Part shown: one piece after another, positions 1-64,000 of the stretch | How the letters are laid out: each line of letters begins with the position of its first letter | Numbering within the stretch: the stretch's first letter is position 1 | Source of the DNA: an uncultured bacterium | GTDB lineage: Bacteria; Spirochaetota; Spirochaetia; Treponematales; Rectinemataceae | Assembly (NCBI GenBank): GCA_963787185.1 | Contig: CAWBCC010000011.1 | Coordinates: 135,916 to 199,915 of the forward strand | DNA: 64,000 nucleotides | Reading direction: 5' to 3' | Notes under the pieces: generated by a model | What the model was told of the DNA's origin: nothing | The model's input: the letters and a program-made list of their open reading frames with translations, nothing else | Database searches by the model: none | Translations under genes and position numbers: made by a program

Positions 1-349
1 AGGAATCGAAAAAATCGGAGCGGGCGCTCTCGTCGCAGGAATTCGCGGGACGGCCCTCCGGCGTCAAATCGCCGTGCAAAGCGATGATGAGCTCGGGCGA
101 AGGCATGAGGCCCTCCCCCATGGACTCGATAAGCCGCTCGATCAAAGCCCGAAAGAGCTCCCGCGAGGCCTCGTCCTCGGTCTCCAGAAAGAGCTCGTTC
201 CCGCGGCTGAACACCTTGCTGCCGACCAGCTTCTCCATGATGCGGAGATTGTAGTCGTTCGCGCCGCAGAGGTCCGCGAGAATGTTCGTATTCTCCAATA
301 CTATGCCAACGGTACCGTCCAAGGGCTCTCCTCGGATTACTCTACCCAT
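1..349 (-). CDS. PhoH-like protein, N-terminal part (gene continues beyond the left edge)
   Basis: Hand translation of the minus strand from ATG (349-347) gives MGRVIRGEPLDGTVGIVLENTNILADLCGANDYNLRIMEKLVGSKVFSRGNELFLETEDEASRELF..., open to position 1. The LCG-x-D-x-NL-x-I-x-E-x(7)-RGN-x-L pattern resembles the N-terminus of PhoH/YbeZ proteins. It is absent from the ORF track because no stop lies in the window. Confidence 0.5.
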   Translation of the reverse strand, partial: MGRVIRGEPLDGTVGIVLENTNILADLCGANDYNLRIMEKLVGSKVFSRGNELFLETEDEASRELFRALIERLIESMGEGLMPSPELIIALHGDLTPEGRPANSCDESARSDFFDS

Positions 350-395
350 GCTCCCCAAAAAATGCAACGCCCTAGGGCGAGGCCCTCGCCCGAAG

Positions 396-3300
396 TCAAT
401 AGGTGAGCGTCTGCGGGTTCCCCTGGGGGATGCCCTGCGAATCGTACTCGACATCGGATTTCACCATGGAGAGGTCTTTCCAGGTGACGAGGAAGGAGAT
501 CGAGGTCTCGAGGATGTAGTTGGTCATATCCGTGCTGAGAATGGGCGATACCGAGGCTTCGAGGCTGACCGTCCAGTCCTCGAGATCGTGGAGCATCTTG
601 AACGAGAGAGTCTTCAACTTGAAAAGGCTGCGCTGAAGAGCGGCCGTGTTCCAGACCGAGAGGGAATCCAGGAGGTCCTGGACGATATTCCGCCGCCAGA
701 GATCGGCGCCGCCTATATCGGGATCGTTGACCTCGGGGAAGAGCTGGGGATAGTAGCGCCAGAAGGCGGTGTTCTGCGATTGTATCGAAAAGGCGAGGTC
801 GAGGATGTCCCTGATCTTGAGCCCGAGGGTGAGGCCGAAGGTCAGAGTCGAATTGGAAAATTCCAGGATGCTTTGATCCAGGGAGGTGTTGAGGCCGAGC
901 GACCAGACCGTGGGCCGATCCTTGTCGGTCTGAAGGGTTTCGTTGATGCCGATATTCAGATCGGTATTGCGGAACCCGGTGTCTCCGTAGGGGATCCAGC
1001 TGCCGCCGGAATACTCGTAGGCTTGCGTGTTCTGGGACGCGAGGGCGACGGAGATCCCCGCCCAACTGAGCGAGCTCGTGTTCGATTGAGGCTGGCCGAG
1101 CGTGAAATCGTAGATGAACGTGTCGCTGAGCACGGGCCAGGGAGCCGCGCCCAGGACCACGGTGGACGTGAGCGGATCGAAGGAGAAGGTCTGGCCGACG
1201 GAGGGACGGTACGCGCGATCCTGCATCGTCAATGAGGCGAGGCCGGCCTTGAGACTGAGCAGCGCCCCGTAAGACTCCGCCGTCGGCGGCATCGTCATCG
1301 TGAGAGCCAGACTCTGGATGGCGTTCCAGGGTTTTATCGCCAGGTCGAGGGTCGCGCTGTTCGTCGTGATACTGTTGGAGTTCCAACCGAGATAGTTTTG
1401 CGAATAGACCGGAATATCGTTGTTGGCGCCGCTCATCTGCGAAAATTGGAGACCGTAGATGGTCGCATCGAGCGTGTAGCTCAGGCTGGTGGGCGACCAG
1501 AGCCAATCGTCGGCGAAGGGCTGCGAACCCAGCAGGAGGCTCGCGCCCAGCTGTCTGCTCCGATACTGATAGTCGCTGACTCTATACGCGGCCGCACCGC
1601 TCGCATAGTCACCTTGATCGTACAGATAGGGTCTGTACTGGTCCTGCTCGTTCCAGGCCAGGCCCAGATCCGCGGTCAGCAGAGACTGTCGATAGGCCGC
1701 CCTTGCGTCGATGGTGGCGCCGAGCTTGTAGCTCACCAGAGAATACAGAGGCGAGAAATCGATATCGTTCGGCCCTCCCCATGCGTCGCTCTTGTAGCGC
1801 TCTTCCACGTAGGAAGAAGGGGTCAGTCCCCAGTCGATCGAGGCGGCCCAAGGGTCGGCGGTCGACGGGGCCGGTATGTCGGGCGCGCGGGCGGGCGATA
1901 TGAAGTCGCCCAACTTGTCAGGGTTGTCCGAGGCCGCCGACGAAGCGGAAGCGCCGCCGGGCGAATTGCCGGGAGCCGCCCCCTCGCCGGACTCGGGTGC
2001 GGCATCCGTGCTCCAGGGCTCGCGCGGCTGAAGCCCGGAAGCGGGGGATGCGCTCGGGTTGGATGGCGCCGCCGGAACGGCGCCCGTCGCCGGGACCGGA
2101 GCCGCTCCGCCGGCATTCGCGGCATTCGCTGCGGTCGCAGTGGTCGCGATGGTCGCGGCAGTCGCGGTGGTCGCGGCAGTCGTCCCACTCGCGGCCGCGC
2201 TCGTCGTCCCCGCCGCGACGCCGCCGTTGTAGCGGTATAGGTTGCCTTTGATGCTGATGGCGGCGTCGTAGGGGCGGACGACATCGGGATAGAAGAATTG
2301 CCGTGCCGGATCCACGTTATACAAGGTCGCGTTCTCGGTCACCGTAGTAGTCTGCTTGGAGAGCCAGCTCATCGAGGTCTCGAATCGCGTGAGATCGATG
2401 GAGCCGATCCAGGGCTGCAGGCTCGAGGGCCGATAGGAGAAGTTGAGGTCGAATTTGGGATTGAAACCCGTGAGAATGTCGGGCGGCGTGGTCAGGTCGG
2501 GCGTCGAGGAAAAAAGCCGGGTCCAATCCATATCCTCGGATCTGTTCATGAAGTCGTACTGATAGTAGGGATCGGAGTAGAGCGGCACGTCGTACGAAGC
2601 GTTGAGAGTCCCGGCGGTGAACGACGCGGACGAGTCCAGGCCGTAGCGGAAAGGGAGGGAAAGACCGAGAAAGCGGGATCCGTTCCAGACGCTCTGGTAA
2701 TTGGCCGCGGCGTCGTAGGGCGAATAGTAGCCGTTGTCTTCCAGAAAAAGGGAGCGGCTGAAGCCCAGACCCGCGCTGAACGCGATGTTCTTGAACAAAC
2801 CCTCCTGCGGAAAACTGCCCTGAACCCCGGCGAAGGCGCCGAGACCGGTATAGGCGTCGGCCATCACCTTGAGAACGTTGGAGGAAGCCGCTGCGGCCGC
2901 CTTCGCGCTGTCGTCGCGCTTCAGAAAGAGCCCTTTCAGGATCATGGGCCCGCTCTGGCCCTCCTGCGACAGTTTTAGGATGCCGGTGGTCCCCTCCTTC
3001 TGGGGCTTCTGTCCGATGAGGTAGGTCGTCGTTTGGACGAACTCGCCCTCGCGCGACCGGTAGCCGACGACGGGATGGAACACGATCTCCTCGCCGGGGT
3101 AGTAGAAGAAGGGCAGCCAGAGCACGGGCACGTTGCCTATCGAGAAGACCGCGTCGGCGATCGCCCACTCGTTGTCGCCCAGAATCCAGACTTTGCCCGC
3201 GCGGATGGAATAATGGGGATCGGCGGACTGGGAAGATGTTATTACTCCCTTGTCGAAGACGAGGACATTCTTGGAACGGCGGACCATGGTCTCGGCGCTC

Positions 3301-4019
3301 ATGACGAGACCTCTGTCTCCCGTCGCGGCACCCCCTCCGGCTTGCCGCAATGTTCCGTCCAGGAAGACGCCCGTCCAATCGTCGAGATTGGCGCTCAGAG
3401 AGTCGCCGAAAAAGGTCTCGGTGGTCGTCCCGGACTGCCGCAGAAATCGGACGTGGCCTCGTGCGGTGACGGAGTTGCGAGCGCGATCGTAGGTGACTTC
3501 CTGCGCCTCGATGCGCTGGATCGCCCCGCTCGCCTCCTTGAGGGTGAGGACGACGCCCCCCGAGGCGCGAATTATGTCGCCTTCGCCGTTCTCGAGCGTG
3601 AAGTAGGAGGCCTGGTCGGCCCGTTCGATCGTGATGACCGTGCCTTTGCGCTCGGCCGCGGAGGGCGGCGGCTTTATCTTATAATGATCGTAGAGCCGCG
3701 AACGAATATCGGCTGCAGAGCCTGCGTCCGAGAGCCCGAGCGATCTGGCCCATGCGGCGAGCTCGTAGAAAGTGGCCGTGGATATGTCGAGCGGCAGCGT
3801 GGCCATGTATAGTTCATCGTCGGGCCCGGACGTCGATGCCGCCGGCACGGTCGGGGCCTCCGGCGCCGCCGGTGCGGTCGATGCCGAGGGGCTTGTCGAG
3901 GTTGCCGGCGCGGTCGGAGAAACCGCGGGCGATGCCGAGCTCCCGGAGTTCTGCCCGTGCAGCGCCGCTGCGAAGAGTATGCAAGAGAAGGAGATGCAGA
4001 CTACGCGGCGCCGAGGCAT
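396..4019 (-). CDS. LptD/OstA-like outer-membrane protein with signal peptide, SAP-like motif and a long low-complexity insert
   Basis: 1207-aa ORF. The N-terminal signal-like segment is MPRRRVVCISFSCILFAAALHG. An OstA-like region (VVLTLKEASGAIQRIEAQEVTYDRARNSVTARGHVRF) is followed by LPFFYYPGEE, typical of LptD C-terminal barrels. An Ala/Thr/Ser/Pro low-complexity block lies mid-protein. Confidence 0.55.
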   Translation of the reverse strand: MPRRRVVCISFSCILFAAALHGQNSGSSASPAVSPTAPATSTSPSASTAPAAPEAPTVPAASTSGPDDELYMATLPLDISTATFYELAAWARSLGLSDAGSAADIRSRLYDHYKIKPPPSAAERKGTVITIERADQASYFTLENGEGDIIRASGGVVLTLKEASGAIQRIEAQEVTYDRARNSVTARGHVRFLRQSGTTTETFFGDSLSANLDDWTGVFLDGTLRQAGGGAATGDRGLVMSAETMVRRSKNVLVFDKGVITSSQSADPHYSIRAGKVWILGDNEWAIADAVFSIGNVPVLWLPFFYYPGEEIVFHPVVGYRSREGEFVQTTTYLIGQKPQKEGTTGILKLSQEGQSGPMILKGLFLKRDDSAKAAAAASSNVLKVMADAYTGLGAFAGVQGSFPQEGLFKNIAFSAGLGFSRSLFLEDNGYYSPYDAAANYQSVWNGSRFLGLSLPFRYGLDSSASFTAGTLNASYDVPLYSDPYYQYDFMNRSEDMDWTRLFSSTPDLTTPPDILTGFNPKFDLNFSYRPSSLQPWIGSIDLTRFETSMSWLSKQTTTVTENATLYNVDPARQFFYPDVVRPYDAAISIKGNLYRYNGGVAAGTTSAAASGTTAATTATAATIATTATAANAANAGGAAPVPATGAVPAAPSNPSASPASGLQPREPWSTDAAPESGEGAAPGNSPGGASASSAASDNPDKLGDFISPARAPDIPAPSTADPWAASIDWGLTPSSYVEERYKSDAWGGPNDIDFSPLYSLVSYKLGATIDARAAYRQSLLTADLGLAWNEQDQYRPYLYDQGDYASGAAAYRVSDYQYRSRQLGASLLLGSQPFADDWLWSPTSLSYTLDATIYGLQFSQMSGANNDIPVYSQNYLGWNSNSITTNSATLDLAIKPWNAIQSLALTMTMPPTAESYGALLSLKAGLASLTMQDRAYRPSVGQTFSFDPLTSTVVLGAAPWPVLSDTFIYDFTLGQPQSNTSSLSWAGISVALASQNTQAYEYSGGSWIPYGDTGFRNTDLNIGINETLQTDKDRPTVWSLGLNTSLDQSILEFSNSTLTFGLTLGLKIRDILDLAFSIQSQNTAFWRYYPQLFPEVNDPDIGGADLWRRNIVQDLLDSLSVWNTAALQRSLFKLKTLSFKMLHDLEDWTVSLEASVSPILSTDMTNYILETSISFLVTWKDLSMVKSDVEYDSQGIPQGNPQTLTY

Positions 4020-4074
4020 GACTTTGGATACTACCTGTGCTCGGCTTCCTAGTAAAGTGAAAAGGCCCGTTATG

Positions 4075-6906
4075 CTAGACCAGGACCTCTTTGAGATACT
4101 TGCCGGTGTAGGACGCCTTCGCCTTGACGACCTGTTCGGGCCGACCCTGCGCGATGATCCGGCCTCCCCTGTCGCCGCCCTCGGGCCCGAGGTCGACGAT
4201 CCAGTCGGCCTGCTTTATCACATCGAGGTTGTGTTCGATCATGACGACGGAATTGCCCGTGTCGACGAGACGTTGGATGACTTCCATGAGCTGCTTGACG
4301 TCCGCGAAATGCAGACCGGTCGTCGGCTCGTCCAGGAAGTAGAGAGTCTTGCCCGTGCTTCGCTTCGAGAGTTCGAAGGCAAGCTTCACTCGCTGTGCCT
4401 CCCCCCCGGAAAGGGTGAGCGCGGACTGCCCCAGCTTGATGTAGCCGAGCCCGACGGACAATAGCGTGTTCATCTTGTGCGCGATGTGCGGGATATGCTC
4501 GAAGAAGTCGGCCGCCTCCTCGATCGTCATGTCGAGGACCTCCGCGATATTCCTGCCCTTGTATCGGACGTCGAGAGTGTCCGCATTGAAACGGCGCCCG
4601 TGGCAGACATCGCAGGTGATGTAGACATCGGGAAGGAAGTTCATTTCGATCTTGATGGTCCCGTCGCCCTGGCAGTTTTCGCAGCGGCCGCCCTTCACGT
4701 TGAAGGAGAACCTGCCCGGCTTCCAACCCCGCGCCTTGGACTCCGGCAGGGAGGAAAAGAGATCGCGGATCCCGGTGAATACCCCGACATAGGTCGCCGG
4801 GTTCGAACGCGGCGTGCGGCCGATGGGACTCTGGTCTATATTGATGATCTTGTCGATGGCCTCGAGTCCCTCGATCGAGCCGTAATCGCCTTCCTGCCAG
4901 GACGTGCCCATGACACGGTTCGAAATGACGGGATAGAGCAAATCCGAGAGCAGGGTCGACTTGCCCGATCCGGAGACGCCCGTGATGCAGGTAAACAGTC
5001 CCAGCTTGAGCTCGACGTCGATGCCCTTGAGATTGTGCTCGCGGCAGCCCTTGATGATTATGCTCTTTCCGTTCCCTTCGCGTCGTACGGCGGGTACTTC
5101 GATGCTCAGTTTTCCCGCGAGATACTGTCCCGTGATGCTCTTGCAGTTTTTCATGACTTCGGCCGGCGTTCCCTGCGCCACCACGTGGCCGCCGTGCACG
5201 CCGGCGCCCGGCCCCAGGTCGACGATCCAGTCGGCCGTGCGCAGCGTCTGTTCGTCGTGCTCCACGACGATGAGAGTGTTGCCGATGTCGCGCAGGAATA
5301 TGAGCGTGTCGATGAGGCGCTGGTTGTCGCGCTGGTGCAGGCCGATGGACGGCTCGTCGAGGATGTAGAGCACTCCCACGAGCGAGGAACCGATCTGAGT
5401 GGCGAGACGTATGCGCTGGGCCTCGCCTCCCGACAGGGTAGCTGCCTTGCGCTCGAGAGTCAGGTACTCGAGGCCGACGTTGCGCATGAAGTTGAGCCGC
5501 GCAGTGATCTCCTTGAGTATCTGCTTGGCGATCTGCCGCTCGGTATCGCTCAACGTTATGCTCTCGAAAAAGGCCAGAGACTCCTCCACCGACTTCGCCG
5601 ACAGATCGTGCACGTTGGTTCCGTCGATCGTGACCGCCAGGGCTTCCGGCCTGAGGCGCCGCCCCCCGCAGGCCTCGCAGCTCTTTTCGCTCATGAAACG
5701 CTCGAGCCACTGCTTGATGCCTTCGCTCTGCGTCTCGAGATAGCGACGCTTGAGGTCGGCGAGTATGCCGGGAAAGCGGGACTCGTATTCGAAGCGGCCG
5801 GTGCCCTCCCTGTTCTCGTACTTGATCTTCACGGCTTCGTCCGTGCCGCGCAGGATCGCGTCGATCACCCGTTTGGGAAGATCCTTGAACGGCGTATCGA
5901 GGCTGAACTTGAAGTGCCGGGCGAGAGACTCGAATCGACTCCTGTTCCAGGCGGAGTCCGGATTGTAGGGAATGCAGCCGCCCTCGTTGAACGACAGGGA
6001 AGGATCCGGGATGACGAGGTCGGGATCGAACTCGAGCTTGATGCCGAGGCCCGAGCAGACGGGACAGGCGCCCTGGGGAGCATTGAACGAAAAAAGTCGC
6101 GGCTCCATCTCGGGCAGGGATATGCCGCATTCCGGGCAGGCGCCCTTCTGGCTGAAGAACTCTTCCGTAGTCTTCCCATCCTCCTCTCGGAGCACGACTA
6201 CGCTTCCTTCCGCGATCTCGAGCGAGGTCTCCACGGATTCGGCAAGCCTGGTACGCGCATCGTTCGTGAGCCTGATTCGATCCACGACGATCTCGATCGA
6301 GTGCTTGCGTTGCTTATCGAGCTTGAAATCGCCGGCGCCGTCCGAAGGCAATTCGCGCATATCCCCGTCGACACGGGCACGGGCGAAACCCTGCTTGGAT
6401 GCGTCCTCGAGTATCTTCTTGTGTTCGCCTTTCTGCGCCCGAACGACCGGAGCCAGAATCTGAAGCTTGATTCCCGGAGACCAGGAGAGGATGGTGTCCA
6501 GTATCTGGTCGATGCCCTGCTCGCGGATCTCGCGGCCGCAGCGCGGGCAATGCGGCACGCCGACGCGCGCGTAAAGCAGGCGGTAGTAGTCGTAGATCTC
6601 GGTGACGGTGCCGACCGTGGAACGAGGATTGCGATGCGTGGTCTTCTGCTCGATCGATATGGCGGGGGACAGACCTTCGATGTAGTCCACGTCGGGCTTG
6701 TCCATGCGGCCCAGGAACTGGCGGGCGTACGCCGACAGGGATTCGACGTAGCGCCGCTGCCCCTCGGCGAAGAGAGTATCGAAGGCGAGCGAGCTCTTTC
6801 CCGAGCCGGAAAGGCCGGATATGACTATGAGCTTGTCGCGCGGCAGCTCGAGGTCGATGTTTTTGAGATTGTGTTCACGCGCACCTTTTATTATGAGCTT
6901 ATCCAT
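4075..6906 (-). CDS. uvrA: excinuclease ABC subunit A
   Basis: 943-aa ORF starting [66 protein letters not shown]. It has two ABC ATPase modules (second Walker [11 protein letters not shown]) and zinc-finger cysteines, with full-length UvrA architecture. Confidence 0.97.
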
Positions 6907-7063
6907 AGTGAGCGTTAAGATAACGCCGCCGGACGAAGGCGTGCAAGTGGTTTAGCTTAATCCTTGTATAGTGATGCTCTTTCGAAATGCCGACGCATAT
7001 CGCCGGAGCGGCACGGCGCACTGCACTCTTGTCCACCGACGCCCGCGCGGAGCAATATGAGCC

Positions 7064-7531
7064 ATGTCGGAGCTTCTGATTCTCGATCTCCGCGCTCCCT
7101 TGTCCTATCGGTGCCCGGAGGGGGAACGGCTTCGCAGACTCGATCTGTGCTGGCCTCTCCCCGACCTCGAGGAAGGCGCCGAAGAACTCTACGCCTTCGA
7201 CGAAACCGAGGCGATCGGCGAAGAAGCGGGGAACGGTCCCCGGATCGCGGTTCCCCTGCCGGCGGCTCGGTTCGCAGCGGCTCGTCGCCGAGACGCTCCC
7301 GCTGCAGACGGGGAAGCCGCTTCCCTCGGAGCGGGAACCTTCTGTCTCCCGGCCGGCCGCTATGCCTTCACTCAATTCCGCGCCGGGGAGATGCAAGGTC
7401 TCATCGAAGCGATGACCGACTTCGTGAGAGACTGCTGGTGGCAGCGCGTCTCGGTCGCGGGGCAGATCTTTCTGCGGCGGGTCCGCGAAGACGGCGAGGC
7501 GAAACTGCAGCTTCTGCGTCGAAGTCCGTAG
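7064..7531 (+). CDS. hypothetical protein (155 aa)
   Basis: ORF with plausible acidic/helical composition, divergent from uvrA. I recognised no family. Confidence 0.4.
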   Translation: MSELLILDLRAPLSYRCPEGERLRRLDLCWPLPDLEEGAEELYAFDETEAIGEEAGNGPRIAVPLPAARFAAARRRDAPAADGEAASLGAGTFCLPAGRYAFTQFRAGEMQGLIEAMTDFVRDCWWQRVSVAGQIFLRRVREDGEAKLQLLRRSP

Positions 7532-7565
7532 TGCTCCTTCGAAACGCTTCGGTCCGGATGCCGCC

Positions 7566-9377
7566 CTATTCGAGCACGGCGTAGATCCGCCGCACGCCGG
7601 CGCTGGAGGACTGCTCCTTCTGTATCCGGAAGCGCCCCAGGACTCCCGTGCGCTCGACATGGGGCCCGCCGCAGACTTCCTTGGAAAAATCGCCTATCGT
7701 GTAGACCTTGACCGTCTCCTCGTACTTCTCGCCGAAAAGTGCGATCGCTCCGGAAGCCTTGGCTTCCTCGAGTTTCATCATGGCCATGGTGACGGGGAGG
7801 TCGCGGCGTATCTGCTCGTTGACGAGTTCCTCTACGCGCTTGAGCTCCCCGGGGCTCATGGGCGAGCCGTGGGAAAAGTCGAAGCGGAGCCGTTCGGCGG
7901 TGATGTTCGAACCTTTCTGGCCGACATGGTCGCCGAGCACTATGCGCAGGGCCTTGTGGAGAAGGTGGGTGGCGGTATGGTAGCGGGTCGCGATCTCGCC
8001 GTGGTCGGCCAGGCCTCCCTTGAAGACCTGCTCGCTGCCCGCGCGCGAAAGTTCCTGGTGCTTCTTGTAGGCCTCGTCGAATTCTCCGCGATCGACGCTC
8101 ATGCCGCTCTCCGCCGCCAGCTCCTCGGTCAGCTCGATGGGGAATCCATAGGTATCGTATAGCTTGAAGGCCAGTCTGCCCGACATGACCCTCTGAGGAT
8201 TTTTGAGCAGATTCGGGAGCATCTTCTCGAACTCGTGCTCGCCCTTCTGCAATGTCTCCAGGAACTTGGACTCCTCGTTCGCGAGCTCCTGGGCGATCCG
8301 CGCGCGGTTTTCCGCGAGCTCGGGGTAGGGTTCCGCGTAATTCTCGATCACGCGCTCCGCGATGCCGGGCAGGAAGCTGCCCTCGATGCCCAGCTTCCGG
8401 CCGTGGCGCACGGCCCGGCGGATGATGCGCCGCAGGACATAGCCCGCACCTATGTTCGAGGGGCTGACGGCCTTGGGGTCGCCCAGGATGAAGGTCGCCG
8501 TCCGAGCGTGGTCGGCGATGATCCGGAAAGACTTGCCGAGCTCGGCGTCGGCTGCGTACGGCAGGGCCGTCTTCCCCGCCCCTCGCCCCGTCGCCTCGGA
8601 TATCGCCTCGAGAACCGTCGTGAATGCTTCCGTGTCGTAGACGGAGCTTTTGCCCTGGAGCATCGCGACCGTGCGCTCGATGCCCATGCCGGTGTCCACG
8701 CAGGGGTGTTCGAGCGGGAGATACCTGCCTTCGCTCGTCTTGTTGTACTGCATGAAGACGTCGTTCCAGACCTCGAAGTACTTGCCGCAGCTGCAGCCGG
8801 GACGGCAGTCGGGCCCGCATTTCGGCTTGTCCGTGTCGACGAACATCTCCGAATCGGGACCGCAGGGGCCGGTTTCGCCGGCCGGGCCCCACCAATTGTC
8901 TTCCCGGGGCAGGAAGTGGATACGCGCCTCGGGGATGCCGAGTTTTTTCCAGATGCGGGCCGAGTCTCCATCGCGGGGAATGCCCTCTTCGCCCGCGAAG
9001 ACCGTCACCGAGAGTTTGTCGACGGGAATGCCGAGATACTTCGTGTCCGTGAGAAACTCGAATGACCAGGCCAGCGCCTCTTCCTTGAAGTAGTCGCCCA
9101 GAGACCAATTACCGAGCATTTCGAAGAAGGTGAGATGGCTCGGATCGCCGACTGCCTCGATGTCGCCGGTGCGGATGCACTTCTGGTAGTCGGTGAGCCG
9201 CTTCCCCGCCGGGTGCGGTTCGCCGAGCAGATAGGGGACGAGGGGGTGCATGCCCGCGGTGGTGAATAGCACGGTGGGATCGTTTTCGGGGATGAGAGAC
9301 TTGCCGGAAATCTCGACGTGGCCCTTGGAAACGAAGAAATCTATATACTTTCTACGCAGTTCATTGATCGTGACCAT
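7566..9377 (-). CDS. alaS: alanine--tRNA ligase, short (603 aa) form
   Basis: N-terminus MVTINELRRKYIDFFVSKGHVEISGKSLIPENDPTVLFTTAGMHPLVPYLLG is class-II AlaRS. The C-terminal part carries editing-domain motifs (HTATHLLHKALR ... CGGPHV). It is much shorter than the roughly 875-aa canonical enzyme. Confidence 0.93.
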   Translation of the reverse strand: MVTINELRRKYIDFFVSKGHVEISGKSLIPENDPTVLFTTAGMHPLVPYLLGEPHPAGKRLTDYQKCIRTGDIEAVGDPSHLTFFEMLGNWSLGDYFKEEALAWSFEFLTDTKYLGIPVDKLSVTVFAGEEGIPRDGDSARIWKKLGIPEARIHFLPREDNWWGPAGETGPCGPDSEMFVDTDKPKCGPDCRPGCSCGKYFEVWNDVFMQYNKTSEGRYLPLEHPCVDTGMGIERTVAMLQGKSSVYDTEAFTTVLEAISEATGRGAGKTALPYAADAELGKSFRIIADHARTATFILGDPKAVSPSNIGAGYVLRRIIRRAVRHGRKLGIEGSFLPGIAERVIENYAEPYPELAENRARIAQELANEESKFLETLQKGEHEFEKMLPNLLKNPQRVMSGRLAFKLYDTYGFPIELTEELAAESGMSVDRGEFDEAYKKHQELSRAGSEQVFKGGLADHGEIATRYHTATHLLHKALRIVLGDHVGQKGSNITAERLRFDFSHGSPMSPGELKRVEELVNEQIRRDLPVTMAMMKLEEAKASGAIALFGEKYEETVKVYTIGDFSKEVCGGPHVERTGVLGRFRIQKEQSSSAGVRRIYAVLE

Positions 9378-9439
9378 GGCCGCGAGTGTAAAGGAGGGGC
9401 CCGAAGACCGTCAAGGACGAGGGCGGCGACCCATCTCGG

Positions 9440-10738
9440 CTATTCGACGTCGGGATGGTTCTTGCGAATCTCTTCTATTCGAGGAAGTATCTCGAAGAAG
9501 GCCGTCACGATCTCGGGATCGAACTTCGTGCCGCTCATGTTGCGGATCTCCTCGTAGACTTTGTCGGAGCTCCAGGCTTCCTTATAGACGCGCTTCGAAA
9601 CGAGCGCATCGAACACGTCGGCCACGGCGACGATCCGACCGGGCAGGGGAATCTCCTCGCCTTTGAGCCGTCGGGGCTTCCCCTCGACGACTTCGAGCGC
9701 GGGCGCGTCCCAGACTTCGACGTCGCGCGAGACGCCCTCGACCGCGATGGTCCGGACTTCCGGGCTGGCTCGCGCGTAATCGACCCTGCCGGGATAACCC
9801 GTCCCGTCCCAGCTTTCATGGTGAGTGAGGGTGATTTCCGCCGCCATTCGATCGAAATCAGACTCGGGATTCTTGAAGAGCCGCGCCCCGCAATAGGTGT
9901 GCGCCTGCATGACCTGATATTCCGGCTCGGTGAATCGCGCGGCCTTCTTCAGAATGAGGTCGGAGATCGCCACCTTGCCGATGTCGTGGAGCATGGCGGC
10001 CATTTTGAGGGTATCCTTCGTCCTATCGCGTTCCTTTTCCCCGATGCCGTGCCGGAAGGCCCAGCGCTCGTATATTTCGGCGGCATAGCCCGAGACTCGG
10101 TACACGTGCGCGGCCGTCTCGTGAGAGTCGCGCAACTCGGCCGTTTGGATCATCCTCAGGACGAGGGCACGCGTCATGTATGCCCGCATGAGGGCGTTCG
10201 TGGCGCTGGATGCGAAATGGCCGACTATCGCCTCGTCGTCCTTGGTGAAGGGCACGACCTTGTTCTTCTCTCCCACTGCGTTAATGACCTGGATGACGCC
10301 TAGGAGGCTGCCGGAGCTCGCGATCAGAGGCACGGCCAAAATCGACGTGGTCTTGTAGTCGTTCGCCTTGTCGAAGGAAGGGCTGAACTTGTAGGGCCTG
10401 TCCGTAGGCATGGCGTATGCGTCGTCGATACGTACGACGACCTGATTCTTGGCCGAATAGCCCGCCACCCGGGATTCGTCGATCGGGATTCTCTGGTTGG
10501 AATATGGAAGCTTTTCACCGGGGGGAAGTCGATTCTCGAGGGTGGCATTTTGGCTGTACTTGAACACCAGCTGATCGCCTTCCTTCTCGTAAATAGTTCC
10601 CGCGTCGGCGTTTACTACATGCCGTGCCTCGAGTAGAATGCGCTCGAGGAGGATATCCGCATCCTGTATCTTGCTCAGCTCGGAATCGATCTGGAAAATT
10701 ATGTCCCGGAAATCGCGCTTGCTTTTCTTGGCCGACAT
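9440..10738 (-). CDS. GAF domain / HD-GYP domain protein (putative c-di-GMP phosphodiesterase)
   Basis: 432 aa with an N-terminal GAF-like region. The C-terminal part has HDIGKVAISD and HHESWDGTGYP motifs characteristic of HD-GYP. Confidence 0.85.
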   Translation of the reverse strand: MSAKKSKRDFRDIIFQIDSELSKIQDADILLERILLEARHVVNADAGTIYEKEGDQLVFKYSQNATLENRLPPGEKLPYSNQRIPIDESRVAGYSAKNQVVVRIDDAYAMPTDRPYKFSPSFDKANDYKTTSILAVPLIASSGSLLGVIQVINAVGEKNKVVPFTKDDEAIVGHFASSATNALMRAYMTRALVLRMIQTAELRDSHETAAHVYRVSGYAAEIYERWAFRHGIGEKERDRTKDTLKMAAMLHDIGKVAISDLILKKAARFTEPEYQVMQAHTYCGARLFKNPESDFDRMAAEITLTHHESWDGTGYPGRVDYARASPEVRTIAVEGVSRDVEVWDAPALEVVEGKPRRLKGEEIPLPGRIVAVADVFDALVSKRVYKEAWSSDKVYEEIRNMSGTKFDPEIVTAFFEILPRIEEIRKNHPDVE

Positions 10739-10837
10739 CGCCGCTCCATGTCCGTTAACAGGCTGTCGTAGTTATTATAGCCTACATAAAGAAGTTGCGC
10801 ACTACAAAGCGCGCAAGTATGCGAACAGGAGTTTCCA

Positions 10838-11401
10838 ATGTCCGATGCGAAGCTTGAAAGCGAAAAAGACGCTCTCATCCAGGCAATAACGGAGGTCTAC
10901 GCGCACGGAGGCCTGGATATGGCCGCCTTCGAGGGCGCAGTCACGAGAATCAGCGCGTGCCCCGATTCCCGGGCCCTCGCGACGGAGGTCGAGACGCTGG
11001 GACTGGGCATGCCCCTTGTCCTGCCGGCAGTCGCGGACAGAAGGCTCGCGTCGGCGCCGCAGCGCGAAGCGATCCAGCTGGATTGCGTGAGCAGCAGTAT
11101 CAGCAAAAGCGGCGATTGGGTCGCATCGGGCAGCTATTGCGTCAGATTGAAATCCTCTTCGGCCAGGCTCGATTTGCGCGAATACGAGGGGGCGAAAGGC
11201 TTCCGACTCGTCATAGAGGTCGAGGCGACATCGAGCGTCCTCAGTCTCACGGTCCCCAGGGGCTTCCAGGTCGAGGATCGTTTCTCCGAGCGGGTCAGCA
11301 GCGCGGTCCGAAACAGGCCCAGAGGCGAAAGCTACGACGACAATCGCATCGTGCTGACCGGGAATCTCCGTTCATCCGTAGTGAAGGTAAAGTACCGTTG
11401 A
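10838..11401 (+). CDS. hypothetical protein with DUF1707-like N-terminus and LiaF-like beta-rich C-terminus
   Basis: 187-aa ORF with SD-like CAGGAG upstream. The N-terminal SEKDALIQAITEVYAHGGLDMAAFEGAV resembles DUF1707 helices. The C-terminal part has repeated beta-strand patterns (SVLSLTVPRGFQVED...). The family call is tentative. Confidence 0.5.
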   Translation: MSDAKLESEKDALIQAITEVYAHGGLDMAAFEGAVTRISACPDSRALATEVETLGLGMPLVLPAVADRRLASAPQREAIQLDCVSSSISKSGDWVASGSYCVRLKSSSARLDLREYEGAKGFRLVIEVEATSSVLSLTVPRGFQVEDRFSERVSSAVRNRPRGESYDDNRIVLTGNLRSSVVKVKYR

Positions 11402-11489
11402 CCCGACTCTTTCGTGCCACGCCCTCGAAGATCGCCGATTCCTGAGCGACATGGATCACCCTAGGGAATGCAGGCTCGCGCGCCGGACC

Positions 11490-11538
11490 TTGGTGCGAAG
11501 AGAGTTTCGTGCTATATTATGAATGAACATTCGTTCAT
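11490..11538 (+). promoter_or_regulatory. candidate sigma70-type promoter with overlapping operator-like palindrome upstream of the epimerase gene
   Basis: TTGGTG (11490-11495), 17-nt spacer, TATATT (11513-11518), then inverted repeat ATGAAC-ATTC-GTTCAT (11523-11538), about 20 nt before the ATG at 11559. A TetR gene lies at the other end of the epimerase gene. Confidence 0.35.
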
Positions 11539-11558
11539 CATGAGGGAGTGCGGCTACG

Positions 11559-12578
11559 ATGCGAGTCCTCATTACCGGCGCTTTTGGAAACGTGGGAACC
11601 AGCGCTGTCTCGGCCCTGCTCGCGGCCGGTGACGATCTGGTCATATTCGAAGCGGATACGCCCGCCAACCGACGCAAGGCCCGACGCATGGCGAGGGAGT
11701 GGCGGGATAGGGGACGAGAAAAAAGGGCGCGCGTGCTTTTCGGCGACGTCCGCGATCGAAGTGCGCTCGGCGATGCGGTGCCGGGCTGTCAGGCCGTCGT
11801 GCATCTCGCGGCCGTCATCCCTCCTCTCGCCGATAAGAAGCCGGACCTCGCCCGATCGGTGAATATCGAGGGAACGGCGGCTTTGATCGAGGCGTGCCGC
11901 GCCTTGTCGGGCGCGCCGCCCCGCCTGGTATTGGCGTCGAGCATCGCAATCTACGGGGACCGCGTCAGCGACTTTTGGATATGCCGCGACGATCCGCTCC
12001 ACCCGAGTCCCGGCGACGAATACGGCCGGAGCAAGGTCGAAGCCGAGAGTCTGGTGCGGCACAGCGGCCTGCCCTTTTCGGTACTCAGACTTTCCTACGT
12101 CGTTTCGAGGAAGAAACTCGATCCCGATCCCCTGCTCTTCCATATGCCGCTCGCCACGAAAATCGAGATATGCCACACCGAAGACGTAGGCCGCGCATTC
12201 GCCGCGGCGGTACGCGAGGACGCAGCCCTCGGCGCCATTTTCAACATCGGGGGCGGCCCATCCTGCCGGACCACCTATCACGACTACCTCGACCGGATGT
12301 TTCGACTTTTCGGTTTGGGTGGGGCGGCTTGGCTGCCCGAAAGGGCCTTCGCGCGCTCCGGGTTCCACTGCGGCTGGTACGCAGACTCGGACCGGGCCGA
12401 AGCCGTACTCAGGTTCCAGCACAAAGGACTCCGCGAGTATTACGAAGAAGTGCGGGAAGAGGCTCGATGGATCCGCCTTGGGGCGGGTCTGGCCGCTCCG
12501 ATTCTGCGCGCAAAGCTCCTCGCGTCGAGTCCGTTCTGGGGATCGGGCCCGAGCCGCGCCGCCGCGCCGACGGGCTAG
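11559..12578 (+). CDS. NAD-dependent epimerase/dehydratase family protein
   Basis: 339 aa. The N-terminal Rossmann motif is MRVLITGAFGNVGTSAV, with SDR-extended architecture. Confidence 0.8.
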   Translation: MRVLITGAFGNVGTSAVSALLAAGDDLVIFEADTPANRRKARRMAREWRDRGREKRARVLFGDVRDRSALGDAVPGCQAVVHLAAVIPPLADKKPDLARSVNIEGTAALIEACRALSGAPPRLVLASSIAIYGDRVSDFWICRDDPLHPSPGDEYGRSKVEAESLVRHSGLPFSVLRLSYVVSRKKLDPDPLLFHMPLATKIEICHTEDVGRAFAAAVREDAALGAIFNIGGGPSCRTTYHDYLDRMFRLFGLGGAAWLPERAFARSGFHCGWYADSDRAEAVLRFQHKGLREYYEEVREEARWIRLGAGLAAPILRAKLLASSPFWGSGPSRAAAPTG

Positions 12579-13207
12579 GCTTCATCGACGAGCAATGCAG
12601 GATCGAGACGCAGACCGAACGTGTTCTCTATCGAAAAGCCGATAAAATCGACTATATCGACCTGGTCGAAACCCAGGGTGGCGCTGCGCGAAAGCCGCAC
12701 CGAGTCGAGGGCCCCGAGAAAGTAGAGCGACAGCGCGGCCATGGCGCGATGCTGCGGAAAATCGAATGACAGACCATGCCTGTGCGCGAGATCGGCCAAA
12801 AGGCCGACGACGAGCGTGGCCAGTCGTTCGAGTTTCTGCGCGAGCCCGACCGACTCGTAACCGCCGGGAAGCCGCCAAGCCTCGGAGACGATGAGGGCTA
12901 TGAGATCGACATCTTTGAAGAGCTCCGGCAAAAACCTGTAGACGATCAGGGCCAGTCCTTTTTCCGGACTGGCCGCCGAGGCGAGCGCAGCCGAAAGGCT
13001 TCCGAAGAAGCTTTCCCAGCCCTCTTCGATCACCGCGCGGGCGAGTGCGTCCTTGTTTTCGAAATAGGTGTAGATCGAGCCGACGGGCAGGTCGATATCG
13101 CTCGCGAGCTCGGACATGGAAACACCGTTGAAGCCCCGCTCGGCGAAAAGCCGTTTGGCCGCGCCGAGAATGGCCTGTCGTTTCGCCTCGTCTTTTTCGC
13201 GCGCCAT
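12575..13207 (-). CDS. TetR/AcrR family transcriptional regulator
   Basis: Internal ATG (13207-13205) of the 420-aa track ORF gives MAREKDEAKRQAILGAAKRLFAERGFNGVSMSELASDIDLPVGSIYTYFENKDAL, a canonical TetR HTH. The upstream 210 codons are Arg/Pro/His-rich and look non-coding. The gene converges on the epimerase gene with a 4-nt overlap. Confidence 0.85.
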   Translation of the reverse strand: MAREKDEAKRQAILGAAKRLFAERGFNGVSMSELASDIDLPVGSIYTYFENKDALARAVIEEGWESFFGSLSAALASAASPEKGLALIVYRFLPELFKDVDLIALIVSEAWRLPGGYESVGLAQKLERLATLVVGLLADLAHRHGLSFDFPQHRAMAALSLYFLGALDSVRLSRSATLGFDQVDIVDFIGFSIENTFGLRLDPALLVDEA

Positions 13208-13212
13208 TGGAC

Positions 13213-13722
13213 TCAGAGTCCTTCGAAGACACCTTTCTCGCGATTCTTGCGCACCTTGTCCCAAGGGAAGACCCGGCCGTTCATGACGAGGTACACACCC
13301 TGCGGCATGAGCTGTACGGCCATGAAGGCCGTGCCGAAATTGAAAAGCGCGTCCGAACCCTGAACCTTGTACGGGATCATGGCGCCCGTCAGGACTATTG
13401 TCTTGGCCAGAGCGGCGGGCCCCAGGAGCCGGGCGGTTTCGGCCATGGTATCGGTGCCGTGGGTGATGATGATATGGTCCTCGGCCGCCGAACGGCAGGC
13501 TTCCAGGACGCTCTGCCTGTTTGCTTCCTGCATCTGGAGGCTGTCGATGAGCTGGTTGAGTTCGACCTCGACGGGCAGGGTGACGCGAGTAAGGCTGAGT
13601 ATCTCGGGGAGGTGACTCTCTTTGAAAGTGAGCTCCCCTCTGATTTCGTCGTAGTGTTTGTCGAAGGTCCCCCCGGTGACGATGACGCGGATGGGCGTTT
13701 GCTGCATCATTCGAGTATGCAC
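13213..13722 (-). CDS. asparaginase-domain protein (short, N-terminal-domain-only type)
   Basis: 169 aa. IRVIVTGGTFDK and IIITHGTDTMAETA match the threonine-containing motifs of the L-asparaginase N-terminal domain. It lies 5 nt upstream of the TetR gene. Confidence 0.65.
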   Translation of the reverse strand: MHTRMMQQTPIRVIVTGGTFDKHYDEIRGELTFKESHLPEILSLTRVTLPVEVELNQLIDSLQMQEANRQSVLEACRSAAEDHIIITHGTDTMAETARLLGPAALAKTIVLTGAMIPYKVQGSDALFNFGTAFMAVQLMPQGVYLVMNGRVFPWDKVRKNREKGVFEGL

Positions 13723-13771
13723 CGGAGCGAGGCTTTGGGCAAGCCGAAAGCGAAAGGCGCCGGATGAGGGC

Positions 13772-13799
13772 TTGACGCTTTCCCCGATCCGAATACAAT
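13772..13799 (+). promoter_or_regulatory. candidate sigma70-type promoter for the lytic transglycosylase gene
   Basis: TTGACG (13772-13777), 16-nt spacer, TACAAT (13794-13799). AAAAGGAG SD precedes the ATG at 13856. Confidence 0.4.
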
Positions 13800-13855
13800 A
13801 CCCCCTCTGTCGGGTTATTTCCGGAAATCTTTAACAAAAGGAGCGATTATTACGC

Positions 13856-14626
13856 ATGAAGCATCGGTTCCGTAGGAGTTCAACACGTTTTTTTATCGCA
13901 TCTATACTGGCATCGCTCTTGCTCTCCTGTTCCCGGCTGTCGTTTCAGGCTCCAGGCGATCCCGGCCTGCATTTTGCGCCTATCGGCGCGGCGATCGACA
14001 CCGATGAGCTACCCATCTACATCGTTTCCCTCGACAACATCGACCCGGTCGCTCCCCTCTATCAGGACCGAGTCATGCGGGAAGACTGCCTCGATTTCTT
14101 CACCGCCCTCACGGGATCGGCGCCGGCCGCGAAGGCCATTCTCGACAATGCCGAACGTTTTCAGGTGCCCGCTTCTCTGGCCTTCGCTCTCGCCTTCGAA
14201 GAGAGCCATTTCCAGGCGGATGCGATCAACCGCAACGGCAGCTCGATCGACCGGGGCCTCTTCCAGCTCAATTCGCGCAGTTTCCCCGAGCTCAGGACGG
14301 CGGACTTCTACAATCCGGAAATCAACTCCCGCTATGGCCTGGCTCATCTGCATTACTGCCTGACCGCCAGCGGCAACGAGGTGACCGCCCTCGCCATGTA
14401 CAATGCGGGACGCAGCAGCGTGAACAACGGAGTGACACCCCGCCGAACCCTCGATTATGTGTCGCGCATCATCAAATACGAAAGAAATATCCGGACACTC
14501 TTCGAGGTCAAGGTGGTTTCGCACGCCGCGGGCGTCAGAGCCTCGGCTTCCGATGCGAGCTCGCAAGCCTTCGTTCCGGCCGCGGGGCTGTCGCTCAGTT
14601 TTGCCCCGGGTCAGATGCAGCACTAG
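13856..14626 (+). CDS. lytic transglycosylase (SLT domain) with signal peptide
   Basis: 256 aa with an N-terminal hydrophobic signal/lipobox-like segment (ILASLLLSCS). The catalytic region is AFEESHFQADAINRNGSSIDRGLFQLNSRSF ... AMYNAG. Confidence 0.85.
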   Translation: MKHRFRRSSTRFFIASILASLLLSCSRLSFQAPGDPGLHFAPIGAAIDTDELPIYIVSLDNIDPVAPLYQDRVMREDCLDFFTALTGSAPAAKAILDNAERFQVPASLAFALAFEESHFQADAINRNGSSIDRGLFQLNSRSFPELRTADFYNPEINSRYGLAHLHYCLTASGNEVTALAMYNAGRSSVNNGVTPRRTLDYVSRIIKYERNIRTLFEVKVVSHAAGVRASASDASSQAFVPAAGLSLSFAPGQMQH

Positions 14627-14731
14627 CGGGAGAAGTCGAGGCACGGGGACATCGTAGGGAGGAATTCGTTCCTGTCTCAGGCGGGCACCACCCGTAGGCG
14701 GCGAGTGCCCGGCAGGGGCCCCTTCCGCGAA

Positions 14732-15514
14732 TCAGCGCCTGAGGTTCCAGCTCGGCGAAGAATAGAGGCTCCGCGCCGCCTCACGGCCCGCGGCGAGCTC
14801 TTCCGCGCTGAGTGCGCCGGAGGCCAGCCGCACCCCGCAGCTGGCCTCCCAAGCCGCGGAAAATCCTCTCTCGAGGGCGCGAACGCCTTCTTCGTAACCG
14901 ACTTCCCGGCCCAGAGCCTCGCGCAGTCCCACGACCCGCTTCTTCACGTCGGCTATCAGCTTTCCTTTCAGTTTTTCCGACGGCACCTTGAGGAGGGCGA
15001 ACATCCGCTCGGGGTCGACCTCGAGAAGGATGGTGCCGTGCTGGAGCAGGCAACCCATCTTCCGGGTTTGAGCGTTGCCCGAGATTTTGCGAGCCGCGAC
15101 GCCCCGGCCGAGCGCGATGTCGTTGATCGGGGAAAACACGGCATCGAGGCCCATGAGGCCCAGTCCGGCGAGAAGGCCCGCACAGACTCTCCGGTACGAC
15201 TCGAGGATATCGGCCGGCGCGAGATAGCCACCCTCGGGGACGATGACGGAGTAGGTGATTTCCCGAGAATGGAATACGGCTCCGCCCCCGGTGACGCGAC
15301 GTACCGTATCGACCCCCGCCTCGCGGCAGGCCTCGAGATCGACCTCGTCGGCCATGGATTGAAAGTAACCGATCGTCACGCACTCCGGCGACCAGCCGTA
15401 AAACCTCAAGGTGGGCGGCGACATGCCCGCGGCCACTGAGCGCAGGACGGCTTCGTCCAACCCCATATTGAGGCTGCCTGGCGAATCTCCGGTATCGAGC
15501 AGCCTGATTGTCAC
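14732..15514 (-). CDS. lplA: lipoate--protein ligase, catalytic (BPL/LPL) domain protein
   Basis: 260 aa with a GTG start overlapping the upstream stop (GTGA). LNMGLDEAVL ... TLRFYGWSPECVTIGYFQ ... RRVTGGGAVFH is typical of the LplA/LipM catalytic domain. Confidence 0.85.
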   Translation of the reverse strand: MTIRLLDTGDSPGSLNMGLDEAVLRSVAAGMSPPTLRFYGWSPECVTIGYFQSMADEVDLEACREAGVDTVRRVTGGGAVFHSREITYSVIVPEGGYLAPADILESYRRVCAGLLAGLGLMGLDAVFSPINDIALGRGVAARKISGNAQTRKMGCLLQHGTILLEVDPERMFALLKVPSEKLKGKLIADVKKRVVGLREALGREVGYEEGVRALERGFSAAWEASCGVRLASGALSAEELAAGREAARSLYSSPSWNLRR

Positions 15515-15816
15515 GGCGCGCCTCCGGTCGAGTCGCCGCTACCTGCGTCGACGGCTCGCAAAAGCGCCTCGGCTATGTCGGCGGGAGCGGCGCCGAAGAT
15601 GACGAGCCCTTCTCGCGAGAAGGCCGCCGCAGCCGCCGCGGGAAGCTCCTCGACGCCGCGCCCCGCCAGGCTCGCCTCGGCCTCCTCGAAGAGCTCTTCC
15701 GGATGGGCGAAGAAATCGCCCGATATTTTGACGCGACGGGCCCGGCCCGACTCGATAGCCACTGCCACCCTGATGAGTTTTCCCCCCGGCACTTTGTAAT
15801 CGATCCGCCTTTCCAT
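15511..15816 (-). CDS. lipoate protein ligase C-terminal domain protein (LplB-like accessory subunit)
   Basis: Internal ATG (15816-15814) of the 394-aa track ORF gives the 101-aa MERRIDYKVPGGKLIRVAVAIESGRARRVKISGDFFAHPEE..., matching the LplA C-terminal domain encoded as a separate polypeptide. The upstream part of the track ORF is Arg-rich shadow. Confidence 0.7.
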   Translation of the reverse strand: MERRIDYKVPGGKLIRVAVAIESGRARRVKISGDFFAHPEELFEEAEASLAGRGVEELPAAAAAAFSREGLVIFGAAPADIAEALLRAVDAGSGDSTGGAP

Positions 15817-15830
15817 TCGATGCGTTATCC

Positions 15831-16733
15831 CTATTTCCCGGGATTCACGGCGCCCGAGGACGCGGTATCCTCGAAAACCTGGCGCGCATGGTAGCTCGTG
15901 CGCGCCAGTGGAGCGGCCACGACGGATACGAAACCCCGTGCGCGCGCGGCCGCGGCGTAGTCCTCGAAGGCCTCGGGGCTGAGATAGGAGAGGACCGGAA
16001 TCTGAGAGGGCGTCGGGCGCAGATACTGCCCGAGCACGAGGCTCGAGCAGCCGACGGCGAGCAAGTCGTCCATCGCGACGAGGACTTCGTCGCGCTTCTC
16101 GCCCAAACCGAGGAGGAGGCTGGACTTGACGATGGGCGAAACGTCTACGGCCGAGGAGAGGAGGGCCAATGTCCGGAGGCTCGCGGCATAGGTGGCGCGG
16201 CGATCGCGGACACCCTGGAGGCGCTCGACCGTCTCGATATTGTGCGCCACGACATCGGGCCGCGCATCGACGATCGATTCGATCTCGCCTTCCCGGTAGT
16301 CGGGGATGAGCGCCTCCACGCGGATCTCGGGGTTCCCGGCCTTGACGGCCCGAAGGCAGGCTCCGAAGTGCGCGGCGCCGCGGTCCGGCAGATCGTCGCG
16401 GTCGACGCTCGTGATTACCGCGTACTTGAGCCCGAGTTCGGCCACTGCCTGGGCGAGCTGCTCGGGCTCTTCGGCGCGCAGCGGCTCGCCCGTCGAGGCG
16501 TGGGTCACCGCGCAGAAGCGGCAGGCCCGCGTGCACACCGAACCGAGGACCATGAAGGTCGCCGTAGAGGCTCCCCAACATTCGGCCTTGTTGGGACAGC
16601 GCGCCGAATCGCAGACCGTGGCGAGTCCTCTCGCGGCCATGAGACCGGAGAGTCGATGCCAGTTTTCGCCGGCGGGAATCTTCACCTTGAGCCAATCGGG
16701 CTTGCGCCCGGCGAAAGCGGATCCGCTCTTCAT
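15831..16733 (-). CDS. lipA: lipoyl synthase
   Basis: 300 aa with both cysteine clusters: CDSARCPNKAEC (auxiliary) and CTRACRFC (radical-SAM). The start overlaps the TetR stop (ATGA). Confidence 0.93.
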   Translation of the reverse strand: MKSGSAFAGRKPDWLKVKIPAGENWHRLSGLMAARGLATVCDSARCPNKAECWGASTATFMVLGSVCTRACRFCAVTHASTGEPLRAEEPEQLAQAVAELGLKYAVITSVDRDDLPDRGAAHFGACLRAVKAGNPEIRVEALIPDYREGEIESIVDARPDVVAHNIETVERLQGVRDRRATYAASLRTLALLSSAVDVSPIVKSSLLLGLGEKRDEVLVAMDDLLAVGCSSLVLGQYLRPTPSQIPVLSYLSPEAFEDYAAAARARGFVSVVAAPLARTSYHARQVFEDTASSGAVNPGK

Positions 16734-17497
16734 GGGCGCGCCCTTTCCCCGCTTTCGCGATTGGCCTCGCGCCGGAGCTCGTGCGAGTCTTCGCGTCCGC
16801 CCGAACGGGAGGCGCGTCGTCCCGCCGTCGCGCGACGACGGACGGGCGCGCGTTCGACGATCTGGTCGGCCGACATGGACTCCGAACGACCGAGGGGCGG
16901 ACTCAGGCGCGAGGCGAAGAAGCCGACCGCCTGCGCGAGATTTCCGGCGTCGGTATTGCCCAGCACCGCGATGCGGAAGATTGCCGACTCGATAATCGCA
17001 TAGAGAATATCGCCGGCCGATTTGACGGGGAAGGCCGCGAACTCGCCGGAACGCTGCCCTTCGATGATCAGGCCCGAAAGAATATGGCGCATGCGGATCG
17101 TTCGACGGCGGACCCGCTCGTCCGGGTTGCCGCCGGAAGCCTTGATATGGCCCAGATAGTCCATCACCACTCCGAGAAGCTTCGCGTTCTTGGCGCAGAC
17201 GTCGATGACCTGGGAGACCACGGCGGCAAGCTTGTCCGTCTGGCTCCGCCCCGAGTCGGCCGCGATGAGCAGGAGCTCGCTTTCGAGCTTCTCCGAGAAA
17301 AGCTTGATGCTGAACGTGAATATCTCGCGCTTGTTCTTGAAGTAGATGTAGAGAATGGTGCGGGTAATGCCGCAGCGCTCCGCGATCTTCTGGAAGGTCG
17401 TATCTTCGTAGCCCTCATCGACGAAGACATCGAGCGCCTTTTCGAGAATTTCTCGTTTGCGTTTGTCGTGCTCGATCGTGATTGACATTTTTACCAC
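16730..17497 (-). CDS. TetR/AcrR family transcriptional regulator (long C-terminal tail)
   Basis: 255 aa. KRKREILEKALDVFVDEGYEDTTFQKIAERCGITRTILYIYFKNKREIF is a TetR HTH. It is the first gene of the lipA-lplA operon. Confidence 0.85.
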   Translation of the reverse strand: MVKMSITIEHDKRKREILEKALDVFVDEGYEDTTFQKIAERCGITRTILYIYFKNKREIFTFSIKLFSEKLESELLLIAADSGRSQTDKLAAVVSQVIDVCAKNAKLLGVVMDYLGHIKASGGNPDERVRRRTIRMRHILSGLIIEGQRSGEFAAFPVKSAGDILYAIIESAIFRIAVLGNTDAGNLAQAVGFFASRLSPPLGRSESMSADQIVERAPVRRRATAGRRASRSGGREDSHELRREANRESGERARP

Positions 17498-17671
17498 CCC
17501 CGTCGCAATGTAAGTATATAGTAAGGAAACAGTCTTCGGGAAGCGCTCGCTCCTCCCTTAATGCGGCAGCGCCTCTGTTTTCGAGGCTTCCTTCACCGGC
17601 ATTCCGTCTTGCGGCGACTCTTCCCTCAGGCTAGTATCGATTTATGGCGTGCCACGCCCAGGGGAGGTCCC

Positions 17672-20600
17672 ATGATCGCTGTCCGAAAGGCGCTCGTTGT
17701 ACGACTTGAGGCCATCGAAGGATCGGGACCTCTGATCCCGCGCCCCGGCGACAGAATCATGGAGTTCCACGTCTCCCGCGAGGCCAGGGATAGGCTGGGC
17801 CTGGACGTGACGCTTTTTCGATCCACGGGCAATCTGATTCTCCCCGACTTTCGCGCCGCAAGACTCCTGGCCCGGCAGATAAACGAAAAGGTCGATGCGG
17901 CCATACTGCCCGAAAGGGCGATTCGCGCGGGACGCCTCAACGCGATGGCTCTGATCGACGAAATACTCCACGATGTCGCCCGCCTTTTCAGGGAACGGGT
18001 CGATCCGGACGCGCTCGCGAAGGTACTCGCCGCGTTGGAGTCCGCGCTGGGACGGGAACGGCTCGACCGTCTTCTTCTGGCCTTCGTCGAGCTTTATCCG
18101 CCGCAGGCGGTATACCGCGGAGAGATCACGGCCGCTGCATGGCTCGCCGCGTTCTCGGCCCCGGGCGCCGGCTCGACGATGGCCGGAGCGGCCGCCGAGG
18201 CGAAGGGTAGCGGACGAAGAGTCGCCAATCGCGAACTCGCGGTCGAGGAGTTCCTCCTCCTGCGCCTCGCCAATGAGAATCCTGCCTTCGCCCCCTTCCG
18301 CTTTCTGTTCGACGAGGAGCTCATCGCCTCTCCCGGCTCCTCTCTCGCCGCCGACTACGCGGCCGCGATTCACGCGATCGAGAGCGGCTTCGCCGGCCTT
18401 CCCGCCTTCGGTCCCGACGCGCAGGATCTCGTCACGATGCTGCGCAGCCCGGCGGTGGCCGCGCCCTACTCCCTTCCCGGCCAGCTCGACTATATCCGCA
18501 CCCGCTGGGGCCTTCTCCTCGGCGACATACTGCTCCGCCTTCTCGGCGCCCTCGACCTCATCCGCGAAGAGGAGAAACCGCGATTCCCCGGCCCCGGCCC
18601 CACCCGCGCCTATGTCTATTCGGGAATGGAACGGGAATACGAACGCTTCACCGAAGACCGGGACTGGATGCCCAACGTCGTCATGATGGCCAAGAGTGCC
18701 CTCGTCTGGCTCCATCAGCTTTCGACATGGTACGGACGCGAGATCAGGACCCTGGACGGCATCCCGGAGGAAGAGCTCGACACCCTCGCCTCCCGCGGTT
18801 TCAATGCGCTCTGGCTCATCGGCCTCTGGGAGCGGAGCCAGGCGAGCGCGGAGATCAAGCGCCGCTGCGGCAATCCGGAGGCGGCCGCGAGCGCATACTC
18901 CCTCTTCGACTACGAGATCGCCGAGGAGCTCGGCGGATGGCCGGCCCTGGAGCGGCTCCGCGACAAGTGCATCTGGCGGGGCATCAGACTCGCGGCCGAC
19001 ATGGTCCCCAACCACACGGGTATCGATTCGGCGTGGGTTCGCGAACGCCCCGAGCTCTTCATCCAGTCGGATATCTGTCCCTTCCCCAGCTACAGGTTCA
19101 ACGGCGGCGACCTTTCGGGCGACGGCCGCACGGGCATCTGGCTCGAGGACCATTACTACGAAAGGACCGACGCTTCGGTCGTGTTCAAGCGCCTGGACCG
19201 CTCCACGGGGAGGGTGAGCTACATCTATCACGGCAATGACGGCACGGGCCTGCCCTGGAGCGACACGGCGCAGATCGACTTCCTCAAAAGCGAGGCCAGG
19301 GAGGCCGTGAAGGAACGCATTCTGCATGTGGCGCGGAATTTCCCCATAATCCGCTTCGACGCGGCCATGATAATGGCCAAGCGCCATTTCAGGCGACTCT
19401 GGTATCCCGAGCCGGGCCACGGAGGCGACATTCCTTCCCGCTCGGATCATGCGATATCCGCGCAGGACTTCGACGCCGCCATGCCCGAGGAGTTCTGGAG
19501 AGAGGTGGTGGACCTCTGCGCGGTGCAGGCCCCCGACACGCTCCTCCTCGCCGAGGCATTTTGGATGATGGAAGGCTATTTCGTCCGAACTCTCGGCATG
19601 CACCGCGTATACAACTCGGCCTTCATGAACATGCTGAAGCGGGAGGAGAACTCCAAGTACCGCGACACGATCAAGAATACCCAGGAGTTCGACAAGGACA
19701 TTCTCAAGCGCTTCGTCAACTTCATGAACAATCCCGACGAGGAGACCGCCGTCGCGCAATTCGGCAAGGGCGACAAATACTTCGGCGCATGCACGATGAT
19801 GGCGAGCATGCCCGGGCTGCCCATGTTCGGCCACGGGCAGCTCGAGGGCTTCGAGGAAAAGTACGGGATGGAATACCGCCGAGCGTACCGGGAGGAGATA
19901 CCGGATCGGGGGCTCATCGAACGCCACGAACGGGAGATATTCCCTCTCCTCAAGAAGCGCTATCTATTTTCGGGAGTGGAGCATTTCCTCCTCTACGACC
20001 TCGTCTCGCCCGACGGTTCGGTGAACGAGAATGTATTCGCATATTCGAACGGCTCGGGCGATGAAAGGGCGCTCATTCTGTACAACAACGCCTATTCCCG
20101 CGCAGACGGCCGCGTCCGCGAGTCCTGCTTCTTCGCCGAAAAAATGCCGGGGGGAAGCAAACATCATGCGAGGCGCACTCTCGCCGAGGCCTTCGGCCTT
20201 CGCAATGGCGGGAACGGCGGCGCGGGCGACGGTGCCGAGCGTTTCGCCGTCATGCGTGAACAGCGTTCCGGCCTATGGTACCTGCGCCGATCCGCCGAAC
20301 TCGCCGACTCGGGCCTCCACGTCATGCTCGACGGCTATCAGTCCCAGGCCTTCCTCGACATATTCGAGGTCGAGGACGGCGAGGATCGGCTCTACCGGCA
20401 GGTATGCGACGCATTGGGCGGCGCGGGCACCCCGGATCTCGCCGCGGCGCTGCAGGACGTGGCGCTCAAGGAGCTTTACGCCGTACTGGCCGCGCTGGTC
20501 ACTCCGGAGCTGCTCGACTGGGCGGGGGGCTCGTTCGCCCGGAGGCCGCCGCGACCGGAGGGACCGGGAAACGACCGCGCGCCAAGGCGAAAACCGCCGC

Positions 20601-21585
20601 TGCGCCCAAGATTCCCGAAGGCATCGCGCCGGCCGCGAAAGACTTTTACGGCTTCGTCAGAGGCATGCTTCGCCGAGAGGCCGCGGAAGAGGGGCTTCCC
20701 GGCGACCCCGAGCGGGTAGCGCCGGGCGGCGACCCCGAGCGGGTAGCGCCGGGCGGCGACCCCGAGCGGGTAGCGCCGGGCGGCGACCCCGAGCGGGTAG
20801 CGCCGGGCGGCGACCCCGAGCGGGTAGCGCCGGGCGGCGACCCCGACGCGAGCGCCGTTGCGGCGGCTTGCGAGCGCCTCGCGGCCGGACTCGCGGCCGT
20901 TTCGGCTATCGCGTCTTCAAAAAGCCGACCTGCTTCGGAATCGGAAGTGAACGATCAGACCGTTTTCGAAGAGCTCGTCCGACCGGGCCGGCCGCAGCTC
21001 GCGCTGTGCTATCTGGTGCTCGACGCTCTCCGTCCCCTCGTGGGGATGTCCGGCTCGGGCGAGGAGGCGCGGCGTCTGACGGACAGACTCTGCCTGGATC
21101 GAAAGCTTCGCGAGGCCCTTCGCGGGACCGGCATGCACGGCGACGAGGTCTTCCACGGCATGGCATTGGCGAAGGCTTTCCTGGCGCGATCGGGCGGGCC
21201 GGTCGAGATTCGTAGCCCGAAGCTCGCGAAGGGTTCCGCGGAGAAACCGGTCGCGCAGTGCGTCGAGGCGCTGATCGGGGCGGGAGGCGACGAAGAGCTG
21301 GGCGCCCTTCTCGGCGTCAACATATTCGAGGGCGTCACCTGGTTCAACAAGGAGCGCTTCGAAGAGGCGGCCCGCTTTGCCGCCCTGATCGATGCGCTGA
21401 CCTCGCCCTGGCCTCCGGCTTCCCGCGAGCCTGGCCTCGCTGAACGCTCAGACACGGCGGGCACGGCCGCCCGTCGATACATCGCGGCCGCGGAGACCGC
21501 GGGCTATCGCCTCGATCGTCTCGTCGAGCTCGCCGCTGCCGCAAAGGAATCTGAATCTCTTCCGAAAAGAAAGAAGGAAAGATGA
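17672..21585 (+). CDS. alpha-amylase-family (GH13-like) large protein, interrupted by an apparent 1-nt frameshift (possible pseudogene or sequencing error)
   Basis: ATG at 17672 is preceded by GGGGAGG. The catalytic-domain motifs are FNALWLIGLWERS and LAADMVPNHTG. The first frame becomes Arg/Pro-rich after ...ELLDWAGG and stops at 20719. The frame of track ORF 20275..21585 becomes protein-like exactly from LVRPEAAATGGTGKRPRAKAK... onward. The switch point is the G6 run 20524-20529, and one extra G joins the two frames. Confidence 0.75.
20701..20846 (+). repeat. 27-bp tandem repeat x 5.4, in frame, encoding (GDPERVAPG)n
   Basis: GGCGACCCCGAGCGGGTAGCGCCGGGC is repeated perfectly five times from 20701, followed by a partial sixth copy. 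The unit contains TAG in the alternative frame, which is what terminates the shifted upstream frame at 20719. Confidence 0.95.
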
Positions 21586-21667
21586 ATGATTTTTCGGTCC
21601 GCTCGTGGCGGGGGACTCGGCCTGGACCCCTGGCGGCTCATCGCCGACGAACGGGACCGATAGCGGC

Positions 21668-24385
21668 ATGATCGCCTGGGTCGAGAGCATCCTTGCGGGC
21701 GCCATCGCCGACCGTGCGACCAGTTTCGTATTCCCGAGCCAGGCCGCGGCCGATTCCTGGTCGCGCAGGGTGCCTGCGTTGTTCGCCGTGAAGGCGGTCG
21801 AGACCGACCGCTTCATGGGCTGGGACAGATTCAAGGAAAGCCTGCTGTCGCCGCATCGCGCCGAACGACCCGCCGACCGGATTTCGCGCTCCATCTGGGC
21901 GGCCGGCGTCGTCGCGCGCCAGACTGAGAGCCCTTTCCTGCGAAGACTCCTCGGCCCCTTCCCGCCTCCGCCCGCCTTTTCGGGTTTTCTGGCGCGCATA
22001 CCGCCCTCTCTCGCCGCGATTCCATCGTCCGTCGAGAGCTCCGGCGACGAGCTGCTCGCCGACCTCGAAATTCTCCGGACGGACTATGCGGCTTTCCTCG
22101 AGGCTAAGGGCCTGTTCGAACCGTCGTGGGAGGAACTGCCCGGGTCCCGTGCCGAGTCGCGTTATATCATCATAGCCCCCGAGCTCATGGAGGATTTCGA
22201 GGGCCATGCCGCCGCCCTCGAGGGCGATGCGAACATCCAACTGCGCCGCATGCCGCGTCCTTCCGTGCCCGAACTCTACAAGTTCCCGAACATCTTCGAG
22301 GAACTCCGATGGGCCTTTCTCGAGATCGCCGCGCTTCTGGACGGCGGCGTGAGGCCGGAGGACATAGCCCTCACCCTGCCCTCCCTGGACGAAGCGGCCC
22401 CTCACGCCCTGGCCGCCGCCGAGCGATGCGGCGTGCCGGTGGCGCTGCGCGAGGGTGAACTCCTGTCGGCTTCGCCTTACGGCCGGCTCTTGCGGGCGAT
22501 GTCCGAATGCTCCCGCACGCGCTTCGCCTTCGAAGAGACGAAGGCGCTTCTCCTCGATCGCTTCGTCTCGTGGAAGGGCGGCATGCGAGAGGCTGCGCGC
22601 GACTTGGTGAGATTCGGCATCGAGCGACACGCCTTCGCTCCCTACGTCGACGCCGGACGCAGCGTGGATGCATGGGAGGAGAGCTTCGCGCTCCGCGCTT
22701 CGAGTCGCGAGCTCGATCTCCGGGACTTCTATCGGCGGCTCAAAAAGTCGGTTCTCGCCGTGGCGGAGGCCGAGACCTTCCGCGCCCTGGAAGCCGCGAT
22801 CGTGGCATTCAGGGAAACATTCCTCGACGAAAGCTCATGGGACGAGGCGGAGCTCAAGCGGGTCCAGCGCGCGATGGTCGAACTCGGCTCTTTGGTGCGG
22901 GCCGAGGACGAATTGGCCTCCTCGGGCCGGGTTCCGGATCCCTTCGGCCTTTTTCTCCGCGGCCTCGGCGAGCTGCGCTACGTGCCTCGAAACCCCGCAC
23001 CGGCGGTCCCGATCTATCCCTATCGCGTCTCGGCCCTCGCCGCATCCCGGCATCACTTCGTTCTGGGCTGCTCGCAGGAAGGAATAGGCGTACGTTATGC
23101 GATCGCTTCCTATCTGCGCGACGACCAGAAGGAAAAGCTCGGCCTCGTCGACCGCGACGCCTCCGACGATTTCGCCGCGGCCTACGCCCTCGATGCCCAC
23201 GCGCGCTTCAGCTACGCCGAGGAAGGCATCGACGGATGGAACGCCCCCTCTCCGTTTTTCTTCGGCTCTTCGGCGGGCGGATCGGGCGCACTCTCTGCCG
23301 GGCGCGCCCGGCCCGGCCCGCCGCCCGACTTCGCCGATGTTCGAAAGCGCGACCCGCTCCGCGCGGAAACCGAAGCCTGGAAATCGGGCGGAGCCTTGCC
23401 CCCGGCGCTTCTCGGCTTTCAAAAGGCCGCGGCCGCGGAAGCGCAGGCGAGCCTCGGCGACAAGGGAAGCGACTACAGCCGCCCCGCTGCCCGCGCCGAC
23501 GCCGGAGCGCGCGAGGCCGTGCTGGGCGCGCGGCGTACGCAAGCCGGACTCCTTAGGCTTTCCGTGACGGAGCTCGAAAACTACCTCGCTTGCCCCTTCG
23601 CTTGGCTCCTCGCGCGAGGCCTGGGACTTGAAGAAGAGACTTCGGGCGTGGGCTTCTTCGACGCCAGGCTCGCCGGGGAGATGGCCCATGCGGCGGTCGG
23701 ACGACTCTTCGCGAGGATCGCCGAAAGCGGGCCCTTCTCGTCCGCGCGGCTGGGATTCTACCTTTCCTTCGTTCACCCGGCCGTGGCTTCCGTCCTGCCC
23801 GAGTTCGCGAGGAAGGAAGGACCCTTTCTCGTACCCATGTTTTCGGCCTATGCTCCCCTGCTCGAGGATAGACTCGGGAGGCTCCTGGCCGCCGAATCCT
23901 GGATGGAAGGCTGGAATGCCGGCGATTTCGAGCGGAGCTTCGAAAAGAAGTACCTCGAACGCGGTGTCGTCCTTCAGGGCCGCGTCGATCGCGTGGCACG
24001 GCGGGGAGAGGATATCGCCCTCGTCGATTACAAAAAGCGCGTTCTTCCCAGGAAGACCGATCTCGTGGCCGATACATCCGCCGGAACCGCCCTGGCCAAG
24101 CTCCAGATCGCCGCCTATGTCGCGCTTTGCGAATCGGAGCTCGGACGGGTCGAGCGGGCGGCATACTGGTCCATCGAGGACGCCAGGCGCCTCGTCGTCG
24201 TCGGTCCGGAAGGTTTGAGGGACCGCGAGGGCTACGGTGTCGAACTCGCCGCGTTCGAACTTTCCCTCGCGGCCGTCGCCGACGGTCTCTCCCGAGGAGA
24301 CTTCGGACTCGCGCCGGCGGGAGGAGAGAGCTGCGAGACATGCGGATGGTCGGCGGTGTGCCGCTGCCGTTACGCGACGGAGTAG
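21668..24385 (+). CDS. AddB/RexB-like PD-(D/E)XK nuclease subunit with C-terminal Fe-S cysteines
   Basis: Roughly 905-926 aa (alternative GTG start at 21605). The C-terminal nuclease motif is DIALVDYKKR and the Cys cluster is ...C...CETCGWSAVC. It lies immediately upstream of the UvrD-type subunit with a 3-nt gap. Confidence 0.8.
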   Translation: MIAWVESILAGAIADRATSFVFPSQAAADSWSRRVPALFAVKAVETDRFMGWDRFKESLLSPHRAERPADRISRSIWAAGVVARQTESPFLRRLLGPFPPPPAFSGFLARIPPSLAAIPSSVESSGDELLADLEILRTDYAAFLEAKGLFEPSWEELPGSRAESRYIIIAPELMEDFEGHAAALEGDANIQLRRMPRPSVPELYKFPNIFEELRWAFLEIAALLDGGVRPEDIALTLPSLDEAAPHALAAAERCGVPVALREGELLSASPYGRLLRAMSECSRTRFAFEETKALLLDRFVSWKGGMREAARDLVRFGIERHAFAPYVDAGRSVDAWEESFALRASSRELDLRDFYRRLKKSVLAVAEAETFRALEAAIVAFRETFLDESSWDEAELKRVQRAMVELGSLVRAEDELASSGRVPDPFGLFLRGLGELRYVPRNPAPAVPIYPYRVSALAASRHHFVLGCSQEGIGVRYAIASYLRDDQKEKLGLVDRDASDDFAAAYALDAHARFSYAEEGIDGWNAPSPFFFGSSAGGSGALSAGRARPGPPPDFADVRKRDPLRAETEAWKSGGALPPALLGFQKAAAAEAQASLGDKGSDYSRPAARADAGAREAVLGARRTQAGLLRLSVTELENYLACPFAWLLARGLGLEEETSGVGFFDARLAGEMAHAAVGRLFARIAESGPFSSARLGFYLSFVHPAVASVLPEFARKEGPFLVPMFSAYAPLLEDRLGRLLAAESWMEGWNAGDFERSFEKKYLERGVVLQGRVDRVARRGEDIALVDYKKRVLPRKTDLVADTSAGTALAKLQIAAYVALCESELGRVERAAYWSIEDARRLVVVGPEGLRDREGYGVELAAFELSLAAVADGLSRGDFGLAPAGGESCETCGWSAVCRCRYATE

Positions 24386-24388
24386 AGC

Positions 24389-27300
24389 ATGACGGGGATT
24401 TTCGACGAGCTGGATCGCGATCAACTCGCGGCATCGCAGATAATGACGAACGCCGCAGTCTCGGCCGGGGCCGGGTCGGGCAAGACGACCGTTCTCGCGG
24501 CCCGCTATCTCCGACTCATTCTCGAGAAGGGCGCCGACGTACGATCCGTCCTTTGCCTGACATTCACGCGCAAAGCCGCGGCCGAGATGCGCGAACGCAT
24601 CTATCGCGAGCTTCTTTCCTCCGGCGAGGAAAGAGCGCGCGAGCAGATCGATCGCTTTTCGGAAGCGCAGATTTCGACGCTCGACTCCTTTTGTTCGCTC
24701 GTCCTGCGCAGTTCCGCGCAGGACTACGGTTATGCTCCCGACTTCGCCGTCGACGACGACGCCGCCCGCGACATCGCGGAGGCGGAGGCCCTCGCCTTTC
24801 TCCTCGAAAACCGGGAGGACGACGACCTGACCGAGGTTTTCGCCCGTCTCGGCTTCGAGCGCGCATGGAAGGAACTTTTCTCCGATGTCGCCTATCGTCT
24901 CTGTTCACCCGCCTCGGGGTTCCCGGACGATTTCGAGGCGATGGGAGCGAAGGCCGCGGAAGAGCTCGGGCGCCTGAGCCGCGACGCGGCAGCAGCCGCG
25001 GGAACCGCGATAGGGCAGGCCGCCGCGGCTGCCGCAAGCGCGGTCGCTTCCTCTCCGAAGGCCCTCGTCAAGACGAGAGAGGCGGCGGCTCTTTGCGCCG
25101 CCGCGCAGGCGGCGGGTCCGGAGCGCATCCCGGCTTCGGAGGGAGAAGTCGGCGAGAGCGGGAAAGACAGGGCCGGCGACGGAGGTATCGATCCCGTCCG
25201 GGCCGCCGAACTCCTGGCCCCCTTCGCCTCCTTCAAGTTGAGCGGTTTCGGCAAGTCCGAGGAGGAAACCTCGGTCAAAGAGGCGATGTCGTCCGCCCGA
25301 GATTTTGCGCTCCGGATGCGAGGGCTGGCGGCCGCGAAGATCGAGGAGCCGCTTTCGGCGGCGCTTCTGCGCATTCTGGGAGCCTTCGGCGAGCGCTACC
25401 GCGCGGCCAAGCGGAACGCGGGCGTGATGGGCTTCCGCGATGCGGCCGTCTGCGCGGTCGATCTGCTCAAGAGGCGACCCGAGATCCGCGATCACTGGAA
25501 AAGCCGGTTCCGCTACGTGATGATAGACGAATTTCAGGACAACGACGAACTGCAGCGGGATCTGCTCTACCTCATCGCCGAGCGCGCGGAGCTGCACTCT
25601 CCCTCGGTGCCCGGCGCCGCCGACCTGGCCCCCGATAAGCTCTTCTTCGTCGGCGACGAAAAGCAGTCCGTCTATCGCTTCCGCGGCGCCGACGTCTCGG
25701 TGTTCAAACGGCTGTCGAGCGAGCTCGCGGCAGTCATCGCGCCGGGAGGAGAGATCGGCTCCGACGCGAAGAACCCCGATCGTGGAAACCCCGCCCTCCA
25801 CTCCCTCGGCATGAACTACCGCAGCGAGCCGGCCCTCGTCATCTTCTTCAACGAACTGTTCTCGCGCGTTTTCGCCGGAGCCGTGGAGGACTACGAAGCC
25901 CGCTTTTCCGAGATCGGCCGACGCGCCGCGACACCGGAGCTGGAGTCCGAGATCGTCTATCTTTTCAAGCACCGCGCCGAGGATACGGCCGCCGAGGATA
26001 CGGCCGCCGATGCCGCGTTGGGCGACGACGAGTCTCTGGCCGACGCGGTCGCCCGCCACATAGCCGAATCCGTAGGCAGACTCCGCGTACCCGACGGTCC
26101 CTCGACGAGGCCGGCCGGGTACGACGACATCGCCATTCTCCTTCGCTCGACCGCCAAGCAATATCTCATCGAACGATTTCTCCGTCTTCGCCGCATTCCC
26201 TACTCGGTCGGCGACCCTCGGGGGCTTTTTCTCGAGTCGCCGGCGAACGACATCTATGCCGCGCTCCGCCTCTGTCTGCTCGACGATCGGGTTTCCTACG
26301 CCACGGTGCTGCGTTCTCCCCTGGTACGGCTTTCGGACGACGCGTTCGCGCGGGTGCTCGCGTCGGGACTCGCACCCTTCGACGAGACGGCCGAAGACAT
26401 GCTCGACGAAGTCGATGGGGCTCGGTATCGCAGGGGTCGGCGCGCCATCGCGAGGCTGAGGACAGCGGCGGACAGAAAGCCGGCCGCTCGACTGGTTTCC
26501 GCGCTCTGGTACGAGGAGGGACTGCGCCTCGCGATCCTCCGCAAGCCCGATGCGCATCCCTACCTCGAGCATTTCGATTACCTGCATGCCCTCGCCGTAC
26601 GCGCCGACGCCGAGGGCATGAGCCTCGCCGCCTTCGTCTCCTCGCTCGAGCCTCTCATGGGGCGCCCGGAGCGACTCGATGAGCTGAATGTGCCGCGCGA
26701 GGCCGCGGCGGGCGTGCGCATCATGACCGTGCACAAGGCCAAGGGCCTCGAATTTCCCGTGGTGATAATTCCCGGCATGGAGAGCGGGGGCAGGGTCGAA
26801 GGGGCGGGAGCCGCCTGGTACGATTCCCCTCTCGTCGGCCTTACCGTGAATCTCAAACCCTTCGACGACCCCAAGGCGAAATCGGCCAACATCTTTTATG
26901 AAATCGAAAAGGAGCGGGAGGAGAAACGTCGCGAAGCCGAGGCCAAGCGGCTTTTTTACGTGGCGTGTACGCGCACCCGCTGCCATCTCGTGTTCGCAGG
27001 CGTCGACCCCGACAGATCGCGCGGTCCTTCCTTCCATTCTTTCCTCACCGGGACGGAAGGGGGCCCCGACCAGACGGGAAGCTTCCCCGCTCTTCCCGCA
27101 GCGGTGAGACTGGTCGAGGTACCCACGCTGAGCCTCGGCGCGTATCGCGGCCTGTTCTCCGGCTCGCAGCCGCTTCCGCTCTCTCCGCGGCTGGCCGAAT
27201 ACGCCGCCGCGCGGACCCTGGATCGGCGCTACGAGCGCCGGGCTCTCGGCGCGGCCGAGCTCAATGCGGCACGCATCGCCTCCGAGGCCCTCGTCTTAGA

Positions 27301-27904
27301 AAGCGAAACCCTCGATGCCTGCGCCTACGACGATTTTGCCCGAAAAGTGGCGCCCTCGGTTTTCGGCGAGCTCTGTCATGCCGCCTTGGAATCGGCTCTT
27401 CGCGGCTCGCCGCCCTCGCCTGCCGAAAGGCGCATCCTCGATTCCCTGCCACCCGATTGTCGCGCCGTCCTGGCGGAGGAGGCTCATCGCATGGCAGGGC
27501 TTTTCATGGCTTCGGACATCGGCCAACGCGCCCGGAGAGCCGTCGAGGCCAGGACCGAATGGGCCTTCGTCCTCGACCTCGGCGAAGACTTCAGTCTCGT
27601 CGGACGCATGGACCTCGCCTTCGAGGAGGAGTCGGTTTCGGGAGCGGCGGGCGAGGTCTTCGTCGTGGATTTCAAGACCGACCGCGAGCGCCGCGAAGGA
27701 GAGTACGATCTCCAGCTCCAGCTTTACAGGCGGGCCGCGGCGGCCATCGTCCCGGGGCACCGCGTGCGAAGCTGCCTTTTCTGGCTGCGCAGCGGGGAGG
27801 TCCAGGAGATCGAGACGGAGTTTTCGCAGCCGAACATCCTCAGATGGGCGCGTTCGGCGGCTGCGGCGGAATCGTGCCGGAACGAGGCGCAGTCCGAGGC
27901 CTGA
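24389..27904 (+). CDS. AddA/RexA-like UvrD-family helicase-nuclease subunit
   Basis: 1171 aa. Walker A is SAGAGSGKTTVLAARY, and helicase motifs include IDEFQDNDELQ and VGDEKQSVYRFRGAD. The C-terminal PD-(D/E)XK-like region reads GRMDLAFEE...VVDFKTD. Confidence 0.85.
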   Translation: MTGIFDELDRDQLAASQIMTNAAVSAGAGSGKTTVLAARYLRLILEKGADVRSVLCLTFTRKAAAEMRERIYRELLSSGEERAREQIDRFSEAQISTLDSFCSLVLRSSAQDYGYAPDFAVDDDAARDIAEAEALAFLLENREDDDLTEVFARLGFERAWKELFSDVAYRLCSPASGFPDDFEAMGAKAAEELGRLSRDAAAAAGTAIGQAAAAAASAVASSPKALVKTREAAALCAAAQAAGPERIPASEGEVGESGKDRAGDGGIDPVRAAELLAPFASFKLSGFGKSEEETSVKEAMSSARDFALRMRGLAAAKIEEPLSAALLRILGAFGERYRAAKRNAGVMGFRDAAVCAVDLLKRRPEIRDHWKSRFRYVMIDEFQDNDELQRDLLYLIAERAELHSPSVPGAADLAPDKLFFVGDEKQSVYRFRGADVSVFKRLSSELAAVIAPGGEIGSDAKNPDRGNPALHSLGMNYRSEPALVIFFNELFSRVFAGAVEDYEARFSEIGRRAATPELESEIVYLFKHRAEDTAAEDTAADAALGDDESLADAVARHIAESVGRLRVPDGPSTRPAGYDDIAILLRSTAKQYLIERFLRLRRIPYSVGDPRGLFLESPANDIYAALRLCLLDDRVSYATVLRSPLVRLSDDAFARVLASGLAPFDETAEDMLDEVDGARYRRGRRAIARLRTAADRKPAARLVSALWYEEGLRLAILRKPDAHPYLEHFDYLHALAVRADAEGMSLAAFVSSLEPLMGRPERLDELNVPREAAAGVRIMTVHKAKGLEFPVVIIPGMESGGRVEGAGAAWYDSPLVGLTVNLKPFDDPKAKSANIFYEIEKEREEKRREAEAKRLFYVACTRTRCHLVFAGVDPDRSRGPSFHSFLTGTEGGPDQTGSFPALPAAVRLVEVPTLSLGAYRGLFSGSQPLPLSPRLAEYAAARTLDRRYERRALGAAELNAARIASEALVLESETLDACAYDDFARKVAPSVFGELCHAALESALRGSPPSPAERRILDSLPPDCRAVLAEEAHRMAGLFMASDIGQRARRAVEARTEWAFVLDLGEDFSLVGRMDLAFEEESVSGAAGEVFVVDFKTDRERREGEYDLQLQLYRRAAAAIVPGHRVRSCLFWLRSGEVQEIETEFSQPNILRWARSAAAAESCRNEAQSEA

Positions 27905-27946
27905 ATTTATTCCATATCCTCAAAGCAGATACATTATGTCTTTGCC

Positions 27947-27975
27947 TTGATATCCCTTCCCGATCTCTCTATACT
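27947..27975 (+). promoter_or_regulatory. candidate sigma70-type promoter for the REC-PAS-GGDEF-EAL gene
   Basis: TTGATA (27947-27952), 17-nt spacer, TATACT (27970-27975), in an AT-rich intergenic segment about 115 nt upstream of the ATG at 28091. Confidence 0.45.
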
Positions 27976-28090
27976 ACAGCTCGCAGCCCCGTGAGCGTTG
28001 CGCTATCGGCGATTCCGCGAACATCGTTTGAGATACGCTTCGGCTTGCAGTACGGAATGGCATGCGTATACTGGAACACAGCGACTGTCT

Positions 28091-30148
28091 ATGAACAACG
28101 AGAAAATCCTAATCGTCGAAGACGAGAAGATCATCGCCCTTGATCTCCAGCGGCGGCTCGAACGCTTCGGTTATTCGGTCGTGGGCATGGCTGCGGACGG
28201 CCCGGACGCAATCAATCTCGCCAAGGACCGCGAACCCGACATCATTCTCATGGACATCATGCTGGCCGGAAACATGGACGGGATCGAAGCCGCGAAGCAG
28301 ATCCGCAAGAAGTTCGCGATTCCCGTCATTTTCCTGACGGCCTACACCGACGAAAAAACCCTCGAGCGCGCCAAGGAAGTCGAGCCCTTCGGCTACATTC
28401 TCAAGCCCTTCAAGGAGCGCGAACTTTACACCACCATCGATATTGCGCTTTACAAGAACAGCGTCGACCGCAGGCTGCGGAAGCAGGAGCGCCTCTTCTC
28501 CGCCATACTCCACTCCATCAACGACGGTATCATCGCCACCGATACCGACCTGGCGATCGGATTCATGAATCCCGTGGCGGAGGACATCACGGGCTGGAGG
28601 GAGGCGGCGGCCAAGGGTCGGCATGCGTCGACCATCCTGGCTCTGCAGGACCAACGCCTGCAGCGCGACCTTCTCGCATCCGGGCCGCCGCTCGTCGACG
28701 AAAAGCCCTTCTTTTTCAGCGAAGTGGTGATCAAGAACAACCTCGGCCAGACCGTGATCGTCGACGGCTCGATCATGCGCCTGCACGAAAAGGAAAACTC
28801 CGCGGAGGGCTTCTTGATCGCCCTCAGGGACATCACCGAAATGAAACGGATGTCCGAGACGATCAACTATCAGGCGAGCCACGACAGCCTCACGGGCCTG
28901 TCCAATCGCGAGGAATTCTCCTACAAGCTCAACGAGCTCATCAAGAACCTGCGTTCTTCGGACGGCCACCACGCCCTTCTCATGATCGACGTGGATCGGT
29001 TCAAGGCGATCAACGACACCTGCGGCGTCCTAGCGGGCGACGAGCTGCTCCGGCAGGTGGCCCAGCACGTCTTGGCCAACATCTCTCGCAAGGACATTTC
29101 GGCTCGCGTCGGAGGCGACGAGTTCGCCATTATCCTCAAGGACTGCGAGCTCGAAGATTCGATCAACGTCGCCCATAGACTGCAGGAAGCCGCCGCGTCC
29201 CGCAAATTCGTCTGGCAGACGACCGCTTTCCCCGTGACGCTCTCTCTCGGCATCGTGCCGCTTTCCCGGGAGAGCGAGGACAGTCATTCGATCCTCGCCG
29301 CAGCGGACGACGCCTGCCACCTCTCCAAGGAAGAGGGCGGAAACAAGATCAACGTGTTTCGCGTCGAGGACTCCAAATTCCAGAAGCGGCGCGGCGAAAT
29401 GGAATGGATCGCCAAGATCAATCGTGCCGCCGAGGAAAACCGCTTCGTTCTCTGGTACCAGCCGATCGTTCCGCTCGACCCTTCGATGGGGCTGCAGCCC
29501 AAGGGCGAGGTGCTCATTCGTCTAGTCAACGCCGACGGAAGCATAGCCCGACCCAACGACTTCATCCCGGCCGCCGAACGCTACAACCTCATGCCCCTCG
29601 TCGACCGCTGGGTGATAAGGAACGCATTCTCGTCGTACAGACTGCTCTCGGAGCGCGGATCGCCCATGGGCTCGGACATCATGTCCATCAATCTCTCCGG
29701 CCCCTCGCTTCTCGACGAAGCCCTCGTCGACACGATCCTCTACGAAGTGAGAAAGAACGGCCTATCGCCTTCGAACTTCTGCTTCGAGATCACGGAGACC
29801 GCCGCGATCCAGAATCTCTCCTGGGCCACTCGCTTCATGAAGCGCCTGAAAGACGAAGGATTCACCTTCGCTTTGGACGACTTCGGTTCGGGTTTCTCCT
29901 CTTTCGGCTATCTCAAGAACCTTCCCGTCGACTACCTCAAGATAGACGGCTCCCTCGTTCAACCCATAGACGAGTCGCTCGTCGCCTATACCATGGTGGA
30001 TTCGATCAACTCCATCGGACACGTCATGGGCATCAAGACGATTGCCGAATTCGTCAAGAGCGAGGCCATCCGCAAGAAACTCATCGAGATCGGCGTCGAC
30101 TACGCTCAGGGCTACCACATCGCCGAGCCCGCGCCCATTTTCCAGTAG
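28091..30148 (+). CDS. response regulator receiver / PAS / GGDEF / EAL protein
   Basis: It starts at MNNEKILIVEDEKIIALDL (REC, with phospho-acceptor context IILMDIML). The PAS-like segment contains INDGIIATD. GGDEF reads RVGGDEFAI. EAL-domain motifs are EITETAAI and DDFGSGFSSFGYLKNLPVDYLKIDGS. The track ORF begins earlier (27998), but that extension lacks a domain. Confidence 0.9.
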   Translation: MNNEKILIVEDEKIIALDLQRRLERFGYSVVGMAADGPDAINLAKDREPDIILMDIMLAGNMDGIEAAKQIRKKFAIPVIFLTAYTDEKTLERAKEVEPFGYILKPFKERELYTTIDIALYKNSVDRRLRKQERLFSAILHSINDGIIATDTDLAIGFMNPVAEDITGWREAAAKGRHASTILALQDQRLQRDLLASGPPLVDEKPFFFSEVVIKNNLGQTVIVDGSIMRLHEKENSAEGFLIALRDITEMKRMSETINYQASHDSLTGLSNREEFSYKLNELIKNLRSSDGHHALLMIDVDRFKAINDTCGVLAGDELLRQVAQHVLANISRKDISARVGGDEFAIILKDCELEDSINVAHRLQEAAASRKFVWQTTAFPVTLSLGIVPLSRESEDSHSILAAADDACHLSKEEGGNKINVFRVEDSKFQKRRGEMEWIAKINRAAEENRFVLWYQPIVPLDPSMGLQPKGEVLIRLVNADGSIARPNDFIPAAERYNLMPLVDRWVIRNAFSSYRLLSERGSPMGSDIMSINLSGPSLLDEALVDTILYEVRKNGLSPSNFCFEITETAAIQNLSWATRFMKRLKDEGFTFALDDFGSGFSSFGYLKNLPVDYLKIDGSLVQPIDESLVAYTMVDSINSIGHVMGIKTIAEFVKSEAIRKKLIEIGVDYAQGYHIAEPAPIFQ

Positions 30149-30170
30149 AGACGCGTCCTCTAAACCCGAC

Positions 30171-31277
30171 TCATGGAAGCATGTCCTCCGCTGCGACACT
30201 GGCCGCGGCGGCCTCGAAGGCGGGGACATCCTCCGCGGTCTTCGCGGGAGTGAGCTCCACTTCCCTCGCGAAGGCGAGTATCCGCGCCCTTCCTCTCGAG
30301 GCCAGCTCGGCGTCCACGTTGTCGAGCGCGAACTCGCGTCCCTCCGGATCGTTGCCCGGAATCGCATAACCTTGTCCCGCCCGCCAGAAGTCCCGACGGA
30401 AACGCTCCACGGCCTCGAAGAGGGCCGGAGCGGCGTACAGCCTCAGTCCGACGTTCGTATAGCCGGAGCCGCCGCCCGAGGTCCTGCCCTGGAGCTTGGC
30501 GTGGCCGAACGACCGCGGCAGTCCGTCGCGGTCCAGGACGATGGGATATGAGGGGCCGTGAATCGAGGCGGCGGGCATGAGCAGATCGATCCCGCGGCCG
30601 CCGCCCATCCGGTTCAGCGCGTCGAGGACGAAAAGAGAGGACAGAGCGGTGCGGCGCGAACTCGCGTCGCCGCCGAAATTCGTCATGACATAGTCGGCGT
30701 CTTTCCAGAGCGGACGGCACTGCCAGACGGCGTCGCCGTGCCCGAGAGGCTTCCCTAAAGGCGCCTCTTGGGTGAAAAACTCGCGCTCTTCGCGCTTTAT
30801 GCCGAGCGGAGCGAGGATTTCCTCCTCGATCTCCCGCTCCCAGCCGCGCACGACTATGATCTGCCTTCCCAGACCGCTGAAGGCATGAAGGGCGTAGGCT
30901 GCGATCGGAATCTCGAGTCCGCGCTTGCCGGCGGGATCGTGGAGGGCGTCGTGAACGGGGAAGAGCCCTCGGGGCCTCCCGGGATCGAAATGCCGGGCGC
31001 GCTCCATCCACGGGGGCGCCGGGGCGTCCCGCTCCGCGGGTGCGGCCGAGCGGACGGCCTCGAGCGATCTTATCCAACGCGAGCCCGAGCCGGCCAAGAG
31101 CGTGATGCAGACCGTGCGCCGGGCGAGATGCTCGAGATAATCGGAGGTCGAGGCGAAGACGGCGGAATCGCTCGAGGTCGCATTGCGAAGACGCAGCGCC
31201 AGACCGGCGATATCGAGGCGCCGCCGCAGCGCTTCTCCGTGATCCACGCCCGCGAGACGGATGAGTTCGCTGTCCAT
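30171..31277 (-). CDS. putative sugar-1-phosphate nucleotidyltransferase (UDPGP-like)
   Basis: 368 aa. ITLLAGSGSRW resembles the G-x-G-x-R nucleotidyltransferase loop, and KPLGHGDAVWQ resembles the P-x-GHGD motif of the UTP-glucose-1-phosphate uridylyltransferase family. The assignment is from motifs only. Confidence 0.4.
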   Translation of the reverse strand: MDSELIRLAGVDHGEALRRRLDIAGLALRLRNATSSDSAVFASTSDYLEHLARRTVCITLLAGSGSRWIRSLEAVRSAAPAERDAPAPPWMERARHFDPGRPRGLFPVHDALHDPAGKRGLEIPIAAYALHAFSGLGRQIIVVRGWEREIEEEILAPLGIKREEREFFTQEAPLGKPLGHGDAVWQCRPLWKDADYVMTNFGGDASSRRTALSSLFVLDALNRMGGGRGIDLLMPAASIHGPSYPIVLDRDGLPRSFGHAKLQGRTSGGGSGYTNVGLRLYAAPALFEAVERFRRDFWRAGQGYAIPGNDPEGREFALDNVDAELASRGRARILAFAREVELTPAKTAEDVPAFEAAAASVAAEDMLP

Positions 31278-31337
31278 GGCTGTGGACTATACCCAAGAGA
31301 CGCCGCGCCGGTCAAAGGGCCGGCGTCCGCCGCGCGC

Positions 31338-32294
31338 TCAGGATGGAGCGGCTACGAGGGGCGGCGCGATCGAGGCTGCGGAATCGTCCGTCGAGGCGGC
31401 GAGGGGAGCCGGCTCGGACCGCACGACGCGGTATTTGATGACGAAGCCCGAGGGCCGGTAGGTCATCTTGGCCTGACGCAGCCCCTCGTCGCCCAGATCC
31501 TGCTCGCGATTGATCGCAACATAATGCTGAGGAAGGGCCTGGGCAAAGGCCTGGTTGATGAACTGGTAGATTCCCTTGAAGCGATCGCAGGCCTTTTCGA
31601 AATGGACGGCGAACATCCTGCCCTTGGCGAGCGGCTCGCCGAGGCACCATCCGGCGGGTCGGCCGTCGACATAATACACGTAGCCCCGCATCCCGAGAAC
31701 ATCGAAAAGTTCGAGCGCTTCGCGCGATGCGGCGTAGTCGCCGTCCAGTTCCTTGGTTTGGCGCCACTCGTCCAGCACGGCGACGGCGTCGGGCACGTTG
31801 TCCGCGCGAAGCGGCTTCTGTTCGTAGCTGTAGGAATTGAGAAACGCGTTCACGAGATTGCGCTTCTTGTGGTAGGCCTTGCCGGAGAGTTCGGCGAGAT
31901 CGGTTCGCAGATACAGATAGTCGAAGTTGTCGCGGTCCTCCACCACCCCGTAGCCGGCGCCTTCGAGCTCGGCGCGGTGCGCGTCGGCCTGACTCTCCGA
32001 GAGGTTCTTGAGATAGTCGTGTCCGGACAGGAGCTCGTCGAGCACCTCGAGCGACGGCAGGCCGCAGGGAACGTAGAAGAAGCTCTTTCCCGCCTTCGAA
32101 CCTTCGATTATGAAGGTGGTGCCGGGAAGGCGCGAAACGCGATATCCGTAGGTCCTTCTGAAGAGGTAGAGATTCGAAAAGGTGAACTCCGATATCCCAT
32201 CTTTTATCATGTTGAGAGATGGATAGAGGTCATCGCGCATGTCGAGAGAGATCGGAGCGAATTCGGGGTACACGGGTATTGCCATGAGTATCAT
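31338..32294 (-). CDS. DUF2156 (phosphatidylglycerol lysyltransferase C-terminal-like) domain protein
   Basis: 318 aa. ISLDMRDDLYPSLNMIKDGISEFTFSNLYLFRRTYGYRVS matches my memory of the DUF2156/LPG_synthase_C N-terminal pattern. Confidence 0.55.
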   Translation of the reverse strand: MILMAIPVYPEFAPISLDMRDDLYPSLNMIKDGISEFTFSNLYLFRRTYGYRVSRLPGTTFIIEGSKAGKSFFYVPCGLPSLEVLDELLSGHDYLKNLSESQADAHRAELEGAGYGVVEDRDNFDYLYLRTDLAELSGKAYHKKRNLVNAFLNSYSYEQKPLRADNVPDAVAVLDEWRQTKELDGDYAASREALELFDVLGMRGYVYYVDGRPAGWCLGEPLAKGRMFAVHFEKACDRFKGIYQFINQAFAQALPQHYVAINREQDLGDEGLRQAKMTYRPSGFVIKYRVVRSEPAPLAASTDDSAASIAPPLVAAPS

Positions 32295-32339
32295 GATACG
32301 AAAAGGCGGCTGTCTTCGGCAAGTCGAAGGCCCCGGCCT

Positions 32340-35300
32340 TCAGCGTTCGACGCGGTTGCGACCGCCTTCCTTGGCGGCGAAGAGCGCACGGTCCGCGGCG
32401 GCCACGAGCGCCGCCGCGTTGACGCCGGTCTCGGGCCGGAGGGCGGCGCAGCCGGCGCTCACGGTCACGACCGGCGCCGCCCGGGACTCGCCGTGGGCCA
32501 TGGCGATCTTCTCGACGGAAAGGCGAATTCGCTCCGCCACGATGAGCGCTCCCTCGATCCCCGTATTCGGCAGCAGGACGAGGAATTCTTCCCCCCCGTA
32601 GCGGGCCGCGATATCGGTCGCGCGTTCGAGCGACGCCGTCATGCAGCCGGCGATGCGGCGTAGGCACTCGTCGCCGGCGCGGCGGCCGTAGCGATCGTTG
32701 TAAGCCTTGAAAAAATCTACGTCGATCATGATGACGGCGAGCGATTCCTTCCCGCGGGAGGCGTGGGCGAAGGCCTGCTCGAGCGCCTCGTCGAGTCTGC
32801 GCCGATTCGTGATCCGAGTGAGCGGGTCGATGACGGAGAGAAGCTCGATCTTCTCCTCCGCTGAAGCGAGGGACTTTTTGACTTCGGCGAGTTCGGCCGA
32901 GCCGGCGCGCAACCTGATTGCCAGATACCGCGAAACGATCAGCGCGGTCGCGGCGGCGAGCAGCACCAGGTAGAGCGCCGTCGCCCAGGGACTGCGCCAC
33001 GGGGCGGTCGCCACATGCAGGCTCAGAGCGAGTCCCTCTTCGTTCCAAAGACCGTCGTTGTTCGAGGCGCGGACGCGGAACGTGTAGTTTCCACCGGGAA
33101 GATTCGTGTAGGTCGCGGAATGTCGCGCACCCGCCTGTATCCATCCCCGATCGAATCCCTCGAGGCGATATGCGTAACGATTTCGCTCGGGCTCGTGAAA
33201 ATCGAGGGCCGCGAATTCGAACCTGACGGTATTGTCGCGATAACCCAGGTCGAGACGCTTGAGCATCGGAGCCGCCGACGGCAGGACGGCGGGGAGATTG
33301 TCCACCTCGATACGCGTCAGCACCACCGGAGGGCGATGCGTGTTGTATTCGTAGCGTCCGGTCGGGAAATGATAGAGTATGTCGAGCGCGCCGAAATAGA
33401 GCGATCCGTCCGGCGCCGCGAAGGCTCCTTCGAAGAACTCGCGGTTTCGCAGATCGTCGAAGACCGTGAGGCCGCGAAAGACTCCGCCGGCGCGATCGTA
33501 GAGCGCGAGCCCCCGAGGCGTGGCTATCCAGAGATTACCGTCGTTATCCTCGAGTATCCGGACCACCGAATCGCTCGGCAAGCCGTCCTTCGCCGTGTAG
33601 GTCACGAAAGAGTCGGTCTCGCTCTCGTAGCGCATGAGCCCTCCGCTCGCGGTGCCGATCCACAGCACTCCCCTGGAGTCGCAGAACATCGTCCGGATGG
33701 AATCGTCCGATATGCCCGAAACCTTCGAAGGATCGTAGTAGTAGCGGACGAAGGACGAACCCTCGAGTCGGTCGAGCCCATGGTTCGTCCCCACCCAGAG
33801 TCGCCCCTTGGCGTCGTGCTGGATGCAATAGACGAGATTGTCCGAAAGGGACGAAGGCTGCCGGGGGTCGTGCGCAAAATGTCTGAAGCGTCCGGTCTTC
33901 GCGTTCAGAAAGTCCAAGCCGCCGGAGTAGGTGCCGATCCAGTAGCCGTTCGCATTTTCGTCCATGGCGCAGACGATCTCCGAAGAGAGACCGTCGCTGC
34001 TTCCGTCGTGTCTGATCACGGAAAAATCGCCCCGTGCACCGTCGAAGCGCGCGAGCCCCCCATCGGTGCCGAACCAGAGCCGGCCGCGGGAGTCTTGGAA
34101 GGCGAACGTGACGATATCGTTCGGCAGCGAACGCGGATCGGCCGGATCATGACGATACTGCGTCCATCTCCCGGTCTGCGCGTCCCGCCGTGCGAGCCCG
34201 GCGTTGTAGACCCCCACCCATAGCGCCCCGCTCCGATCGATCCGGACGACATCGACTTTGCCGGGGAGGAAAGAATCTCCTCTCTCATCCGCGACCATCG
34301 CCCTGTAGTTCCTCTGGGCTCGGCAGAGTCCGTCGACGCCGCCTCCGTTCGTGCCCAGCCACAGCTCGCCCGAGTCGTCGCCGCATATCGAGCAGACCAT
34401 GTCGTTCGACAGCGAGCCCGGCTCCCTGTCCGCCCGATAGATGAAAAATCGCCCGCTCGCCTCGTCGTACTCGAAAAGACCTCCGCCCCAGCTGCCGGCG
34501 AAGATCACGCCGGTCTCGGTCGCGCTCACCGTATATATGCGCCCGTCGGGGGTCGGATGGTTTTCGAAACTCCTGCCGTCGGGGTCGAAGCGGGAGATGC
34601 CGCCGTTCCAGGTCCCGAGCCACAGGGAGCCGCCCGAGTCCACGTCGATGGACATGACATAGTCCGAAAGAAGACTTTTCGGGTCCCTCGGATCACGGCG
34701 GAAAGTCGCGAAACAGTCCCGCTCTTCGTCGTAGCGCGACAGCCCGCCCCCGGCGGTGCCGATCCAGAGACGGCCCGCGCGGTCGAGTTTCAGGGCCCTG
34801 ATCGTATTCGATTGGAGACTCCTCGGATCGCCGGGCCTCCCGTCGTAATGCACGAAGGTTCCCGTCTTCTCGTCCAGGCGATCGAGACCGTCGAGAGTGC
34901 CCACCCACAGGCGGCCGCGCCTGTCGCGCGAGACGGCGAGGACCGTGTTGTCGGAGAGAGAATCGGCCCTGCAGGGATCGTTTTTGTAGACGGTGAAGCG
35001 CTCGGTCTCGAGATCGAGGCGGTTCAGGCCGCCGTAGGTGCCCACCCAGAGCACGTCGCCGTCGAGATACAAGGTTTGGACCACATCGTTGCTGAGAGTT
35101 CGAGGGTCGAAGGGAATGTTGTCGAAGGTCTTGAACGAATAACCGTCGTAGCGGTCGAGCCCCCCTTGCGTGCCGAACCAGATGAAACCGCGCCTGTCCT
35201 GCACGATGGACGAAACCGAAGAGTTGGACAGACCGTCGCGCGTCCCGAGGACGGAGAAGAGAACCCTGCCGAGCGGCGCTTGAGACCGCGCACTCTCCCC

Positions 35301-35426
35301 GGCCGAAGCGGCGGCGTCCGCCGCGGGCGCGCCGGCCCCGGAGACGGCGACGCCGGAGAGGGCGAAAGCCGCAACGAGCGCAGAACTCGCGATCCTGCGC
35401 CCCATGCCCCATCGACGACTCTTCAT
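32340..35426 (-). CDS. periplasmic beta-propeller/Y_Y_Y sensor diguanylate cyclase (GGDEF)
   Basis: Start chosen at MKSRRWGMGRRIASSALVAAFALSGVAV (signal peptide; ATG 35426-35424). It has many two-component-regulator-propeller repeats (LWVGT/LWIGT/LWFGT), one TM segment and a C-terminal GGDEF domain (RYGGEEFLVLL). Confidence 0.85.
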   Translation of the reverse strand: MKSRRWGMGRRIASSALVAAFALSGVAVSGAGAPAADAAASAGESARSQAPLGRVLFSVLGTRDGLSNSSVSSIVQDRRGFIWFGTQGGLDRYDGYSFKTFDNIPFDPRTLSNDVVQTLYLDGDVLWVGTYGGLNRLDLETERFTVYKNDPCRADSLSDNTVLAVSRDRRGRLWVGTLDGLDRLDEKTGTFVHYDGRPGDPRSLQSNTIRALKLDRAGRLWIGTAGGGLSRYDEERDCFATFRRDPRDPKSLLSDYVMSIDVDSGGSLWLGTWNGGISRFDPDGRSFENHPTPDGRIYTVSATETGVIFAGSWGGGLFEYDEASGRFFIYRADREPGSLSNDMVCSICGDDSGELWLGTNGGGVDGLCRAQRNYRAMVADERGDSFLPGKVDVVRIDRSGALWVGVYNAGLARRDAQTGRWTQYRHDPADPRSLPNDIVTFAFQDSRGRLWFGTDGGLARFDGARGDFSVIRHDGSSDGLSSEIVCAMDENANGYWIGTYSGGLDFLNAKTGRFRHFAHDPRQPSSLSDNLVYCIQHDAKGRLWVGTNHGLDRLEGSSFVRYYYDPSKVSGISDDSIRTMFCDSRGVLWIGTASGGLMRYESETDSFVTYTAKDGLPSDSVVRILEDNDGNLWIATPRGLALYDRAGGVFRGLTVFDDLRNREFFEGAFAAPDGSLYFGALDILYHFPTGRYEYNTHRPPVVLTRIEVDNLPAVLPSAAPMLKRLDLGYRDNTVRFEFAALDFHEPERNRYAYRLEGFDRGWIQAGARHSATYTNLPGGNYTFRVRASNNDGLWNEEGLALSLHVATAPWRSPWATALYLVLLAAATALIVSRYLAIRLRAGSAELAEVKKSLASAEEKIELLSVIDPLTRITNRRRLDEALEQAFAHASRGKESLAVIMIDVDFFKAYNDRYGRRAGDECLRRIAGCMTASLERATDIAARYGGEEFLVLLPNTGIEGALIVAERIRLSVEKIAMAHGESRAAPVVTVSAGCAALRPETGVNAAALVAAADRALFAAKEGGRNRVER

Positions 35427-35554
35427 ACTGCCTCGGATGATACCCGAGCGCGGGGGAAAAACAATACGAAAATGGTCCCTTTGAAAATGCGGACGCATGA
35501 GCAATTTGAGGGTAGCGTTGACCGCCCCGAAAAATCGATGCATACTCGCCGACT

Positions 35555-36868
35555 ATGAAACCAAGATCGGAACTGCTCTCCCGGCCCTTCGCGTCCGAAC
35601 TCGTCGAGCGCTTCGTGCGCTATGTCCAGATAGACTCCACCAGCGACCGCCATGTCGAGGACATACCCTCGACGCCGAACCAATGGAATATCGCGAAGCT
35701 TCTCGTCAAGGAACTCGAGGATCTCGGCGTCGAAGACCTCGTCCTCGACGACCACTGTTATCTCATCGCGCGCCTTCCTCCCGGTCCCGGCCTCGAGAGC
35801 CGCCCCTCGATAGGCTTGATGGCCCACATGGATACGGCGAGCGATGTGCCGGGACAGGACGTGAAACCGCGCGTGGTCGCCGCTTACGACGGAGGCCCGC
35901 TCGTCCTCGGCTCCGCCCGAAGGTCCGCCGTTTCGGATGCCGCGGATCGGGGTTCCGCGGCATCCGAAACGCTCGTTCTCGATCCGGCCGAAAATCCCGA
36001 CCTCGCCGAGCACGCGGGCGATACGATCGTGGTGACCGACGGCAGCACCCTCCTCGGCGCCGACGACAAGGCGGGCATCGCCGAGATCATGACCGCGGCG
36101 AGGTACATCCTCACGCATGACGACATTCCCCACGGGCCCATCGAGCTCATCTTCACGCCCGACGAGGAAACGGGCAAGGGCATGAACCTCTTCCCCCTGC
36201 AGAATCTCCGGTCGAAGATCTGCTACACCGTCGACGGAGGAAAGGCGGGCGAGATAGAAGCCGAGTGCTTCAATGCCTATTCCGTCAATGCCGAGTTCAA
36301 AGGGAGGTCGATCCACATAGGCTCCGCGCGCGGAAAGCTCGCCAACGCGGTAGCCATGGCGGGATCCTTCATATCGATGCTGCCGCGAAGCGAAAGCCCC
36401 GAAGCCACGGACGGCTGGTACGGCTACTACTGCCCCCTCGAAATGTCGGGCGGCATCGAGCGCGCCGCGGTCGAGGTCTTTCTGCGGGACTTCACGCGCG
36501 AGGGCATGGACCGCCGGATCGAAACCCTCGGGGCCCTCGCCAAGGCCGTCGAGGCGCAATTTCCCCTGGGATCGGTCGAGCTCACCGTCGCCAAGCAGTA
36601 CCTGAATATGCGCGAAAAGCTCGACGAGCGGCCCGAGGTGCTCGAGCGCCTGATGGAAGCCGCCCGGAGAGCCGGAGCCGAGCCTTTCGTCATGCCCATC
36701 CGCGGCGGCACCGACGGCGCGCGGCTCACCGAGATGGGCGTGCCCACCCCGAACATGTTCACGGGCGGCTACAACTACCACAGCCGCTATGAATGGGCTT
36801 CGCTATCGGACATGGCGCTCGCGACCGACACCCTGCTCGAATTGGTGAACCTCTGGGCGCATGCCTAG
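35555..36868 (+). CDS. pepT: peptidase T (tripeptide aminopeptidase, M20B)
   Basis: 437 aa. LVERFVRYVQIDSTSD...STPNQWNIAKLLVKELEDLG, GADDKAGIAEIM and IRGGTDGARL are typical of PepT. Confidence 0.85.
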   Translation: MKPRSELLSRPFASELVERFVRYVQIDSTSDRHVEDIPSTPNQWNIAKLLVKELEDLGVEDLVLDDHCYLIARLPPGPGLESRPSIGLMAHMDTASDVPGQDVKPRVVAAYDGGPLVLGSARRSAVSDAADRGSAASETLVLDPAENPDLAEHAGDTIVVTDGSTLLGADDKAGIAEIMTAARYILTHDDIPHGPIELIFTPDEETGKGMNLFPLQNLRSKICYTVDGGKAGEIEAECFNAYSVNAEFKGRSIHIGSARGKLANAVAMAGSFISMLPRSESPEATDGWYGYYCPLEMSGGIERAAVEVFLRDFTREGMDRRIETLGALAKAVEAQFPLGSVELTVAKQYLNMREKLDERPEVLERLMEAARRAGAEPFVMPIRGGTDGARLTEMGVPTPNMFTGGYNYHSRYEWASLSDMALATDTLLELVNLWAHA

Positions 36869-37053
36869 AGGTTAGGCCTCCGGGCGCAAGCCTAGAGGAT
36901 AGGATAGGCTAGGCTCGGCTCCCTGAACGAGCGCGGCCCATCGGGCTCGGAAAACGATATCTATTCCTTTCGATTCTATTGACAGTAACACGGGAGCCGG
37001 ACTAAACTGCATCATATTGCTTCTATCAACAAAATCTCCGGAAGGAAGCATCG

Positions 37054-38514
37054 ATGATTCGCCCCTCTCGTCTCGATTTTCTCAAAGCTTCCAAGCCGGG
37101 ACACGTGATCCCGGTGCTCAAGAAGGTCGCGGCCGACCGCATCACCGCCATTGACGCCTACTACGCCCTCGGCGCGTCCTACCTCCTCGAGTCGGCGGGC
37201 GGAGGGAACTTCGGCCGCTATTCCTTCCTCGGAGTGGAACCGGTGGCGCGGCTGTCCATCGAGGGAGGGGTATGCCACCTCCGCGATGGAGCCCAGATGA
37301 GCGCCTTTTCGACGCCCGATCCGGTCCGCGCCATAGGCGAGCTGCTCCGCGCCCATCCCTTCGCCGGCGAGGGCGACCTCTCTCCCTTCCCGGGTGGAGC
37401 CGTGGGCTATCTCGGCTACGGCGTGGCCCGGCTCTGGGAAAAACTTCCGGACGTTTCGGCCAAGAGCGATCTGGGTCTCCCCGACGGGCTCTTCATGATT
37501 ACGCGCTTCACTCTCGTCTTCGACAATCTGACGCACGATCTCAGTATAATCTGCAATGTCCGCGTCGAGGGCGACCCCGAGGCCGAGTACGTCGAGGCGA
37601 TCAAGGGCATAGAAAGGCTCGAAGCCCTGCTCGAGCGTTCCGCGGCGGAAAGGACGGGAGCGCGCGTGCCGATAGCGGCGGGCGGGCGCCGCACGAATAT
37701 GGATCGTCCTACCTTCGAGGCGGGCGTCGCACGGGCGAAGAAGCTCATCGAAGAGGGCGAGGTCATCCAGGTCGTGCTCTCGCAGCGCTTCAGCGTCGAT
37801 TTCGCGGGCGAACCTTTCGAGATATATCGGGCGCTTCGCTCGCTCAATCCCTCGCCCTACATGTTCTACCTCGATTTTTCGGATTTCGTCCTGCTCGGCG
37901 CCTCGCCCGAAGTGATGGTCCGCGTCGACGGCGGCAAGGCCACGCTCCGCCCCATCGCGGGCACCAGGCGGCGCGGGAAAGATCGGCTGGAGGACGCGTC
38001 CCTGCGCGACGAGCTTCTCGCCGACGAGAAGGAGCGGGCCGAGCACATGATGCTCCTCGATCTGGCGCGCAACGACCTGGGGAGGATCGCCAAGCCCGGT
38101 ACCGTCTCCGTGGACCGCCTGATGGAGGTCGAATTTTACTCGCATGTCATGCACATAGTCTCGGAGGTGTCGGCGGAGATGGGAGAGGGGGTGGATGTCT
38201 TCGATGTGATCCGGGCGGTCTTTCCGGCCGGCACGGTATCGGGCGCGCCCAAGATCCGCGCCATGGAGATCATCGACTCCATCGAGCCCGATCGGCGCGG
38301 ATTCTACGCGGGGCTCGTCGGCTACTTCAGCTATCGCGGCGGCTTCGACTCCTGCATAGCGATCCGTTCGGCGATAGTGAAGGACGGGAAGCTCCACGTC
38401 CAGGCGGGCGCGGGGATCGTGTACGACTCGGATCCGGCGCGCGAGTACGAGGAGACGGTCAACAAGGCCGAAGCCGTCTTCGCCGCGCTCTCGACGATCG
38501 GAGGCCGACCGTGA
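37054..38514 (+). CDS. trpE: anthranilate synthase component I
   Basis: 486 aa with a chorismate-binding C-terminal region (LSPFPGGAVGYLGYG, GTVSGAPKIRAMEII, FYAGLVGYFSYRGGFDSCIAIRS). It is the first gene of the trp operon. Confidence 0.93.
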   Translation: MIRPSRLDFLKASKPGHVIPVLKKVAADRITAIDAYYALGASYLLESAGGGNFGRYSFLGVEPVARLSIEGGVCHLRDGAQMSAFSTPDPVRAIGELLRAHPFAGEGDLSPFPGGAVGYLGYGVARLWEKLPDVSAKSDLGLPDGLFMITRFTLVFDNLTHDLSIICNVRVEGDPEAEYVEAIKGIERLEALLERSAAERTGARVPIAAGGRRTNMDRPTFEAGVARAKKLIEEGEVIQVVLSQRFSVDFAGEPFEIYRALRSLNPSPYMFYLDFSDFVLLGASPEVMVRVDGGKATLRPIAGTRRRGKDRLEDASLRDELLADEKERAEHMMLLDLARNDLGRIAKPGTVSVDRLMEVEFYSHVMHIVSEVSAEMGEGVDVFDVIRAVFPAGTVSGAPKIRAMEIIDSIEPDRRGFYAGLVGYFSYRGGFDSCIAIRSAIVKDGKLHVQAGAGIVYDSDPAREYEETVNKAEAVFAALSTIGGRP

Positions 38515-40103
38515 TTCTCATCATCGACAACTACGATTCCTTCACCTACAACCTGGCCCAGGCCTTCATGTCCCTGGGCGAGGAGGTGAAGGTCTTCCGC
38601 AACGACGGGATAACCGCCGACGAGGCCGAGGCCCTCGATTTCGACCGTCTGGTCGTTTCGCCCGGCCCCGGCGTTCCGGAGTCGGCGGGGAGATCGATCG
38701 AACTCATACGGCGCTTCACGGGCAGGAAACCCATTCTCGGCGTATGCCTAGGGCACCAGGCGATCGCCGCGGCCTTCGGCGCGAAGATCGTGCGGGCCGG
38801 ACGCATCATGCACGGCAAGGTCGACGAGATAACGCACGACGGAAAGTCCATCTATTCCGACCTGCCCAACCCCTTGCGCGTCATGCGATACCATTCCCTG
38901 GTCGTGAAGCCGGGAACCCTTCCCGAGGACTTCGAGGTGAGTTCGTCCTCTCCCGACGGCGACATCATGGGCATCCGCAACGTCGCCATGCGCATCGAGG
39001 GCGTCCAGTTCCATCCCGAATCTATAGGGACGGAGGAAGGCGGGCGCATCCTCGCGAACTTCCTCTCCGAAGCCAAGGAGAGACCCACGGCGAAGGCGCT
39101 CCTGAAGCGCGTGTTCGCCCGCGAATCGCTCGGCGCCGAGGAGGCGCGGGTCTTCATGGACAGGATCGCCGAAGGATCGGCCAGCCCTTCCCAGATCGGC
39201 GCCTTCCTCGCGGCCGTGACGCTCAGGGGCCCGACCGTGGAGGAGATCGTCGGCTTCGCGGCCTCTCTCAGGGGGCGGGCCCTCGAGCTCCCTCTGAAGT
39301 CGTCGGAGGGACTCATCGATACCTGCGGCACGGGCGGCGATTCCTCGGGGACTTTCAACATTTCCACGACGGCGGCCATCGTGGCCGCCGGCGCCGGCGC
39401 GAAGGTGGCCAAGCACGGCAATCGTTCCGTCACCTCGCGTTCGGGCTCGGCCGACGTGCTCGAGGCGCTCGGCGTCCCGGTGCGGCTTTCGCCGAGCGCC
39501 GCGGTCCGATCTCTGGAAGAGGCGGGCATGGCCTTCCTCTTCGCTCCCGATTACCACCCCGCCTTCAAAAACATCGCCGGCCCCCGCCGCGAGCTCGGCT
39601 TCCGCACTCTCTTCAATATGATGGGTCCCCTCATCAACCCCGCCCGCGTGAAGGCCCAGGTCATCGGCGTCTACGCCCCGGAGCTCACCGAGACCGTCGC
39701 GCGCGTCCTGGTCGAACTGGGGCACACGCGGGCCTTCGTCGTCCACGGCCTCGACGGGGTGGACGAACTCAGCCTGGCCGCGCCGACGAGAGTCACCGAG
39801 CTCCGCGACGGCTGGCTCAGGACCTGGACGCTCGAGGTCGAAGAGTTCGGTCTCACGCGCTGCAATCAGGCGGACCTCAGGGGAGGCGACGCCGAGCGGA
39901 ACGCGCGCATCCTCGAGAGTATCCTCGCCGGGGAGGAAGGACCCAAGCGCGATGTGGCGCTGCTCAATGCAGCCGCCGCGATCGTCGTCGCCGGAATAGC
40001 CTCCGGCCTCCGCGAAGGCATCGAAGCGGCCCGCGCCTCCATCGACTCGGGCGCGGCCTCGCGGGTGCTCGAAGCCCTCCGCGCGCAGAAGTCGCGCCCG
40101 TGA
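38511..40103 (+). CDS. trpGD: bifunctional anthranilate synthase component II (glutamine amidotransferase) / anthranilate phosphoribosyltransferase
   Basis: GTG at 38511 overlaps the trpE stop (GTGA). The N-terminal part VILIIDNYDSFTYNLAQAF...GVCLGHQAI...VQFHPES is TrpG. The C-terminal part ...DTCGTGGDSSGTFNISTTAAIVAAGAG.KVAKHGNRS is TrpD. Together they form one 530-aa ORF in the frame of track ORF 37272..40103. Confidence 0.9.
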   Translation: MILIIDNYDSFTYNLAQAFMSLGEEVKVFRNDGITADEAEALDFDRLVVSPGPGVPESAGRSIELIRRFTGRKPILGVCLGHQAIAAAFGAKIVRAGRIMHGKVDEITHDGKSIYSDLPNPLRVMRYHSLVVKPGTLPEDFEVSSSSPDGDIMGIRNVAMRIEGVQFHPESIGTEEGGRILANFLSEAKERPTAKALLKRVFARESLGAEEARVFMDRIAEGSASPSQIGAFLAAVTLRGPTVEEIVGFAASLRGRALELPLKSSEGLIDTCGTGGDSSGTFNISTTAAIVAAGAGAKVAKHGNRSVTSRSGSADVLEALGVPVRLSPSAAVRSLEEAGMAFLFAPDYHPAFKNIAGPRRELGFRTLFNMMGPLINPARVKAQVIGVYAPELTETVARVLVELGHTRAFVVHGLDGVDELSLAAPTRVTELRDGWLRTWTLEVEEFGLTRCNQADLRGGDAERNARILESILAGEEGPKRDVALLNAAAAIVVAGIASGLREGIEAARASIDSGAASRVLEALRAQKSRP

Positions 40104-40990
40104 GCGGCCCGGGCATTCTGGGGGCCATCGCCTCCGAACGCGCGGCCGACGTCCGGCTCGCGAAGAAGTCGAGGCCCGAAGCTTCGCTTTCCCGCGAAGC
40201 CTCCGCTCCGCGGCCCCTCTTTCGCGGAGGCGGCGGTGTCGTCCTCATCGCCGAATGCAAGCGGGCCTCACCCTCGCGCGGACTGCTCGTCGAGCGCTAC
40301 GAAAGCGCGCGCATCGCGGCCGCCTACGAACGGGGCGGCGCGAACGCGATATCGGTGCTCACGGAGCCGCGGCATTTCCTCGGTTCCGACGCGGACCTCT
40401 CGGCGGTCAGGGCCGCCACGGGGCTGCCCGTCCTCCGCAAGGACTTCATTGTCGACGCCTACCAGATACGCGAGGCCTGGGCCATCGGCGCCGACGCCCT
40501 CCTCCTCATAGCGGCCCTCCTCGACCGGACGAGAATCGCCGAGTTCGCCGCCTGCGCCCGCGCCCTCGGCATGGAGACGCTTCTCGAGATCCACGGCGAG
40601 GAAGAGCTCGAGCTCGCCGCCGCGGCCGCCGACCTGGTGGACGCGGTCGGAGTCAACTCCCGCGAGCTTTCCAGCTTCGCCATGGACGCCTCGCGCCCGT
40701 CGCGCCTCGCCGCCCGCCTCGATTCGATCCTGCCCCGGGGCCTGCGCCGGGTGGCCGAGTCGGGGCTCAGGAGCGGCGACGAGGCGGCCGCCCTGAGGCG
40801 GCTCGGCTACGACGCCTTTCTCGTCGGCGAGCATTTCGTCACCGCGGAGGATCCGGAGGAGACCGTCCGCGAATTCGTGGCGCGGGTTCGAGCGGCGAGC
40901 CCGGGACGCGAGCCCGCGATCGAAGCGCGAGCCTCCGGGGTGGGACTCGCCGGAACGTCCGAAGGAGGACCACAGTGCGCCCGAGAGTGA
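40100..40990 (+). CDS. trpC: indole-3-glycerol phosphate synthase
   Basis: GTG at 40100 overlaps the trpGD stop. VLIAECKRASPSRGLL...ISVLTEPRHFLGS...LRKDFIVDAYQIREA are TrpC motifs. Confidence 0.9.
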   Translation: MSGPGILGAIASERAADVRLAKKSRPEASLSREASAPRPLFRGGGGVVLIAECKRASPSRGLLVERYESARIAAAYERGGANAISVLTEPRHFLGSDADLSAVRAATGLPVLRKDFIVDAYQIREAWAIGADALLLIAALLDRTRIAEFAACARALGMETLLEIHGEEELELAAAAADLVDAVGVNSRELSSFAMDASRPSRLAARLDSILPRGLRRVAESGLRSGDEAAALRRLGYDAFLVGEHFVTAEDPEETVREFVARVRAASPGREPAIEARASGVGLAGTSEGGPQCARE

Positions 40991-41684
40991 AGATCTGCGG
41001 CATCACCCGCTTCGACGACGCCGCTCTGGCGCTCGGACTCGGCGCGGACGAAATCGGCTTCGTCTTCGCGGCCTCGCCCAGGCGCATAGCCCCCGAAGAA
41101 GCCGCCTCGATCGTCGAGCGGCTCGATCGGAAAGGATGGCTCGGAGGGAAAAGGACGGTCGGAGTCTTCGTCAACGAAAGGCCCGAAGAGATGGCTCGCA
41201 TCGTCGCCCTCGTCGGTCTGGACGCCGTCCAGGTCCACGGCGACGAGAGTCCGGAAGACTGCGCCGCCTTCGGCTTCCCCTGGTACAGGGCTCTGAGGAT
41301 CGGCTCGGAAGAGGAGGCGCTCTCGCGTTGCGCGGAGCCGTGGCATTGTCCGCGCATCCTCGTGGACGCGGCCGTCCGCGGAGCCTACGGCGGTACCGGA
41401 CTCCGCCTCCTGCCGGCGGCCGCGCGCGCGGCCGCCGGAGCGACGCGCCTGGCGGGAAAGGATTTCTTCCTCGCGGGCGGCATCACCCCCGACAACGTCG
41501 CCGAGATCCTCGCGGCCGTCGGGCCCGATGGCATCGATCTGAGCTCGGGCGTGGAGGAGAGGCCCGGCAGGAAATCGCGACCCGGACTGGAGCGGCTTTT
41601 CGCCGAGATCGCCCGCTCCGAGGGCCGAATCGAACGCGGCGCGGGGAGCGGGCGTTCCCGCGCGCGGGAGGGGGAGGCGCAGTC

Positions 41685-41688
<4 letters not shown>
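40975..41688 (+). CDS. trpF: phosphoribosylanthranilate isomerase
   Basis: GTG at 40975 is preceded by GAAGGAGGA. VKICGITRFDDAALALGLGADEIGFVF and LAGGITPDNV are TrpF motifs. It overlaps the trpC end. Confidence 0.88.
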
Positions 41689-42925
<1,237 letters not shown>

Positions 42926-42929
<4 letters not shown>

Positions 42930-43789
42930 GAGGGATCGACAGACTCCGCGCCCGGCTCGAAGGATCGGAGGATATGAAGCTGATGATCCATTCGGTCTGC
43001 GGCTATCCCGACATCGAGACATCCCTGCGCATTTTCCGCGCTCTGGCCGGCTCGGGAGCCGACATCATCGAGGCTCAGCTGCCCTTTTCGGATCCCTCGG
43101 CCGACGGTCCCCTGATCGTCGAGGCCAATCACGCGGCCCTGCGCGGCGGCGCGACCACCGAGGCCTGTTTCGAGATGCTGGACAGGCTCAGAAGATCGGT
43201 CGACGTGCCTATCGTCGTGATGAGCTATGTCAATCCTCTCTTCTCGTACGGCATAAAGCGGGCCGTCGAGCGCATGGCGGCGATCGGCCTCGACGGCATG
43301 ATCGTCCCCGACTACCCCGACGACGAGCCCGAGCTGGGCCTCGACCGACTCGGCGAGGATGCCGGACTCGCCTTCGTTCCGCTCATCGCTCCCTCGACCG
43401 ACCTCGATCGCGCGATGCGCCTCGCGGGTCGCGTCTCCTCGCCGCTGCTCTACGCCGTGCTGCGCCCCGGCGTCACCGGACGCGCCACGGAGATAGACAC
43501 CGTAGCGGCCGAACGCCTCGCCCGACTCCGCGAGCGCACCGGAAAGTTCGTAGGCGCGGGCTTCGGTATCGGCAGGCGCGCACAGGTAGAGGCCCTCCGC
43601 GGCCGTGCCGACTGTGCCATAGTCGGAAGCGCATTGCTCGCGGCAATCATGACTGCCGCGAAGCTCACCGATCCATCGTATCGTGCCGATCCATCGTATC
43701 GTGCCGATCCATCGTATCATGCTGATCCGGCGGAGGCGGCGGGCGCGTTTCTGCGCGGGCTCGTCCCTCCGCGACTGCGGGAGACATAG
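42926..43789 (+). CDS. trpA: tryptophan synthase alpha chain with repeat-bearing C-terminal tail
   Basis: ATG at 42926 overlaps the trpB stop (ATGA). DIIEAQLPFSDPSADGPLI is the TrpA signature. The C-terminal tail is TDPSYRADPSYRADPSYHADPAEAA. Confidence 0.9.
43670..43729 (+). repeat. 18-bp tandem repeat x 3.3 inside the trpA 3' end, encoding (DPSYRA)n
   Basis: GATCCATCGTATCGTGCC occurs at 43670 and 43688. A diverged copy follows at 43706 (GATCCATCGTATCATGCT), then partial GATCCG. Confidence 0.9.
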
Positions 43790-43861
43790 CCGACGCCTTC
43801 TATATCAGGGATTTGCGCGAAGAGCGCCGGCGATCGACTCTTGAAATCGGTTCAAGCGACT

Positions 43862-44284
43862 TCAACCCTCGCAGTTCTGCCGTAGAAGATACTTATCCTC
43901 TAAAGTTTCCTTCCAAAGCGATAGATAGTTCCTCTGAAATCCCGGAATGGAAGCCTTGTAATACCGGACATTTCGATGTTCCTCGGACCTTTCCTTGCAA
44001 TATGGAACGAATGAAAAATCGTCATTCGCGACATGGACAACGGTAAAAACCGTTTCATCGTCTTTCAGATATTCCAATATCGTATTCGCCCCAGTCACTT
44101 CCTCGACGTACTTTAGAGTAGACTTCGCGGATATCAGAGCTGATTTGGAAAAGAAGAAAAAATTATGGAAAGTGGGAACGGACTCGATCATGATTCGCAA
44201 ATTTTCCAACACTTCCCTATTTTCGCCATTCTGCATTCTTTCGATCTTATGGTTCAGGATCTCCAGGGCAGCCTCTTTCGTCAT
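43862..44284 (-). CDS. hypothetical protein (140 aa) in an AT-rich islet
   Basis: It is the only sizeable ORF in the 43.8-44.3 kb segment, which has clearly lower G+C than the flanks by eye. Its composition is Lys/Glu/Asn-rich (MTKEAALEILNHKIERMQNGENREVLENL...). I recognised no family. Confidence 0.55.
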   Translation of the reverse strand: MTKEAALEILNHKIERMQNGENREVLENLRIMIESVPTFHNFFFFSKSALISAKSTLKYVEEVTGANTILEYLKDDETVFTVVHVANDDFSFVPYCKERSEEHRNVRYYKASIPGFQRNYLSLWKETLEDKYLLRQNCEG

Positions 44285-44368
44285 AAATGCCCCCGTAAAC
44301 GAAGCTTACGCATAATTTCATCATACTTTGGCCGATCGTCAAGGACTCCAATCGACATACCGCCGCTT

Positions 44369-45179
44369 AGCGTTTCACGCACATGGCGATTCCCATCCGC
44401 CGCCGTCGCGCAGGTCGCCGGAGGCGACCCCTACAACCACTTCCCTACAGCCCGGCGGCGGGATGGCGCTTCCGAATTTGCCATTCGCATTTCAGGGCTG
44501 TTCCACGCACATCGCTATGCCCATCCCGCCGCCGTCGCGCAGGTCGCCGGAGGCGACCCCTACAACCACTTCCCTACAGCCCGGCGGCGGGATGGCGCTT
44601 CCGAATTTGCCATTCGCATTTCAGGGCTGTTCCACGCACATCGCTATGCCCATCCCGCCGCCGTCGCGCAGGTCGCCGGAGGCGACCCCTACAACCACTT
44701 CCCTACAGCCCGGCGGCGGGATGGCGCTTCCGAATTTGCCATTCGCATTTCAGGGCTGTTCCACGCACATCGCTATGCCCATCCCGCCGCCGTCGCGCAG
44801 GTCGCCGGAGGCGACCCCTACAACCACTTCCCTACAGCCCGGCGGCGGGATGGCGCTTCCGAATTTGCCATTCGCATTTCAGGGCTGTTCCACGCACATC
44901 GCTATGCCCATCCCGCCGCCGTCGCGCAGGTCGCCGGAGGCGACCCCTACAACCACTTCCCTACAGCCCGGCGGCGGGATGGCGCTTCCGAATTTGCCAT
45001 TCGCATTTCAGGGCTGTTCCACGCACATCGCTATGCCCATCCCGCCGCCGTCGCGCAGGTCGCCGGAGGCGACCCCTACAACCACTTCCCTACAGCCCGA
45101 CGGCGGGATGGCGCTTCCGAATTTGCCATTCGCATTTCAGGGCTGTTCCACGCACATCGCTATGCCCATCCCGCCGCCG
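44369..45179. repeat. 129-bp tandem array, about 6.3 copies, containing the thiolase 3' terminus and its downstream flank
   Basis: Unit starts (CCATCCCGCC...) lie at 44393 (128 bp, one C fewer), 44521, 44650, 44779, 44908, 45037 and 45166, a period of 129 bp. Units 2-5 look identical and unit 6 has one G>A change (CCCGACGG). A degenerate partial copy spans 44369-44392. The last 43 nt of the array are the real end of the thiolase CDS. Confidence 0.95.
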
Positions 45180-46318
45180 ATGCACAGCGTCGCAAGGCCT
45201 TTCTTCGCCTTTCGCCGCTTCATCTCGTGCAGCAGGGTGACGAGGATACGCGCCCCCGAGGCGCCTATCGGGTGGCCGATGGCGATGGCGCCGCCGTTCA
45301 CATTGACCCTCGCCATGTCGAGACCGAGCTCCCTGGCGACGGCGAGCGCCTGAGCGGCGAAGGCTTCGTTGGCCTCGATGAGGTCGACATCGTCGAGCCG
45401 CCAGCCGGCGCGTCCCAGCGCGAGACGTACGGCCTCGACGGGGCCCATGCCCATGATCGAGGGGTCGACGCCGCGCCAGGCGTAGGACGCGATGCGCGCC
45501 ATCGGCTCCAGTCCGCGCCGCCCGAGACTGTCTTCGTCGAGCACGAGGAGGGCCGCGGCGCCGTCGTTGATGCCGGACGCGTTGCCCGCCGTCACCGTAC
45601 CCTCGCTCCTGAATGCGCCCTTGAGCTTGGCGAGAGACTCGGGAGTCACGCCCGCCCGGGGAAACTCGTCCCGGTCGAAGGGCACGGGCTCGCCCTTACG
45701 CTGAGGAACCGCGACGGGAACGATCTCATCGTCGAATCGCCCCTCGGCTTGGGCCCGCTCGGTCCTGTTCTGGGAAAGAGCGGCAAAGGCATCCTGGTCG
45801 GCCCGGCTGATCCCGTACTTCACGGCGATGTTCTCGGCGGTGATGCCCATGTGATAATCGTTGAAAATGTCCCAGAGTCCGTCGCTGATCATGGAGTCCA
45901 CGAGACTGCCGTCGCCCATGCGGTAGCCGGTGCGGGCCTGTCTGAGGATGTAAGGCGCCTGACTCATGCTCTCCACGCCGCCGGCTATCACCGCCGCGGC
46001 ATCGCCTGCCTTGACCGCCTGGGCCGCGGCCGCGACGGCGCGCAGCCCCGAACCGCAAACCATGTTGACGGTCTGCGCAGTCTTTTCGACGGGGATGCCC
46101 GACTTGACCAGGACCTGCCTTGCCATGTTTTGTCCCAGCCCCGACTGGAGAACGCAGCCGAGCGTCAGCTCGTCGATATCCCCCGGCTCGATGCCCGTGC
46201 GTTCCAACAGGGCGCGGACTACGGTCCTGCCGAGCTCGACCGCGCCCACCGAGGCCAGTGCTCCGCCGAAGCTGCCCACGGCCGTGCGAATTCCATCCGC
46301 TATGTACACTTCCTTCAT
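45137..46318 (-). CDS. thl: acetyl-CoA C-acetyltransferase (thiolase)
   Basis: 393 aa. [31 protein letters not shown] (active-site Cys) and [20 protein letters not shown] are present. The C-terminal end is [18 protein letters not shown]. Confidence 0.95.
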
Positions 46319-46363
46319 CGCTTTCCTCCTCGAGTGGATTTCAGAACCCTCCGCCGGCCCGCT

Positions 46364-47032
46364 TCACGAGACATCGGAGCAATGGCAGGTGCTCATCACG
46401 ACGACGTCGGCGTCGGTATGTTCGATGATCCATTCGGGTGTGTAGGGCTTGAACCATTCGAGAATGTAGAATTTCCCGCCCATCACTTCGAAGTAGCCGA
46501 TGTCGGTCACCACGAGATTGACCTCGCCGGCCGCAGTGAGCGGCAGGGAGCAGCGGCGTTTCAGCTTGGACGAGCCCGACTTTTCGAAGTGCGTGGTCGC
46601 GCCGATGACGACGCGCGAGCCCGCGACGAGGTCCATAGCGCCGCCCATTCCCGGCACCATCCTGCCGGGGATTTTGTAGTTGGCCAGATTGCCGTGCTGG
46701 TCGACCTCGAGGACGCCCAGGACCGTGTAATCGACGTGCCCCCCGCGGATGATCCCGAAGCTCGTCGCCGAGTCGAAGAAGCAGCCGCCGGGCAGGACCG
46801 AGACGGCCTGACCGCTCGCGTTGGTCAGGTCGGCGTCTTCCTCCCGGAGCGCGGGAAGCGGCCCCAGGCCGAGCATGCCGTTCTCGGACTGGAGCACCAC
46901 CGTGACCTCCGACGGAAGGTAGTTGGCCACGAGGGTCGGCAGTCCGATGCCGAGGTTGACGACGTCGCCCGTCTTGAAGATGTGGGCGATGCGCCGCGCG
47001 ATGATTTCCTTGTTCTCGACGTATTCTATCAT
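46364..47032 (-). CDS. atoA: 3-oxoacid (acetoacetate) CoA-transferase subunit B
   Basis: 222 aa. IARRIAHIFKTGDVVNLGIGLPTLVANYLP...VVLQSENGMLGLGP contains the catalytic-Glu motif SENG. Confidence 0.88.
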   Translation of the reverse strand: MIEYVENKEIIARRIAHIFKTGDVVNLGIGLPTLVANYLPSEVTVVLQSENGMLGLGPLPALREEDADLTNASGQAVSVLPGGCFFDSATSFGIIRGGHVDYTVLGVLEVDQHGNLANYKIPGRMVPGMGGAMDLVAGSRVVIGATTHFEKSGSSKLKRRCSLPLTAAGEVNLVVTDIGYFEVMGGKFYILEWFKPYTPEWIIEHTDADVVVMSTCHCSDVS

Positions 47033-47041
47033 GTCCGTCTC

Positions 47042-47719
47042 CTACTCGGCCGAGCGCACGAGAAAATGCACGAAGATGGAAGGGGTATGGACATCGTCCG
47101 GATCGATCTCGCCGATCTCGACGATCTCCTCGACCTCCGCGATGACCAGGGCGCAGGCCGAGGCCATGATCGGGTTGAAGTTGCGCGCCGTCTTCGAATA
47201 GCGCAGGTTGCCCGCGCGGTCGGCCTTCTTGGCCTTGACGATCGCGATGTCTCCGGGCAGAGGCAGCTCGAGGAGAAATCCCCTGCCCTCGATGGTGAGC
47301 ACCTGCTTGCCCTGTTCGACTTCCGTGCCGAGCCCCGTCGGAGTGAGAAAGCCGCCGAGACCGTTCCCGGACGAGCGAATGCGCTCCGCGAGAGTCCCCT
47401 GCGGGACGAGATCTACTATGGTCTCGCCGGCGTTCATCTGCCGCTGAGTCTCGGGGTTCGTGCCGATGTGCGACACTATGACGCGCGAAAACTGACGATT
47501 CGCGATGAGCGGCGCCACGCCGGTCATCCTACCCGTCTTGGGATCGAAGATCGACGTGTCGTTGGCGACGAGAGTGAGTCCTTTCGTGCCCGACTTCGCC
47601 AGCTCGGCGATGACTCCCTCCGGGGAGCCGCAGCCCAGAAAGCCCCCGATATGGACGGTCATGCCCTCTTTGACCTTGGCCGCCGCCTCCGCGGCCGATA
47701 TCACCGGTTTCCGCACCAC
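47042..47719 (-). CDS. atoD: 3-oxoacid (acetoacetate) CoA-transferase subunit A
   Basis: Start chosen at GTG (47719-47717) preceded by AGGAGGTGGGAA. VVRKPVISAAEAAAKVKEGMTVHIGGFLGCGSPEGVI is typical of subunit A. The 33 extra N-terminal codons of the track ORF run into the repeat region. Confidence 0.85.
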   Translation of the reverse strand: MVRKPVISAAEAAAKVKEGMTVHIGGFLGCGSPEGVIAELAKSGTKGLTLVANDTSIFDPKTGRMTGVAPLIANRQFSRVIVSHIGTNPETQRQMNAGETIVDLVPQGTLAERIRSSGNGLGGFLTPTGLGTEVEQGKQVLTIEGRGFLLELPLPGDIAIVKAKKADRAGNLRYSKTARNFNPIMASACALVIAEVEEIVEIGEIDPDDVHTPSIFVHFLVRSAE

Positions 47720-47757
47720 TTCCCACCTCCTGATCGCACACACATTAGAAAGCAAGA

Positions 47758-48076
47758 CCAAGGGGAGGCACAGAGAAGAGAGAAAAAAGCTCGGTGAACG
47801 AGCGCGCGGAGATTCCAACCGCCATTCGCTCCCTCACCCTTCCCATCTTCCTCCCGTTACTCCTCTTCTCTCTCCCTCTTCCCTCCGCGCCTCTGTGGCC
47901 AATCCCTTCTCCCCTATCGGAACCCTCAAAGAATCAGCCACGGAGACACAGAGAAGAGAAAAAGTTCGATGAGCGAGCGCCGAGACTTCAACAGCATATC
48001 CCCTCCCCCTCATCATCCTCCCACTACTACTCCTCTTCTCTCTCCCTCTTCCCTCCGTGCCTCTGTGGCCAATCCC
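47758..48076. repeat. two tandem copies (A1, A2) of the purine/pyrimidine-asymmetric inverted-repeat element
   Basis: A1 spans about 47762-47899 and A2 spans 47937-48069. Both end ...CCTCTTCTCTCTCCCTCTTCCCTCCG(C/T)GCCTCTGTGGCCAATCCC, with a 170-bp period between the CTCTGTGGCC ends. Linker ...CAAAGAATCAGCCAC joins them. The block lies between atoD and the kamE stop. Confidence 0.9.
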
Positions 48077-48077
48077 C

Positions 48078-48821
48078 TCATGCCCTTGCTTTTTCGACAA
48101 GCTTCTTCACGATGAAGGTCGCAACGTCGTTCGCGTAGGCGCCTCGGCAGAATCCGACATCGTAGCCCAGCTCCACGGCGAGCTTGTTCGAAATGCGCGG
48201 CCCTCCCGCGACGCAGATGTAGCGGCTGCGCTCGCCCCTGGCTTCGAGGAGCTCTATGAACTGGGTCATGTTCCGGATGTGGACATCCTTCTGCGTCACG
48301 ACCTGGGACACGAGTATCGCGTCGGCACCCACCCGTTCGGAGTACTCGATGAGCTTTTCGTTGGGAACCTGCGCCCCAAGATTGTGCGCATCGATCATCG
48401 GATAGCGCTCGAGGCCGAAGTGATGATTGTAGCCCTTCATGTTCATGATGGCGTCGATGCCGACTGTGTGCGCGTCGAAGCCCGTGCAGGCGCCCACCAC
48501 CACGATCTTGCGGCCTATTTGGGAGCGTATGAACTCGTTCACCCCGTCCATCGAGAGAGACTCGTCGGCACAGTGGGCCTCGTCTGCCCTGACCCCTTCG
48601 TAGTCGATGCCGCGTTCGGTCCCGGCGTAGGCGACGTAGAAGGAAAAATCGTCGGCCAGGGCGGCTGAGTGCACGATCTCGCAGTCCTTGAAGCCCCAGC
48701 CGAGAATCATGAGGCGGGCCGCCTCCCTCCCGCGCGGCCCCTCCGGCACGGGAAGAGCGAAAGAAAGCTGTACCTTGCCGTCGTCCAACGTGTCCCCGTA
48801 GGGACGGATCACATTCGCCAT
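48078..48821 (-). CDS. kamE: D-lysine 5,6-aminomutase beta subunit (B12-binding)
   Basis: 247 aa. MANVIRPYGDTLDDGKVQLSF... and the cobalamin-binding segment GACTGFDAHTVGIDAIMNMKG fit KamE, as does its position after kamD. Confidence 0.88.
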   Translation of the reverse strand: MANVIRPYGDTLDDGKVQLSFALPVPEGPRGREAARLMILGWGFKDCEIVHSAALADDFSFYVAYAGTERGIDYEGVRADEAHCADESLSMDGVNEFIRSQIGRKIVVVGACTGFDAHTVGIDAIMNMKGYNHHFGLERYPMIDAHNLGAQVPNEKLIEYSERVGADAILVSQVVTQKDVHIRNMTQFIELLEARGERSRYICVAGGPRISNKLAVELGYDVGFCRGAYANDVATFIVKKLVEKARA

Positions 48822-48859
48822 ATTTCACCTCACAGCATTGCTTCCGGCAGAAAATCCAA

Positions 48860-48986
48860 GCCACAGATGCACCGAGACGGAGAGGGGATAAGAGAGAAAA
48901 GGAACCTGCCCGTCGAGTTCCGACATACGATCCTCTCCCTCTGTGCCTCCGTGGCTTCTCCCCAATTCCCTCTGTGCCTCCGTGGC
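48860..48986. repeat. one inverted copy (B) of the same element, with duplicated terminal motif
   Basis: AATCCAAGCCACAGATGCACCGAGACGGAGAGGGG...CCCTCTGTGCCTCCGTGGC...CCCTCTGTGCCTCCGTGGCC. Its reverse complement aligns with the orientation seen at 57859-57992. A small hairpin GGGGGA-GACT-TCCCCC (49004-49019) lies between it and the kamD stop. Confidence 0.8.
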
Positions 48987-49031
48987 CATCTTTGTTCATA
49001 AAGGGGGGAGACTTCCCCCTTCCCGATCTCC

Positions 49032-50600
49032 TTACGCAAGTCCGACCCCTTTTTTCAGGGCTTCTTCGACCGGATTCCAGTAGTCCGGCCCCTTCTTGAC
49101 GAGGCCGTCGAGCCCCTTGCCGCCGTCCTTGGAGCGCTTGACGTCCGCGAACATGCCCAGCTCGATCGCGTTCATGAGCCCAGTCCGGTCGATCTCTTCC
49201 AGGAATTCCACTGTGCGTTCCAGGACCTCGCGCGCCCTGGTCTTGATTATGCCGCCGTCCTTGAACTCGATCTCGTCCGAGAGACCGGACATGTTGCGCA
49301 TCACGTACTTGGCCGACTCGAGACCGATGAATCTGTCCATCATGAGGGGAGTGTGGATGGCCTCGGTGAGCATGCCGAGGAGATGGATGCCCTGGTTCGT
49401 GGCCTTGGAGACGAAGTTGAACATATTGTCCATGACGAGACCCTGGAAAATGTCGCCCGACATGAACTTGGTGGGCGGCATGTACTTCAGCGGATGATCG
49501 GGGAAAATCTCGCGGGCCATCTGCGCCTGGGCGAGCTCGTAGAGGAACCCGTTTTCGATCGCGGGATCCATCTCCATCGCATGGCCCAGGCCCATGAGCC
49601 GCGCCGGGAGCCCGGCGGCGTAGGCGAAGCGCTCGTTCAGGAGCTGGCTCGCCAGGACGGTGTAGGCTTTTTCGAAGGCGTCGCTCGTGGTGAGGTAGTT
49701 GTCCTCGCCCGTGTTGATCGTGATGCCCGCATAGGCGTCGATCATGCGGCTGAGCTTCTGGTCGACGAAGGTGCGGTACATGTTGATGTCGCGGAAGAGA
49801 ATGCCGTACATCGAGTCGTTGAGCATCATGTCGAGGCGTTCGAGGGCGCCCATCGCGGCGATCTCCGGCATGCAGAGGCCCGAGGCGTAGTTGGTGAGCC
49901 AGATGTAGCGCTTCTCGCGCTCGGCGATTTCGTCGAGGGCCGTGCGCATTATGCGGAAATTCTCCTGGGTGGCGTAGGTGCCGCCGAAACCTTCGGTGGT
50001 GGCGCCGAAGGGAACGTAGTCCAGGAGACTCTGGGCCGTGGTGCGGATGACCGCGATGACGTCGGCTCCTTTGAGCGCCGCGGCCCGGGCCTGCTTCACG
50101 TCCTCGTAGATGTTGCCCGTCGCGACGATGAGGTAGAGGAGCGGCTTGTTGTTGCGGTCCTTGAACTCGGCGAGCTTGGCGTCGCGGCGCTCGCGATTTC
50201 TGCGCACCCGGGAGAGACCCGAGTCGACGAGCTCTTCGGCCCTGCGGCGGATGTCCGCGCGGTCGCCCAGGACCTGGTCCGCGACGCGGTAGCCGGCGGC
50301 GATGCGCGAGTTGAGCTCGGCCGGGCTGCCGCCCGTCTTGGCGAGGGCGTTGACGTACCACACGAGGGCTCCGCCCTCCAGCCTGGCCGGGTCGGCTGCG
50401 CGCAGCTGATCGACCACCAGGTTCGGAACGGGCACGCCCTCCGGGTCGGCGCCGTCCGCGCCCAGGAGGCGCAGGGTCGCGCGCTCCACCGTGACCGTGG
50501 TATGCGCGTCGATGAACTCGAGAACCGGTGCCGCGATGGTCGCGGCGAGCTCTCTAGCCCGGGCTATTCGATCGCCCGGAAGACCGAGTTTCTCCTTCAT
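49032..50600 (-). CDS. kamD: D-lysine 5,6-aminomutase alpha subunit
   Basis: Start chosen at MKEKLGLPGDRIARARELA (ATG 50600-50598). It is 522 aa and closely matches my memory of KamD (TIM-barrel PLP-binding subunit), directly upstream of kamE. Confidence 0.88.
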   Translation of the reverse strand: MKEKLGLPGDRIARARELAATIAAPVLEFIDAHTTVTVERATLRLLGADGADPEGVPVPNLVVDQLRAADPARLEGGALVWYVNALAKTGGSPAELNSRIAAGYRVADQVLGDRADIRRRAEELVDSGLSRVRRNRERRDAKLAEFKDRNNKPLLYLIVATGNIYEDVKQARAAALKGADVIAVIRTTAQSLLDYVPFGATTEGFGGTYATQENFRIMRTALDEIAEREKRYIWLTNYASGLCMPEIAAMGALERLDMMLNDSMYGILFRDINMYRTFVDQKLSRMIDAYAGITINTGEDNYLTTSDAFEKAYTVLASQLLNERFAYAAGLPARLMGLGHAMEMDPAIENGFLYELAQAQMAREIFPDHPLKYMPPTKFMSGDIFQGLVMDNMFNFVSKATNQGIHLLGMLTEAIHTPLMMDRFIGLESAKYVMRNMSGLSDEIEFKDGGIIKTRAREVLERTVEFLEEIDRTGLMNAIELGMFADVKRSKDGGKGLDGLVKKGPDYWNPVEEALKKGVGLA

Positions 50601-50601
50601 G

Positions 50602-52434
50602 TCATTCCCCCATCGGCGGAGGGTTGGACTCTTTCCCCGCCGCATAGATCGATTTCGCCCGTTCCACGATGCCCTCTTCCAGACCGAGGAGGGAGGCTAT
50701 GGCGATGGCGTCGCTCCCCCCCGCGCCTTCGTCTCTCGCCTCTACTATCTCGTAACGCATCATGCCGTTGATCTTCCTGATGCGGTCGGCCAGCGGTTCG
50801 TCCGCCCCGATGATTTTGTCCGCGGCCTCGCGGTCGAGTCCCCGCATGCGCAGGAACCGCGCGCCCGCTGCCCGCCGGATGCCGTGGAAGTGCGTCGAGA
50901 ACACGAACCTGCCCCGGCCGGCGCGCGCGAGGAACTCGATCGCGGCGGAGAGGATCGCCTCGGCTTCGCGCGAGCCCGTCGTGCGGGCGAACTCGTCGAA
51001 GACGATGAATGCGTCCGGCGCTCCGATCCCGGAGGGGCCGACGGCCTCCATGAAACTGCGCATCTCGAAGCCGAATCCCGAAAGGCCGCGATCCTCGCGG
51101 TGGCGATCTTCGTCGCGATGGCGGCCGGCCGTCCCGCCGACATAGACGATGCGCGAGTGAACCGAGCAGGCGAAGCTCGACGCGGGGACGAAGAGGCCCG
51201 CCTGCGCGAGAATCTGGAAGAACAGCAGGCTCTGGAGCGCGACGGTCTTGCCGCCCATGTTCGAGCCGAAGATCACGGCCGCCCTCTCGGCGAGATCGAG
51301 GCCGAGCGGCGTATAGCGCAGGCCGAGCTCTTCGCAGTCCCAGAGGCAGGGCAGGAAACGCCCCGCCGCGACCCCGAGCGAGAGCGAGCCGAGATCCGGC
51401 CGAACGAGGCCGTACTCCCGCGCGAGCCGGGCCCCGGCCAATGCCAGATCGAAGGCGCATATCGCGTCGACGTAGGCGCGCAGATGCCGCGACTCGGCCG
51501 CCGCCGCGGCGGAGATCGAGGCGAGCACCTCTTCCTCGGCCTCGCGCTCCCTGGAAGCGAGCAGCGAGCGCTCCTGCTCGAGTAGGAGAACCCTTTCGCC
51601 GTCACGGAGCCTCACGACGCAGGACCGTCCGTCGTAGGCCTCCACCATGAAGGCGAGCGGGCCCGCCGACCCGGACCCGGCCGCATTTTCCGCCGCCGGC
51701 TCGGCGCAGGCCTCGACGAGCGCCAGGGCTTCCTCGTTGCGGACGAGGAGAAAGTCGCGCCCCGCGAAATCGAGACCGTGGTCGCGGCGGGCGGCGTCGA
51801 GACTGCGGCCGCGCTCCAGCCCGATCGACTCGTCGACCGCCGCGATGCGTCCGCGAATTTCCGGAAGCGAGGCATGGTAGGCGTCGGCGATGAAAAATGT
51901 CTCCGGGTCGGAGCCGCCCAGGTCGAGCCGGGCGGCGAGTTCGGCGGACTCGAAGTCGAGACCGAAAGCGCGCTTCGTCGACTCGTCGACGAGGGCCAGG
52001 ACGGCCCGATAGTTCGAGAGAAACTTCTTGATCTGGAAGAGCTCGACGAGATCGAGGCCGTTCGATTCCCGACGATCGGCGGCGAGGCTTCCGAAGGGGA
52101 GCCTCGGAAGCCTCCTGAGATGGTAGCTCAGGCGGTCGAGCGAGGGCCCCTCGCCCCTGTCCAGAAAAGCGAGCGCCGCCTCCGTGGCGTCGTAGAGCTC
52201 CTCGATCCGGCTCCGGTCGGCGAAAATCCGGCGCTCCTCCTTCGCCTCCTTGCCGTAGGGCGTCAGCGGCGAATAGCGCGACCAGAATTCCTCGACGCGC
52301 GCGAAGCCCCAGGTTTCCCGCGTGGCGGCGCACATCGCGGTGCCGGCCGCCCGCTCCGCGGCGCGGGCCGCGCGCCCTTCGGCGTCGCGGCGACCCGCAG
52401 GTTCCACGCCCGGTCTTCTCCCGGGCTCAGGCAT
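50602..52434 (-). CDS. MutS-domain-V ATPase, putative lysine 5,6-aminomutase reactivase ATPase (KamC-like)
   Basis: 610 aa with a MutS-type Walker A (IFGSNMGGKTVALQSLLFFQILAQAGLFVPA). It sits between kamA and kamD as in lysine-fermentation clusters. The ATG overlaps the upstream stop by 8 nt. The KamC name is from memory of database naming. Confidence 0.7.
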   Translation of the reverse strand: MPEPGRRPGVEPAGRRDAEGRAARAAERAAGTAMCAATRETWGFARVEEFWSRYSPLTPYGKEAKEERRIFADRSRIEELYDATEAALAFLDRGEGPSLDRLSYHLRRLPRLPFGSLAADRRESNGLDLVELFQIKKFLSNYRAVLALVDESTKRAFGLDFESAELAARLDLGGSDPETFFIADAYHASLPEIRGRIAAVDESIGLERGRSLDAARRDHGLDFAGRDFLLVRNEEALALVEACAEPAAENAAGSGSAGPLAFMVEAYDGRSCVVRLRDGERVLLLEQERSLLASREREAEEEVLASISAAAAAESRHLRAYVDAICAFDLALAGARLAREYGLVRPDLGSLSLGVAAGRFLPCLWDCEELGLRYTPLGLDLAERAAVIFGSNMGGKTVALQSLLFFQILAQAGLFVPASSFACSVHSRIVYVGGTAGRHRDEDRHREDRGLSGFGFEMRSFMEAVGPSGIGAPDAFIVFDEFARTTGSREAEAILSAAIEFLARAGRGRFVFSTHFHGIRRAAGARFLRMRGLDREAADKIIGADEPLADRIRKINGMMRYEIVEARDEGAGGSDAIAIASLLGLEEGIVERAKSIYAAGKESNPPPMGE

Positions 52435-53464
52435 GGACTGCCTCGTTGGGATCGAAGCAGATGAACCGCTCGATCGAAGGATCGTGGAGCGCCGCCAGGA
52501 AGCGCTCGCGCGACAGGTCGCGCAGCATGACCACGAAGCCGCCGAACTCGACGCCGTTTCTCACGGCCAAGGCGCGCGTGCGCAGCAGGGCCGCGAGAGC
52601 CGGAGCGTCCAGGAACACCTTCGTGAAGCTCTCGACGAGTATGCTTCGCGCCGAATCGGGTACGCGGGAGAGAGTCTCCGCCGTCAAGGGGCCTTCGATG
52701 ACGGCGAAGGGTTCGGGCAGACCGGCGGCCTTCGCCGAAGCGGCGGCCGAAGCGGCGGCCGAGGCGGCCGAGGCGGTCGGAGCGGCGGCCGAGGCGGCGG
52801 TCGGAGCGCCGGCGGGGACGTCGAGAACCGGCAGCGTGACCAGCCTGTGCAAGCGCCTAAGGTCGCGGCAGCCGCGATCGAGCCCGCCCGGCGAAATGCG
52901 CGCGACGTAAAGGAAGCGAGTGTCCGCGAAAGCGGAGGCCTGCGTTATGCGATTTATGGCCCCGTCGACGAGGATGGTGCGCGCCCAGCGTTCCTCCCGT
53001 ATGCGTTCTATGGCCCAGGCCGCGTGCTCGTTGCACTCGGCGCCGACGAGGACGATCCGGCCGCGCCTTCGCGCCCGGGCTATCGCCAGTCTGCCAAGGG
53101 CCGTCGAGCCGGGCAGCACGTCGAGTATCTCCGGAAGGCAGGAGAAATTCCGCAGGTGCCGCTCCGGGCCGACGAAGACTTCGCCGGGGCGGCACTCCAG
53201 GGCCGGCCGAGAGCCGAGGCGAGGCCCCCCCTCCCCCGCCTGCGCTTTCGAGGATTCTCCCTCGAGGCCCACGGCGAGTATCGCGGGCCTCTCGCCCTCC
53301 TCCCGCACGATGGCGAGGAGTCGGTTCACGAGCGTGGTCTTGCCGCAGCCCTTCTCGGCCCCGGTCACGAAGGTCACGCGACCCAGGAGATCCGAGCCAG
53401 AAAGTTGCACGGAAGCGGGGCTCCGGCCGGTCGCGCGCTCAGCGCGTCTCGTTGCGCGCGGCAC
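52427..53464 (-). CDS. P-loop protein, putative lysine 5,6-aminomutase reactivase subunit (KamB-like)
   Basis: Up to 345 aa. The start is uncertain: GTG at 53464 overlaps kamA, and an alternative GTG lies at 53410. Walker A is FVTGAEKGCGKTTLV. The internal Ala/Ser-rich block comes from imperfect short repeats. Confidence 0.6.
   Translation of the reverse strand: MPRATRRAERATGRSPASVQLSGSDLLGRVTFVTGAEKGCGKTTLVNRLLAIVREEGERPAILAVGLEGESSKAQAGEGGPRLGSRPALECRPGEVFVGPERHLRNFSCLPEILDVLPGSTALGRLAIARARRRGRIVLVGAECNEHAAWAIERIREERWARTILVDGAINRITQASAFADTRFLYVARISPGGLDRGCRDLRRLHRLVTLPVLDVPAGAPTAASAAAPTASAASAAASAAASAKAAGLPEPFAVIEGPLTAETLSRVPDSARSILVESFTKVFLDAPALAALLRTRALAVRNGVEFGGFVVMLRDLSRERFLAALHDPSIERFICFDPNEAVHA
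52733..52815. repeat. imperfect GC-rich roughly 12-bp repeats inside the KamB-like gene, encoding an Ala/Ser/Thr/Pro tract
   Basis: GCCGAAGCGGCG GCCGAAGCGGCG GCCGAGGCGGCC GAGGCGGTCGGAGCGGCGGCCGAGGCGGCGGTCGGAGCG. It is translated on the minus strand as ...PTAASAAAPTASAASAAASAAASAKAAG. Confidence 0.6.
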
Positions 53465-54713
53465 GCACGAGGTTCCTGGGTTCGATGACCTTGTCGACGC
53501 CGTCGAGAAGACGGGCGACGCCGCAGCTCGCCTTGAGCGCCGGTTCGTCCCTGCAGATCCTGCACTGTCCGCAGCTGTCCTCGTAGTGCCGCGGCTCGTC
53601 GTAGGTGGTGATGACTCCCTCGAAGTTGCGCAGGATGACGCGCTTCTCGTTGGAGGTGATGAGATAGCTCGGCATCACGGGGATCTTCCCTCCGCCTCCG
53701 GGCGCGTCGACCACGAAGGTCGGCACCGCCATGCCGGTCGTGTGGCCTCTGAGATTCTCGACGATCTCGATCCCCTTCGAGACGGTGGTGCGGAAGTGTC
53801 CGATGCCCCGCGAGAGATCGCACTGGTAGATGTAATAGGGTTTGACCCGGACGGTCAGCAGCTTCTGGACGAGTTTCTTCATGAGCACCGGGCAGTCGTT
53901 GACGTCGCGGAGCAGGACCGATTGATTGCCCAGCTGAATACCCGCGTCGGCGAGCTTGCGGCAGGCCTCGCCGGCCTCGGCCGTGATCTCGTTCGGATGG
54001 TTGAAGTGCGTATTGACGTACAACGGGTGATATTTTTTCAACATGTTGACCAGATCATCGGTCACCCGCATGGGCATGACGACCGGGGTCCGGGTACCGA
54101 GACGGATGATTTCGACATGGGGAATCGAGCGGAGCCTCGAAATGATACTCTCGAGTCTGTCGTCGGAGAGGACGAAGGGATCGCCGCCCGAGATGAGCAC
54201 GTCGCGGACGACGGGGGTTTTCGCGATATAGGCTATGGCCCTGTCGATGTTCTCCTCGGGCATGTGCATGTCCTCGAAGCCGACCAGACGGCGCCGCGTG
54301 CAATGACGGCAATTCATGGAACAGATATTCGTGACGAGGAGCAGCACCCTGTCGGGATAACGGTGCGTGAGGCCGGGCACCGGCGAATCGACATCCTCGT
54401 GCAGGGGATCCTCCTGGTCGGAGGGATCGTCGAAGGTCTCGGGGAGACGCGGTACCGCCTGCAGTCTGATCGGACAGACCGGATTGTCCTGGTCGATGAG
54501 CGACGCATAGTAGGGAGTGATGGCCATCCGGAAGATAGCGAGAACCTTCTCGACATCCTCTCGAGCACGGTCCGTCAGGGGCACGACTTTGGAAAGAGTC
54601 TCCACGTCCCTGATGTCGTTCTTCATCTGCCAGTGCCAATCGTTCCACTGCTCGGGCGTGACATCCTTGTACAGTGGTATTTTTCTGTAGTCGTGGCTCA
54701 GGTACTCGTGCAT
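53439..54713 (-). CDS. kamA: L-lysine 2,3-aminomutase (radical SAM)
   Basis: Start chosen at MHEYLSHDYRKIPLYKDV (ATG 54713-54711, SD AAAGGAG). The radical-SAM motif is CSMNCRHCTRRR. PYYIYQCD and VPTFVVDAPGGGGKIP are KamA hallmarks. Confidence 0.93.
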   Translation of the reverse strand: MHEYLSHDYRKIPLYKDVTPEQWNDWHWQMKNDIRDVETLSKVVPLTDRAREDVEKVLAIFRMAITPYYASLIDQDNPVCPIRLQAVPRLPETFDDPSDQEDPLHEDVDSPVPGLTHRYPDRVLLLVTNICSMNCRHCTRRRLVGFEDMHMPEENIDRAIAYIAKTPVVRDVLISGGDPFVLSDDRLESIISRLRSIPHVEIIRLGTRTPVVMPMRVTDDLVNMLKKYHPLYVNTHFNHPNEITAEAGEACRKLADAGIQLGNQSVLLRDVNDCPVLMKKLVQKLLTVRVKPYYIYQCDLSRGIGHFRTTVSKGIEIVENLRGHTTGMAVPTFVVDAPGGGGKIPVMPSYLITSNEKRVILRNFEGVITTYDEPRHYEDSCGQCRICRDEPALKASCGVARLLDGVDKVIEPRNLVRAARNETR

Positions 54714-54747
54714 AAACACTCCTTTGGTAGACCGCAGCATTGGCTCG

Positions 54748-55072
54748 AGGCATGGAGGCACGGAGAAGAGAGAAAAGAAATTGAGGAAAGAAGAAAAGCG
54801 GTAATTCCAATTGTGACCCGCCCCCCCGCCCTTTGCCCTCATCCGGCACCATCCTCACTCCTCTCCTCTCTCTCCCTTCCCTCCGTGCCTCTGTGGCATA
54901 TCTCTTCTCTTTCTTACAGGCCCTTCAAAGAATCGAGCCACAGAGGAAGAAGGCAGAAGAAGTCCGATGGGAGCGAGAGCCGAGATTCCAGTTGCAAGCC
55001 GCCCCTTCACCTTATCTTCCTCCCCATTATTCCTCTTCCCTCTTCCTCTTTCCCCCTCCGTGCCCCTGTGGC
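54748..55072. repeat. two tandem copies (C1, C2) of the same element
   Basis: C1 spans 54748-54897 (GAGGCATGGAGGCACGGAGAAGAGAGAAAAG...CTCCCTTCCCTCCGTGCCTCTGTGGC). The linker is ...CAAAGAATCGA. C2 spans 54937-55072 (GCCACAGAGGAAGAAGGCAGAAGAAG...GAGCGAGAGCCGAGATTCCAGTT...CCCCCTCCGTGCCCCTGTGGC). The block lies between the kamA start and the kce stop. Confidence 0.9.
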
Positions 55073-55085
55073 TAATTCCCTTCTT

Positions 55086-55907
55086 CTAATTCTTCAGCTT
55101 GAGGTACTTTCGCACATCGTCGGGTTCGGCGGGGCTCAGATCGGCCTCGCGGGCGATGCGTGCGGCCCGCTCGACGAGTTGGGCGTTGGATGTCGCGAGG
55201 ACGCCCTTCGAGAAGTAGACGTTGTCTTCGAAGCCCACGCGGATCCAGCCGCCGCGGGCGATGGCTCCGTACTGGGCGGGAAGCGAGGCTCGGCCTATGC
55301 CCATGACCGTGAAGTCCGCGCCGGGCGGCATCGCGGACACGAAGGCTTCCAGGGTCGCGACGCTGTAGGGGACGGCTCCCGGCACGTTGAGCACGAATCC
55401 GTAATGCAGCGGCGCCTCGATGAGCCCTTCCTTCAGCAGCATCCGGCTTGCGTACACGTGCCCGAGATCGAAGCACTCGAGCGTGGGCCTGACCTTGTGG
55501 GCGCGGAACTGGGAGGCGAACTCGCGCATGAGGGGCAGCGTGTTGACGATGTAGTCGTTTCCGAAGTTGACGGTGCCGCAGTCGAGACTGGCCATCTCCG
55601 GCTCGAGCTCCACCACGGGGCGGAGCCGCTCCTCGGCCGTGTCGCCCACCGCTCCGCCCGTGGTGATCTCCACGACGATGTCCGTCCTGCGCCGTACCGC
55701 GGCGATCACTTCCTTGAACCGCGCGGGGCTCTGGGTGGGCGCTCCCTCCGGCGTGCGAACGTGAAGGTGGAGAATGGCCGCCCCGGCCTGGCGTGCCTCG
55801 TAGGCGGTCCGAGCCACTTCATCGGGCGTCATCGGAAGCGCCGGGTTCTGCGCCTTGCTCGTCTCCGCCCCCGTGCACGCGCAGGTGATCACTATCTTAC
55901 CGTCCAT
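55086..55907 (-). CDS. kce: 3-keto-5-aminohexanoate cleavage enzyme (BKACE family)
   Basis: 273 aa. MDGKIVITCACTGAETSKAQNPALPMTPDEVARTAYEARQAGAAILHLHVR matches the Kce/BKACE N-terminus, in lysine-fermentation context. Confidence 0.85.
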   Translation of the reverse strand: MDGKIVITCACTGAETSKAQNPALPMTPDEVARTAYEARQAGAAILHLHVRTPEGAPTQSPARFKEVIAAVRRRTDIVVEITTGGAVGDTAEERLRPVVELEPEMASLDCGTVNFGNDYIVNTLPLMREFASQFRAHKVRPTLECFDLGHVYASRMLLKEGLIEAPLHYGFVLNVPGAVPYSVATLEAFVSAMPPGADFTVMGIGRASLPAQYGAIARGGWIRVGFEDNVYFSKGVLATSNAQLVERAARIAREADLSPAEPDDVRKYLKLKN

Positions 55908-55931
55908 AATCGCTCCATCGGAGATGAATAT

Positions 55932-56430
55932 GCCACAGAGACACAGGGCACGGAGAAGAAGCCGAGAGCAGGTTTCGAATCACAGTACGATCCTTTTCAA
56001 TCCTTTACGAAGCGTTTCCAGCCCAAAATTCAATATTAGACCTACCTTCCATCCGCCAAGCTTCAGATAGGTGAGCACCTGCGCATCAAAGACGGGATGC
56101 ATGAGTTGAACCGACTTCAACTCCAGAACTATCGCGTTCTCCACGACGAAATCCGCGCGAAAGCTGCCGTTCAACTGTTGACCCTTGTAGAGGACAGGCA
56201 ATTGAATCTGACGCTGGAAGGCAAGTTCCGCTTCGGCCATTTCAATCGTCATTGCCTCTTCGTATACGGATTCGAGAAGACCCGGCCCAAGCTCCGTATG
56301 AACAGTGAGGGCACAACCGATGATGCGCTCAGTCAGTTCTCGGTGTGGGTATCGTTCTACAGCATCCACTTTTTGCATATTCCTCTTCTCCTCGACGATA
56401 TCTCTTACTCTGTGCCTCCGTGCCTCTCTT
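55932..56430 (-). mobile_element. composite unit: GxxExxY gene bracketed by the left (purine-rich) and right (pyrimidine-rich) halves of the intergenic repeat element
   Basis: The left flank 55932-55982 reads GCCACAGAGACACAGGGCACGGAGAAGAAGCCGAGAGCAGGTTTCGAATCAC. Compare the consensus GCCACGGAGGCACAGAGGAAGAA...GAGCCGAGATTCCAATTAC. The right flank 56379-56430 reads ATTCCTCTTCTCCTCGACGATATCTCTTACTCTGTGCCTCCGTGCCTCTCTTCC and contains an exact 13-mer CCTCCGTGCCTCT of the consensus right end. Mobility itself is inferred, not shown. Confidence 0.45.
55980..56378 (-). CDS. GxxExxY protein (PD-(D/E)XK nuclease-like, PDDEXK_3 type)
   Basis: 132 aa. ...IIGCALTVHTELGPGLLESVYEEAMTIEM...LPVLYKGQQL...FRADFVVENAIVLELKSV... 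carries the G-x-x-E-x-x-Y signature (GLLESVY) and a D...E-x-K-like core (ADFVV...LELK). G+C is lower than in neighbouring genes by eye. The SD GAGGAGAAGAGG is supplied by the repeat half. Confidence 0.8.
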   Translation of the reverse strand: MQKVDAVERYPHRELTERIIGCALTVHTELGPGLLESVYEEAMTIEMAEAELAFQRQIQLPVLYKGQQLNGSFRADFVVENAIVLELKSVQLMHPVFDAQVLTYLKLGGWKVGLILNFGLETLRKGLKRIVL

Positions 56431-56444
56431 CCTGATTGCCTTCT

Positions 56445-57731
56445 CTAATTCGCCGGAAACTTCTTTGCGGTGAGCTCCAGGCTCTCGGCAATGGCCGTGA
56501 GCGCCCTTTCCAGATCCGCGTCCGTATGCCGATGCGCGATGTACCAGTGGTGGAATGGCTGGACGAACAGCCCGCGCCTGATGGTCTGCGTGTAGAAATA
56601 CTCGCGCCGCGCCTTGTAGATCTTTTCGCCGGCGCTGCCCGGACCTTCGCCTGACGCCTGATCGAAGGTGACATAGGGCATCGGCGGTATCCCGGAGACG
56701 GAGCAGGGCACCTTCGAATCGGCCACGATCTTCCGGAGCCGCTCCAGGAAGACCGTACCCCGCGCCCAGATCGAGTCGGGCACCTTCTCGCGCTCAAGGA
56801 TGTCCAGGCACTTCATCGCGGCGACCATCTCGAGGCTGTTGGGGAAGAAGGTGGAGGAGACGAAGACCTTCTTCTCGGCGATCTGCATGAACTCGCGCCT
56901 GCCGGCGACCGCGCTGATGGCGTAGCCGTTGGCCATGGCCTTGCCGAAGGTGCCGAGGTCCGGCGTGACGCCGTAGCGCTCCTGTGCTCCGCCCATCGAG
57001 ACGCGGAAGCCCGTGCGCACTTCGTCGAAGATGAGGACGGCGCCGTGCTTGGTGGCGAGCTCGCGTACGCCCTGGAGATAGCCCGCGGGGGGTGCGACGA
57101 CGGGGTGGGCGTTGGGATGGCCGACCGGCGTGACGATGATGCCGGCCACTCGGCCCTCGTACTCCTCGAGCTTGGCCTCGAGATCGTCCAACTTGCCGTA
57201 CTCGAACTCGACGGTGAGGCCGGTGAAGTCCTCGGGCACGCCGCCCTTCACTTCGACGCACCAGTCGTGCCAGCCGTGGTAGCCGCAGCGGAGGATTACC
57301 TTGCGGTCGGTGCAGCCGCGGGCGATGCGCACGGCGAGGGTGGTCGCGTCGGAGCCGGTCTTGACGAGGATGACCTGTTCCGCGCAGGGCACCAGCTTCG
57401 CGATGCGCTCCTCGAGCCGGTTCTGCACGGGCTGGACGAGGGCGAAGCAGAAGCCCCTGCCCATCTGGGCCGCGACCGCTTCGTTGATCTCCTTCTCTTC
57501 GTAGCCGAGGATGATGGGGCCGTAGCCGCAGAGCATGTCGATGTAGTCGTTGCCGTCGACGTCGACGATGTGGCCGCCGTAGCCCCTGTCGAGGAAGATC
57601 GGATACTCGCCCTGCACGAAGTTGTAGGGTCTGCGGATGCCCATGACGCCGCCCGGGGAAAGCCTCTGGGCCTCGGCGAACATGGCCATGGATTTGTCGA
57701 GCTTGAGCTTGGGGAATTCAGTCGCCGGCAT
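56445..57731 (-). CDS. class-III (PLP) aminotransferase, candidate 3-aminobutyryl-CoA aminotransferase (Kat-like)
   Basis: 428 aa with a glutamate-1-semialdehyde-aminomutase-like fold (YGGHIVDVDGNDYIDMLCGYGPIILGY; PLP-lysine context TFGKAMANGY). It sits between kdd and kce where kal would be expected. SD is AGGAGG. Confidence 0.7.
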   Translation of the reverse strand: MPATEFPKLKLDKSMAMFAEAQRLSPGGVMGIRRPYNFVQGEYPIFLDRGYGGHIVDVDGNDYIDMLCGYGPIILGYEEKEINEAVAAQMGRGFCFALVQPVQNRLEERIAKLVPCAEQVILVKTGSDATTLAVRIARGCTDRKVILRCGYHGWHDWCVEVKGGVPEDFTGLTVEFEYGKLDDLEAKLEEYEGRVAGIIVTPVGHPNAHPVVAPPAGYLQGVRELATKHGAVLIFDEVRTGFRVSMGGAQERYGVTPDLGTFGKAMANGYAISAVAGRREFMQIAEKKVFVSSTFFPNSLEMVAAMKCLDILEREKVPDSIWARGTVFLERLRKIVADSKVPCSVSGIPPMPYVTFDQASGEGPGSAGEKIYKARREYFYTQTIRRGLFVQPFHHWYIAHRHTDADLERALTAIAESLELTAKKFPAN

Positions 57732-57780
57732 ACGGCCTCCTACGTTAAGTCAAAATATCAGCTCTCATATCATCTTCACG

Positions 57781-58163
57781 CTACTCCTCTTCTCTCCCTC
57801 TCCCCTCCGTGCCTCTGTGGCATTCTCTTCTCCTCCCCAACGCCCCTCGAAGAATCAAGCCACGGAGGCACAGAGGAAGAAAGGAAAAGAAGCTTGGTGG
57901 AGCGAGAGCCGAGATTCCAATTACTCTCCCCCCCCATCCTCCCCATCACCCCTCTTCTCTCTCCCTCCCTCTTCCCTCCGTGCCTCTGTGGCATTCTCTC
58001 CGCCTATTTCAGGACCGTTGAAGAATCAAGCCACGGAGGCACAGAGGAAGAAGGGAGAAGAAGCTTGGTGGAGCGAGAGCCGAGATTCCAATTACTCTCC
58101 CCCCCCATCCTCCCCATCACCCCTCTTCTCTCTCCCTCCCTCTCCCCTCCGTGCCTCTGTGAC
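57781..58163. repeat. 2.3 tandem copies (D1 partial, D2, D3) of the same element
   Basis: D1 is the right end only (57781-57821). D2 spans 57859-57992 and D3 spans 58030-58163, both 134 bp and differing at 4 positions. The period is 171 bp. The conserved linker is ...GAAGAATCAAGCCAC. The block lies between the aminotransferase start and the kdd stop. Confidence 0.95.
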
Positions 58164-58175
58164 CTATCCCTTTCC

Positions 58176-59215
58176 TCACTTCACGTACTGCGTCTCGAAG
58201 AGCTTGCGCAGGCCGGGGTTCTCGCGCAGCTCCCAGAGAGTGATCTCCGCGTGATCCCTGGTGTAGCCGTTGCCGATGATCATGGTCACGTCCTTGCCGA
58301 TGCCTTCGGCCCCGAGAGCGGCGCGCGTGAAACTCGTGGCCATCGAGAAGAAGTAGACCATGCCCTCGTCCTTCACGGGAAGAATCGAGGCCATCTCCGA
58401 GCCCTGGATGTTGACGCAGTTGATGCAGAGGTCGACCTCCATCCCGCCGTTGACCGCGAGCACGGCGTCGAGAACCTCGGTGGGCCTGGTGGCGTCGGCG
58501 GTGACGATCTCGTGGGCGAGCTTGAGCCGGGAAAGGGTCTCGCGCGAACGTTCGGAGTGGATGACGGCGATGACGCGGCCGGTGGGGCCTACGCGCTTCA
58601 TGGCCTCGTAGCAGCATAGAATGCCGGACTTGCCGCCCGCTCCGAGAACGAGGACCGACATGCCCGGCTTCACGAGCTTGGCCGTCTGGGCGGGGGCCCC
58701 CGCGACGTCGAGGGCGGCGAGGGCGAGGCCCTCGTCCATGTCGGAGGGAAGTTTGGCGTAAATGCCGGACTCGAAGAGGATGGCCTGGGCCTCCACCTCG
58801 AGTCGGTCGATTTCGGAGTGAACCTTGAGTATCCTGCCGATCTTGAGGGGGGTGAGCAGAGAGATACGAGGCTCGCGATCCTGTCGCCGACCTCGAGGTC
58901 GCGGCCGGCGAGGGCCGAGCCGATCTTGGCCACGGTGCCGATGAGCATGCCGCCCGAGCCGGTGACGGGGTTCTGCTGCTTACCGCGGGCGGCGACGATG
59001 CCCGCGATGATGGACTTGATCTTTTCCACGTCGCCCGCAGCCTCTTCTTCGATCTGAGTGAAGGAAGCGGAGTCTATGTTGAGCGCGGTGACGTCGAGGA
59101 GGATCTCGTTGTCGTAGACGATCGACATGTCGTTGTTGAGCTTCTGCGCCGTCTGCGGCATTGCGCCCGCCGGCTCGACGACTCGGTGCGTACCATACTT
59201 GTTGCCCATCGGCAT
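58176..59215 (-). CDS. kdd: L-erythro-3,5-diaminohexanoate dehydrogenase, interrupted by an apparent 1-nt frameshift (possible pseudogene or sequencing error)
   Basis: The N-terminal frame (MPMGNKYGTHRVVEPAGAMPQTAQKLNNDMSIVYDNEILLDVTALNIDSASFTQ...GDRIASLVSL) turns Ser/Pro/Arg-rich after codons over 58847-58870. The second frame reads ...LTPLKIGRILKVHSEIDRLEVEAQAILFESG...GAGGKSGILC... to the stop at 58176. The joint is at the G6 (coding-strand C6) run 58847-58852, and one extra C restores a roughly 346-aa protein. Confidence 0.75.
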
Positions 59216-59301
59216 GGCGATCCTCCTTCGAGCTCGTGCTGCGCTGCTGCGGCGAGTTGCGCGGACTTCGAGGCCCGCCTCTGCGCTGTACTGATTGTAC
59301 T

Positions 59302-59330
59302 CTTATACCCCGCAAAACGAGAGCCGTCAA
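59302..59330 (-). promoter_or_regulatory. candidate sigma70-type promoter of the lysine-fermentation operon
   Basis: The minus strand reads TTGACG (59330-59325), 17-nt spacer, TATAAG (59307-59302). It lies about 85 nt upstream of the kdd ATG, whose SD is GAAGGAGGA. Confidence 0.4.
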
Positions 59331-59341
59331 GGTACAATAAT

Positions 59342-59355
59342 TCGATATATATCGA
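59342..59355. promoter_or_regulatory. perfect 14-bp palindrome TCGATATATATCGA just upstream of the -35 box
   Basis: TCGATATATATCGA lies at 59342-59355, 11 nt beyond the -35 hexamer of the candidate kdd promoter, in the divergent intergenic region. Confidence 0.3.
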
Positions 59356-59480
59356 TACAGTCGTAGTTTAGGAATAGAGTACAGTTTCTGAAATCTGTCT
59401 CGCTGTTATGGGGCACCGAAGACTACACCGCCGTCTTTCTCCATAGTATACTCAGTCATCTTTGCGAGAGAGGAGTTCAT

Positions 59481-59708
59481 ATGCCCGGCCCCAAGAAGAC
59501 CGATCCCAAGGCGCCCAAGTTCCTGGAGTTCACCATCACCGACCCGGAGGGAAGACTCTGGGGCAAACTCATCGCCCAGGAAAAGCAATTCTCATCCGGC
59601 TCCATCGGCTTCTATTGCAATGGAAAAGTCGAGAATCCCGAGAGCCACGAACGTTACCAGGCGGGTCTGAATCTCACGTTGATCGGCAGCAAGCCCGACC
59701 AGAGCTGA
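59481..59708 (+). CDS. hypothetical small protein (75 aa)
   Basis: ATG is preceded by GAGAGGAG at good spacing. A candidate -10 TATACT lies at 59447-59452. The protein is MPGPKKTDPKAPKFLEFTITDPEGRLWGKLIAQEKQFSSGSIGFYCNGKV.... I recognised no family. Confidence 0.55.
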   Translation: MPGPKKTDPKAPKFLEFTITDPEGRLWGKLIAQEKQFSSGSIGFYCNGKVENPESHERYQAGLNLTLIGSKPDQS

Positions 59709-59787
59709 AGAGGAGCCGCCGCGTTATTGACCATTTCCCGATTCGCCCTTATAGTTTCGGCTATTATTTTGTCAGGAGGCTATGACG

Positions 59788-60243
59788 ATGGCGGATTCTA
59801 TGGCCGATAAGCTGAGAGCGCTCGACAAACAGAGAGCCGAAATACTGGATACGTTCATAAAAGAGCGGCAGGGACTCATCAAGCAGAAGAAAGCGGAATT
59901 GGCCAAACTCGAAGACGAACTGCATGCGGTTCTTTCTCCCGAGTCCGCGGGGAGAAGAAAAAATACTCCCGGGACCGCAAAGAAAGCCGCGAAAGCGAAG
60001 AGCGCATCGAAAGCGTCGAAGCTGCCTCCCGAGTTCACCGCCAAAGAGTTGGCCGGAATCGTCGAGGGCCTGAAGGAAGGCATCAAGGAAGCCGCCGAAC
60101 TGAAGCCCTTCCTGATGAAGGGCCGTAGGATCCCCCTGATCAGCAAGGCGCTCGAGGCCTATAAGACCTTGGGCCCCAAGGATCGAACGGCGGAAGGGCT
60201 CGAAGCCGCGCTGAAGGGCCTGAAGGCGAAGAAGCCGGAATAG
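59788..60243 (+). CDS. hypothetical Lys/Ala-rich coiled-coil protein (about 151 aa), possibly nucleoid-associated
   Basis: The ORF opens at ATG 59782, but the second ATG at 59788 has better spacing to AGGAGG (59774-59779). It has an N-terminal heptad-like helix (DKLRALDKQRAEILDTFIKERQGLIKQKKAELAKLEDEL) and a basic tract GRRKNTPGTAKKAAKAKSASKASK. A strong terminator follows. Confidence 0.6.
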   Translation: MADSMADKLRALDKQRAEILDTFIKERQGLIKQKKAELAKLEDELHAVLSPESAGRRKNTPGTAKKAAKAKSASKASKLPPEFTAKELAGIVEGLKEGIKEAAELKPFLMKGRRIPLISKALEAYKTLGPKDRTAEGLEAALKGLKAKKPE

Positions 60244-60264
60244 CCGTCCCGAAGCGGCGACGAT

Positions 60265-60295
60265 GCCCCGCCCGCGAAGACGAGCGGGGCTTTTT
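60265..60295 (+). terminator. rho-independent terminator
   Basis: GCCCCGC (60265-60271) pairs with GCGGGGC (60284-60290), and the stem is followed by TTTTT (60291-60295). It lies 21 nt after the stop at 60243. Confidence 0.8.
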
Positions 60296-60396
60296 ACTGA
60301 CCCGGCAATTGAAAAGCTGTCATCGCATCGAAAAAGGGCTTAGCCCTGCGGTCCTTTTTCGATGCTCACGTCAACTGTTTTATTGCCGGGTCAGTA
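60295..60396. repeat. 102-nt long imperfect palindrome (two-tier hairpin)
   Basis: The outer arms TACTGACCCGGCAAT (60295-60309) and ATTGCCGGGTCAGTA (60382-60396) form a perfect 15 bp. The inner arms GCATCGAAAAAGG (60325-60337) and CCTTTTTCGATGC (60353-60365) form a perfect 13 bp. The loop is 15 nt, with a 15/16-nt internal mismatch region. Confidence 0.85.
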
Positions 60397-60558
60397 ATCC
60401 CCTGTCGCCTATACCCCTATAGGTAATCGAAATGTTGTGGTCCATCGCAATCTCGAAAAGGGCTTTCGGGCGGGCGGGCCATACGGCCTCGCGCCCGCGC
60501 GGTAGCTTTCCGCGTTGACAGAGACCGCCCCTCCGACTAAGGTGGCCGCGGAGGCGCC

Positions 60559-61467
60559 GTGAAGCGATTCGATGCCCTGATCCTCGCGAACAGATCCTTG
60601 GCCGAGAGCTGGCGCGAGCTCGTGGTGGAATGGGATCCTTCGGCGGGGTCTCCGGCGCCGGGGCAATTTTTCACCTTTCGCGCTTCGAGCTCGACCGATC
60701 CCCTGCTTCGCCGACCCCTGGCCTTCTCCGCATCGGAGCGGAACGCTTCTCGAGTCTCGGCGATCTACCAGGTGCGCGGACGGTCCACGCGGCTCCTGTC
60801 GGAGCTGGCGGCCGGCTCCCGCCTGGACATTCTCGGCCCTCTCGGGCGCCCCTTCCCCGCGCCCGAGGGGACCGAGAGGCCCATCCTGGCCGCCGGCGGC
60901 ATAGGCCTCGGTCCCATCCTTTTTCTCGCCGGGGAACTCTCCGCGCGAGGGGCGCCCGTTTCGGAGCCCGCGCGGAGTGTACCCGCATCGGAGCCCGCGC
61001 GGAGTGTACCCGCATCGGAGCCCGTGGGCAGGGCACCCGCGTCGGATTACGAGCGGAAGACGCCGAACCGGGAGCCCATCGTCCTGCTCGGCTTCCGCGG
61101 CGCGGCCGCCATTCCCGACCTGGAACTGCCTCCCGGCGCCTTCCTCTGTACCGACGACGGTTCCCTCGGATTCCGCGGCACAGCCACCGACTGGCTGGAA
61201 CGCCGCGCGCCCGCGGGCGCCGCGCACGTCTACGCCTGCGGTCCGGCCGCCATGCTCGCCTCCCTCGCGGCCCTCGCACGCGGGCGGTTCTGGAAGGCCA
61301 GCCTGTCGGCGGAACAGTGGATGGCCTGCGGCGTCGGCGCCTGCATGGGCTGCGCCCTTCCGCGCGCCGACGGCCGAGGCTACCTGAGGGCCTGCGCCGA
61401 CGGGCCCGTATTCGACAGCCCCGCCCCGGACGGCGCGGAAATAGACTGGGCCGCCGCCGCCCGATGA
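60559..61467 (+). CDS. pyrK: dihydroorotate dehydrogenase electron-transfer subunit, with a repeat-containing insertion
   Basis: 302 aa with a GTG start and FNR-like fold (QFFTFRA...LLRRPLAFS). The nucleotide-binding motif is AAGGIGLGPILFLAGEL. The C-terminal 2Fe-2S cysteines read C-x-...CGVGACMGC...C. It lies directly upstream of pyrD. Confidence 0.85.
   Translation: MKRFDALILANRSLAESWRELVVEWDPSAGSPAPGQFFTFRASSSTDPLLRRPLAFSASERNASRVSAIYQVRGRSTRLLSELAAGSRLDILGPLGRPFPAPEGTERPILAAGGIGLGPILFLAGELSARGAPVSEPARSVPASEPARSVPASEPVGRAPASDYERKTPNREPIVLLGFRGAAAIPDLELPPGAFLCTDDGSLGFRGTATDWLERRAPAGAAHVYACGPAAMLASLAALARGRFWKASLSAEQWMACGVGACMGCALPRADGRGYLRACADGPVFDSPAPDGAEIDWAAAAR
60961..61041 (+). repeat. 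27-bp tandem repeat x 3 (third copy diverged) inside pyrK, encoding SEPARSVPA-SEPARSVPA-SEPVGRAPA
   Basis: TCGGAGCCCGCGCGGAGTGTACCCGCA occurs at 60961 and 60988. The diverged copy TCGGAGCCCGTGGGCAGGGCACCCGCG lies at 61015. Confidence 0.9.
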
Positions 61468-61499
61468 GGCGGGCCGCAGCGGCAGGGAGTGTGACGCCG

Positions 61500-62432
61500 A
61501 TGAAACCCGACCTTCGCACGAGACTCGGCCCCCTCGAGCTGCCCAACCCCGTGGGAGTCGCATCGGGGACCTTCGGCTACGGAGCCGAATACGAGACCCT
61601 TGTCGACATCGACGGCCTCGGCGCCCTCTACACCAAGGCCGTGACTCCCGAACCGCGTCCGGGCAACGAGGTGCCGCGCATCGTGGAGACGCCTTCGGGC
61701 ATGCTCAATTCCATAGGGCTCGCCAACCCCGGCCTCGAGGCCTTCGTGACCCAAAAGCTGCCCGCGCTCCGCGCCTACCGCTGTCCCGTGATCGTCAACG
61801 TGGCCGGCTTTTCCGAGGACGACTATCTCCGCGTCGTCGAGCGCATCGAGACGGAGGGGGGCGTGTCGGGCTACGAGATCAACGTTTCCTGCCCCAACGT
61901 CGAACACGGCGGACTCTCGTTCGGAACCGATCCGGCCCAGGTGGAGCGGCTCACCTCCGCGCTGCGGGCCGCCACGAAGCGCTGCCTCATCGTCAAGCTG
62001 ACGCCCAACGTGACGGACATCGCGGCCATCGCCAAGGCGGCCGAGGCGGGCGGGGCCGACGCCATCTCCTGCATCAACACCCTCGTGGGCATGGCCGTCG
62101 ACGTCAAAAGGCGCCGTCCCCGCCTGGCCGCAGGCACGGGCGGCCTCTCGGGACCGGCGATCAGGCCCGTAGGCGTCGCCTCCGTCTATCGCGTTTCGCG
62201 CGCAGTCTCCATTCCCGTGATCGGCCTCGGCGGCATCATGAGCGCCAACGACGCGCTGGAGTACCTTCTCGCGGGGGCCCGGGCGGTGCAGATCGGCACG
62301 GGCACCTTCGTCGATCCGGGCTGTGCCGCCAAGGTGCTCGAGGGCATACGCTCCTGGATGGAGGCCGAAGGCGTCCATCGCGTCGAGGACATCGCCGGCC
62401 TCATGGACGGAGACGCGGGAATCACTCCCTGA
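61500..62432 (+). CDS. pyrD: dihydroorotate dehydrogenase, class 1B catalytic subunit
   Basis: MKPDLRTRLGPLELPNPVGVASGTFGYGAEY...GALYTKAVTPEPRPGNEVPRIVETPSGMLNSIGLANPG and ...NVSCPNV... are present. An alternative upstream ATG at 61464 overlaps the pyrK stop (ATGA). Confidence 0.9.
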   Translation: MKPDLRTRLGPLELPNPVGVASGTFGYGAEYETLVDIDGLGALYTKAVTPEPRPGNEVPRIVETPSGMLNSIGLANPGLEAFVTQKLPALRAYRCPVIVNVAGFSEDDYLRVVERIETEGGVSGYEINVSCPNVEHGGLSFGTDPAQVERLTSALRAATKRCLIVKLTPNVTDIAAIAKAAEAGGADAISCINTLVGMAVDVKRRRPRLAAGTGGLSGPAIRPVGVASVYRVSRAVSIPVIGLGGIMSANDALEYLLAGARAVQIGTGTFVDPGCAAKVLEGIRSWMEAEGVHRVEDIAGLMDGDAGITP

Positions 62433-64000
62433 AGAGCAGGGGACAGGATCCGAGGAGGGCGAAGAAGCGCCTCCTGAAAGCCGCCGAGAAAACGCGGTCT
62501 CGGGTCGCGCCGACCTTCTTCGCGATCCGCTTCGCCAGCAGCCGTCGGTTTTCGAGATACCTGACCAAGTGGGGGACCGATGCGCCGCCCGCGGTGCCGT
62601 TCAGGCCGGTGTCGATGCGCTCCTTCATGTGGGCGGCGGCGGCGCGAACGGCGCCCAGGGTATCGTTGAGCTCGCCCAGGACGTTCTGGAGCGATCTGAT
62701 ATCCGCGATGCACCGTCCGGCTTCGGGCCCCAGCAGCGCTTCGAAGAACTCGAGCGCGTACCGCAGTCGTTTGGCCGACCGGCGGGCGCGGTGGTAGGCC
62801 GATTCGTCGATCGCCGGGGATCGGAGGAAGGGTTCGTAGGCCAGCAAGTCCGCGAGCATGGCCGAAAGCACGACCGGCGCGTCGAGCCCCGCGGGTCGGA
62901 CGGGGCCGCCCTGCGCCTTCCGTAGGAGATCCCGAACGAGGACGCGCAGATGGGCGTAGGTCCGGCCCATCTCCTGGGATTCGGCGAGCTTCCTGATCCC
63001 CGCCAGCGCCGATTCTCTCTTCGCCTCGAGTTCGCCGATGAAGGCGGCCAGACCTTCCGACGCGCCGCCGGGCAGGCGGAGGACATAGGTCCTCACGTCG
63101 GCCAGGAGCACGTCGCAGTCGCGGAGCTCCCCGAGCCTCCGGCAGAGCCGCCCGAGCCCTTTGTCGACCTTGCGCGCCAGCTTGGCGTCCAGCTGCCCGC
63201 CGAAGGCGGCCAGGCAGGTCCTGATCCGACGAACGGCTATTCTCGCATCGTGGATGCTTTCGGGGTCCTTCCCCTCGCCCGCCTCGACGAGCTCGGGTTT
63301 CAGAGCCTTGAGGTTCTTCCGTATCGCATCCGCTGCAAAGACTTCTATGGGATCACCCGCGTCCGATTCCCGCTCGCCCCCGTTCTTCCCCTCGGCCGAC
63401 TCGTCCTTCGCCTCGGAGTTTCGGAGTCTGTCCACCGATTCGAGAGCGCGCTCGAACTTGGACCGCGACTCCATCTCGAGACCCAATTCATCGACCAGGG
63501 TCCGAGACAGGAGTCCGATCTCCTCTTCGGATCCCCCCTCCGCGCGCTCGATTTCCGCCTCCCACGCGATTTCGCCGCCCGGATACGCAACCTCGTCTAT
63601 CGAAAGCTCCGCGACCACGCTGCCGTTTCGGAGGAGGGGGCGCAGTAGTCGATGCTGAACCACGGCGGCGAGGGGCAGAAGCTCCTCGCCCCCCGTCAGC
63701 TCACGGATCTTCGAGGCCAGGGGGCCCGGCGGAAGCACGGGCGGAACGGCTCCGGCCTCGACTTCGCTCTCCATCTCCGTGCGTCTCTTGACCGCGGCCG
63801 TGCTCGGAGCCAGGGACTTCAGCGAAGCGATGTATCTTCCTTCGGCGCCTCTCCAGCGGAAGGACCAGCCCGCCGCCAGGAGGGCCCGGCTCCGGGAGTC
63901 GTAATATGCGTCCCGGACGTCTTGGCTGCGAGCCTCGCCGAAGGCACAGCCGGCGAGCTCCACGCGCTCCAGAAGCGACCGGCCGGCTTCCGCTCCGTCG
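62422..64000 (-). CDS. CYTH domain / CHAD domain protein (N-terminus beyond the right edge)
   Basis: The 513-aa track ORF begins at an internal GTG. My translation upstream of it (…DGAEAGRSLLERVELAGCAFGE…) has no stop up to position 64000. The N-terminal part is CYTH-like (DAYYDSRSRALLAAGWSFRWR...EMESEVE). The C-terminal part is CHAD-like helical repeats (HDARIAVRRIRTCL, HRARRSAKRLRYALEFF). It overlaps the pyrD end by 11 nt. Confidence 0.75.
   Translation of the reverse strand, partial: DGAEAGRSLLERVELAGCAFGEARSQDVRDAYYDSRSRALLAAGWSFRWRGAEGRYIASLKSLAPSTAAVKRRTEMESEVEAGAVPPVLPPGPLASKIRELTGGEELLPLAAVVQHRLLRPLLRNGSVVAELSIDEVAYPGGEIAWEAEIERAEGGSEEEIGLLSRTLVDELGLEMESRSKFERALESVDRLRNSEAKDESAEGKNGGERESDAGDPIEVFAADAIRKNLKALKPELVEAGEGKDPESIHDARIAVRRIRTCLAAFGGQLDAKLARKVDKGLGRLCRRLGELRDCDVLLADVRTYVLRLPGGASEGLAAFIGELEAKRESALAGIRKLAESQEMGRTYAHLRVLVRDLLRKAQGGPVRPAGLDAPVVLSAMLADLLAYEPFLRSPAIDESAYHRARRSAKRLRYALEFFEALLGPEAGRCIADIRSLQNVLGELNDTLGAVRAAAAHMKERIDTGLNGTAGGASVPHLVRYLENRRLLAKRIAKKVGATRDRVFSAAFRRRFFALLGSCPLLFRE

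Follow-up and report, generated by a model that had tools for sequence, protein, structure and literature searches.

A strain-variable tandem array repeats the end of a thiolase gene and its putatively structured 3' flank in Rectinemataceae-like spirochaetes

The locus lies in a 64,000-nucleotide stretch (contig CAWBCC010000011.1, assembly GCA_963787185.1) from an uncultured Rectinemataceae bacterium, referred to here as the window. A gene for acetyl-CoA C-acetyltransferase (thiolase) is the last of a lysine-fermentation operon with the order kce-kamA-kamDE-CoA-transferase A/B-thiolase, as given by Pfam marks on two contigs of the same species (L001 and L002), and its final 42 nt (45137-45178) form the first segment of a tandem array. 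An AT-rich orphan ORF without a significant match in Pfam, PADLOC or PHROG follows the array, and a trp operon converges on the thiolase operon from the other side. No integrase, transposase or reverse transcriptase was found among the genes called within 10 kb on each side, and no RAYT (TnpA-REP) transposase among those called around the locus. The features are as follows, in window coordinates.

42926-43789 (+): trpA, last gene of the trp operon converging on the thiolase operon
43862-44284 (-): AT-rich orphan ORF, 140 aa, downstream of the array and outside the repeat
44367-44404 (-): A', an incomplete and diverged gene-end copy with a frameshift, GGCGGCGG-ATGGGAATCGCCATGTGCGTGAAACGCTAA, where the array ends on its distal side
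44405-45178 (-): six 129-bp units, head-to-tail (Tandem Repeats Finder and sequence)
44533-44405 (-): unit 6
44662-44534 (-): unit 5
44791-44663 (-): unit 4
44920-44792 (-): unit 3
45049-44921 (-): unit 2
45178-45050 (-): unit 1, containing the true thiolase gene end
45008-45049 (-): unit 2, segment A copy, as an example of unit anatomy
44960-45007 (-): unit 2, segment B
44921-44959 (-): unit 2, segment C
45037-45050 (-): unit 2, 5' arm of helix H1, CGGCGGCGGGATGG (sequence, RNA folds, cross-species consensus structure)
44969-44982 (-): unit 2, 3' arm of helix H1, CCATCCCGCCGCCG (same evidence)
44930-44944 (-): unit 2, helix H2, GTCGCC-TCC-GGCGAC (same evidence)
45098-45111 (-): unit 1, 3' arm of helix H1, holding the only substitution of the array (45100), which turns one G-C pair into G-U
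45137-46318 (-): thiolase, 393 aa (ORF list; Pfam Thiolase_N 4.6e-99, Thiolase_C 3.5e-52)

Tandem Repeats Finder placed the array at 44372-45179 with a period of 129, 6.3 copies, 99% matches and a score of 1574, in agreement with an initial annotation that had described, from the sequence, a 129-bp array of 6.3 copies re-duplicating the thiolase end and its structured flank. Each unit consists of the last 13 thiolase codons and the stop (GGCGGCGGGATGGGCATAGCGATGTGCGTGGAACAGCCCTGA), encoding a 13-residue tail identical to the end of the 393-aa ORF, followed by 87 nt of flank, and can be divided into segment A (42 nt, the 13 codons and TGA), segment B (48 nt, a variable 5' part and then CCATCCCGCCGCCGGGCTGTAGG) and segment C (39 nt, GAAGTGGTTGTAGGG-GTCGCC-TCC-GGCGAC-CTGCGCGAC). 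As had been proposed, the duplication junction falls in the C-x-GGG-x-G motif, at its GGG codons, and the inner hairpin GTCGCC-TCC-GGCGAC, the ATGGC...GCCAT stem and the one in-frame stop per 43-codon unit noted at that time are all present. Units 2-6 are identical to one another and unit 1 differs by a single substitution at 45100 (A for G on the + strand), so the 14-mer pair, initially taken as perfect in every unit, is perfect in units 2-6 and includes one G-U in unit 1. What had been counted as a first unit with one C missing is in fact A', no unit at all; relative to the gene end it carries four substitutions and a single deletion, and its translation would be MGIAMCVKR-stop. The arms of the 14-nt inverted repeat are spaced 47 nt apart one way and 54 nt the other. 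Chance does not account for this repeat: with arms of at least 14 nt and loops no longer than 80 nt, 0.05 perfect inverted repeats are expected per window, and outside the array only two other loci carry one.

An identical six-unit array together with the exact thiolase protein was found on L002 (ENA ERZ25039593, 371 kb) and L003 (ERZ25039473), and positions 44285-45200 are byte-identical in these contigs and the window, giving the same six-unit array in three separate assemblies from at least two samples. A further contig of the species, L019 (GCA_052915925.1), breaks inside unit 2. The unit-1 substitution is common to L002, L003 and L019 and absent in L001 (GCA_052139715.1) and L004 (GCA_052916005.1), which carry one unit and A', hence A' is also part of the one-unit allele. 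The flanks of these two contigs are 99.8-99.95% identical to those of the window, and their copy number is less certain because they may be short-read assemblies. Array copy number is polymorphic among strains of this species, at one versus six units. The initial annotation had left room for an assembler expanding a single copy, as the identity of units 2-6 and the two same-species contigs with one unit might suggest. However, the same six units recur in the window, L002 and L003, the break in L019 is typical of short-read assemblers at real repeats, and two other species have homologous arrays with distinguishable units; the array is real, and we give its origin as an artefact almost no weight. 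Recent amplification or homogenisation in this strain, the other option then offered, agrees with units that are identical and with a 99.95%-identical strain that has one.

Two related Rectinemataceae-like species carry homologous arrays at the end of the same gene, in 1 to 5 copies and with periods of 125/124 bp and 144/142 bp. In the species with an 85%-identical thiolase the units are 125/124 bp long, with unit variants, and the gene-end copies number one (L008), two (L009), at least two (L010), four (L014) and five (L013). In the species with an 82%-identical thiolase, units of 136-144 bp number 3.3 in L016 and 2.3 in L020; they have diverged and stand in a different order. In a fourth species there is a single unit, and L005-7 have one. 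Across all module-bearing loci the C-to-A junction, GCGCRAC followed by GGCGGCGG, is invariant, and the thiolase genes of the three array-bearing species are only about 80-84% identical in DNA; the arrangement, common to several species, is an old one. Neither this cross-species age nor the A' copy at the distal end had featured in the initial annotation. The module is dispensable, as several close relatives lack it entirely (L011, L015/L023, L017 and L021); the same place in array-less relatives is occupied by two G+C hairpins (L017) or by a canonical bidirectional terminator (L022, an outgroup). The gene downstream of the module also varies by species, being the orphan here, which is missing from related species, trpA on the opposite strand, directly opposite the array in related species, or a fragment of an MCP gene.

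Two helices are predicted in the unit and both were recovered by RNAalifold across species. In H1, the Gly-Gly-Gly-Met codons of the thiolase (CGGCGGCGGSATGG) pair with a stretch about 54 nt downstream, enclosing the last nine codons and the stop codon, and H2 is a G+C hairpin with a 6-8 bp stem and a 3-nt loop about 25 nt beyond H1. In 12 distinct units, 98.3% of cells were paired, against 27-62% when the partners were slid, and fold z-scores were -3.1 for a single unit and -6.7 for the array. Changes on both sides were seen in H1 (GGG/CCC versus GGC/GCC) and in H2 (GTCGCC/GGCGAC versus CTCGCC/GGCGAG), the latter within one array too. The observed covariation score was reached by none of 500 shuffles, though it comprises two pairs and few independent events, and DNA-level quasi-palindrome correction could mimic it. 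One-sided changes in H1 all lead to G-U pairs, which fits an RNA of the sense strand. The non-coding core of 64 nt is 77-88% identical between species, compared with 60-70% for thiolase third codon positions, and a single-stranded linker, GGGCTGYRAGGAARTGGTTGYAGGG, is conserved; the first 21-46 nt past the stop are unalignable between species.

These observations bear on the possibility that the array is a neutral minisatellite, in which the gene end was duplicated by accident long ago, the resulting direct repeats expand and contract by slippage without any function, and the hairpins are leftovers of an ordinary terminator-like flank. Copy numbers of one to six across near-identical strains, loss of the module in several related lineages and a unit without any known motif are all in keeping with this explanation, as are other perfect tandem repeats in the window (27 bp × 6, 18 bp × 3.4 and 171 bp × 2.2 by Tandem Repeats Finder), which suggest a repeat-prone genome. 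However, the core is far better conserved than third codon positions and the adjacent 21-46 nt, the helices are maintained via compensatory and G-U changes, and the arrangement has persisted in three species despite the divergence of their thiolase genes. The initial annotation had named diverged units without structural covariation as the mark of a neutral old duplication; the diverged units of the relatives instead keep the structure, with compensatory changes. Neutrality of the whole array is a possibility we take seriously but consider improbable, and core conservation and the kept helices argue for constraint on the module, not on its copy number.

Constraint at the protein level is far less plausible. 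The initial annotation had speculated that read-through or slippage would append 43-aa modules to the thiolase, and each unit might alternatively encode a 27-aa peptide with a GTG, ATG or TTG start in segment C and an end equal to the thiolase C-terminus. A period of 129 bp corresponds to 43 codons with a single in-frame stop per unit, and every species has one of the three start codons at an equivalent position, in the reading frame of the gene-end copy. However, the periods of 125, 124 and 142 bp in relatives break the frame and, not being multiples of three, speak against read-through. Variable columns at codon positions 1/2/3 number 6/4/3 in segment C, which has no third-position bias, versus 1/1/6 in the coding segment A, the Shine-Dalgarno-like GAGG is only about 2 nt from the start, and antisense frames contain stops in some units. 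The read-through proposal is not upheld, and a coding repeat of either kind is highly improbable.

The position of the array at the end of an operon facing the converging trp operon, its stable G+C hairpins and the short loop of H2 resemble a terminator. However, the array has no U-tract or A-tract, one helix arm lies in coding sequence, the loop of H1 is 54 nt and there are up to six repeats. A consensus scan found no terminator-like sites in 43500-45500, H2 is followed by CTGCGCGAC, and a U-tract is missing 3' of both H1 and H2, so neither is a canonical intrinsic terminator; such terminators do exist elsewhere in the genome (60267-60300).

Other identities for parts of the unit were tried and rejected. 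A UNCG tetraloop for H2 was ruled out by its 6-bp stem with a 3-nt loop, a REP-like GTAG foot is found here and in one relative and is not conserved, and the G-runs of a putative G-quadruplex in the linker are not kept between species. Segment C as a diverged coding copy from just upstream of segment A gave local alignments against the whole thiolase gene no better than those of shuffles, and the thiolase window upstream of A ranked mid-field among all windows as a source. Segments B and C show only a low-complexity Ala/Arg likeness to the C-terminus of trpA, the TrpA tails varying by species, and their derivation from an MCP gene is not supported either, the MCP fragment of L005 starting from the junction and the L011 MCP being no orthologue of it.

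The element appears, in the collections searched, to be restricted to this locus. An exact 24-mer of the flank had no match in GTDB species representatives or JGI metagenomes, a degenerate core pattern matched only homologous thiolase-end loci (one site in the sole GTDB species-representative genome matching), and a covariance model matched only thiolase 3' ends in 170 kb searched. There were no matches in the window to Rfam 15 at gathering thresholds, the sole match at E <=10 being a chance one of 8.5 bits, the flank had no match in plasmids or phages, and literature searches found no published equivalent of the element. These results weigh against the footprint of a mobile or integrative element with att-like gene-end repeats, or a small non-autonomous transposable element. 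Such an origin could be read from the direct repeats A ... A', which resemble the attL/attR of gene-end integrating elements in that some way beyond the functional gene end lies a second version of it, displaced and diverged, from the adjacent AT-rich orphan, which looks acquired, and from L005, in which a truncated MCP gene adjoins the same junction at GGCGGC. However, a mere 87 nt of non-coding sequence separates the copies and is itself the conserved part, the units are amplified in tandem, no recombinase gene is called within 10 kb, the orphan lies outside the A...A' interval, no other locus carries the element, and a deletion at (GGC)n microhomology accounts for the junction in L005. We regard a mobile origin as very unlikely.

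Of the known repeat systems, the REP/BIME stem-loops of enterobacteria provide our working model. REPs are G+C-rich palindromes in transcribed regions just past stop codons, sometimes in variable tandem clusters, and protect the upstream mRNA against 3' exonucleases. They are about 35 nt long, dispersed in hundreds of copies with alternating orientation in BIMEs and mobilised by RAYTs, and to our knowledge never include coding sequence. The array is similar in having structured units after a stop codon in variable tandem number, and differs in that its units are 125-144 bp long, lie at one locus only, are all in direct orientation and include 13 codons and a stop. For REP/BIME stem-loops, see Newbury et al. 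(1987) and Gilson et al.

The MIRU-type VNTRs of mycobacteria form a family scattered over many loci, which is apparently mobile and carries small translated ORFs. They share with the array tandem units (tens to about 100 bp in MIRUs) between operon genes, a strain-variable number and an interlocking with the flanking reading frames, and copy number is likewise polymorphic here, at 1 versus 6 in this species and 1, 2, 4 and 5 copies or 2.3 and 3.3 units in relatives. The unit described here, in contrast, occurs at one locus without coding constraint and overlaps the end of the upstream gene via an RNA helix arm; MIRUs insert at start codons, coupling the MIRU ORF to the gene (PMC12548453). BOX elements, listed among the repeats of Streptococcus pneumoniae (PMC3049150), likewise lie between genes, are built of modules A, B and C, the middle one varying in tandem number, and are predicted to form a stable RNA structure, but are dispersed in more than 100 copies, unrelated in sequence and without coding sequence. 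The differences between the units of L016 (C/A, G/T, C/G and G/A) are not adenine-specific, the units in the window are identical and no reverse transcriptase domain was called, unlike in a diversity-generating retroelement, and identical head-to-tail 129-bp units without spacers are not those of a CRISPR.

On balance we consider it probable, with modest confidence, that the array is the tandem amplification, to an extent that differs by strain, of a conserved and structured 3'-UTR module of the lysine-fermentation operon, and that this module acts as a REP-like barrier or stabiliser of the mRNA 3' end. Within a clade of Rectinemataceae-like spirochaetes, this operon would have the module as its 3' untranslated end. 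Since H1 takes its 5' arm from the Gly-Gly-Gly codons, the complete module could be duplicated only together with the final 13 codons and the stop, which would explain the repeated gene end. The clade's ancestor may already have had at least the module and a second gene-end copy (A-B-C-A'), direct repeats that could expand and contract to between one and six copies via unequal recombination or replication slippage, which would also keep the units within one array alike. On the mRNA, the hairpins would block or stabilise the 3' end, as REP/BIME stem-loops do against 3' exonucleases, and the module could in addition shield the operon from the trp operon that converges on it. Additional copies would add to this effect and might carry a selective value, although they may also be neutral.

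A more elaborate role is a translation-sensing RNA switch, in which ribosomes at the end of the thiolase ORF flip the pairing register along the array, as in an attenuator, and so control downstream events, or a 3' UTR that titrates a protein, for instance CsrA on the GGA of the purine-rich linker. RNA folds agree with the initial annotation that each 14-mer can pair with either neighbour; the pairings of A with B and of B with the next A are both perfect 14-mers, the stop codon is inside H1, and the linker is single-stranded and conserved. However, the last unit in the second species has no downstream partner, the downstream gene is not the same across species and covariation does not tell the two registers apart, purine-rich sequence is expected to contain GGA motifs, and the linker has no complementary site elsewhere in the window. 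A switch or titration is unlikely. We consider equally unlikely a bolder form, in which the core and the Gly-codon arm would be an undescribed cis-acting RNA device of the lysine-fermentation operons of this clade, a pairing register set along the whole array by ribosome occupancy of the final thiolase codons (a translation-coupled "zipper") would decide between 3'-end formation, downstream read-through and collision with trp transcripts, and copy number would be a heritable, mutable dial.

Reading the array as repeated copies of a structured 3'-UTR module, the locus would illustrate a route for coding sequence into a non-coding repeat, with a helix arm placed in conserved Gly codons and the helix and gene end copied together. 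As a natural case of a bacterial minisatellite confined to one locus, persisting across species with units homogenised per array, it could serve studies of unequal recombination and concerted evolution among uncultured bacteria. The module is a candidate new 3'-UTR RNA motif without an Rfam counterpart, and the locus serves as a warning for metagenome assembly, in that short-read contigs break or may collapse there. The array could also provide a VNTR strain marker for Rectinemataceae-like lysine fermenters and, should its copy number adjust the stability or termination of the mRNA, would amount to a simple heritable dial of expression in these spirochaetes.

The initial annotation had described a 129-bp tandem array that repeats the end of the thiolase gene, and this was confirmed by Tandem Repeats Finder, by the sequence itself and by other assemblies. 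A single array was detected at 44372–45179 (period 129, 6.3 copies, 99% matches, score 1574), with head-to-tail units made up of segments A, B and C. The features of the locus are:

45137–46318, minus strand: thiolase ORF, 393 aa, C-terminus of 15 residues (not shown) followed by the stop codon
45178–44405, read on the minus strand: six full units
Segment A, 42 nt: 13 codons plus TGA
Segment B, 48 nt: AATGCGAATGGCAAATTCGGAAGCG-CCATCCCGCCGCCG-GGCTGTAGG
Segment C, 39 nt: GAAGTGGTTGTAGGG-GTCGCC-TCC-GGCGAC-CTGCGCGAC
44404–44367, minus strand: A′, an incomplete copy of the gene end, diverged and frameshifted, directly after unit 6
43862–44284, minus (thiolase) strand: orphan ORF, 140 aa, between the array and trpA

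Units 2–6 are mutually identical, and the true gene end lies in unit 1, which carries a single substitution at 45100. What had been read as a slightly damaged unit is A′, which differs from the gene end by four substitutions and one deletion (conceptual reading MGIAMCVKR-stop). The 14-nt inverted repeat, inner hairpin and small stem proposed for the units were all found in the sequence; the expected number of perfect inverted repeats of this length is 0.05 per window, and outside the array they occur at two other loci only. One of these is a perfect hairpin at 35929–35972, in which arms of about 19 nt flank a 7-nt loop (CCGTTTCGGATGCCGCGGA...TCCGCGGCATCCGAAACG).

An exact look-up of the thiolase protein returned four places besides the window. 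The stretch 44285–45200 is byte-identical in L002 (ENA ERZ25039593, a 371-kb contig) and L003 (ERZ25039473), which are separate assemblies, since elsewhere L002 shows 14 mismatches and 4 gaps against the window over 21 kb, and L003 shows 55 mismatches and 25 gaps over 7.6 kb. Their ‘contig_N’ names and indel-type noise suggest that both were built from long reads. L019 (GCA_052915925.1) shares the unit-1 substitution, and its short-read-like contig reaches unit 2 and stops there. The array is hence not an assembler expansion, and the suspected assembly artefact was not borne out. Two further assemblies, L001 (GCA_052139715.1) and L004 (GCA_052916005.1), have flanks 99.8–99.95% identical to the window and contain A-B-C-A′, which is one unit, without the unit-1 substitution. 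Their copy number could be under-called if the contigs are short-read, but they are not simple collapses of the six-unit allele, because the substitution of that allele is absent along the path leading out of the gene. The species therefore carries at least two array alleles, and the recent amplification previously suggested holds, with one versus six units between 99.95%-identical strains.

An exact 24-mer scan of genomes and metagenomes gave no match, and a degenerate pattern of the 64-nt core (3′ part of B plus C) together with nearest-thiolase look-ups revealed that relatives carry homologous structures at this gene end. In a species with 85% thiolase identity, the gene end is present in 1, 2, at least 2, 4 and 5 copies (L008, L009, L010, L014 and L013, respectively), with units of 125/124 bp and distinguishable variants. 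A species at 82% identity has 3.3 and 2.3 units of 136–144 bp (L016 and L020), diverged and in a different order, the array likewise ending C-A′. Two thiolase alleles of this species, P0011 (...CVER) and P0012 (...CVQR), differ solely within the repeated gene end (L016, 4141–4720; L020, 3610–3965), and the same array also contains the alternative ending in a silent copy. Exchange of units could therefore rewrite the last residues of the enzyme, one point mutation explaining the difference equally well. At 88% identity (L005–7), a single A-B-C unit is followed at the same junction (...GCGCGAC|GGCGGCC) by a 5′-truncated methyl-accepting chemotaxis (MCP) signalling domain of 160 aa, starting near ...AARAGEAGKGFAVVA (L005, 5183–5716), a fusion which suggests deletions at (GGC)n microhomology.

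The module is dispensable in close relatives. Nothing comparable is found at that position in L011, L015/L023 and L021, while L017/18 have two unrelated G+C hairpins and L022 a canonical bidirectional terminator. In the array-less L015 (1296–1299) and L023 (1262–1265), the thiolase and converging trpA stop codons overlap in the palindrome CTAG, leaving zero spacer between the two operon ends. In every array the units copy the thiolase end of their own species, and the C-to-A junction is constant (GCGCRAC|GGCGGCGG). The simplest history would be an ancestor with at least A-B-C-A already present, then concerted evolution within arrays, and afterwards expansions, contractions and losses.

The 64-nt core shows 77–88% identity between species with only one 1-nt indel, compared to 60–70% at thiolase third codon positions, and the first 21–46 nt past the stop codon are not alignable. 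RNAalifold, run on 11 and 12 distinct units, predicted two helices. H1 forms between CGGCGGCGGSATGG, which encodes Gly-Gly-Gly-Met, and the 3′ part of B, enclosing the last nine codons and the stop, and H2 is a G+C hairpin within C. Standard pairs occupy 98.3% of cells over 20 pairs, versus 27–62% when partners are slid by 1–3 columns. Both-sided changes occur in two pairs: in H1 one Gly codon changes synonymously from GGC to GGG and its partner from GCC to CCC, and in H2 GTCGCC/GGCGAC becomes CTCGCC/GGCGAG, with both forms within one array. The observed covariation score was reached by none of 500 shuffles, though with two pairs and few independent events this evidence is thin, and quasi-palindrome correction of DNA could give the same pattern. 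All one-sided H1 changes yield G-U, which pairs in sense-strand RNA only. Fold z-scores were −3.1 for one-unit RNA and −6.7 for the array. The structured nature of the repeated flank, as initially annotated, is upheld, both helices being kept with compensatory changes.

Several other identities were rejected. The element is not dispersed: a covariance model derived from its units matched thiolase 3′ ends only (170 kb searched, whole window included), and the core pattern occurred once in the single representative genome having it. No known RNA family matches the module; in plasmids and phages nothing related to the unit was found, only 32 coding nucleotides match other thiolases, and sequence comparison ruled out derivation from thiolase sequence upstream of A. 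Neither a recombinase, a transposase nor a reverse transcriptase lies near the array. The module lacks the U-tract of a canonical terminator, while such terminators occur elsewhere in the genome. Periods of 125, 124 and 142 bp in relatives break any read-through frame, hence the proposed addition of 43-aa modules fell away, and variable columns at codon positions 1/2/3 number 6/4/3 in C versus 1/1/6 in A, which also counts against a coding repeat. The position of a start codon is shared by all species, but with a Shine-Dalgarno-like GAGG only about 2 nt from it.

The thiolase is the last gene of a lysine-fermentation operon, marked on the same contigs by Pfam matches to BKACE, lysine 2,3-aminomutase, lysine 5,6-aminomutase alpha and beta, two CoA-transferase subunits and thiolase; going by the names of its closest thiolase homologues, the organism falls among Rectinemataceae or Treponema-like spirochaetes. 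The trp operon converges on it, trpA ending at 43789. The intervening orphan ORF is AT-rich (G+C about 43–50% vs 65–70% in the surroundings), present in all assemblies of the species, absent from related species and without significant match in Pfam, PADLOC or PHROG. Within the trpA 3′ end, an 18-bp × 3.4 tandem repeat (43668–43728, plus strand) encodes DPSYRA repeats in the TrpA C-terminal tail, missing from related species, and is a second recent tandem expansion <700 bp from the array. Antisense ORFs of 1210, 341 and 285 aa (44165–47797, 44328–45353 and 44383–45240, plus strand) cross the array and thiolase gene, the shortest being called as a gene in L002 and L003; we consider them artefacts of repeats and high G+C, their weak Pfam matches (Lysyl_oxidase, CBM_19) having no significant stretches.

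Other repeats were also observed. The spacers between genes of the lysine-fermentation operon contain a repeat family of about 170 nt, CT-rich on the plus strand (47831–48083, 54789–55086, 57758–58177), whose members are often paired in tandem (171 bp × 2.2 at 57787–58161). Each member has CCTCCGTGCCTCTGTGGC with its complement nearby, and the family, which resembles a dispersed structured intergenic repeat, has no sequence relation to the 129-bp unit. A near-perfect 27-bp × 6.2 tandem repeat (CGGCGACCCCGAGCGGGTAGCGCCGGG) lies at 20700–20865. Directly after a canonical hairpin and T-run terminator (60267–60300), an AT-rich, MITE-like-looking element of about 100 nt (60296–60397) has terminal inverted repeats of 15–16 nt (TACTGACCCGGCAAT ... 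ATTGCCGGGTCAGTA) and an inner hairpin with 13-nt arms.

We propose that the functional unit is an H1-linker-H2 module at the operon 3′ end, which on thiolase-sense RNA would act as a barrier to 3′ exonucleases, and possibly also as a non-canonical 3′ end or insulator toward the converging trp operon. REP/BIME stem-loops work in the way proposed here, although the element itself tested negative for REP membership. As the 5′ arm of H1 is formed by the invariant Gly codons of C-x-GGG-x-G, duplication of the whole module takes the last 13 codons and stop along, which would account for the unit's odd make-up. The A...A′ direct repeat and (GGC)3/(GCC)3 tracts would provide a substrate for unequal recombination and slippage, and once two perfect 129-bp units were in place copy number could change fast, fitting the one versus six units between 99.95%-identical strains. 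The array is very probably real, conserved, structured and recombination-driven; the RNA 3′-end role is put forward tentatively, at slightly under even chances, and the explanation as a whole, array plus role, is narrowly favoured. We place the element in the known class of structured intergenic tandem repeats (REP/BIME, MIRU, BOX), as a new variant confined to one locus. It stands out by including coding sequence and by persisting across species at that locus, an unusual and well-documented arrangement with a putative function.

Follow-up and report, generated by a model that had tools for sequence, protein, structure and literature searches.

Gene-less hairpin elements in the gaps of a lysine-fermentation operon and their relation to palindromic GxxExxY cassettes

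Repeat elements in the operon

The window, a stretch of 64,000 nucleotides from an uncultured bacterium, contains a lysine-fermentation operon with repeat elements of about 134 bp in five of its intergenic gaps (Table 1). Copies were found at all of the positions given in an initial annotation, and in every gap they follow a stop codon and leave the next ribosome-binding site intact. The end motif CCTCCGTGCCTCTGTGGC, searched with up to 3 mismatches, gave 13 matches, all in 47882-58163, compared to 0.10 expected, and 17 of 18 matches to the two-unit pattern CACRGAGNCACRGAG fell in the same stretch (1.8 expected). An nhmmer profile made from six copies, with which the window was searched at a cut-off of E<=1e-3, recovered its six source copies, the partial copy D1 (57824-57779) and copy B. 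It had no further match at that cut-off, and the other 54 kb of the window contained nothing similar. The restriction of all copies to five gaps of one operon is far above chance.

Table 1. Repeat copies and associated features in the operon, numbered from the first letter of the window
Feature	Position	Strand	Description
Copy D3	58030..58163	(-)	Gene-less hairpin element; RNA fold -71.5 kcal/mol, z -5.1
Copy D3 plus 5' and 3' extensions	58016-58175		Directly 3' of kdd stop codon (58176-58178)
Copy D2	57859..57992	(-)	Tandem with D3, 171-bp period, 97% identity
Copy D1, partial	57779..57824	(-)	5' purine arm and array only, without 3' arm
Full-length cassette	55932..56430	(-)	Gap between aminotransferase and kce genes
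GxxExxY protein gene, 132 aa	55980..56378	(-)	Minimal PD-(D/E)XK nuclease
Copy C2	54937..55072	(-)	First element of kce-to-kamA gap; 5' extension adjoins kce stop codon (55086-55088)
Copy C1	54748..54897	(-)	Second element of kce-to-kamA gap
Copy B	48860..48986	(-)	kamD-to-kamE gap; divergent member
Copy A2	47937..48069	(-)	First element of kamE-to-CoA-transferase gap; directly 3' of kamE stop codon (48078-48080)
Copy A1	47762..47899	(-)	Second element of kamE-to-CoA-transferase gap; degenerate 3' end motif

Direct reading of the 18-nt ends gave the pairing originally described (16 Watson-Crick pairs plus a G-T pair and an A-C mismatch), and each copy was indeed predicted to fold into one long imperfect hairpin, with energies of -51 to -71 kcal/mol (-71.5 for D3) and z scores of -1.4 to -5.3. 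D1 is able to pair, over the intervening linker, with the D2 3' arm, and an equivalent alternative hairpin at the D3/D2 junction (57963-58059) had a z score of -6.5. The distances of 8, 13 and 12 nt to the stop codons of kamE, kce and kdd were likewise reproduced, and they fall to 0-1 nt if the element is taken to include a conserved 5' extension, GGAGAAGGGATWK. The 3' ends of the elements are followed by TTGATTCTTC.

Tandem pairs with a period of 170-175 bp occur in three gaps; Tandem Repeats Finder returned 171 bp at 57787-58161, in agreement with the 170-171 bp first reported, and a repeat search gave spacings of 170, 171 and 175. D2 and D3 differ, as noted before, at 4 of 134 positions. 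Identities between copies from different gaps were 84% (A2-D2), 80% (A1-D2) and 78% (C2-A2), compared to 82% for the neighbours A1 and A2, and C1 was the most diverged full copy, with about 70% identity to the remaining copies. This matrix, in which A2 is as near to D2 as to its own neighbour, fits the repeated rounds of spread that had been proposed. Copy B, in which the 5' end motif is duplicated (48938-48955 and 48969-48986), had been described as inverted. It showed about 65% identity to the other copies in either orientation, its profile match was on the same strand as the others (48990-48853, minus, E=3e-5), and there was no profile match to it in the opposite orientation. An inverted orientation is not supported by these results, and the argument that an inverted copy points to a MITE- or REP-like element fails.

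The GxxExxY cassette and its relatives

The copy described as split, at 55932-55982 and 56379-56430, does consist of two arms, but what separates them is an intact ORF, not an interruption by junk. Read from the 5' side, the parts are an array (about 56406-56430), a leader rich in purines, the ORF, a 3' UTR and, on the 3' side, a second array (55932-55955) that terminates in GTGGC. The predicted protein matched PF13366 (PDDEXK_3) over the full model (E=7e-40, 136.5 bits, cut-off 22) and TIGR04256 with 141.7 bits (cut-off 35). It carries the GxxExxY motif as G33-L-L-E36-S-V-Y39 and the PD-(D/E)XK catalytic residues as D76...E86-L-K88, and the motif columns and D76, E86 and K88 were invariant across 40 homologues. 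The fold of an AlphaFold model (pLDDT 93.6) is PD-(D/E)XK-like, and its structural neighbours were generic (Cas4, lambda exonuclease and tRNA splicing endonuclease, TM about 0.5). The gene was under purifying selection (pN 0.18-0.31, pS saturated); the arrays have stayed intact and the protein conserved while synonymous sites became saturated. GxxExxY is not a known transposase. On the evidence of its sequence, this ORF, which was missed in the initial annotation, ties the whole repeat family to GxxExxY cassettes.

The ends of the gene-less copies match the ends of the cassette. C2 matches the cassette leader at 14 of 15 positions up to the start codon, and the last 15 or so nucleotides of the leader recur in C2, A1, A2 and D2 (p 0.008-0.04), and likewise in a relative, L342 (p 0.003); the similarities to leader and 3' UTR are short and purine-rich, and these values refer to mononucleotide shuffles only. 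The core common to the gene-less copies, GGAATCTCGGCTCTCGC, is at best weakly like the 3' UTR of the resident cassette.

The same kind of inverted array was found around GxxExxY genes of various bacterial phyla. Among 78 such genes taken from metagenomes and chosen by protein alone, 45 had at least two CRCNGAG heptamers upstream and at least two CTCNGYG heptamers downstream, compared to a background of 0.2 per 195 bp. The modal number of heptamers per cassette arm was three, compared to two units per end in the elements of the window, and the arms flanking the ORF were 86% complementary (20 cassettes). Neighbouring genes were mostly co-oriented with the cassette (upstream 23/29, downstream 21/26), and in most cases a stop codon lay 1-25 nt from its 5' arm. 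Cultured bacteria provide examples in Bacteroides finegoldii, where a cassette lies between radA and the gene for a FAD protein, and in Sphingomonas, between fabD and fabG. The sole ORF that recurred between arrays was GxxExxY. The 18-mer was present in many phyla, with at least 120 loci, of which most have a partner arm, and at least 120 contigs of the IMG/VR viral collection carry three-unit arrays. Judged from these sequences, gene-less hairpins with cassette arrays are common in many phyla, and the roughly 134-bp elements of the window are a local subfamily.

In a further genome of the Rectinemataceae (L062), a member of this subfamily, scoring 59 bits, was located at an unrelated, non-lysine locus. 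Together with the end arrays in many phyla, this upholds the earlier view of a dispersed REP/MITE-like family rather than an operon-specific motif. Rfam 15 gave no match at gathering score in the window or in 38 related loci, and its matches below threshold were miRNA-precursor noise only. The palindromic insertion is widespread, and we found no description of its heptamer arrays in Rfam or the searchable literature.

Comparison of orthologous operons in related Rectinemataceae genomes, which had been suggested at the outset, revealed gaps that were empty in some and filled, or differently filled, in others. In L129 and L130 the aminotransferase-to-kce gap is 10 bp and the kamD-to-kamE gap 15 bp; L134 has a cassette in another gap, between kamA and kamB; and in L131-L133 the cassette ORF is frameshifted. 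L339, L342 and L345 hold orthologous cassettes in the aminotransferase-to-kce gap. The window and L339 have cassettes with CAC-type heptamers in this gap, L342 and L345 ones with CGC-type heptamers, a split that runs against the grouping of the host genes. Gene-less neighbours match the type of the resident cassette, and the type switches in concert between orthologous gaps. More broadly, 164 of 185 arrays were uniform in type, cassettes were bimodal in their proportion of CAC units, and of 13 contigs bearing two or more separate elements, 12 were uniform, compared to 5.5 expected (p=0.0004). Heptamer type did not track protein clade (p=0.16), which is not as simple co-evolution of protein and site predicts. 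No direct repeat indicating a target-site duplication was present at the borders of the window elements. Comparison of filled and empty sites likewise defined neither a target-site duplication nor the exact limits of an insertion, because proteins of the nearest genomes with empty sites are already about 12% diverged. Seven near-identical contigs showed no presence/absence polymorphism.

Origin and possible effects of the elements

The established architecture, the link to GxxExxY, the phylogenetic breadth, the gap polymorphism and the within-genome uniformity of heptamer type frame our interpretation. We consider it reasonably probable that the elements are gene-less members of a selfish, amplifying family of palindromic heptamer arrays, whose full form is a promoter-less GxxExxY cassette. 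Such a family would settle or persist at the one spot that tight operons tolerate, from a stop codon to the next ribosome-binding site; inside each genome it would multiply as a sequence type particular to that genome, and it would be gained, lost or replaced between related lineages. We infer that the GxxExxY nuclease may recognise the heptamer arrays and drive their movement or copying, and, by analogy with the presumed action of RAYT transposases on REPINs, that gene-less copies could be mobilised by it in trans. It is odd for a freely transposing element that all ten copies lie in one operon and none in the other 54 kb, and local duplication together with gene conversion could be an alternative source of this clustering.

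Elements within the operon would be co-transcribed and may fold into imperfect RNA hairpins of roughly 50 bp, plausible sites for RNase III or barriers to exonucleases that could segment the transcript of about 14 kb. It is conceivable, though in our judgement unlikely, that the elements are best understood as exapted intercistronic RNA structures, kept for differential stability, processing or translation of the lysine-fermentation transcript, an explanation that is compatible with a selfish origin. REP/BIME elements in malEFG, and Correia elements, which are cut by RNase III, offer models, and elements of this kind alter mRNA stability. The strong folds on the mRNA strand and the placement between stop codon and ribosome-binding site agree with such a role, and all relatives examined have, in the kce-to-kamA gap, a hairpin whose purine arm precedes its pyrimidine arm. 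Sense RNA was more stable than antisense RNA by 13-19 kcal/mol in 7/7 copies, with 6-11 G.U pairs in sense compared to 0-3 in antisense. However, the seven copies are paralogues, and the bias may therefore have been inherited once; it was seen in only 4/7 elements of relatives, and the G.U excess is not general, as ORF-flanking arrays had 19 G.U and 18 A.C. Pairing was maintained in 91% of cells across copies, and ten pairs had double changes compared to 5.5 in shuffles, but purine and pyrimidine tracts pair by composition alone (57-61% in slid controls). The hairpins are strong, but strand bias and covariation are weak evidence for an effect on mRNA. Further against exaptation, L129 and L130 have the operon with two of these gaps empty, and terminator-like sites were not in excess (10 compared to 11.2 expected in 44000-60500), with a U-run after a hairpin, a 5-bp stem and T6, in the A1 core only.

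Decay in place, by which each gene-less element would be a GxxExxY cassette that independently lost its ORF without any spread of a short unit, appears improbable. The frameshifted cassettes of relatives and the piece of leader retained up to the start codon would be expected from it, whereas copies of different gaps are of one size and alike over their whole length (78-84%). The core has at best a weak likeness to the cassette 3' UTR, tandem pairs share the same period in three gaps, and a member occurs at an unrelated locus in another genome. Still harder to credit is an action of the elements as DNA, by which non-B structures such as cruciforms, H-DNA or G-quadruplexes would affect how the operon is replicated, recombined or transcribed. 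The long, imperfect palindromes, each with a purine arm and a pyrimidine arm, suit such structures, although H-DNA would also require mirror symmetry, but the many G.T and A.C stem positions would weaken DNA cruciforms, and sense-strand G-quadruplex motifs occur in only 3/7 copies (C1, D2 and D3), with no enrichment in the window (9 motifs compared to 14.3 in shuffles). Operon-specific tandem duplication without relatives elsewhere, which the initial annotation had named as its own refutation, fits the confinement of all window copies to 10.4 kb and the recent tandem duplicate D2/D3, but is already contradicted, and barely tenable, given the non-lysine locus in another Rectinemataceae genome, the end arrays across phyla and around GxxExxY genes, and copies in separate gaps as alike as neighbours.

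Comparison with known systems

The selfish-family interpretation that we prefer places the elements beside several known systems. Intervening sequences of 23S rRNA that contain an ORF are found in Leptospira and Coxiella (PMC4990558). They share with the cassettes an ORF of about 120 aa within a transcribed unit, enclosed by stem-forming inverted repeats, and they too are regarded as selfish, with a stem that is an RNase III substrate. They differ in location (rRNA helix 25 or 45, in contrast to the gap of an mRNA operon) and in ORF (a four-helix-bundle S23p protein rather than PD-(D/E)XK), and membership was rejected, as no rRNA was found in the window or adjoining 20 GxxExxY genes. The present cassette resembles free-standing homing endonuclease genes and integron cassettes in being a small promoter-less gene placed between conserved genes and co-oriented with them, in its nuclease, which probably drives its own spread, and in a boundary formed by a folded imperfect palindrome, as with attC. 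It differs in having no conserved target gene or site, integrase or attI, in being bounded on both sides by sequence-conserved heptamers, and in having GxxExxY as its only recurrent cargo.

Bacterial MITEs co-transcribed with their neighbours, such as Correia/CREE, ERIC, RUP and BOX, have been reviewed (PMC2229807, PMC3184786). Like them, the present elements are non-coding, 100-170 bp long and located in intergenic gaps of operons, have terminal inverted repeats (the 18-nt ends with 16 Watson-Crick pairs), and form long RNA hairpins. Unlike them, they had no target-site duplication, either at their borders or between filled and empty, diverged sites, and no parent insertion sequence bearing a known transposase, and they have heptamer-array ends and a cross-phylum distribution.

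REPs and REPINs are short extragenic palindromes, many per genome, which occur as inverted hairpin pairs of genome-specific type, and the associated RAYT gene is single, small, flanked by inverted REP repeats and far outnumbered by gene-less copies (Bertels and Rainey 2011, PMC3116915). The gene flanked here encodes a PD-(D/E)XK nuclease of about 125 aa, in contrast to an IS200/IS605-type HUH Y1 transposase, and GxxExxY is the only recurrent ORF, for which reasons membership in the RAYT system was rejected. In addition, the GxxExxY gene is often multi-copy and its product a putative rather than known mobilising enzyme, the ends comprise two to four 7-nt units instead of one palindrome of about 20 nt, and one and the same heptamer occurs in different phyla, in contrast to the lineage-specific REP sequences. 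The likeness would lie in hairpin-forming inverted pairs of a genome-specific type, one flanked small gene, and gene-less copies that far outnumber the gene-bearing ones; hairpin doublets, and several copies on single contigs, were observed.

Elements in the gaps of the lysine-fermentation operon

Five gaps of the ~14-kb lysine-fermentation operon, which runs on the minus strand in the order kdd, class-III aminotransferase, kce, kamA, kamB-like, kamC, kamD, kamE, two CoA-transferase subunits and thiolase, consist almost wholly of gene-less hairpin elements of about 134 bp (A1, A2, B, C1, C2, D1 (partial), D2 and D3) and one split copy. All elements placed in these gaps by the initial annotation were present there. 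When up to three mismatches were allowed, the 18-nt end motif gave 13 matches, compared with 0.10 expected, and every one fell within a single stretch (Table); a looser two-unit pattern had 17 of its 18 matches in the same stretch. An nhmmer profile built from six copies and run over the 64 kb recovered only those copies, D1 and B, in agreement with the proposed absence of the elements from the rest of the window. The 171-bp period, the pairing of the element ends (16 Watson-Crick pairs, one G-T and one mismatch) and the near-identity of D2 and D3 (97%) were also confirmed. The proposal of one long hairpin per copy was borne out by computed folds of -51 to -71 kcal/mol (z -1.4 to -5.3), and in tandem copies an alternative register, which joins the 3' arm of one copy to the 5' arm of the next, was equally strong (z -6.5).

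The elements are somewhat longer than first described, with conserved extensions at both ends, GGAGAAGGGATWK (5', purine-rich) and TTGATTCTTYGAGG (3'). Because both extensions are also conserved in the single copies B and L062, the latter from another Rectinemataceae genome, what had been read as a separate linker between tandem copies belongs to the element itself. Counting the extension, the first copy in three gaps starts immediately downstream of a stop codon (that of kdd, kce or kamE). Selection is the simplest explanation for this closeness, since empty gaps leave only about 10–15 nt between a stop codon and the next start; the sole harmless insertion point would be after the stop codon and before the ribosome-binding site. 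The hairpins break short-read assemblies, as in three independent short-read Logan contigs (L123, L124 and L127) that all stop at one position inside D2.

Comparison of identities indicated that D2 and D3 are a recent tandem duplicate, while C2 (about 77% identical) and C1 (about 70%) are older copies. A2 is equally close to D2 (84%) and to its neighbor A1 (82%), indicating that copies moved from gap to gap, or were converted, over distances of up to 10 kb. The supposed inversion of copy B was not supported: B is ~65% identical to the rest in either orientation, matches the profile only on the strand of the others, and the case for its inversion depends solely on which of two end positions has A or G.

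Coordinates of the elements, the resident cassette and other features, in the window unless another locus is named
Feature	Coordinates	Remarks
18-nt end-motif matches	47882-58163	
Resident cassette (split copy, minus strand)	55932-56430	between aminotransferase and kce genes
Half-elements of the cassette	56379-56430; 55932-55982	
Shared end of three Logan contigs	57878	inside D2
kdd	58176-59216	about 58857, one base fewer than L121 (same organism, 99.99% identity), giving two ORFs
Small hairpin GGGGGGAGACTTCCCCC	49003-49019	between kamD stop codon and copy B; unrelated to heptamer elements
129-bp tandem repeat	44372-45179	6.3 copies, 99% identity; last ~13 codons of thiolase gene plus about 85 nt downstream
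27-bp tandem repeat	20700-20865	6.2 copies, 96%
27-bp tandem repeat	60941-61046	3.9 copies, 83%
G+C-rich repeat (..CTCGCTCCGGCCTCCTCGGC..CTGCGGKGGCCTCCGC..), L129	6653-6880	
Same repeat, L131	7862-8011; 16583-16977	
hicA/hicB-like toxin-antitoxin pair, L082	about 3423-4093	between two heptamer hairpins
Sphingomonas parapaucimobilis NZ_CP155749.1 cassette, L336	1471-1899	

Other features of the window are listed in the Table. The split of kdd reflects an assembly error or else a recent pseudogene, the 129-bp unit folds no better than its shuffles (z about -0.9), and the 27-bp repeats are possibly 9-residue repeats in coding sequence.

On the mRNA strand, seven copies fold 13–19 kcal/mol better than on the other strand, with 6–11 G.U pairs compared to 0–3. 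When these seven copies were aligned, 91% of cells paired, compared to 57–61% in slid structures, and double changes were found at ten pairs versus 5.5 in shuffles. Strand bias and pairing weakly favor the idea that the hairpin may matter in the transcript; the weakness arises because the copies are paralogs, because purine and pyrimidine tracts pair easily, and because the bias is absent from ORF-flanking arrays and seen in only four of seven elements of relatives, which weakens it as proof of an RNA function. G-quadruplex motifs occurred in three copies only, were inconsistent across copies and were not enriched; a terminator role was rejected, there being no excess of terminator-like sites; and promoter consensus matches were not in excess. 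No Rfam family reached its gathering score, either in the window or in the 38 related loci scanned, and permissive matches were miRNA-precursor noise, as is obtained from any long hairpin.

The GxxExxY gene and its heptamer arrays

The halves of the split copy bracket an intact 132-codon ORF in the same orientation as the operon, encoding a GxxExxY protein (PF13366, E=7e-40; TIGR04256, 141.7 bits with a cut-off of 35). Across 40 homologs neither the GxxExxY motif nor the PD-(D/E)XK residues (D76, E86, K88) vary. The AlphaFold model is confident (pLDDT 93.6); it gave no functional lead, its PDB neighbors being generic PD-(D/E)XK enzymes (TM about 0.5), with Cas4, lambda exonuclease and splicing endonucleases only distantly alike. 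No solved homolog of the protein was found, and neither the defense-system models of PADLOC nor the PHROG phage families matched it. Its closest homologs (59–75% identity) all occupy the same aminotransferase-to-kce gap. Among orthologous cassettes pN is low (0.18–0.31) with synonymous sites saturated (pS 0.73–0.88), demonstrating that the protein is under purifying selection; the leaders have diverged, and the arrays are still perfect.

The final ~15 nt of the cassette leader, which end at the start codon, reappear at a constant position in the gene-less copies C2 (14 of 15 positions), A1, A2 and D2 (p 0.008–0.04) and in the related locus L342 (p 0.003); similarity in the 3' UTR is weaker. 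This sharing is compatible with gene-less copies being cassettes devoid of the ORF, or with an ORF having entered such a hairpin.

The association of gene and array extends well beyond this operon. Protein similarity was the only criterion by which we drew 80 GxxExxY genes from metagenomes, 78 of them with sufficient flank. Of the 78, 45 were preceded by at least two CRCNGAG heptamers (within about 195 nt) and followed by at least two inverted units (CTCNGYG; within 150 nt), against a background of 0.2 heptamers per 195 nt; the opposite arrangement was rare. The typical layout starts with an upstream stop codon and, after 1–25 nt, a boundary such as TCAC; next come three heptamers, set 1–4 nt apart, and a short leader rich in purines, and after the ORF there are three inverted heptamers, GTGA and the next start codon. 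By a crude long-ORF test, neighboring genes shared the orientation of the GxxExxY gene upstream (23/29) and downstream (21/26). Cultured bacteria show the same layout: Bacteroides finegoldii carries a cassette with canonical arms between radA and a gene for an FAD protein, and Sphingomonas parapaucimobilis has one between fabD and fabG(-acpP-fabF) of the fatty-acid synthesis operon, with a variant array of CGCGAAG units inside the same TTCAC...GTGAA boundary.

Cassette arms are 86% complementary, with mismatches chiefly in the spacers and at position four of the heptamer, and G.U pairs are not in excess over A.C (19 vs 18). The heptamer sequence itself is therefore conserved, rather than pairing alone, which points to possible sequence-specific recognition. 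In several loci (L045, L059, L077, L088, L104) and in database proteins of 140–167 aa, the upstream array can be read in frame as HRGTEAQR-like peptides, so some annotated GxxExxY proteins probably have false, inflated N-termini. Plasmids almost never carry GxxExxY (8 of 72,556 records), and no match was obtained in 50,697 GenBank phage records.

Gene-less hairpins are widespread. A scan for the 18-mer, with one genome per species, found at least 120 loci, where about 70 matches in 596 Gb are expected by chance by our own arithmetic; the matches listed include Acidobacteriota, Verrucomicrobiota, Planctomycetota, Chloroflexota, several classes of Pseudomonadota, Myxococcota, Gemmatimonadota, Bacteroidota, Spirochaetota and others. 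Most listed matches have a partner arm 50–200 bp away, visibly made of repeated units. Three-unit arrays also occur in at least 120 contigs of the IMG/VR viral collection (L216-L335), which may be host DNA in prophage calls. Few of the listed array sites enclose an ORF, and the recurring one is GxxExxY; other families sought between arrays (four-helix bundle, toxin-antitoxin) did not recur, the hicAB-like pair of L082 being the sole other gene content seen there. The L062 element, flanked by two co-directional genes that have no relation to lysine fermentation, scores 59 bits against the window profile; an alphaproteobacterial element matches along its full length with 36 bits. Together with the arrays across phyla, this upholds the earlier suggestion of a dispersed MITE/REP-like family rather than an operon-specific motif, of which the elements of the window are a local subfamily.

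Turnover and heptamer type

Seven contigs of the same organism showed no presence/absence polymorphism and were identical at the elements. The proposed comparison with orthologous operons (Kce 78–88% identical) did reveal polymorphic gaps. L129/L130 retain only 10 bp from aminotransferase to kce and 15 bp from kamD to kamE, the GxxExxY gene that L131-L133 have in the aminotransferase-to-kce gap is frameshifted, and in L134/L135, where the aminotransferase is missing, an intact cassette lies in the kamA-to-kamB gap. A different, G+C-rich repeat occupies the kdd-to-aminotransferase and kamD-to-kamE gaps of related operons (seen in L129 and L131), indicating that more than one repeat family is drawn to the gaps of this operon.

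Heptamer type, CAC or CGC, switches in a concerted manner. At every position the units are CAC-type in the window and L339, and CGC-type in L342 and L345, a grouping that contradicts that of the flanking aminotransferase and Kce proteins. In the window, L339 and L342, gene-less elements of neighboring gaps agree in type with the resident cassette; those of L131 and L134 are mixed. In a sample unbiased for type, 164 of 185 arrays were uniform, as were 12 of 13 contigs with at least two separate elements, compared with 5.5 expected (p=0.0004), and the fraction of CAC units across 59 cassettes was bimodal, with none between 0.3 and 0.7. Such genome-specific uniformity is the expected outcome of master-copy amplification or continuing gene conversion, and argues against static relics. 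Heptamer type tracks neither protein clade (p=0.16), with no specificity column emerging that would speak for protein-site co-evolution, nor GC content, which disfavors a simple nuclease-site model.

Interpretation and relation to known systems

The evidence best supports a REPIN/MITE-like family in which the GxxExxY cassette is the form that bears a gene. Its architecture, its association with the gene, its phylogenetic breadth, the polymorphism of the gaps, the concerted heptamer type and purifying selection on the protein are all demonstrated. The nuclease may recognize the heptamer arrays and drive their spread, local action from the resident cassette being one possible cause of the clustering of all ten copies in one operon, and the hairpins may provide the operon transcript with RNase III or exonuclease-barrier sites. 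As a tentative synthesis, which we consider possible but somewhat improbable in its entirety, GxxExxY genes would be the protein part of an undescribed, phylum-crossing selfish element: the minimal PD-(D/E)XK nuclease would recognize the flanking inverted arrays of three CRCNGAG heptamers and spread both the cassette and the far commoner gene-less hairpins, as a REPIN-RAYT-like system built on another enzyme, colonizing stop-proximal gaps of housekeeping operons, with its type homogenized in each genome.

The GxxExxY family (TIGR04256), which has thousands of members of unknown function, gains a concrete genomic setting and a testable substrate: its genes are inserted in operon gaps in sense orientation, as cassettes whose ends are conserved heptamer arrays. 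Since the gaps are almost all element, expression of kdd, aminotransferase, kce, kamA-E and CoA-transferase is likely shaped by the elements, an influence that is directly testable. The 18-mer and array strings are neither printed nor described in the open literature, and the available passages of that literature naming GxxExxY or PF13366/PDDEXK_3 do not place them in an array or cassette context. We provisionally regard the arrays as undescribed, on the basis of Rfam and the searchable open literature.

Among known systems, ORF-bearing rRNA intervening sequences have a similar layout, but the present elements are not in rRNA. MITEs are also similar, although the elements described here have neither a target duplication nor a known transposase. 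REPIN-RAYT works alike; however, the flanked gene here is not an HUH transposase, which places the system outside that group, and the same sequence motif spans most bacterial phyla. If the nuclease mobilizes the arrays, GxxExxY would be a second, independent case of a small gene with its own non-autonomous hairpin population.

Follow-up and report, generated by a model that had tools for sequence, protein, structure and literature searches.

GxxExxY genes framed by inverted octamer arrays as candidate partners of gene-less hairpin repeats

In the lysine-fermentation operon of a spirochaete we found a small gene of the GxxExxY family standing between two inverted arrays of eight-nucleotide units. 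The best explanation of the sequence is that gene and arrays make up a single compact cassette about 500 nt long, and that this cassette and the gene-less hairpin repeats of the same operon belong to one family with arms in common. A cognate relationship between gene and repeat is well supported by the comparisons reported here. We found the gene-plus-arms unit in many bacterial phyla, which points to a selfish DNA element that has apparently not been described before.

The window, the whole 64,000-nucleotide stretch of DNA that we analysed, comes from a metagenome-assembled genome of the Rectinemataceae (Spirochaetota) and is 99.99% identical to GCA_052139715.1. Its minus strand carries a lysine-fermentation operon with, in this order, genes for kdd, a class-III aminotransferase, kce (BKACE), kamA, kamD/E, a CoA-transferase and a thiolase. 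An initial annotation had placed a 132-aa GxxExxY gene in the 537 nt that separate the stop of the aminotransferase gene (56445) from the start of kce (55907), and both the coordinates and the family assignment agree with our results. The open reading frame matches TIGR04256 GxxExxY (E 1e-41, 141.7 bits against a cut-off of 35) and PF13366 PDDEXK_3 (E 7e-40, 136.5 bits against a cut-off of 22) over its full length, the latter being its sole Pfam match. The gene had also been judged by eye to be lower in G+C than its neighbours; we measured 50% (GC3 55%) for the gene and 65-67% (GC3 87-91%) for the neighbours.

Both flanks of the gene are inverted arrays of three CACRGAG-N units each, where an octamer unit consists of the heptamer CACRGAG and one spacer base (Table 1). 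The low-coordinate flank reads GCCACAGAGACACAGGGCACGGAG (55932-55955) and the high-coordinate flank CTCTGTGCCTCCGTGCCTCTCTTCC (56408-56432). Within the latter, the 13-mer CCTCCGTGCCTCT of the repeat consensus end is present as described earlier, exactly, at 56415-56427. In gene sense, the 3' arm starts 24 bases past the GxxExxY stop codon.

Table 1. Coordinates of the cassette and of the gene-less hairpin repeats in the window.
Feature	Position	Strand	Remarks
GxxExxY / PDDEXK_3 gene, 132 aa	55980-56378	(-)	E36, D76, E86-x-K88, Q100-xxx-Y104; predicted RecB/Cas4-like PD-(D/E)XK nuclease fold
5' arm (gene sense) GGAAGAGAGGCACGGAGGCACAGAG	56408-56432	(-)	three octamer units, the outermost one degenerate
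Purine-rich leader, Shine-Dalgarno-like, GAGGAGAAGAGG	56379-56407	(-)	between 5' arm and ATG
3' arm (gene sense) CTCCGTGCCCTGTGTCTCTGTGGC	55932-55955	(-)	three octamer units, one with a 1-nt deletion
Gene-less hairpin repeat c1	47762-47899	(-)	5' arm degenerate
Gene-less hairpin repeat c2	47937-48069	(-)	
Diverged gene-less copy c3	48860-48986	(-)	pyrimidine arm duplicated
Gene-less hairpin repeat c4	54750-54897	(-)	kce-kamA gap
Gene-less hairpin repeat c5	54935-55072	(-)	kce-kamA gap
Partial gene-less copy c6	57779-57821	(-)	right end only
Gene-less hairpin repeat c7, 134 nt	57859-57992	(-)	RNA fold -71 kcal/mol, z -5.3
Gene-less hairpin repeat c8	58030-58163	(-)	tandem with c7, 171-nt period

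The 18-mer end motif CCTCCGTGCCTCTGTGGC has 13 matches at up to 3 mismatches versus 0.1 expected, all of them intergenic and located between 47.7 and 58.2 kb. Six full gene-less copies of about 134 nt, together with a diverged and a partial one, bear out the earlier statement that the element occurs at least eight times without cargo. Several of these copies are paired in tandem with a period of 171 nt. Rfam searches gave only sub-threshold miRNA-hairpin matches and nothing at the gathering threshold for the window, and no match for twenty cassette loci.

To compare the flanks of the gene with the gene-less repeats, we built a profile from the six full copies and used 2000 dinucleotide shuffles as control. 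The scores of the left and right flank were equalled by 28 and 8 of the 2000 shuffles, respectively, so that both flanks exceed their shuffled controls; the alignments are confined to the arms (model positions 3-31 and 113-136) and the whole-window nhmmer E-values of the gene flanks are weak (0.88 and 2.6). Because the profile aligns over the arms only, and does so beyond shuffles, the termini are shared beyond chance and the interiors are not homologous. The resemblance of the flanks to the left and right halves of the repeat, as first proposed, therefore stands for the terminal arms and fails for the interiors, where the likeness seen in GCCGAGA...TTCCAAT is no better than chance. The gene does not sit inside a literally split copy of the repeat; it lies between common termini that enclose non-homologous interiors. 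Homology between the interiors of cassette and gene-less copies was likewise considered and dropped, as whole-profile nhmmer with the 134-nt repeat matches the arms only.

We then turned to GxxExxY genes elsewhere, using 80 loci with 83 such genes from a species-representative genome collection that were picked by protein alignment alone. An unbiased word count over the 150-nt flanks of the 83 genes ranked CACAGAG and CACGGAG first among upstream 7-mers and CTCTGTG and CTCCGTG first among downstream ones. The typical anatomy consists of (TTC)ACC-[CACRGAG-N]x2-4, 10-40 nt and the ATG on the 5' side, and of the stop, 2-40 nt and [N-CTCYGTG]x2-4-GGT(GAA) on the 3' side, with a cassette span of 400-530 nt. 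An ungapped inverted match across the gene with a score of at least 12 was found for 38/83 GxxExxY genes versus 1/81 control ORFs from the same loci (p 1.6e-11). With arms defined more generally as at least two tandem C[AG]CN[AG]A[GT] units, both arms are present at 62/83 genes and at least one arm at 75/83, and the loci hold 215 arms in 326 kb versus 4 in shuffles. Other GxxExxY genes, in many phyla, are thus bracketed by a like repeat, a point on which the initial annotation had staked its proposal.

The same gene-plus-arms anatomy is present on a replicon of cultured Bernardetia, where the annotation just reads "GxxExxY protein". The genes are AT-shifted relative to their own flanks throughout the family (46% versus 56% G+C), and GxxExxY homologues are rare among plasmid records (8 of 72,556). 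Many of the predicted GxxExxY ORFs extend into the 5' arm. The upstream neighbour is co-directional in 55/66 loci, a proportion only modestly above that of any bacterial gene, and we therefore give neighbour orientation little weight.

The heptamers come in several variants across loci, among them CACAGAG, CACGGAG, CGCAGAG, CACGAAG, CACAAAG, CGCAAAG, CACCAAG, CACTAAG, CACGAAT and CACAGAT. The 5' arm is of the same type as the 3' arm in 59 of the 62 loci, far from the permutation mean of 28 and maximum of 39, and unlinked arms in the same locus match the type of the cassette in 46/70 cases versus 20 expected. At one locus (L066), two cassettes only 1.5 kb apart are of types CACAGAG and CACGAAT, indicating that the arm type is a property of the cassette and not of the genome alone. 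The link between protein identity and arm type is weak (54.5% versus 52.1%, p about 0.002).

Among 205 mismatches between paired arms, 58 are G.U in the sense strand, 64 are G.U in the antisense strand and 83 are transversions. The mismatches accordingly show no RNA-strand bias (sense G.U versus A.C), and the differences between arms gather at the degenerate R position and at the spacer position. Judged by this pattern, the arms look like two copies of an iterated motif, such as DNA-level terminal repeats or binding sites, and do not look like a stem held by compensatory change in one RNA.

All the closest homologues that we looked up (59.5-66.4% identical) lie between the aminotransferase and kce genes in lysine operons of other Spirochaetia, which allowed us to compare one site among relatives. 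One genome, L089/L090 (kce 88% identical), has an empty site that reads TAG, GGGAAGCGCG, ATG and lacks the gene as well as the arms. In L093 the site is occupied by an intact gene whose terminal inverted repeat is perfect over 25 nt (ACCGCAGAGGCGCAGAGACGCAGAG / CTCTGCGTCTCTGCGCCTCTGCGGT). In L091 and L092 the gene is disrupted and the 5' arm expanded, with a number of units that differs between the two samples. The host genes fall into the groups {window, L089, L091} and {L093, L274}, and the cassettes group otherwise. The host genes of L093 and L274 share 93.5% amino acid identity, with cassette proteins that are 63.6% identical and arms of CGC versus CAC type; those of L093 and L276 share 78%, with cassette proteins that are 79.5% identical and near-identical arms, both of CGC type.

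Taken together, the empty site and the swaps of cassettes at one site indicate that gene and arms come, go and are replaced as one unit. Independent insertion of gene and repeat, the outcome that had been named as contrary to the initial annotation, is not what the empty-site comparison returned: L089 is without gene and arms together and close relatives have other gene-plus-arm units in that position. The exact insertion boundaries could not be defined from this comparison because the spacers have diverged too far. In the kdd-amt and kce-kamA gaps, L093 has gene-less elements of CGC type and L274 has ones of CAC type, with interiors that do not align between the two. In these operons the gene-less repeats are replaced in parallel with the resident cassette and match its type, as expected of a cognate pair.

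Eight residues (G33, E36, Y39, D76, E86, K88, Q100 and Y104) are invariant in 30 homologues, and the window protein keeps the full E / D / ExK nuclease set together with the QxxxY motif, which is typical of RecB-family nucleases. An AlphaFold2 model (pLDDT 93) has an alpha-beta nuclease fold. Its best Foldseek neighbours are Cas4 SSO0001, lambda exonuclease and RecE, at a weak level (E 2e-3, TM 0.5) that is generic for PD-(D/E)XK enzymes. No relative was found in a PDB sequence search with the GxxExxY protein, and searches with the PADLOC (anti-phage defence) HMMs and against PHROGs returned no match. At 50% identity, PF13366/TIGR04256 comprises about 19,600 representatives. Natural tandem two-domain fusions score best among them and suggest a dimeric unit, which would fit the two-fold symmetric arms. 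A 2012 survey of PD-(D/E)XK enzymes listed PF13366 as being of unknown function with multiple transfers.

Signs of mobility were sought in several ways. Across 124 elements, direct repeats beside the inverted-repeat ends, as a target-site duplication would leave, occur near expectation. Exact look-up of four GxxExxY proteins gave one context each and no identical protein at several sites, and thus nothing to suggest that the gene-bearing form has recently transposed to multiple sites. Arms are far commoner without than with a GxxExxY gene and occur on phage contigs as well: among the matches listed for an exact 25-mer arm are 59 stretches from IMG/VR (viral contigs) and at least 120 from metagenomes, most of the matches listed are hairpins with loops of 2-250 nt, and the roughly 1.2 Mb of viral and metagenome stretches picked by the 25-mer hold 4 GxxExxY ORFs among the matches listed. 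One phage contig (L107) has unrelated small ORFs between its arms. ORFs of PF05635 (a four-helix bundle) were absent between arms in the viral, metagenome and genome loci scanned, which are small or biased samples. Full-text literature searches for GxxExxY, PF13366, TIGR04256 and the arm sequence returned no description of the gene-arm association.

We consider the chances about even that gene and repeats form a REP/RAYT-like pair built on a PD-(D/E)XK nuclease, with binding, cleavage and copying as the steps that we infer. GxxExxY would be a small RecB/Cas4-like PD-(D/E)XK DNA nuclease, probably acting as a dimer on the two-fold symmetric arms, that recognises and cuts octamer arrays, both those flanking its own gene and those of the gene-less copies. 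If the break were then repaired from another copy, by gene conversion or by homing between arms, the elements would spread and become uniform; alternatively, they may be excised and re-inserted at hairpins, with the same outcome. The proposed cutting and copying would explain both the single octamer type per genome and the cassette swaps at one site. The anatomy, the cross-phylum association, the co-variation of the arms, the presence, absence and replacement as a unit and the intact catalytic residues are directly supported. The interiors of the gene-less copies do not derive from the cassette, and this counts against the nuclease-repeat pair. The single context of each GxxExxY protein looked up, the lack of a target-site duplication across 124 elements, the abundance of gene-free arms, the other ORFs framed in L107 and the weak link between protein similarity and arm type count against it as well. 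Gene conversion between hairpins, independent of the protein, could also act as the homogeniser of the arms.

Several described systems share parts of this organisation. Like REP/REPIN sequences with their RAYTs, the system has one enzyme gene framed by inverted repeats and many dispersed enzyme-less copies in the form of intergenic hairpins; the enzyme gene is a stable single-site resident and not a multi-copy IS, and the repeat sequence co-varies with the resident gene. Unlike in REP/RAYT systems, the enzyme is a PD-(D/E)XK (predicted RecB/Cas4-like) protein of about 125 aa in place of an HUH/Y1 (IS200/IS605 TnpA-like) transposase, each arm consists of 2-4 tandem 8-nt units in place of a single palindrome with a GTAG head, cassettes are exchanged horizontally at one site, and the distribution covers many phyla. 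The likeness to REP/RAYT that the initial annotation suggested accordingly stands in that arms flank the gene and repeats follow the type of the cassette, and it is limited by an enzyme outside the HUH class and by the sharing of termini only; the PD-(D/E)XK fold excludes membership of REP/RAYT proper.

Gene-less and gene-bearing forms that share terminal inverted repeats only, with insertions that vary in presence among relatives, are also known from MITEs and their autonomous transposons, and the short motifs iterated in the subterminal regions are reminiscent of the repeats bound by the transposases of Ac/Ds or En/Spm. Unlike those elements, the cassettes lack a fixed-length target-site duplication (124 elements), a DDE, HUH or serine/tyrosine recombinase, and identical gene-bearing copies at multiple sites (four proteins looked up). 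Homing endonuclease genes, which are free-standing or intron-borne and include the PD-(D/E)XK enzyme I-Ssp6803I, are similar in being small selfish nuclease genes of AT-shifted composition that are replaced as a unit at the same site in relatives, with empty and occupied alleles. They differ in that they are not known to have framing octamer arrays or a swarm of gene-less derivatives at non-homologous sites.

The closest described anatomy to that of the cassette is the ORF-bearing intervening sequence (IVS) of 23S rRNA. In Coxiella, the IVS is 428 nt long, with a 28-bp terminal inverted-repeat stem that is cut by RNase III, an S23p ORF of about 120 aa in the loop and, before the start codon, three tandem GACAGAT heptamers whose number differs between strains (PMC4990558). 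The cassette and the IVS of Coxiella and Leptospira thus share a length of about 430 nt, terminal inverted repeats closing a stem around an ORF of about 120 aa, tandem 7-8-nt repeats of variable copy number just before the start codon, and the existence of short ORF-less versions. They differ in location and in content: no rRNA lies near the cassette, which is located between the genes for the aminotransferase and kce, in intergenic DNA of a protein-coding operon, and not in helix 25 or 45 of 23S rRNA; its ORF is of the PF13366 nuclease fold and not an S23p/PF05635 four-helix bundle; and its arms are without sense-strand pairing bias.

The cassette might therefore be an RNA element of the IVS type. 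The stem formed by the arms in the operon transcript would be cut by RNase III and the insert excised or insulated, and thereby tolerated in operons; the GxxExxY gene would be a passenger ORF like S23p and the gene-less copies ORF-less hairpins of IVS type, all spread by some other factor. Besides the anatomy shared with Coxiella (PMC4990558), this explanation draws on the variable number of octamers in L091 versus L092, which parallels that of the Coxiella heptamers, on the stable RNA fold of the gene-less unit (Table 1) and the pairing of the window cassette arms with each other in the minimum-free-energy RNA fold, on the position between co-directional genes, with an upstream neighbour that is co-directional in 55/66 loci, and on the arms that frame other ORFs in L107. 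Yet sense-strand G.U is not in excess over A.C (58 versus 64) and 83 mismatches are transversions; the arms vary at degenerate positions of the motif and not by compensated pairs; two distinct arm types coexist in the one genome of L066; and a random passenger would not explain why 75-90% of one nuclease family lies inside such arms. We regard this explanation as rather unlikely, and it is the one that survives best beside the nuclease-repeat pair.

A second alternative sees the arms as regulatory or terminator-like hairpins of an ordinary kind, or as operators at which GxxExxY regulates its own expression, with a cellular role of the protein that is unrelated to the repeats and with uniformity arising from gene conversion and slippage alone. 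The cassettes are indeed stable residents of single sites, target-site duplications are absent (124 elements), the number of units shifts by slippage and arms abound without the gene. Such hairpins would not be expected to be present, absent and replaced together with the gene in hosts about 93% identical, nor would they account for the incongruence between the cassette tree and the host genes, the AT-shifted composition of the whole family or the arms on phage contigs; a mere DNA binder, moreover, would not need invariant catalytic residues. We find this alternative quite improbable. Chance similarity between purine- and pyrimidine-rich low-complexity sequences, which the weak nhmmer E-values and the unaligned interiors might suggest, is effectively refuted by the same arms around GxxExxY genes in dozens of phyla; the flanks that beat their shuffles and the 13 occurrences of the 18-mer against 0.1 expected also speak against it.

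Returning to the nuclease-repeat pair, a broader form of it, which we put forward tentatively and with clearly less than even confidence, is that a pan-bacterial superfamily of hairpin elements, with ends built of arrayed 7-8-nt units, has its dedicated nucleases in the GxxExxY proteins, each paralogue reading its own octamer variant and driving the copying of elements with matching arms. If true, this would constitute a new transposon-like class based on a RecB/Cas4-type nuclease and might account for where rRNA intervening sequences come from and how they spread.

For PF13366/TIGR04256, in which three quarters of the genes lie within octamer arrays, these arrays provide a first candidate substrate, and the arm types across loci may serve as natural variants of specificity. 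Our comparison also defines a widespread class of intergenic hairpin repeats, present in many phyla and on phage contigs, for which we found neither an Rfam family nor a describing paper. In practical terms, octamer-arm repeats break assemblies and mislead the calling of start codons. If the nuclease acts on the arms, the pair would represent a second, mechanistically different enzyme-repeat partnership of the RAYT/REPIN kind and might help to explain how rRNA intervening sequences originate.

The 37-nt spacers that separate tandem gene-less units in the window are also conserved (...TCAAAGAATCA), and the inverted repeat of the units continues into them (GAAGAAT/ATTCTCTTC). Both features suggest that the true unit of repetition may comprise all 171 nt, with the capacity to form alternative hairpins.

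Two other tandem repeats are present in the window. One has a unit of 129 nt in at least seven copies, four of them identical, with each unit repeating the last ~13 thiolase codons together with ~90 nt downstream; genuine tandem duplication and an artefact of the assembly are both possible origins. The other consists of six copies of a 27-nt unit (GGCGACCCCGAGCGGGTAGCGCCGGGC). At ~58857 the window lacks one base of a CTCTCTC run relative to GCA_052139715.1 (L001 position 7521), and this deletion splits the kdd ORF; elsewhere in their 18-kb overlap the two sequences are identical.

Coordinates of repeats, arm-framed ORFs and cassettes
Feature	Sequence	Positions
37-nt spacers between tandem gene-less units	Window	57822-57858, 57993-58029, 47900-47936, 54898-54934
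129-nt tandem repeat	Window	44268-45341
27-nt tandem repeat	Window	20673-20873
kdd ORF, minus strand	Window	58176-59216
Pseudogenised cassette	L091, L092 (spirochaete lysine operons)	3317-3420, 3299-3420
Two cassettes, 1.5 kb apart	L066 (one Bacteroidota genome)	1998-2387, 3874-4248
Octamer arms around several unrelated small ORFs	L107 (IMG/VR phage contig)	820-1290, 3740-4460, 9140-9610
154-aa ORF between octamer arms	L051 (Acidobacteria contig)	717-1181

In the spirochaete operons L091 and L092, the cassette is reduced to fragments of 43 and 111 aa, and its 5' arm has grown through duplication of the block GGGATATTGTCTAxGCGCAGAGG. Between the two samples the length of this expanded arm varies by one GCGCAGAGG/GCGCTGAGG unit, which looks like a slippage-type change in copy number. 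The neighbouring Bacteroidota cassettes carry different arm types, CACAGAG and CACGAAT.

Arms also frame other ORFs. The phage contig carries a mixture of CAC-type and CGC-type arms, and the start codon directly adjoins the 5' arm (CACAGAG|ATG). The Acidobacteria ORF, for which no match was found in Pfam or PHROG, may represent a second kind of cargo.

The best-scoring proteins among the GxxExxY family representatives (P0241-P0251, 260-295 aa) carry a tandem pair of GxxExxY domains. Such naturally fused proteins are a hint that the functional unit may be a dimer.
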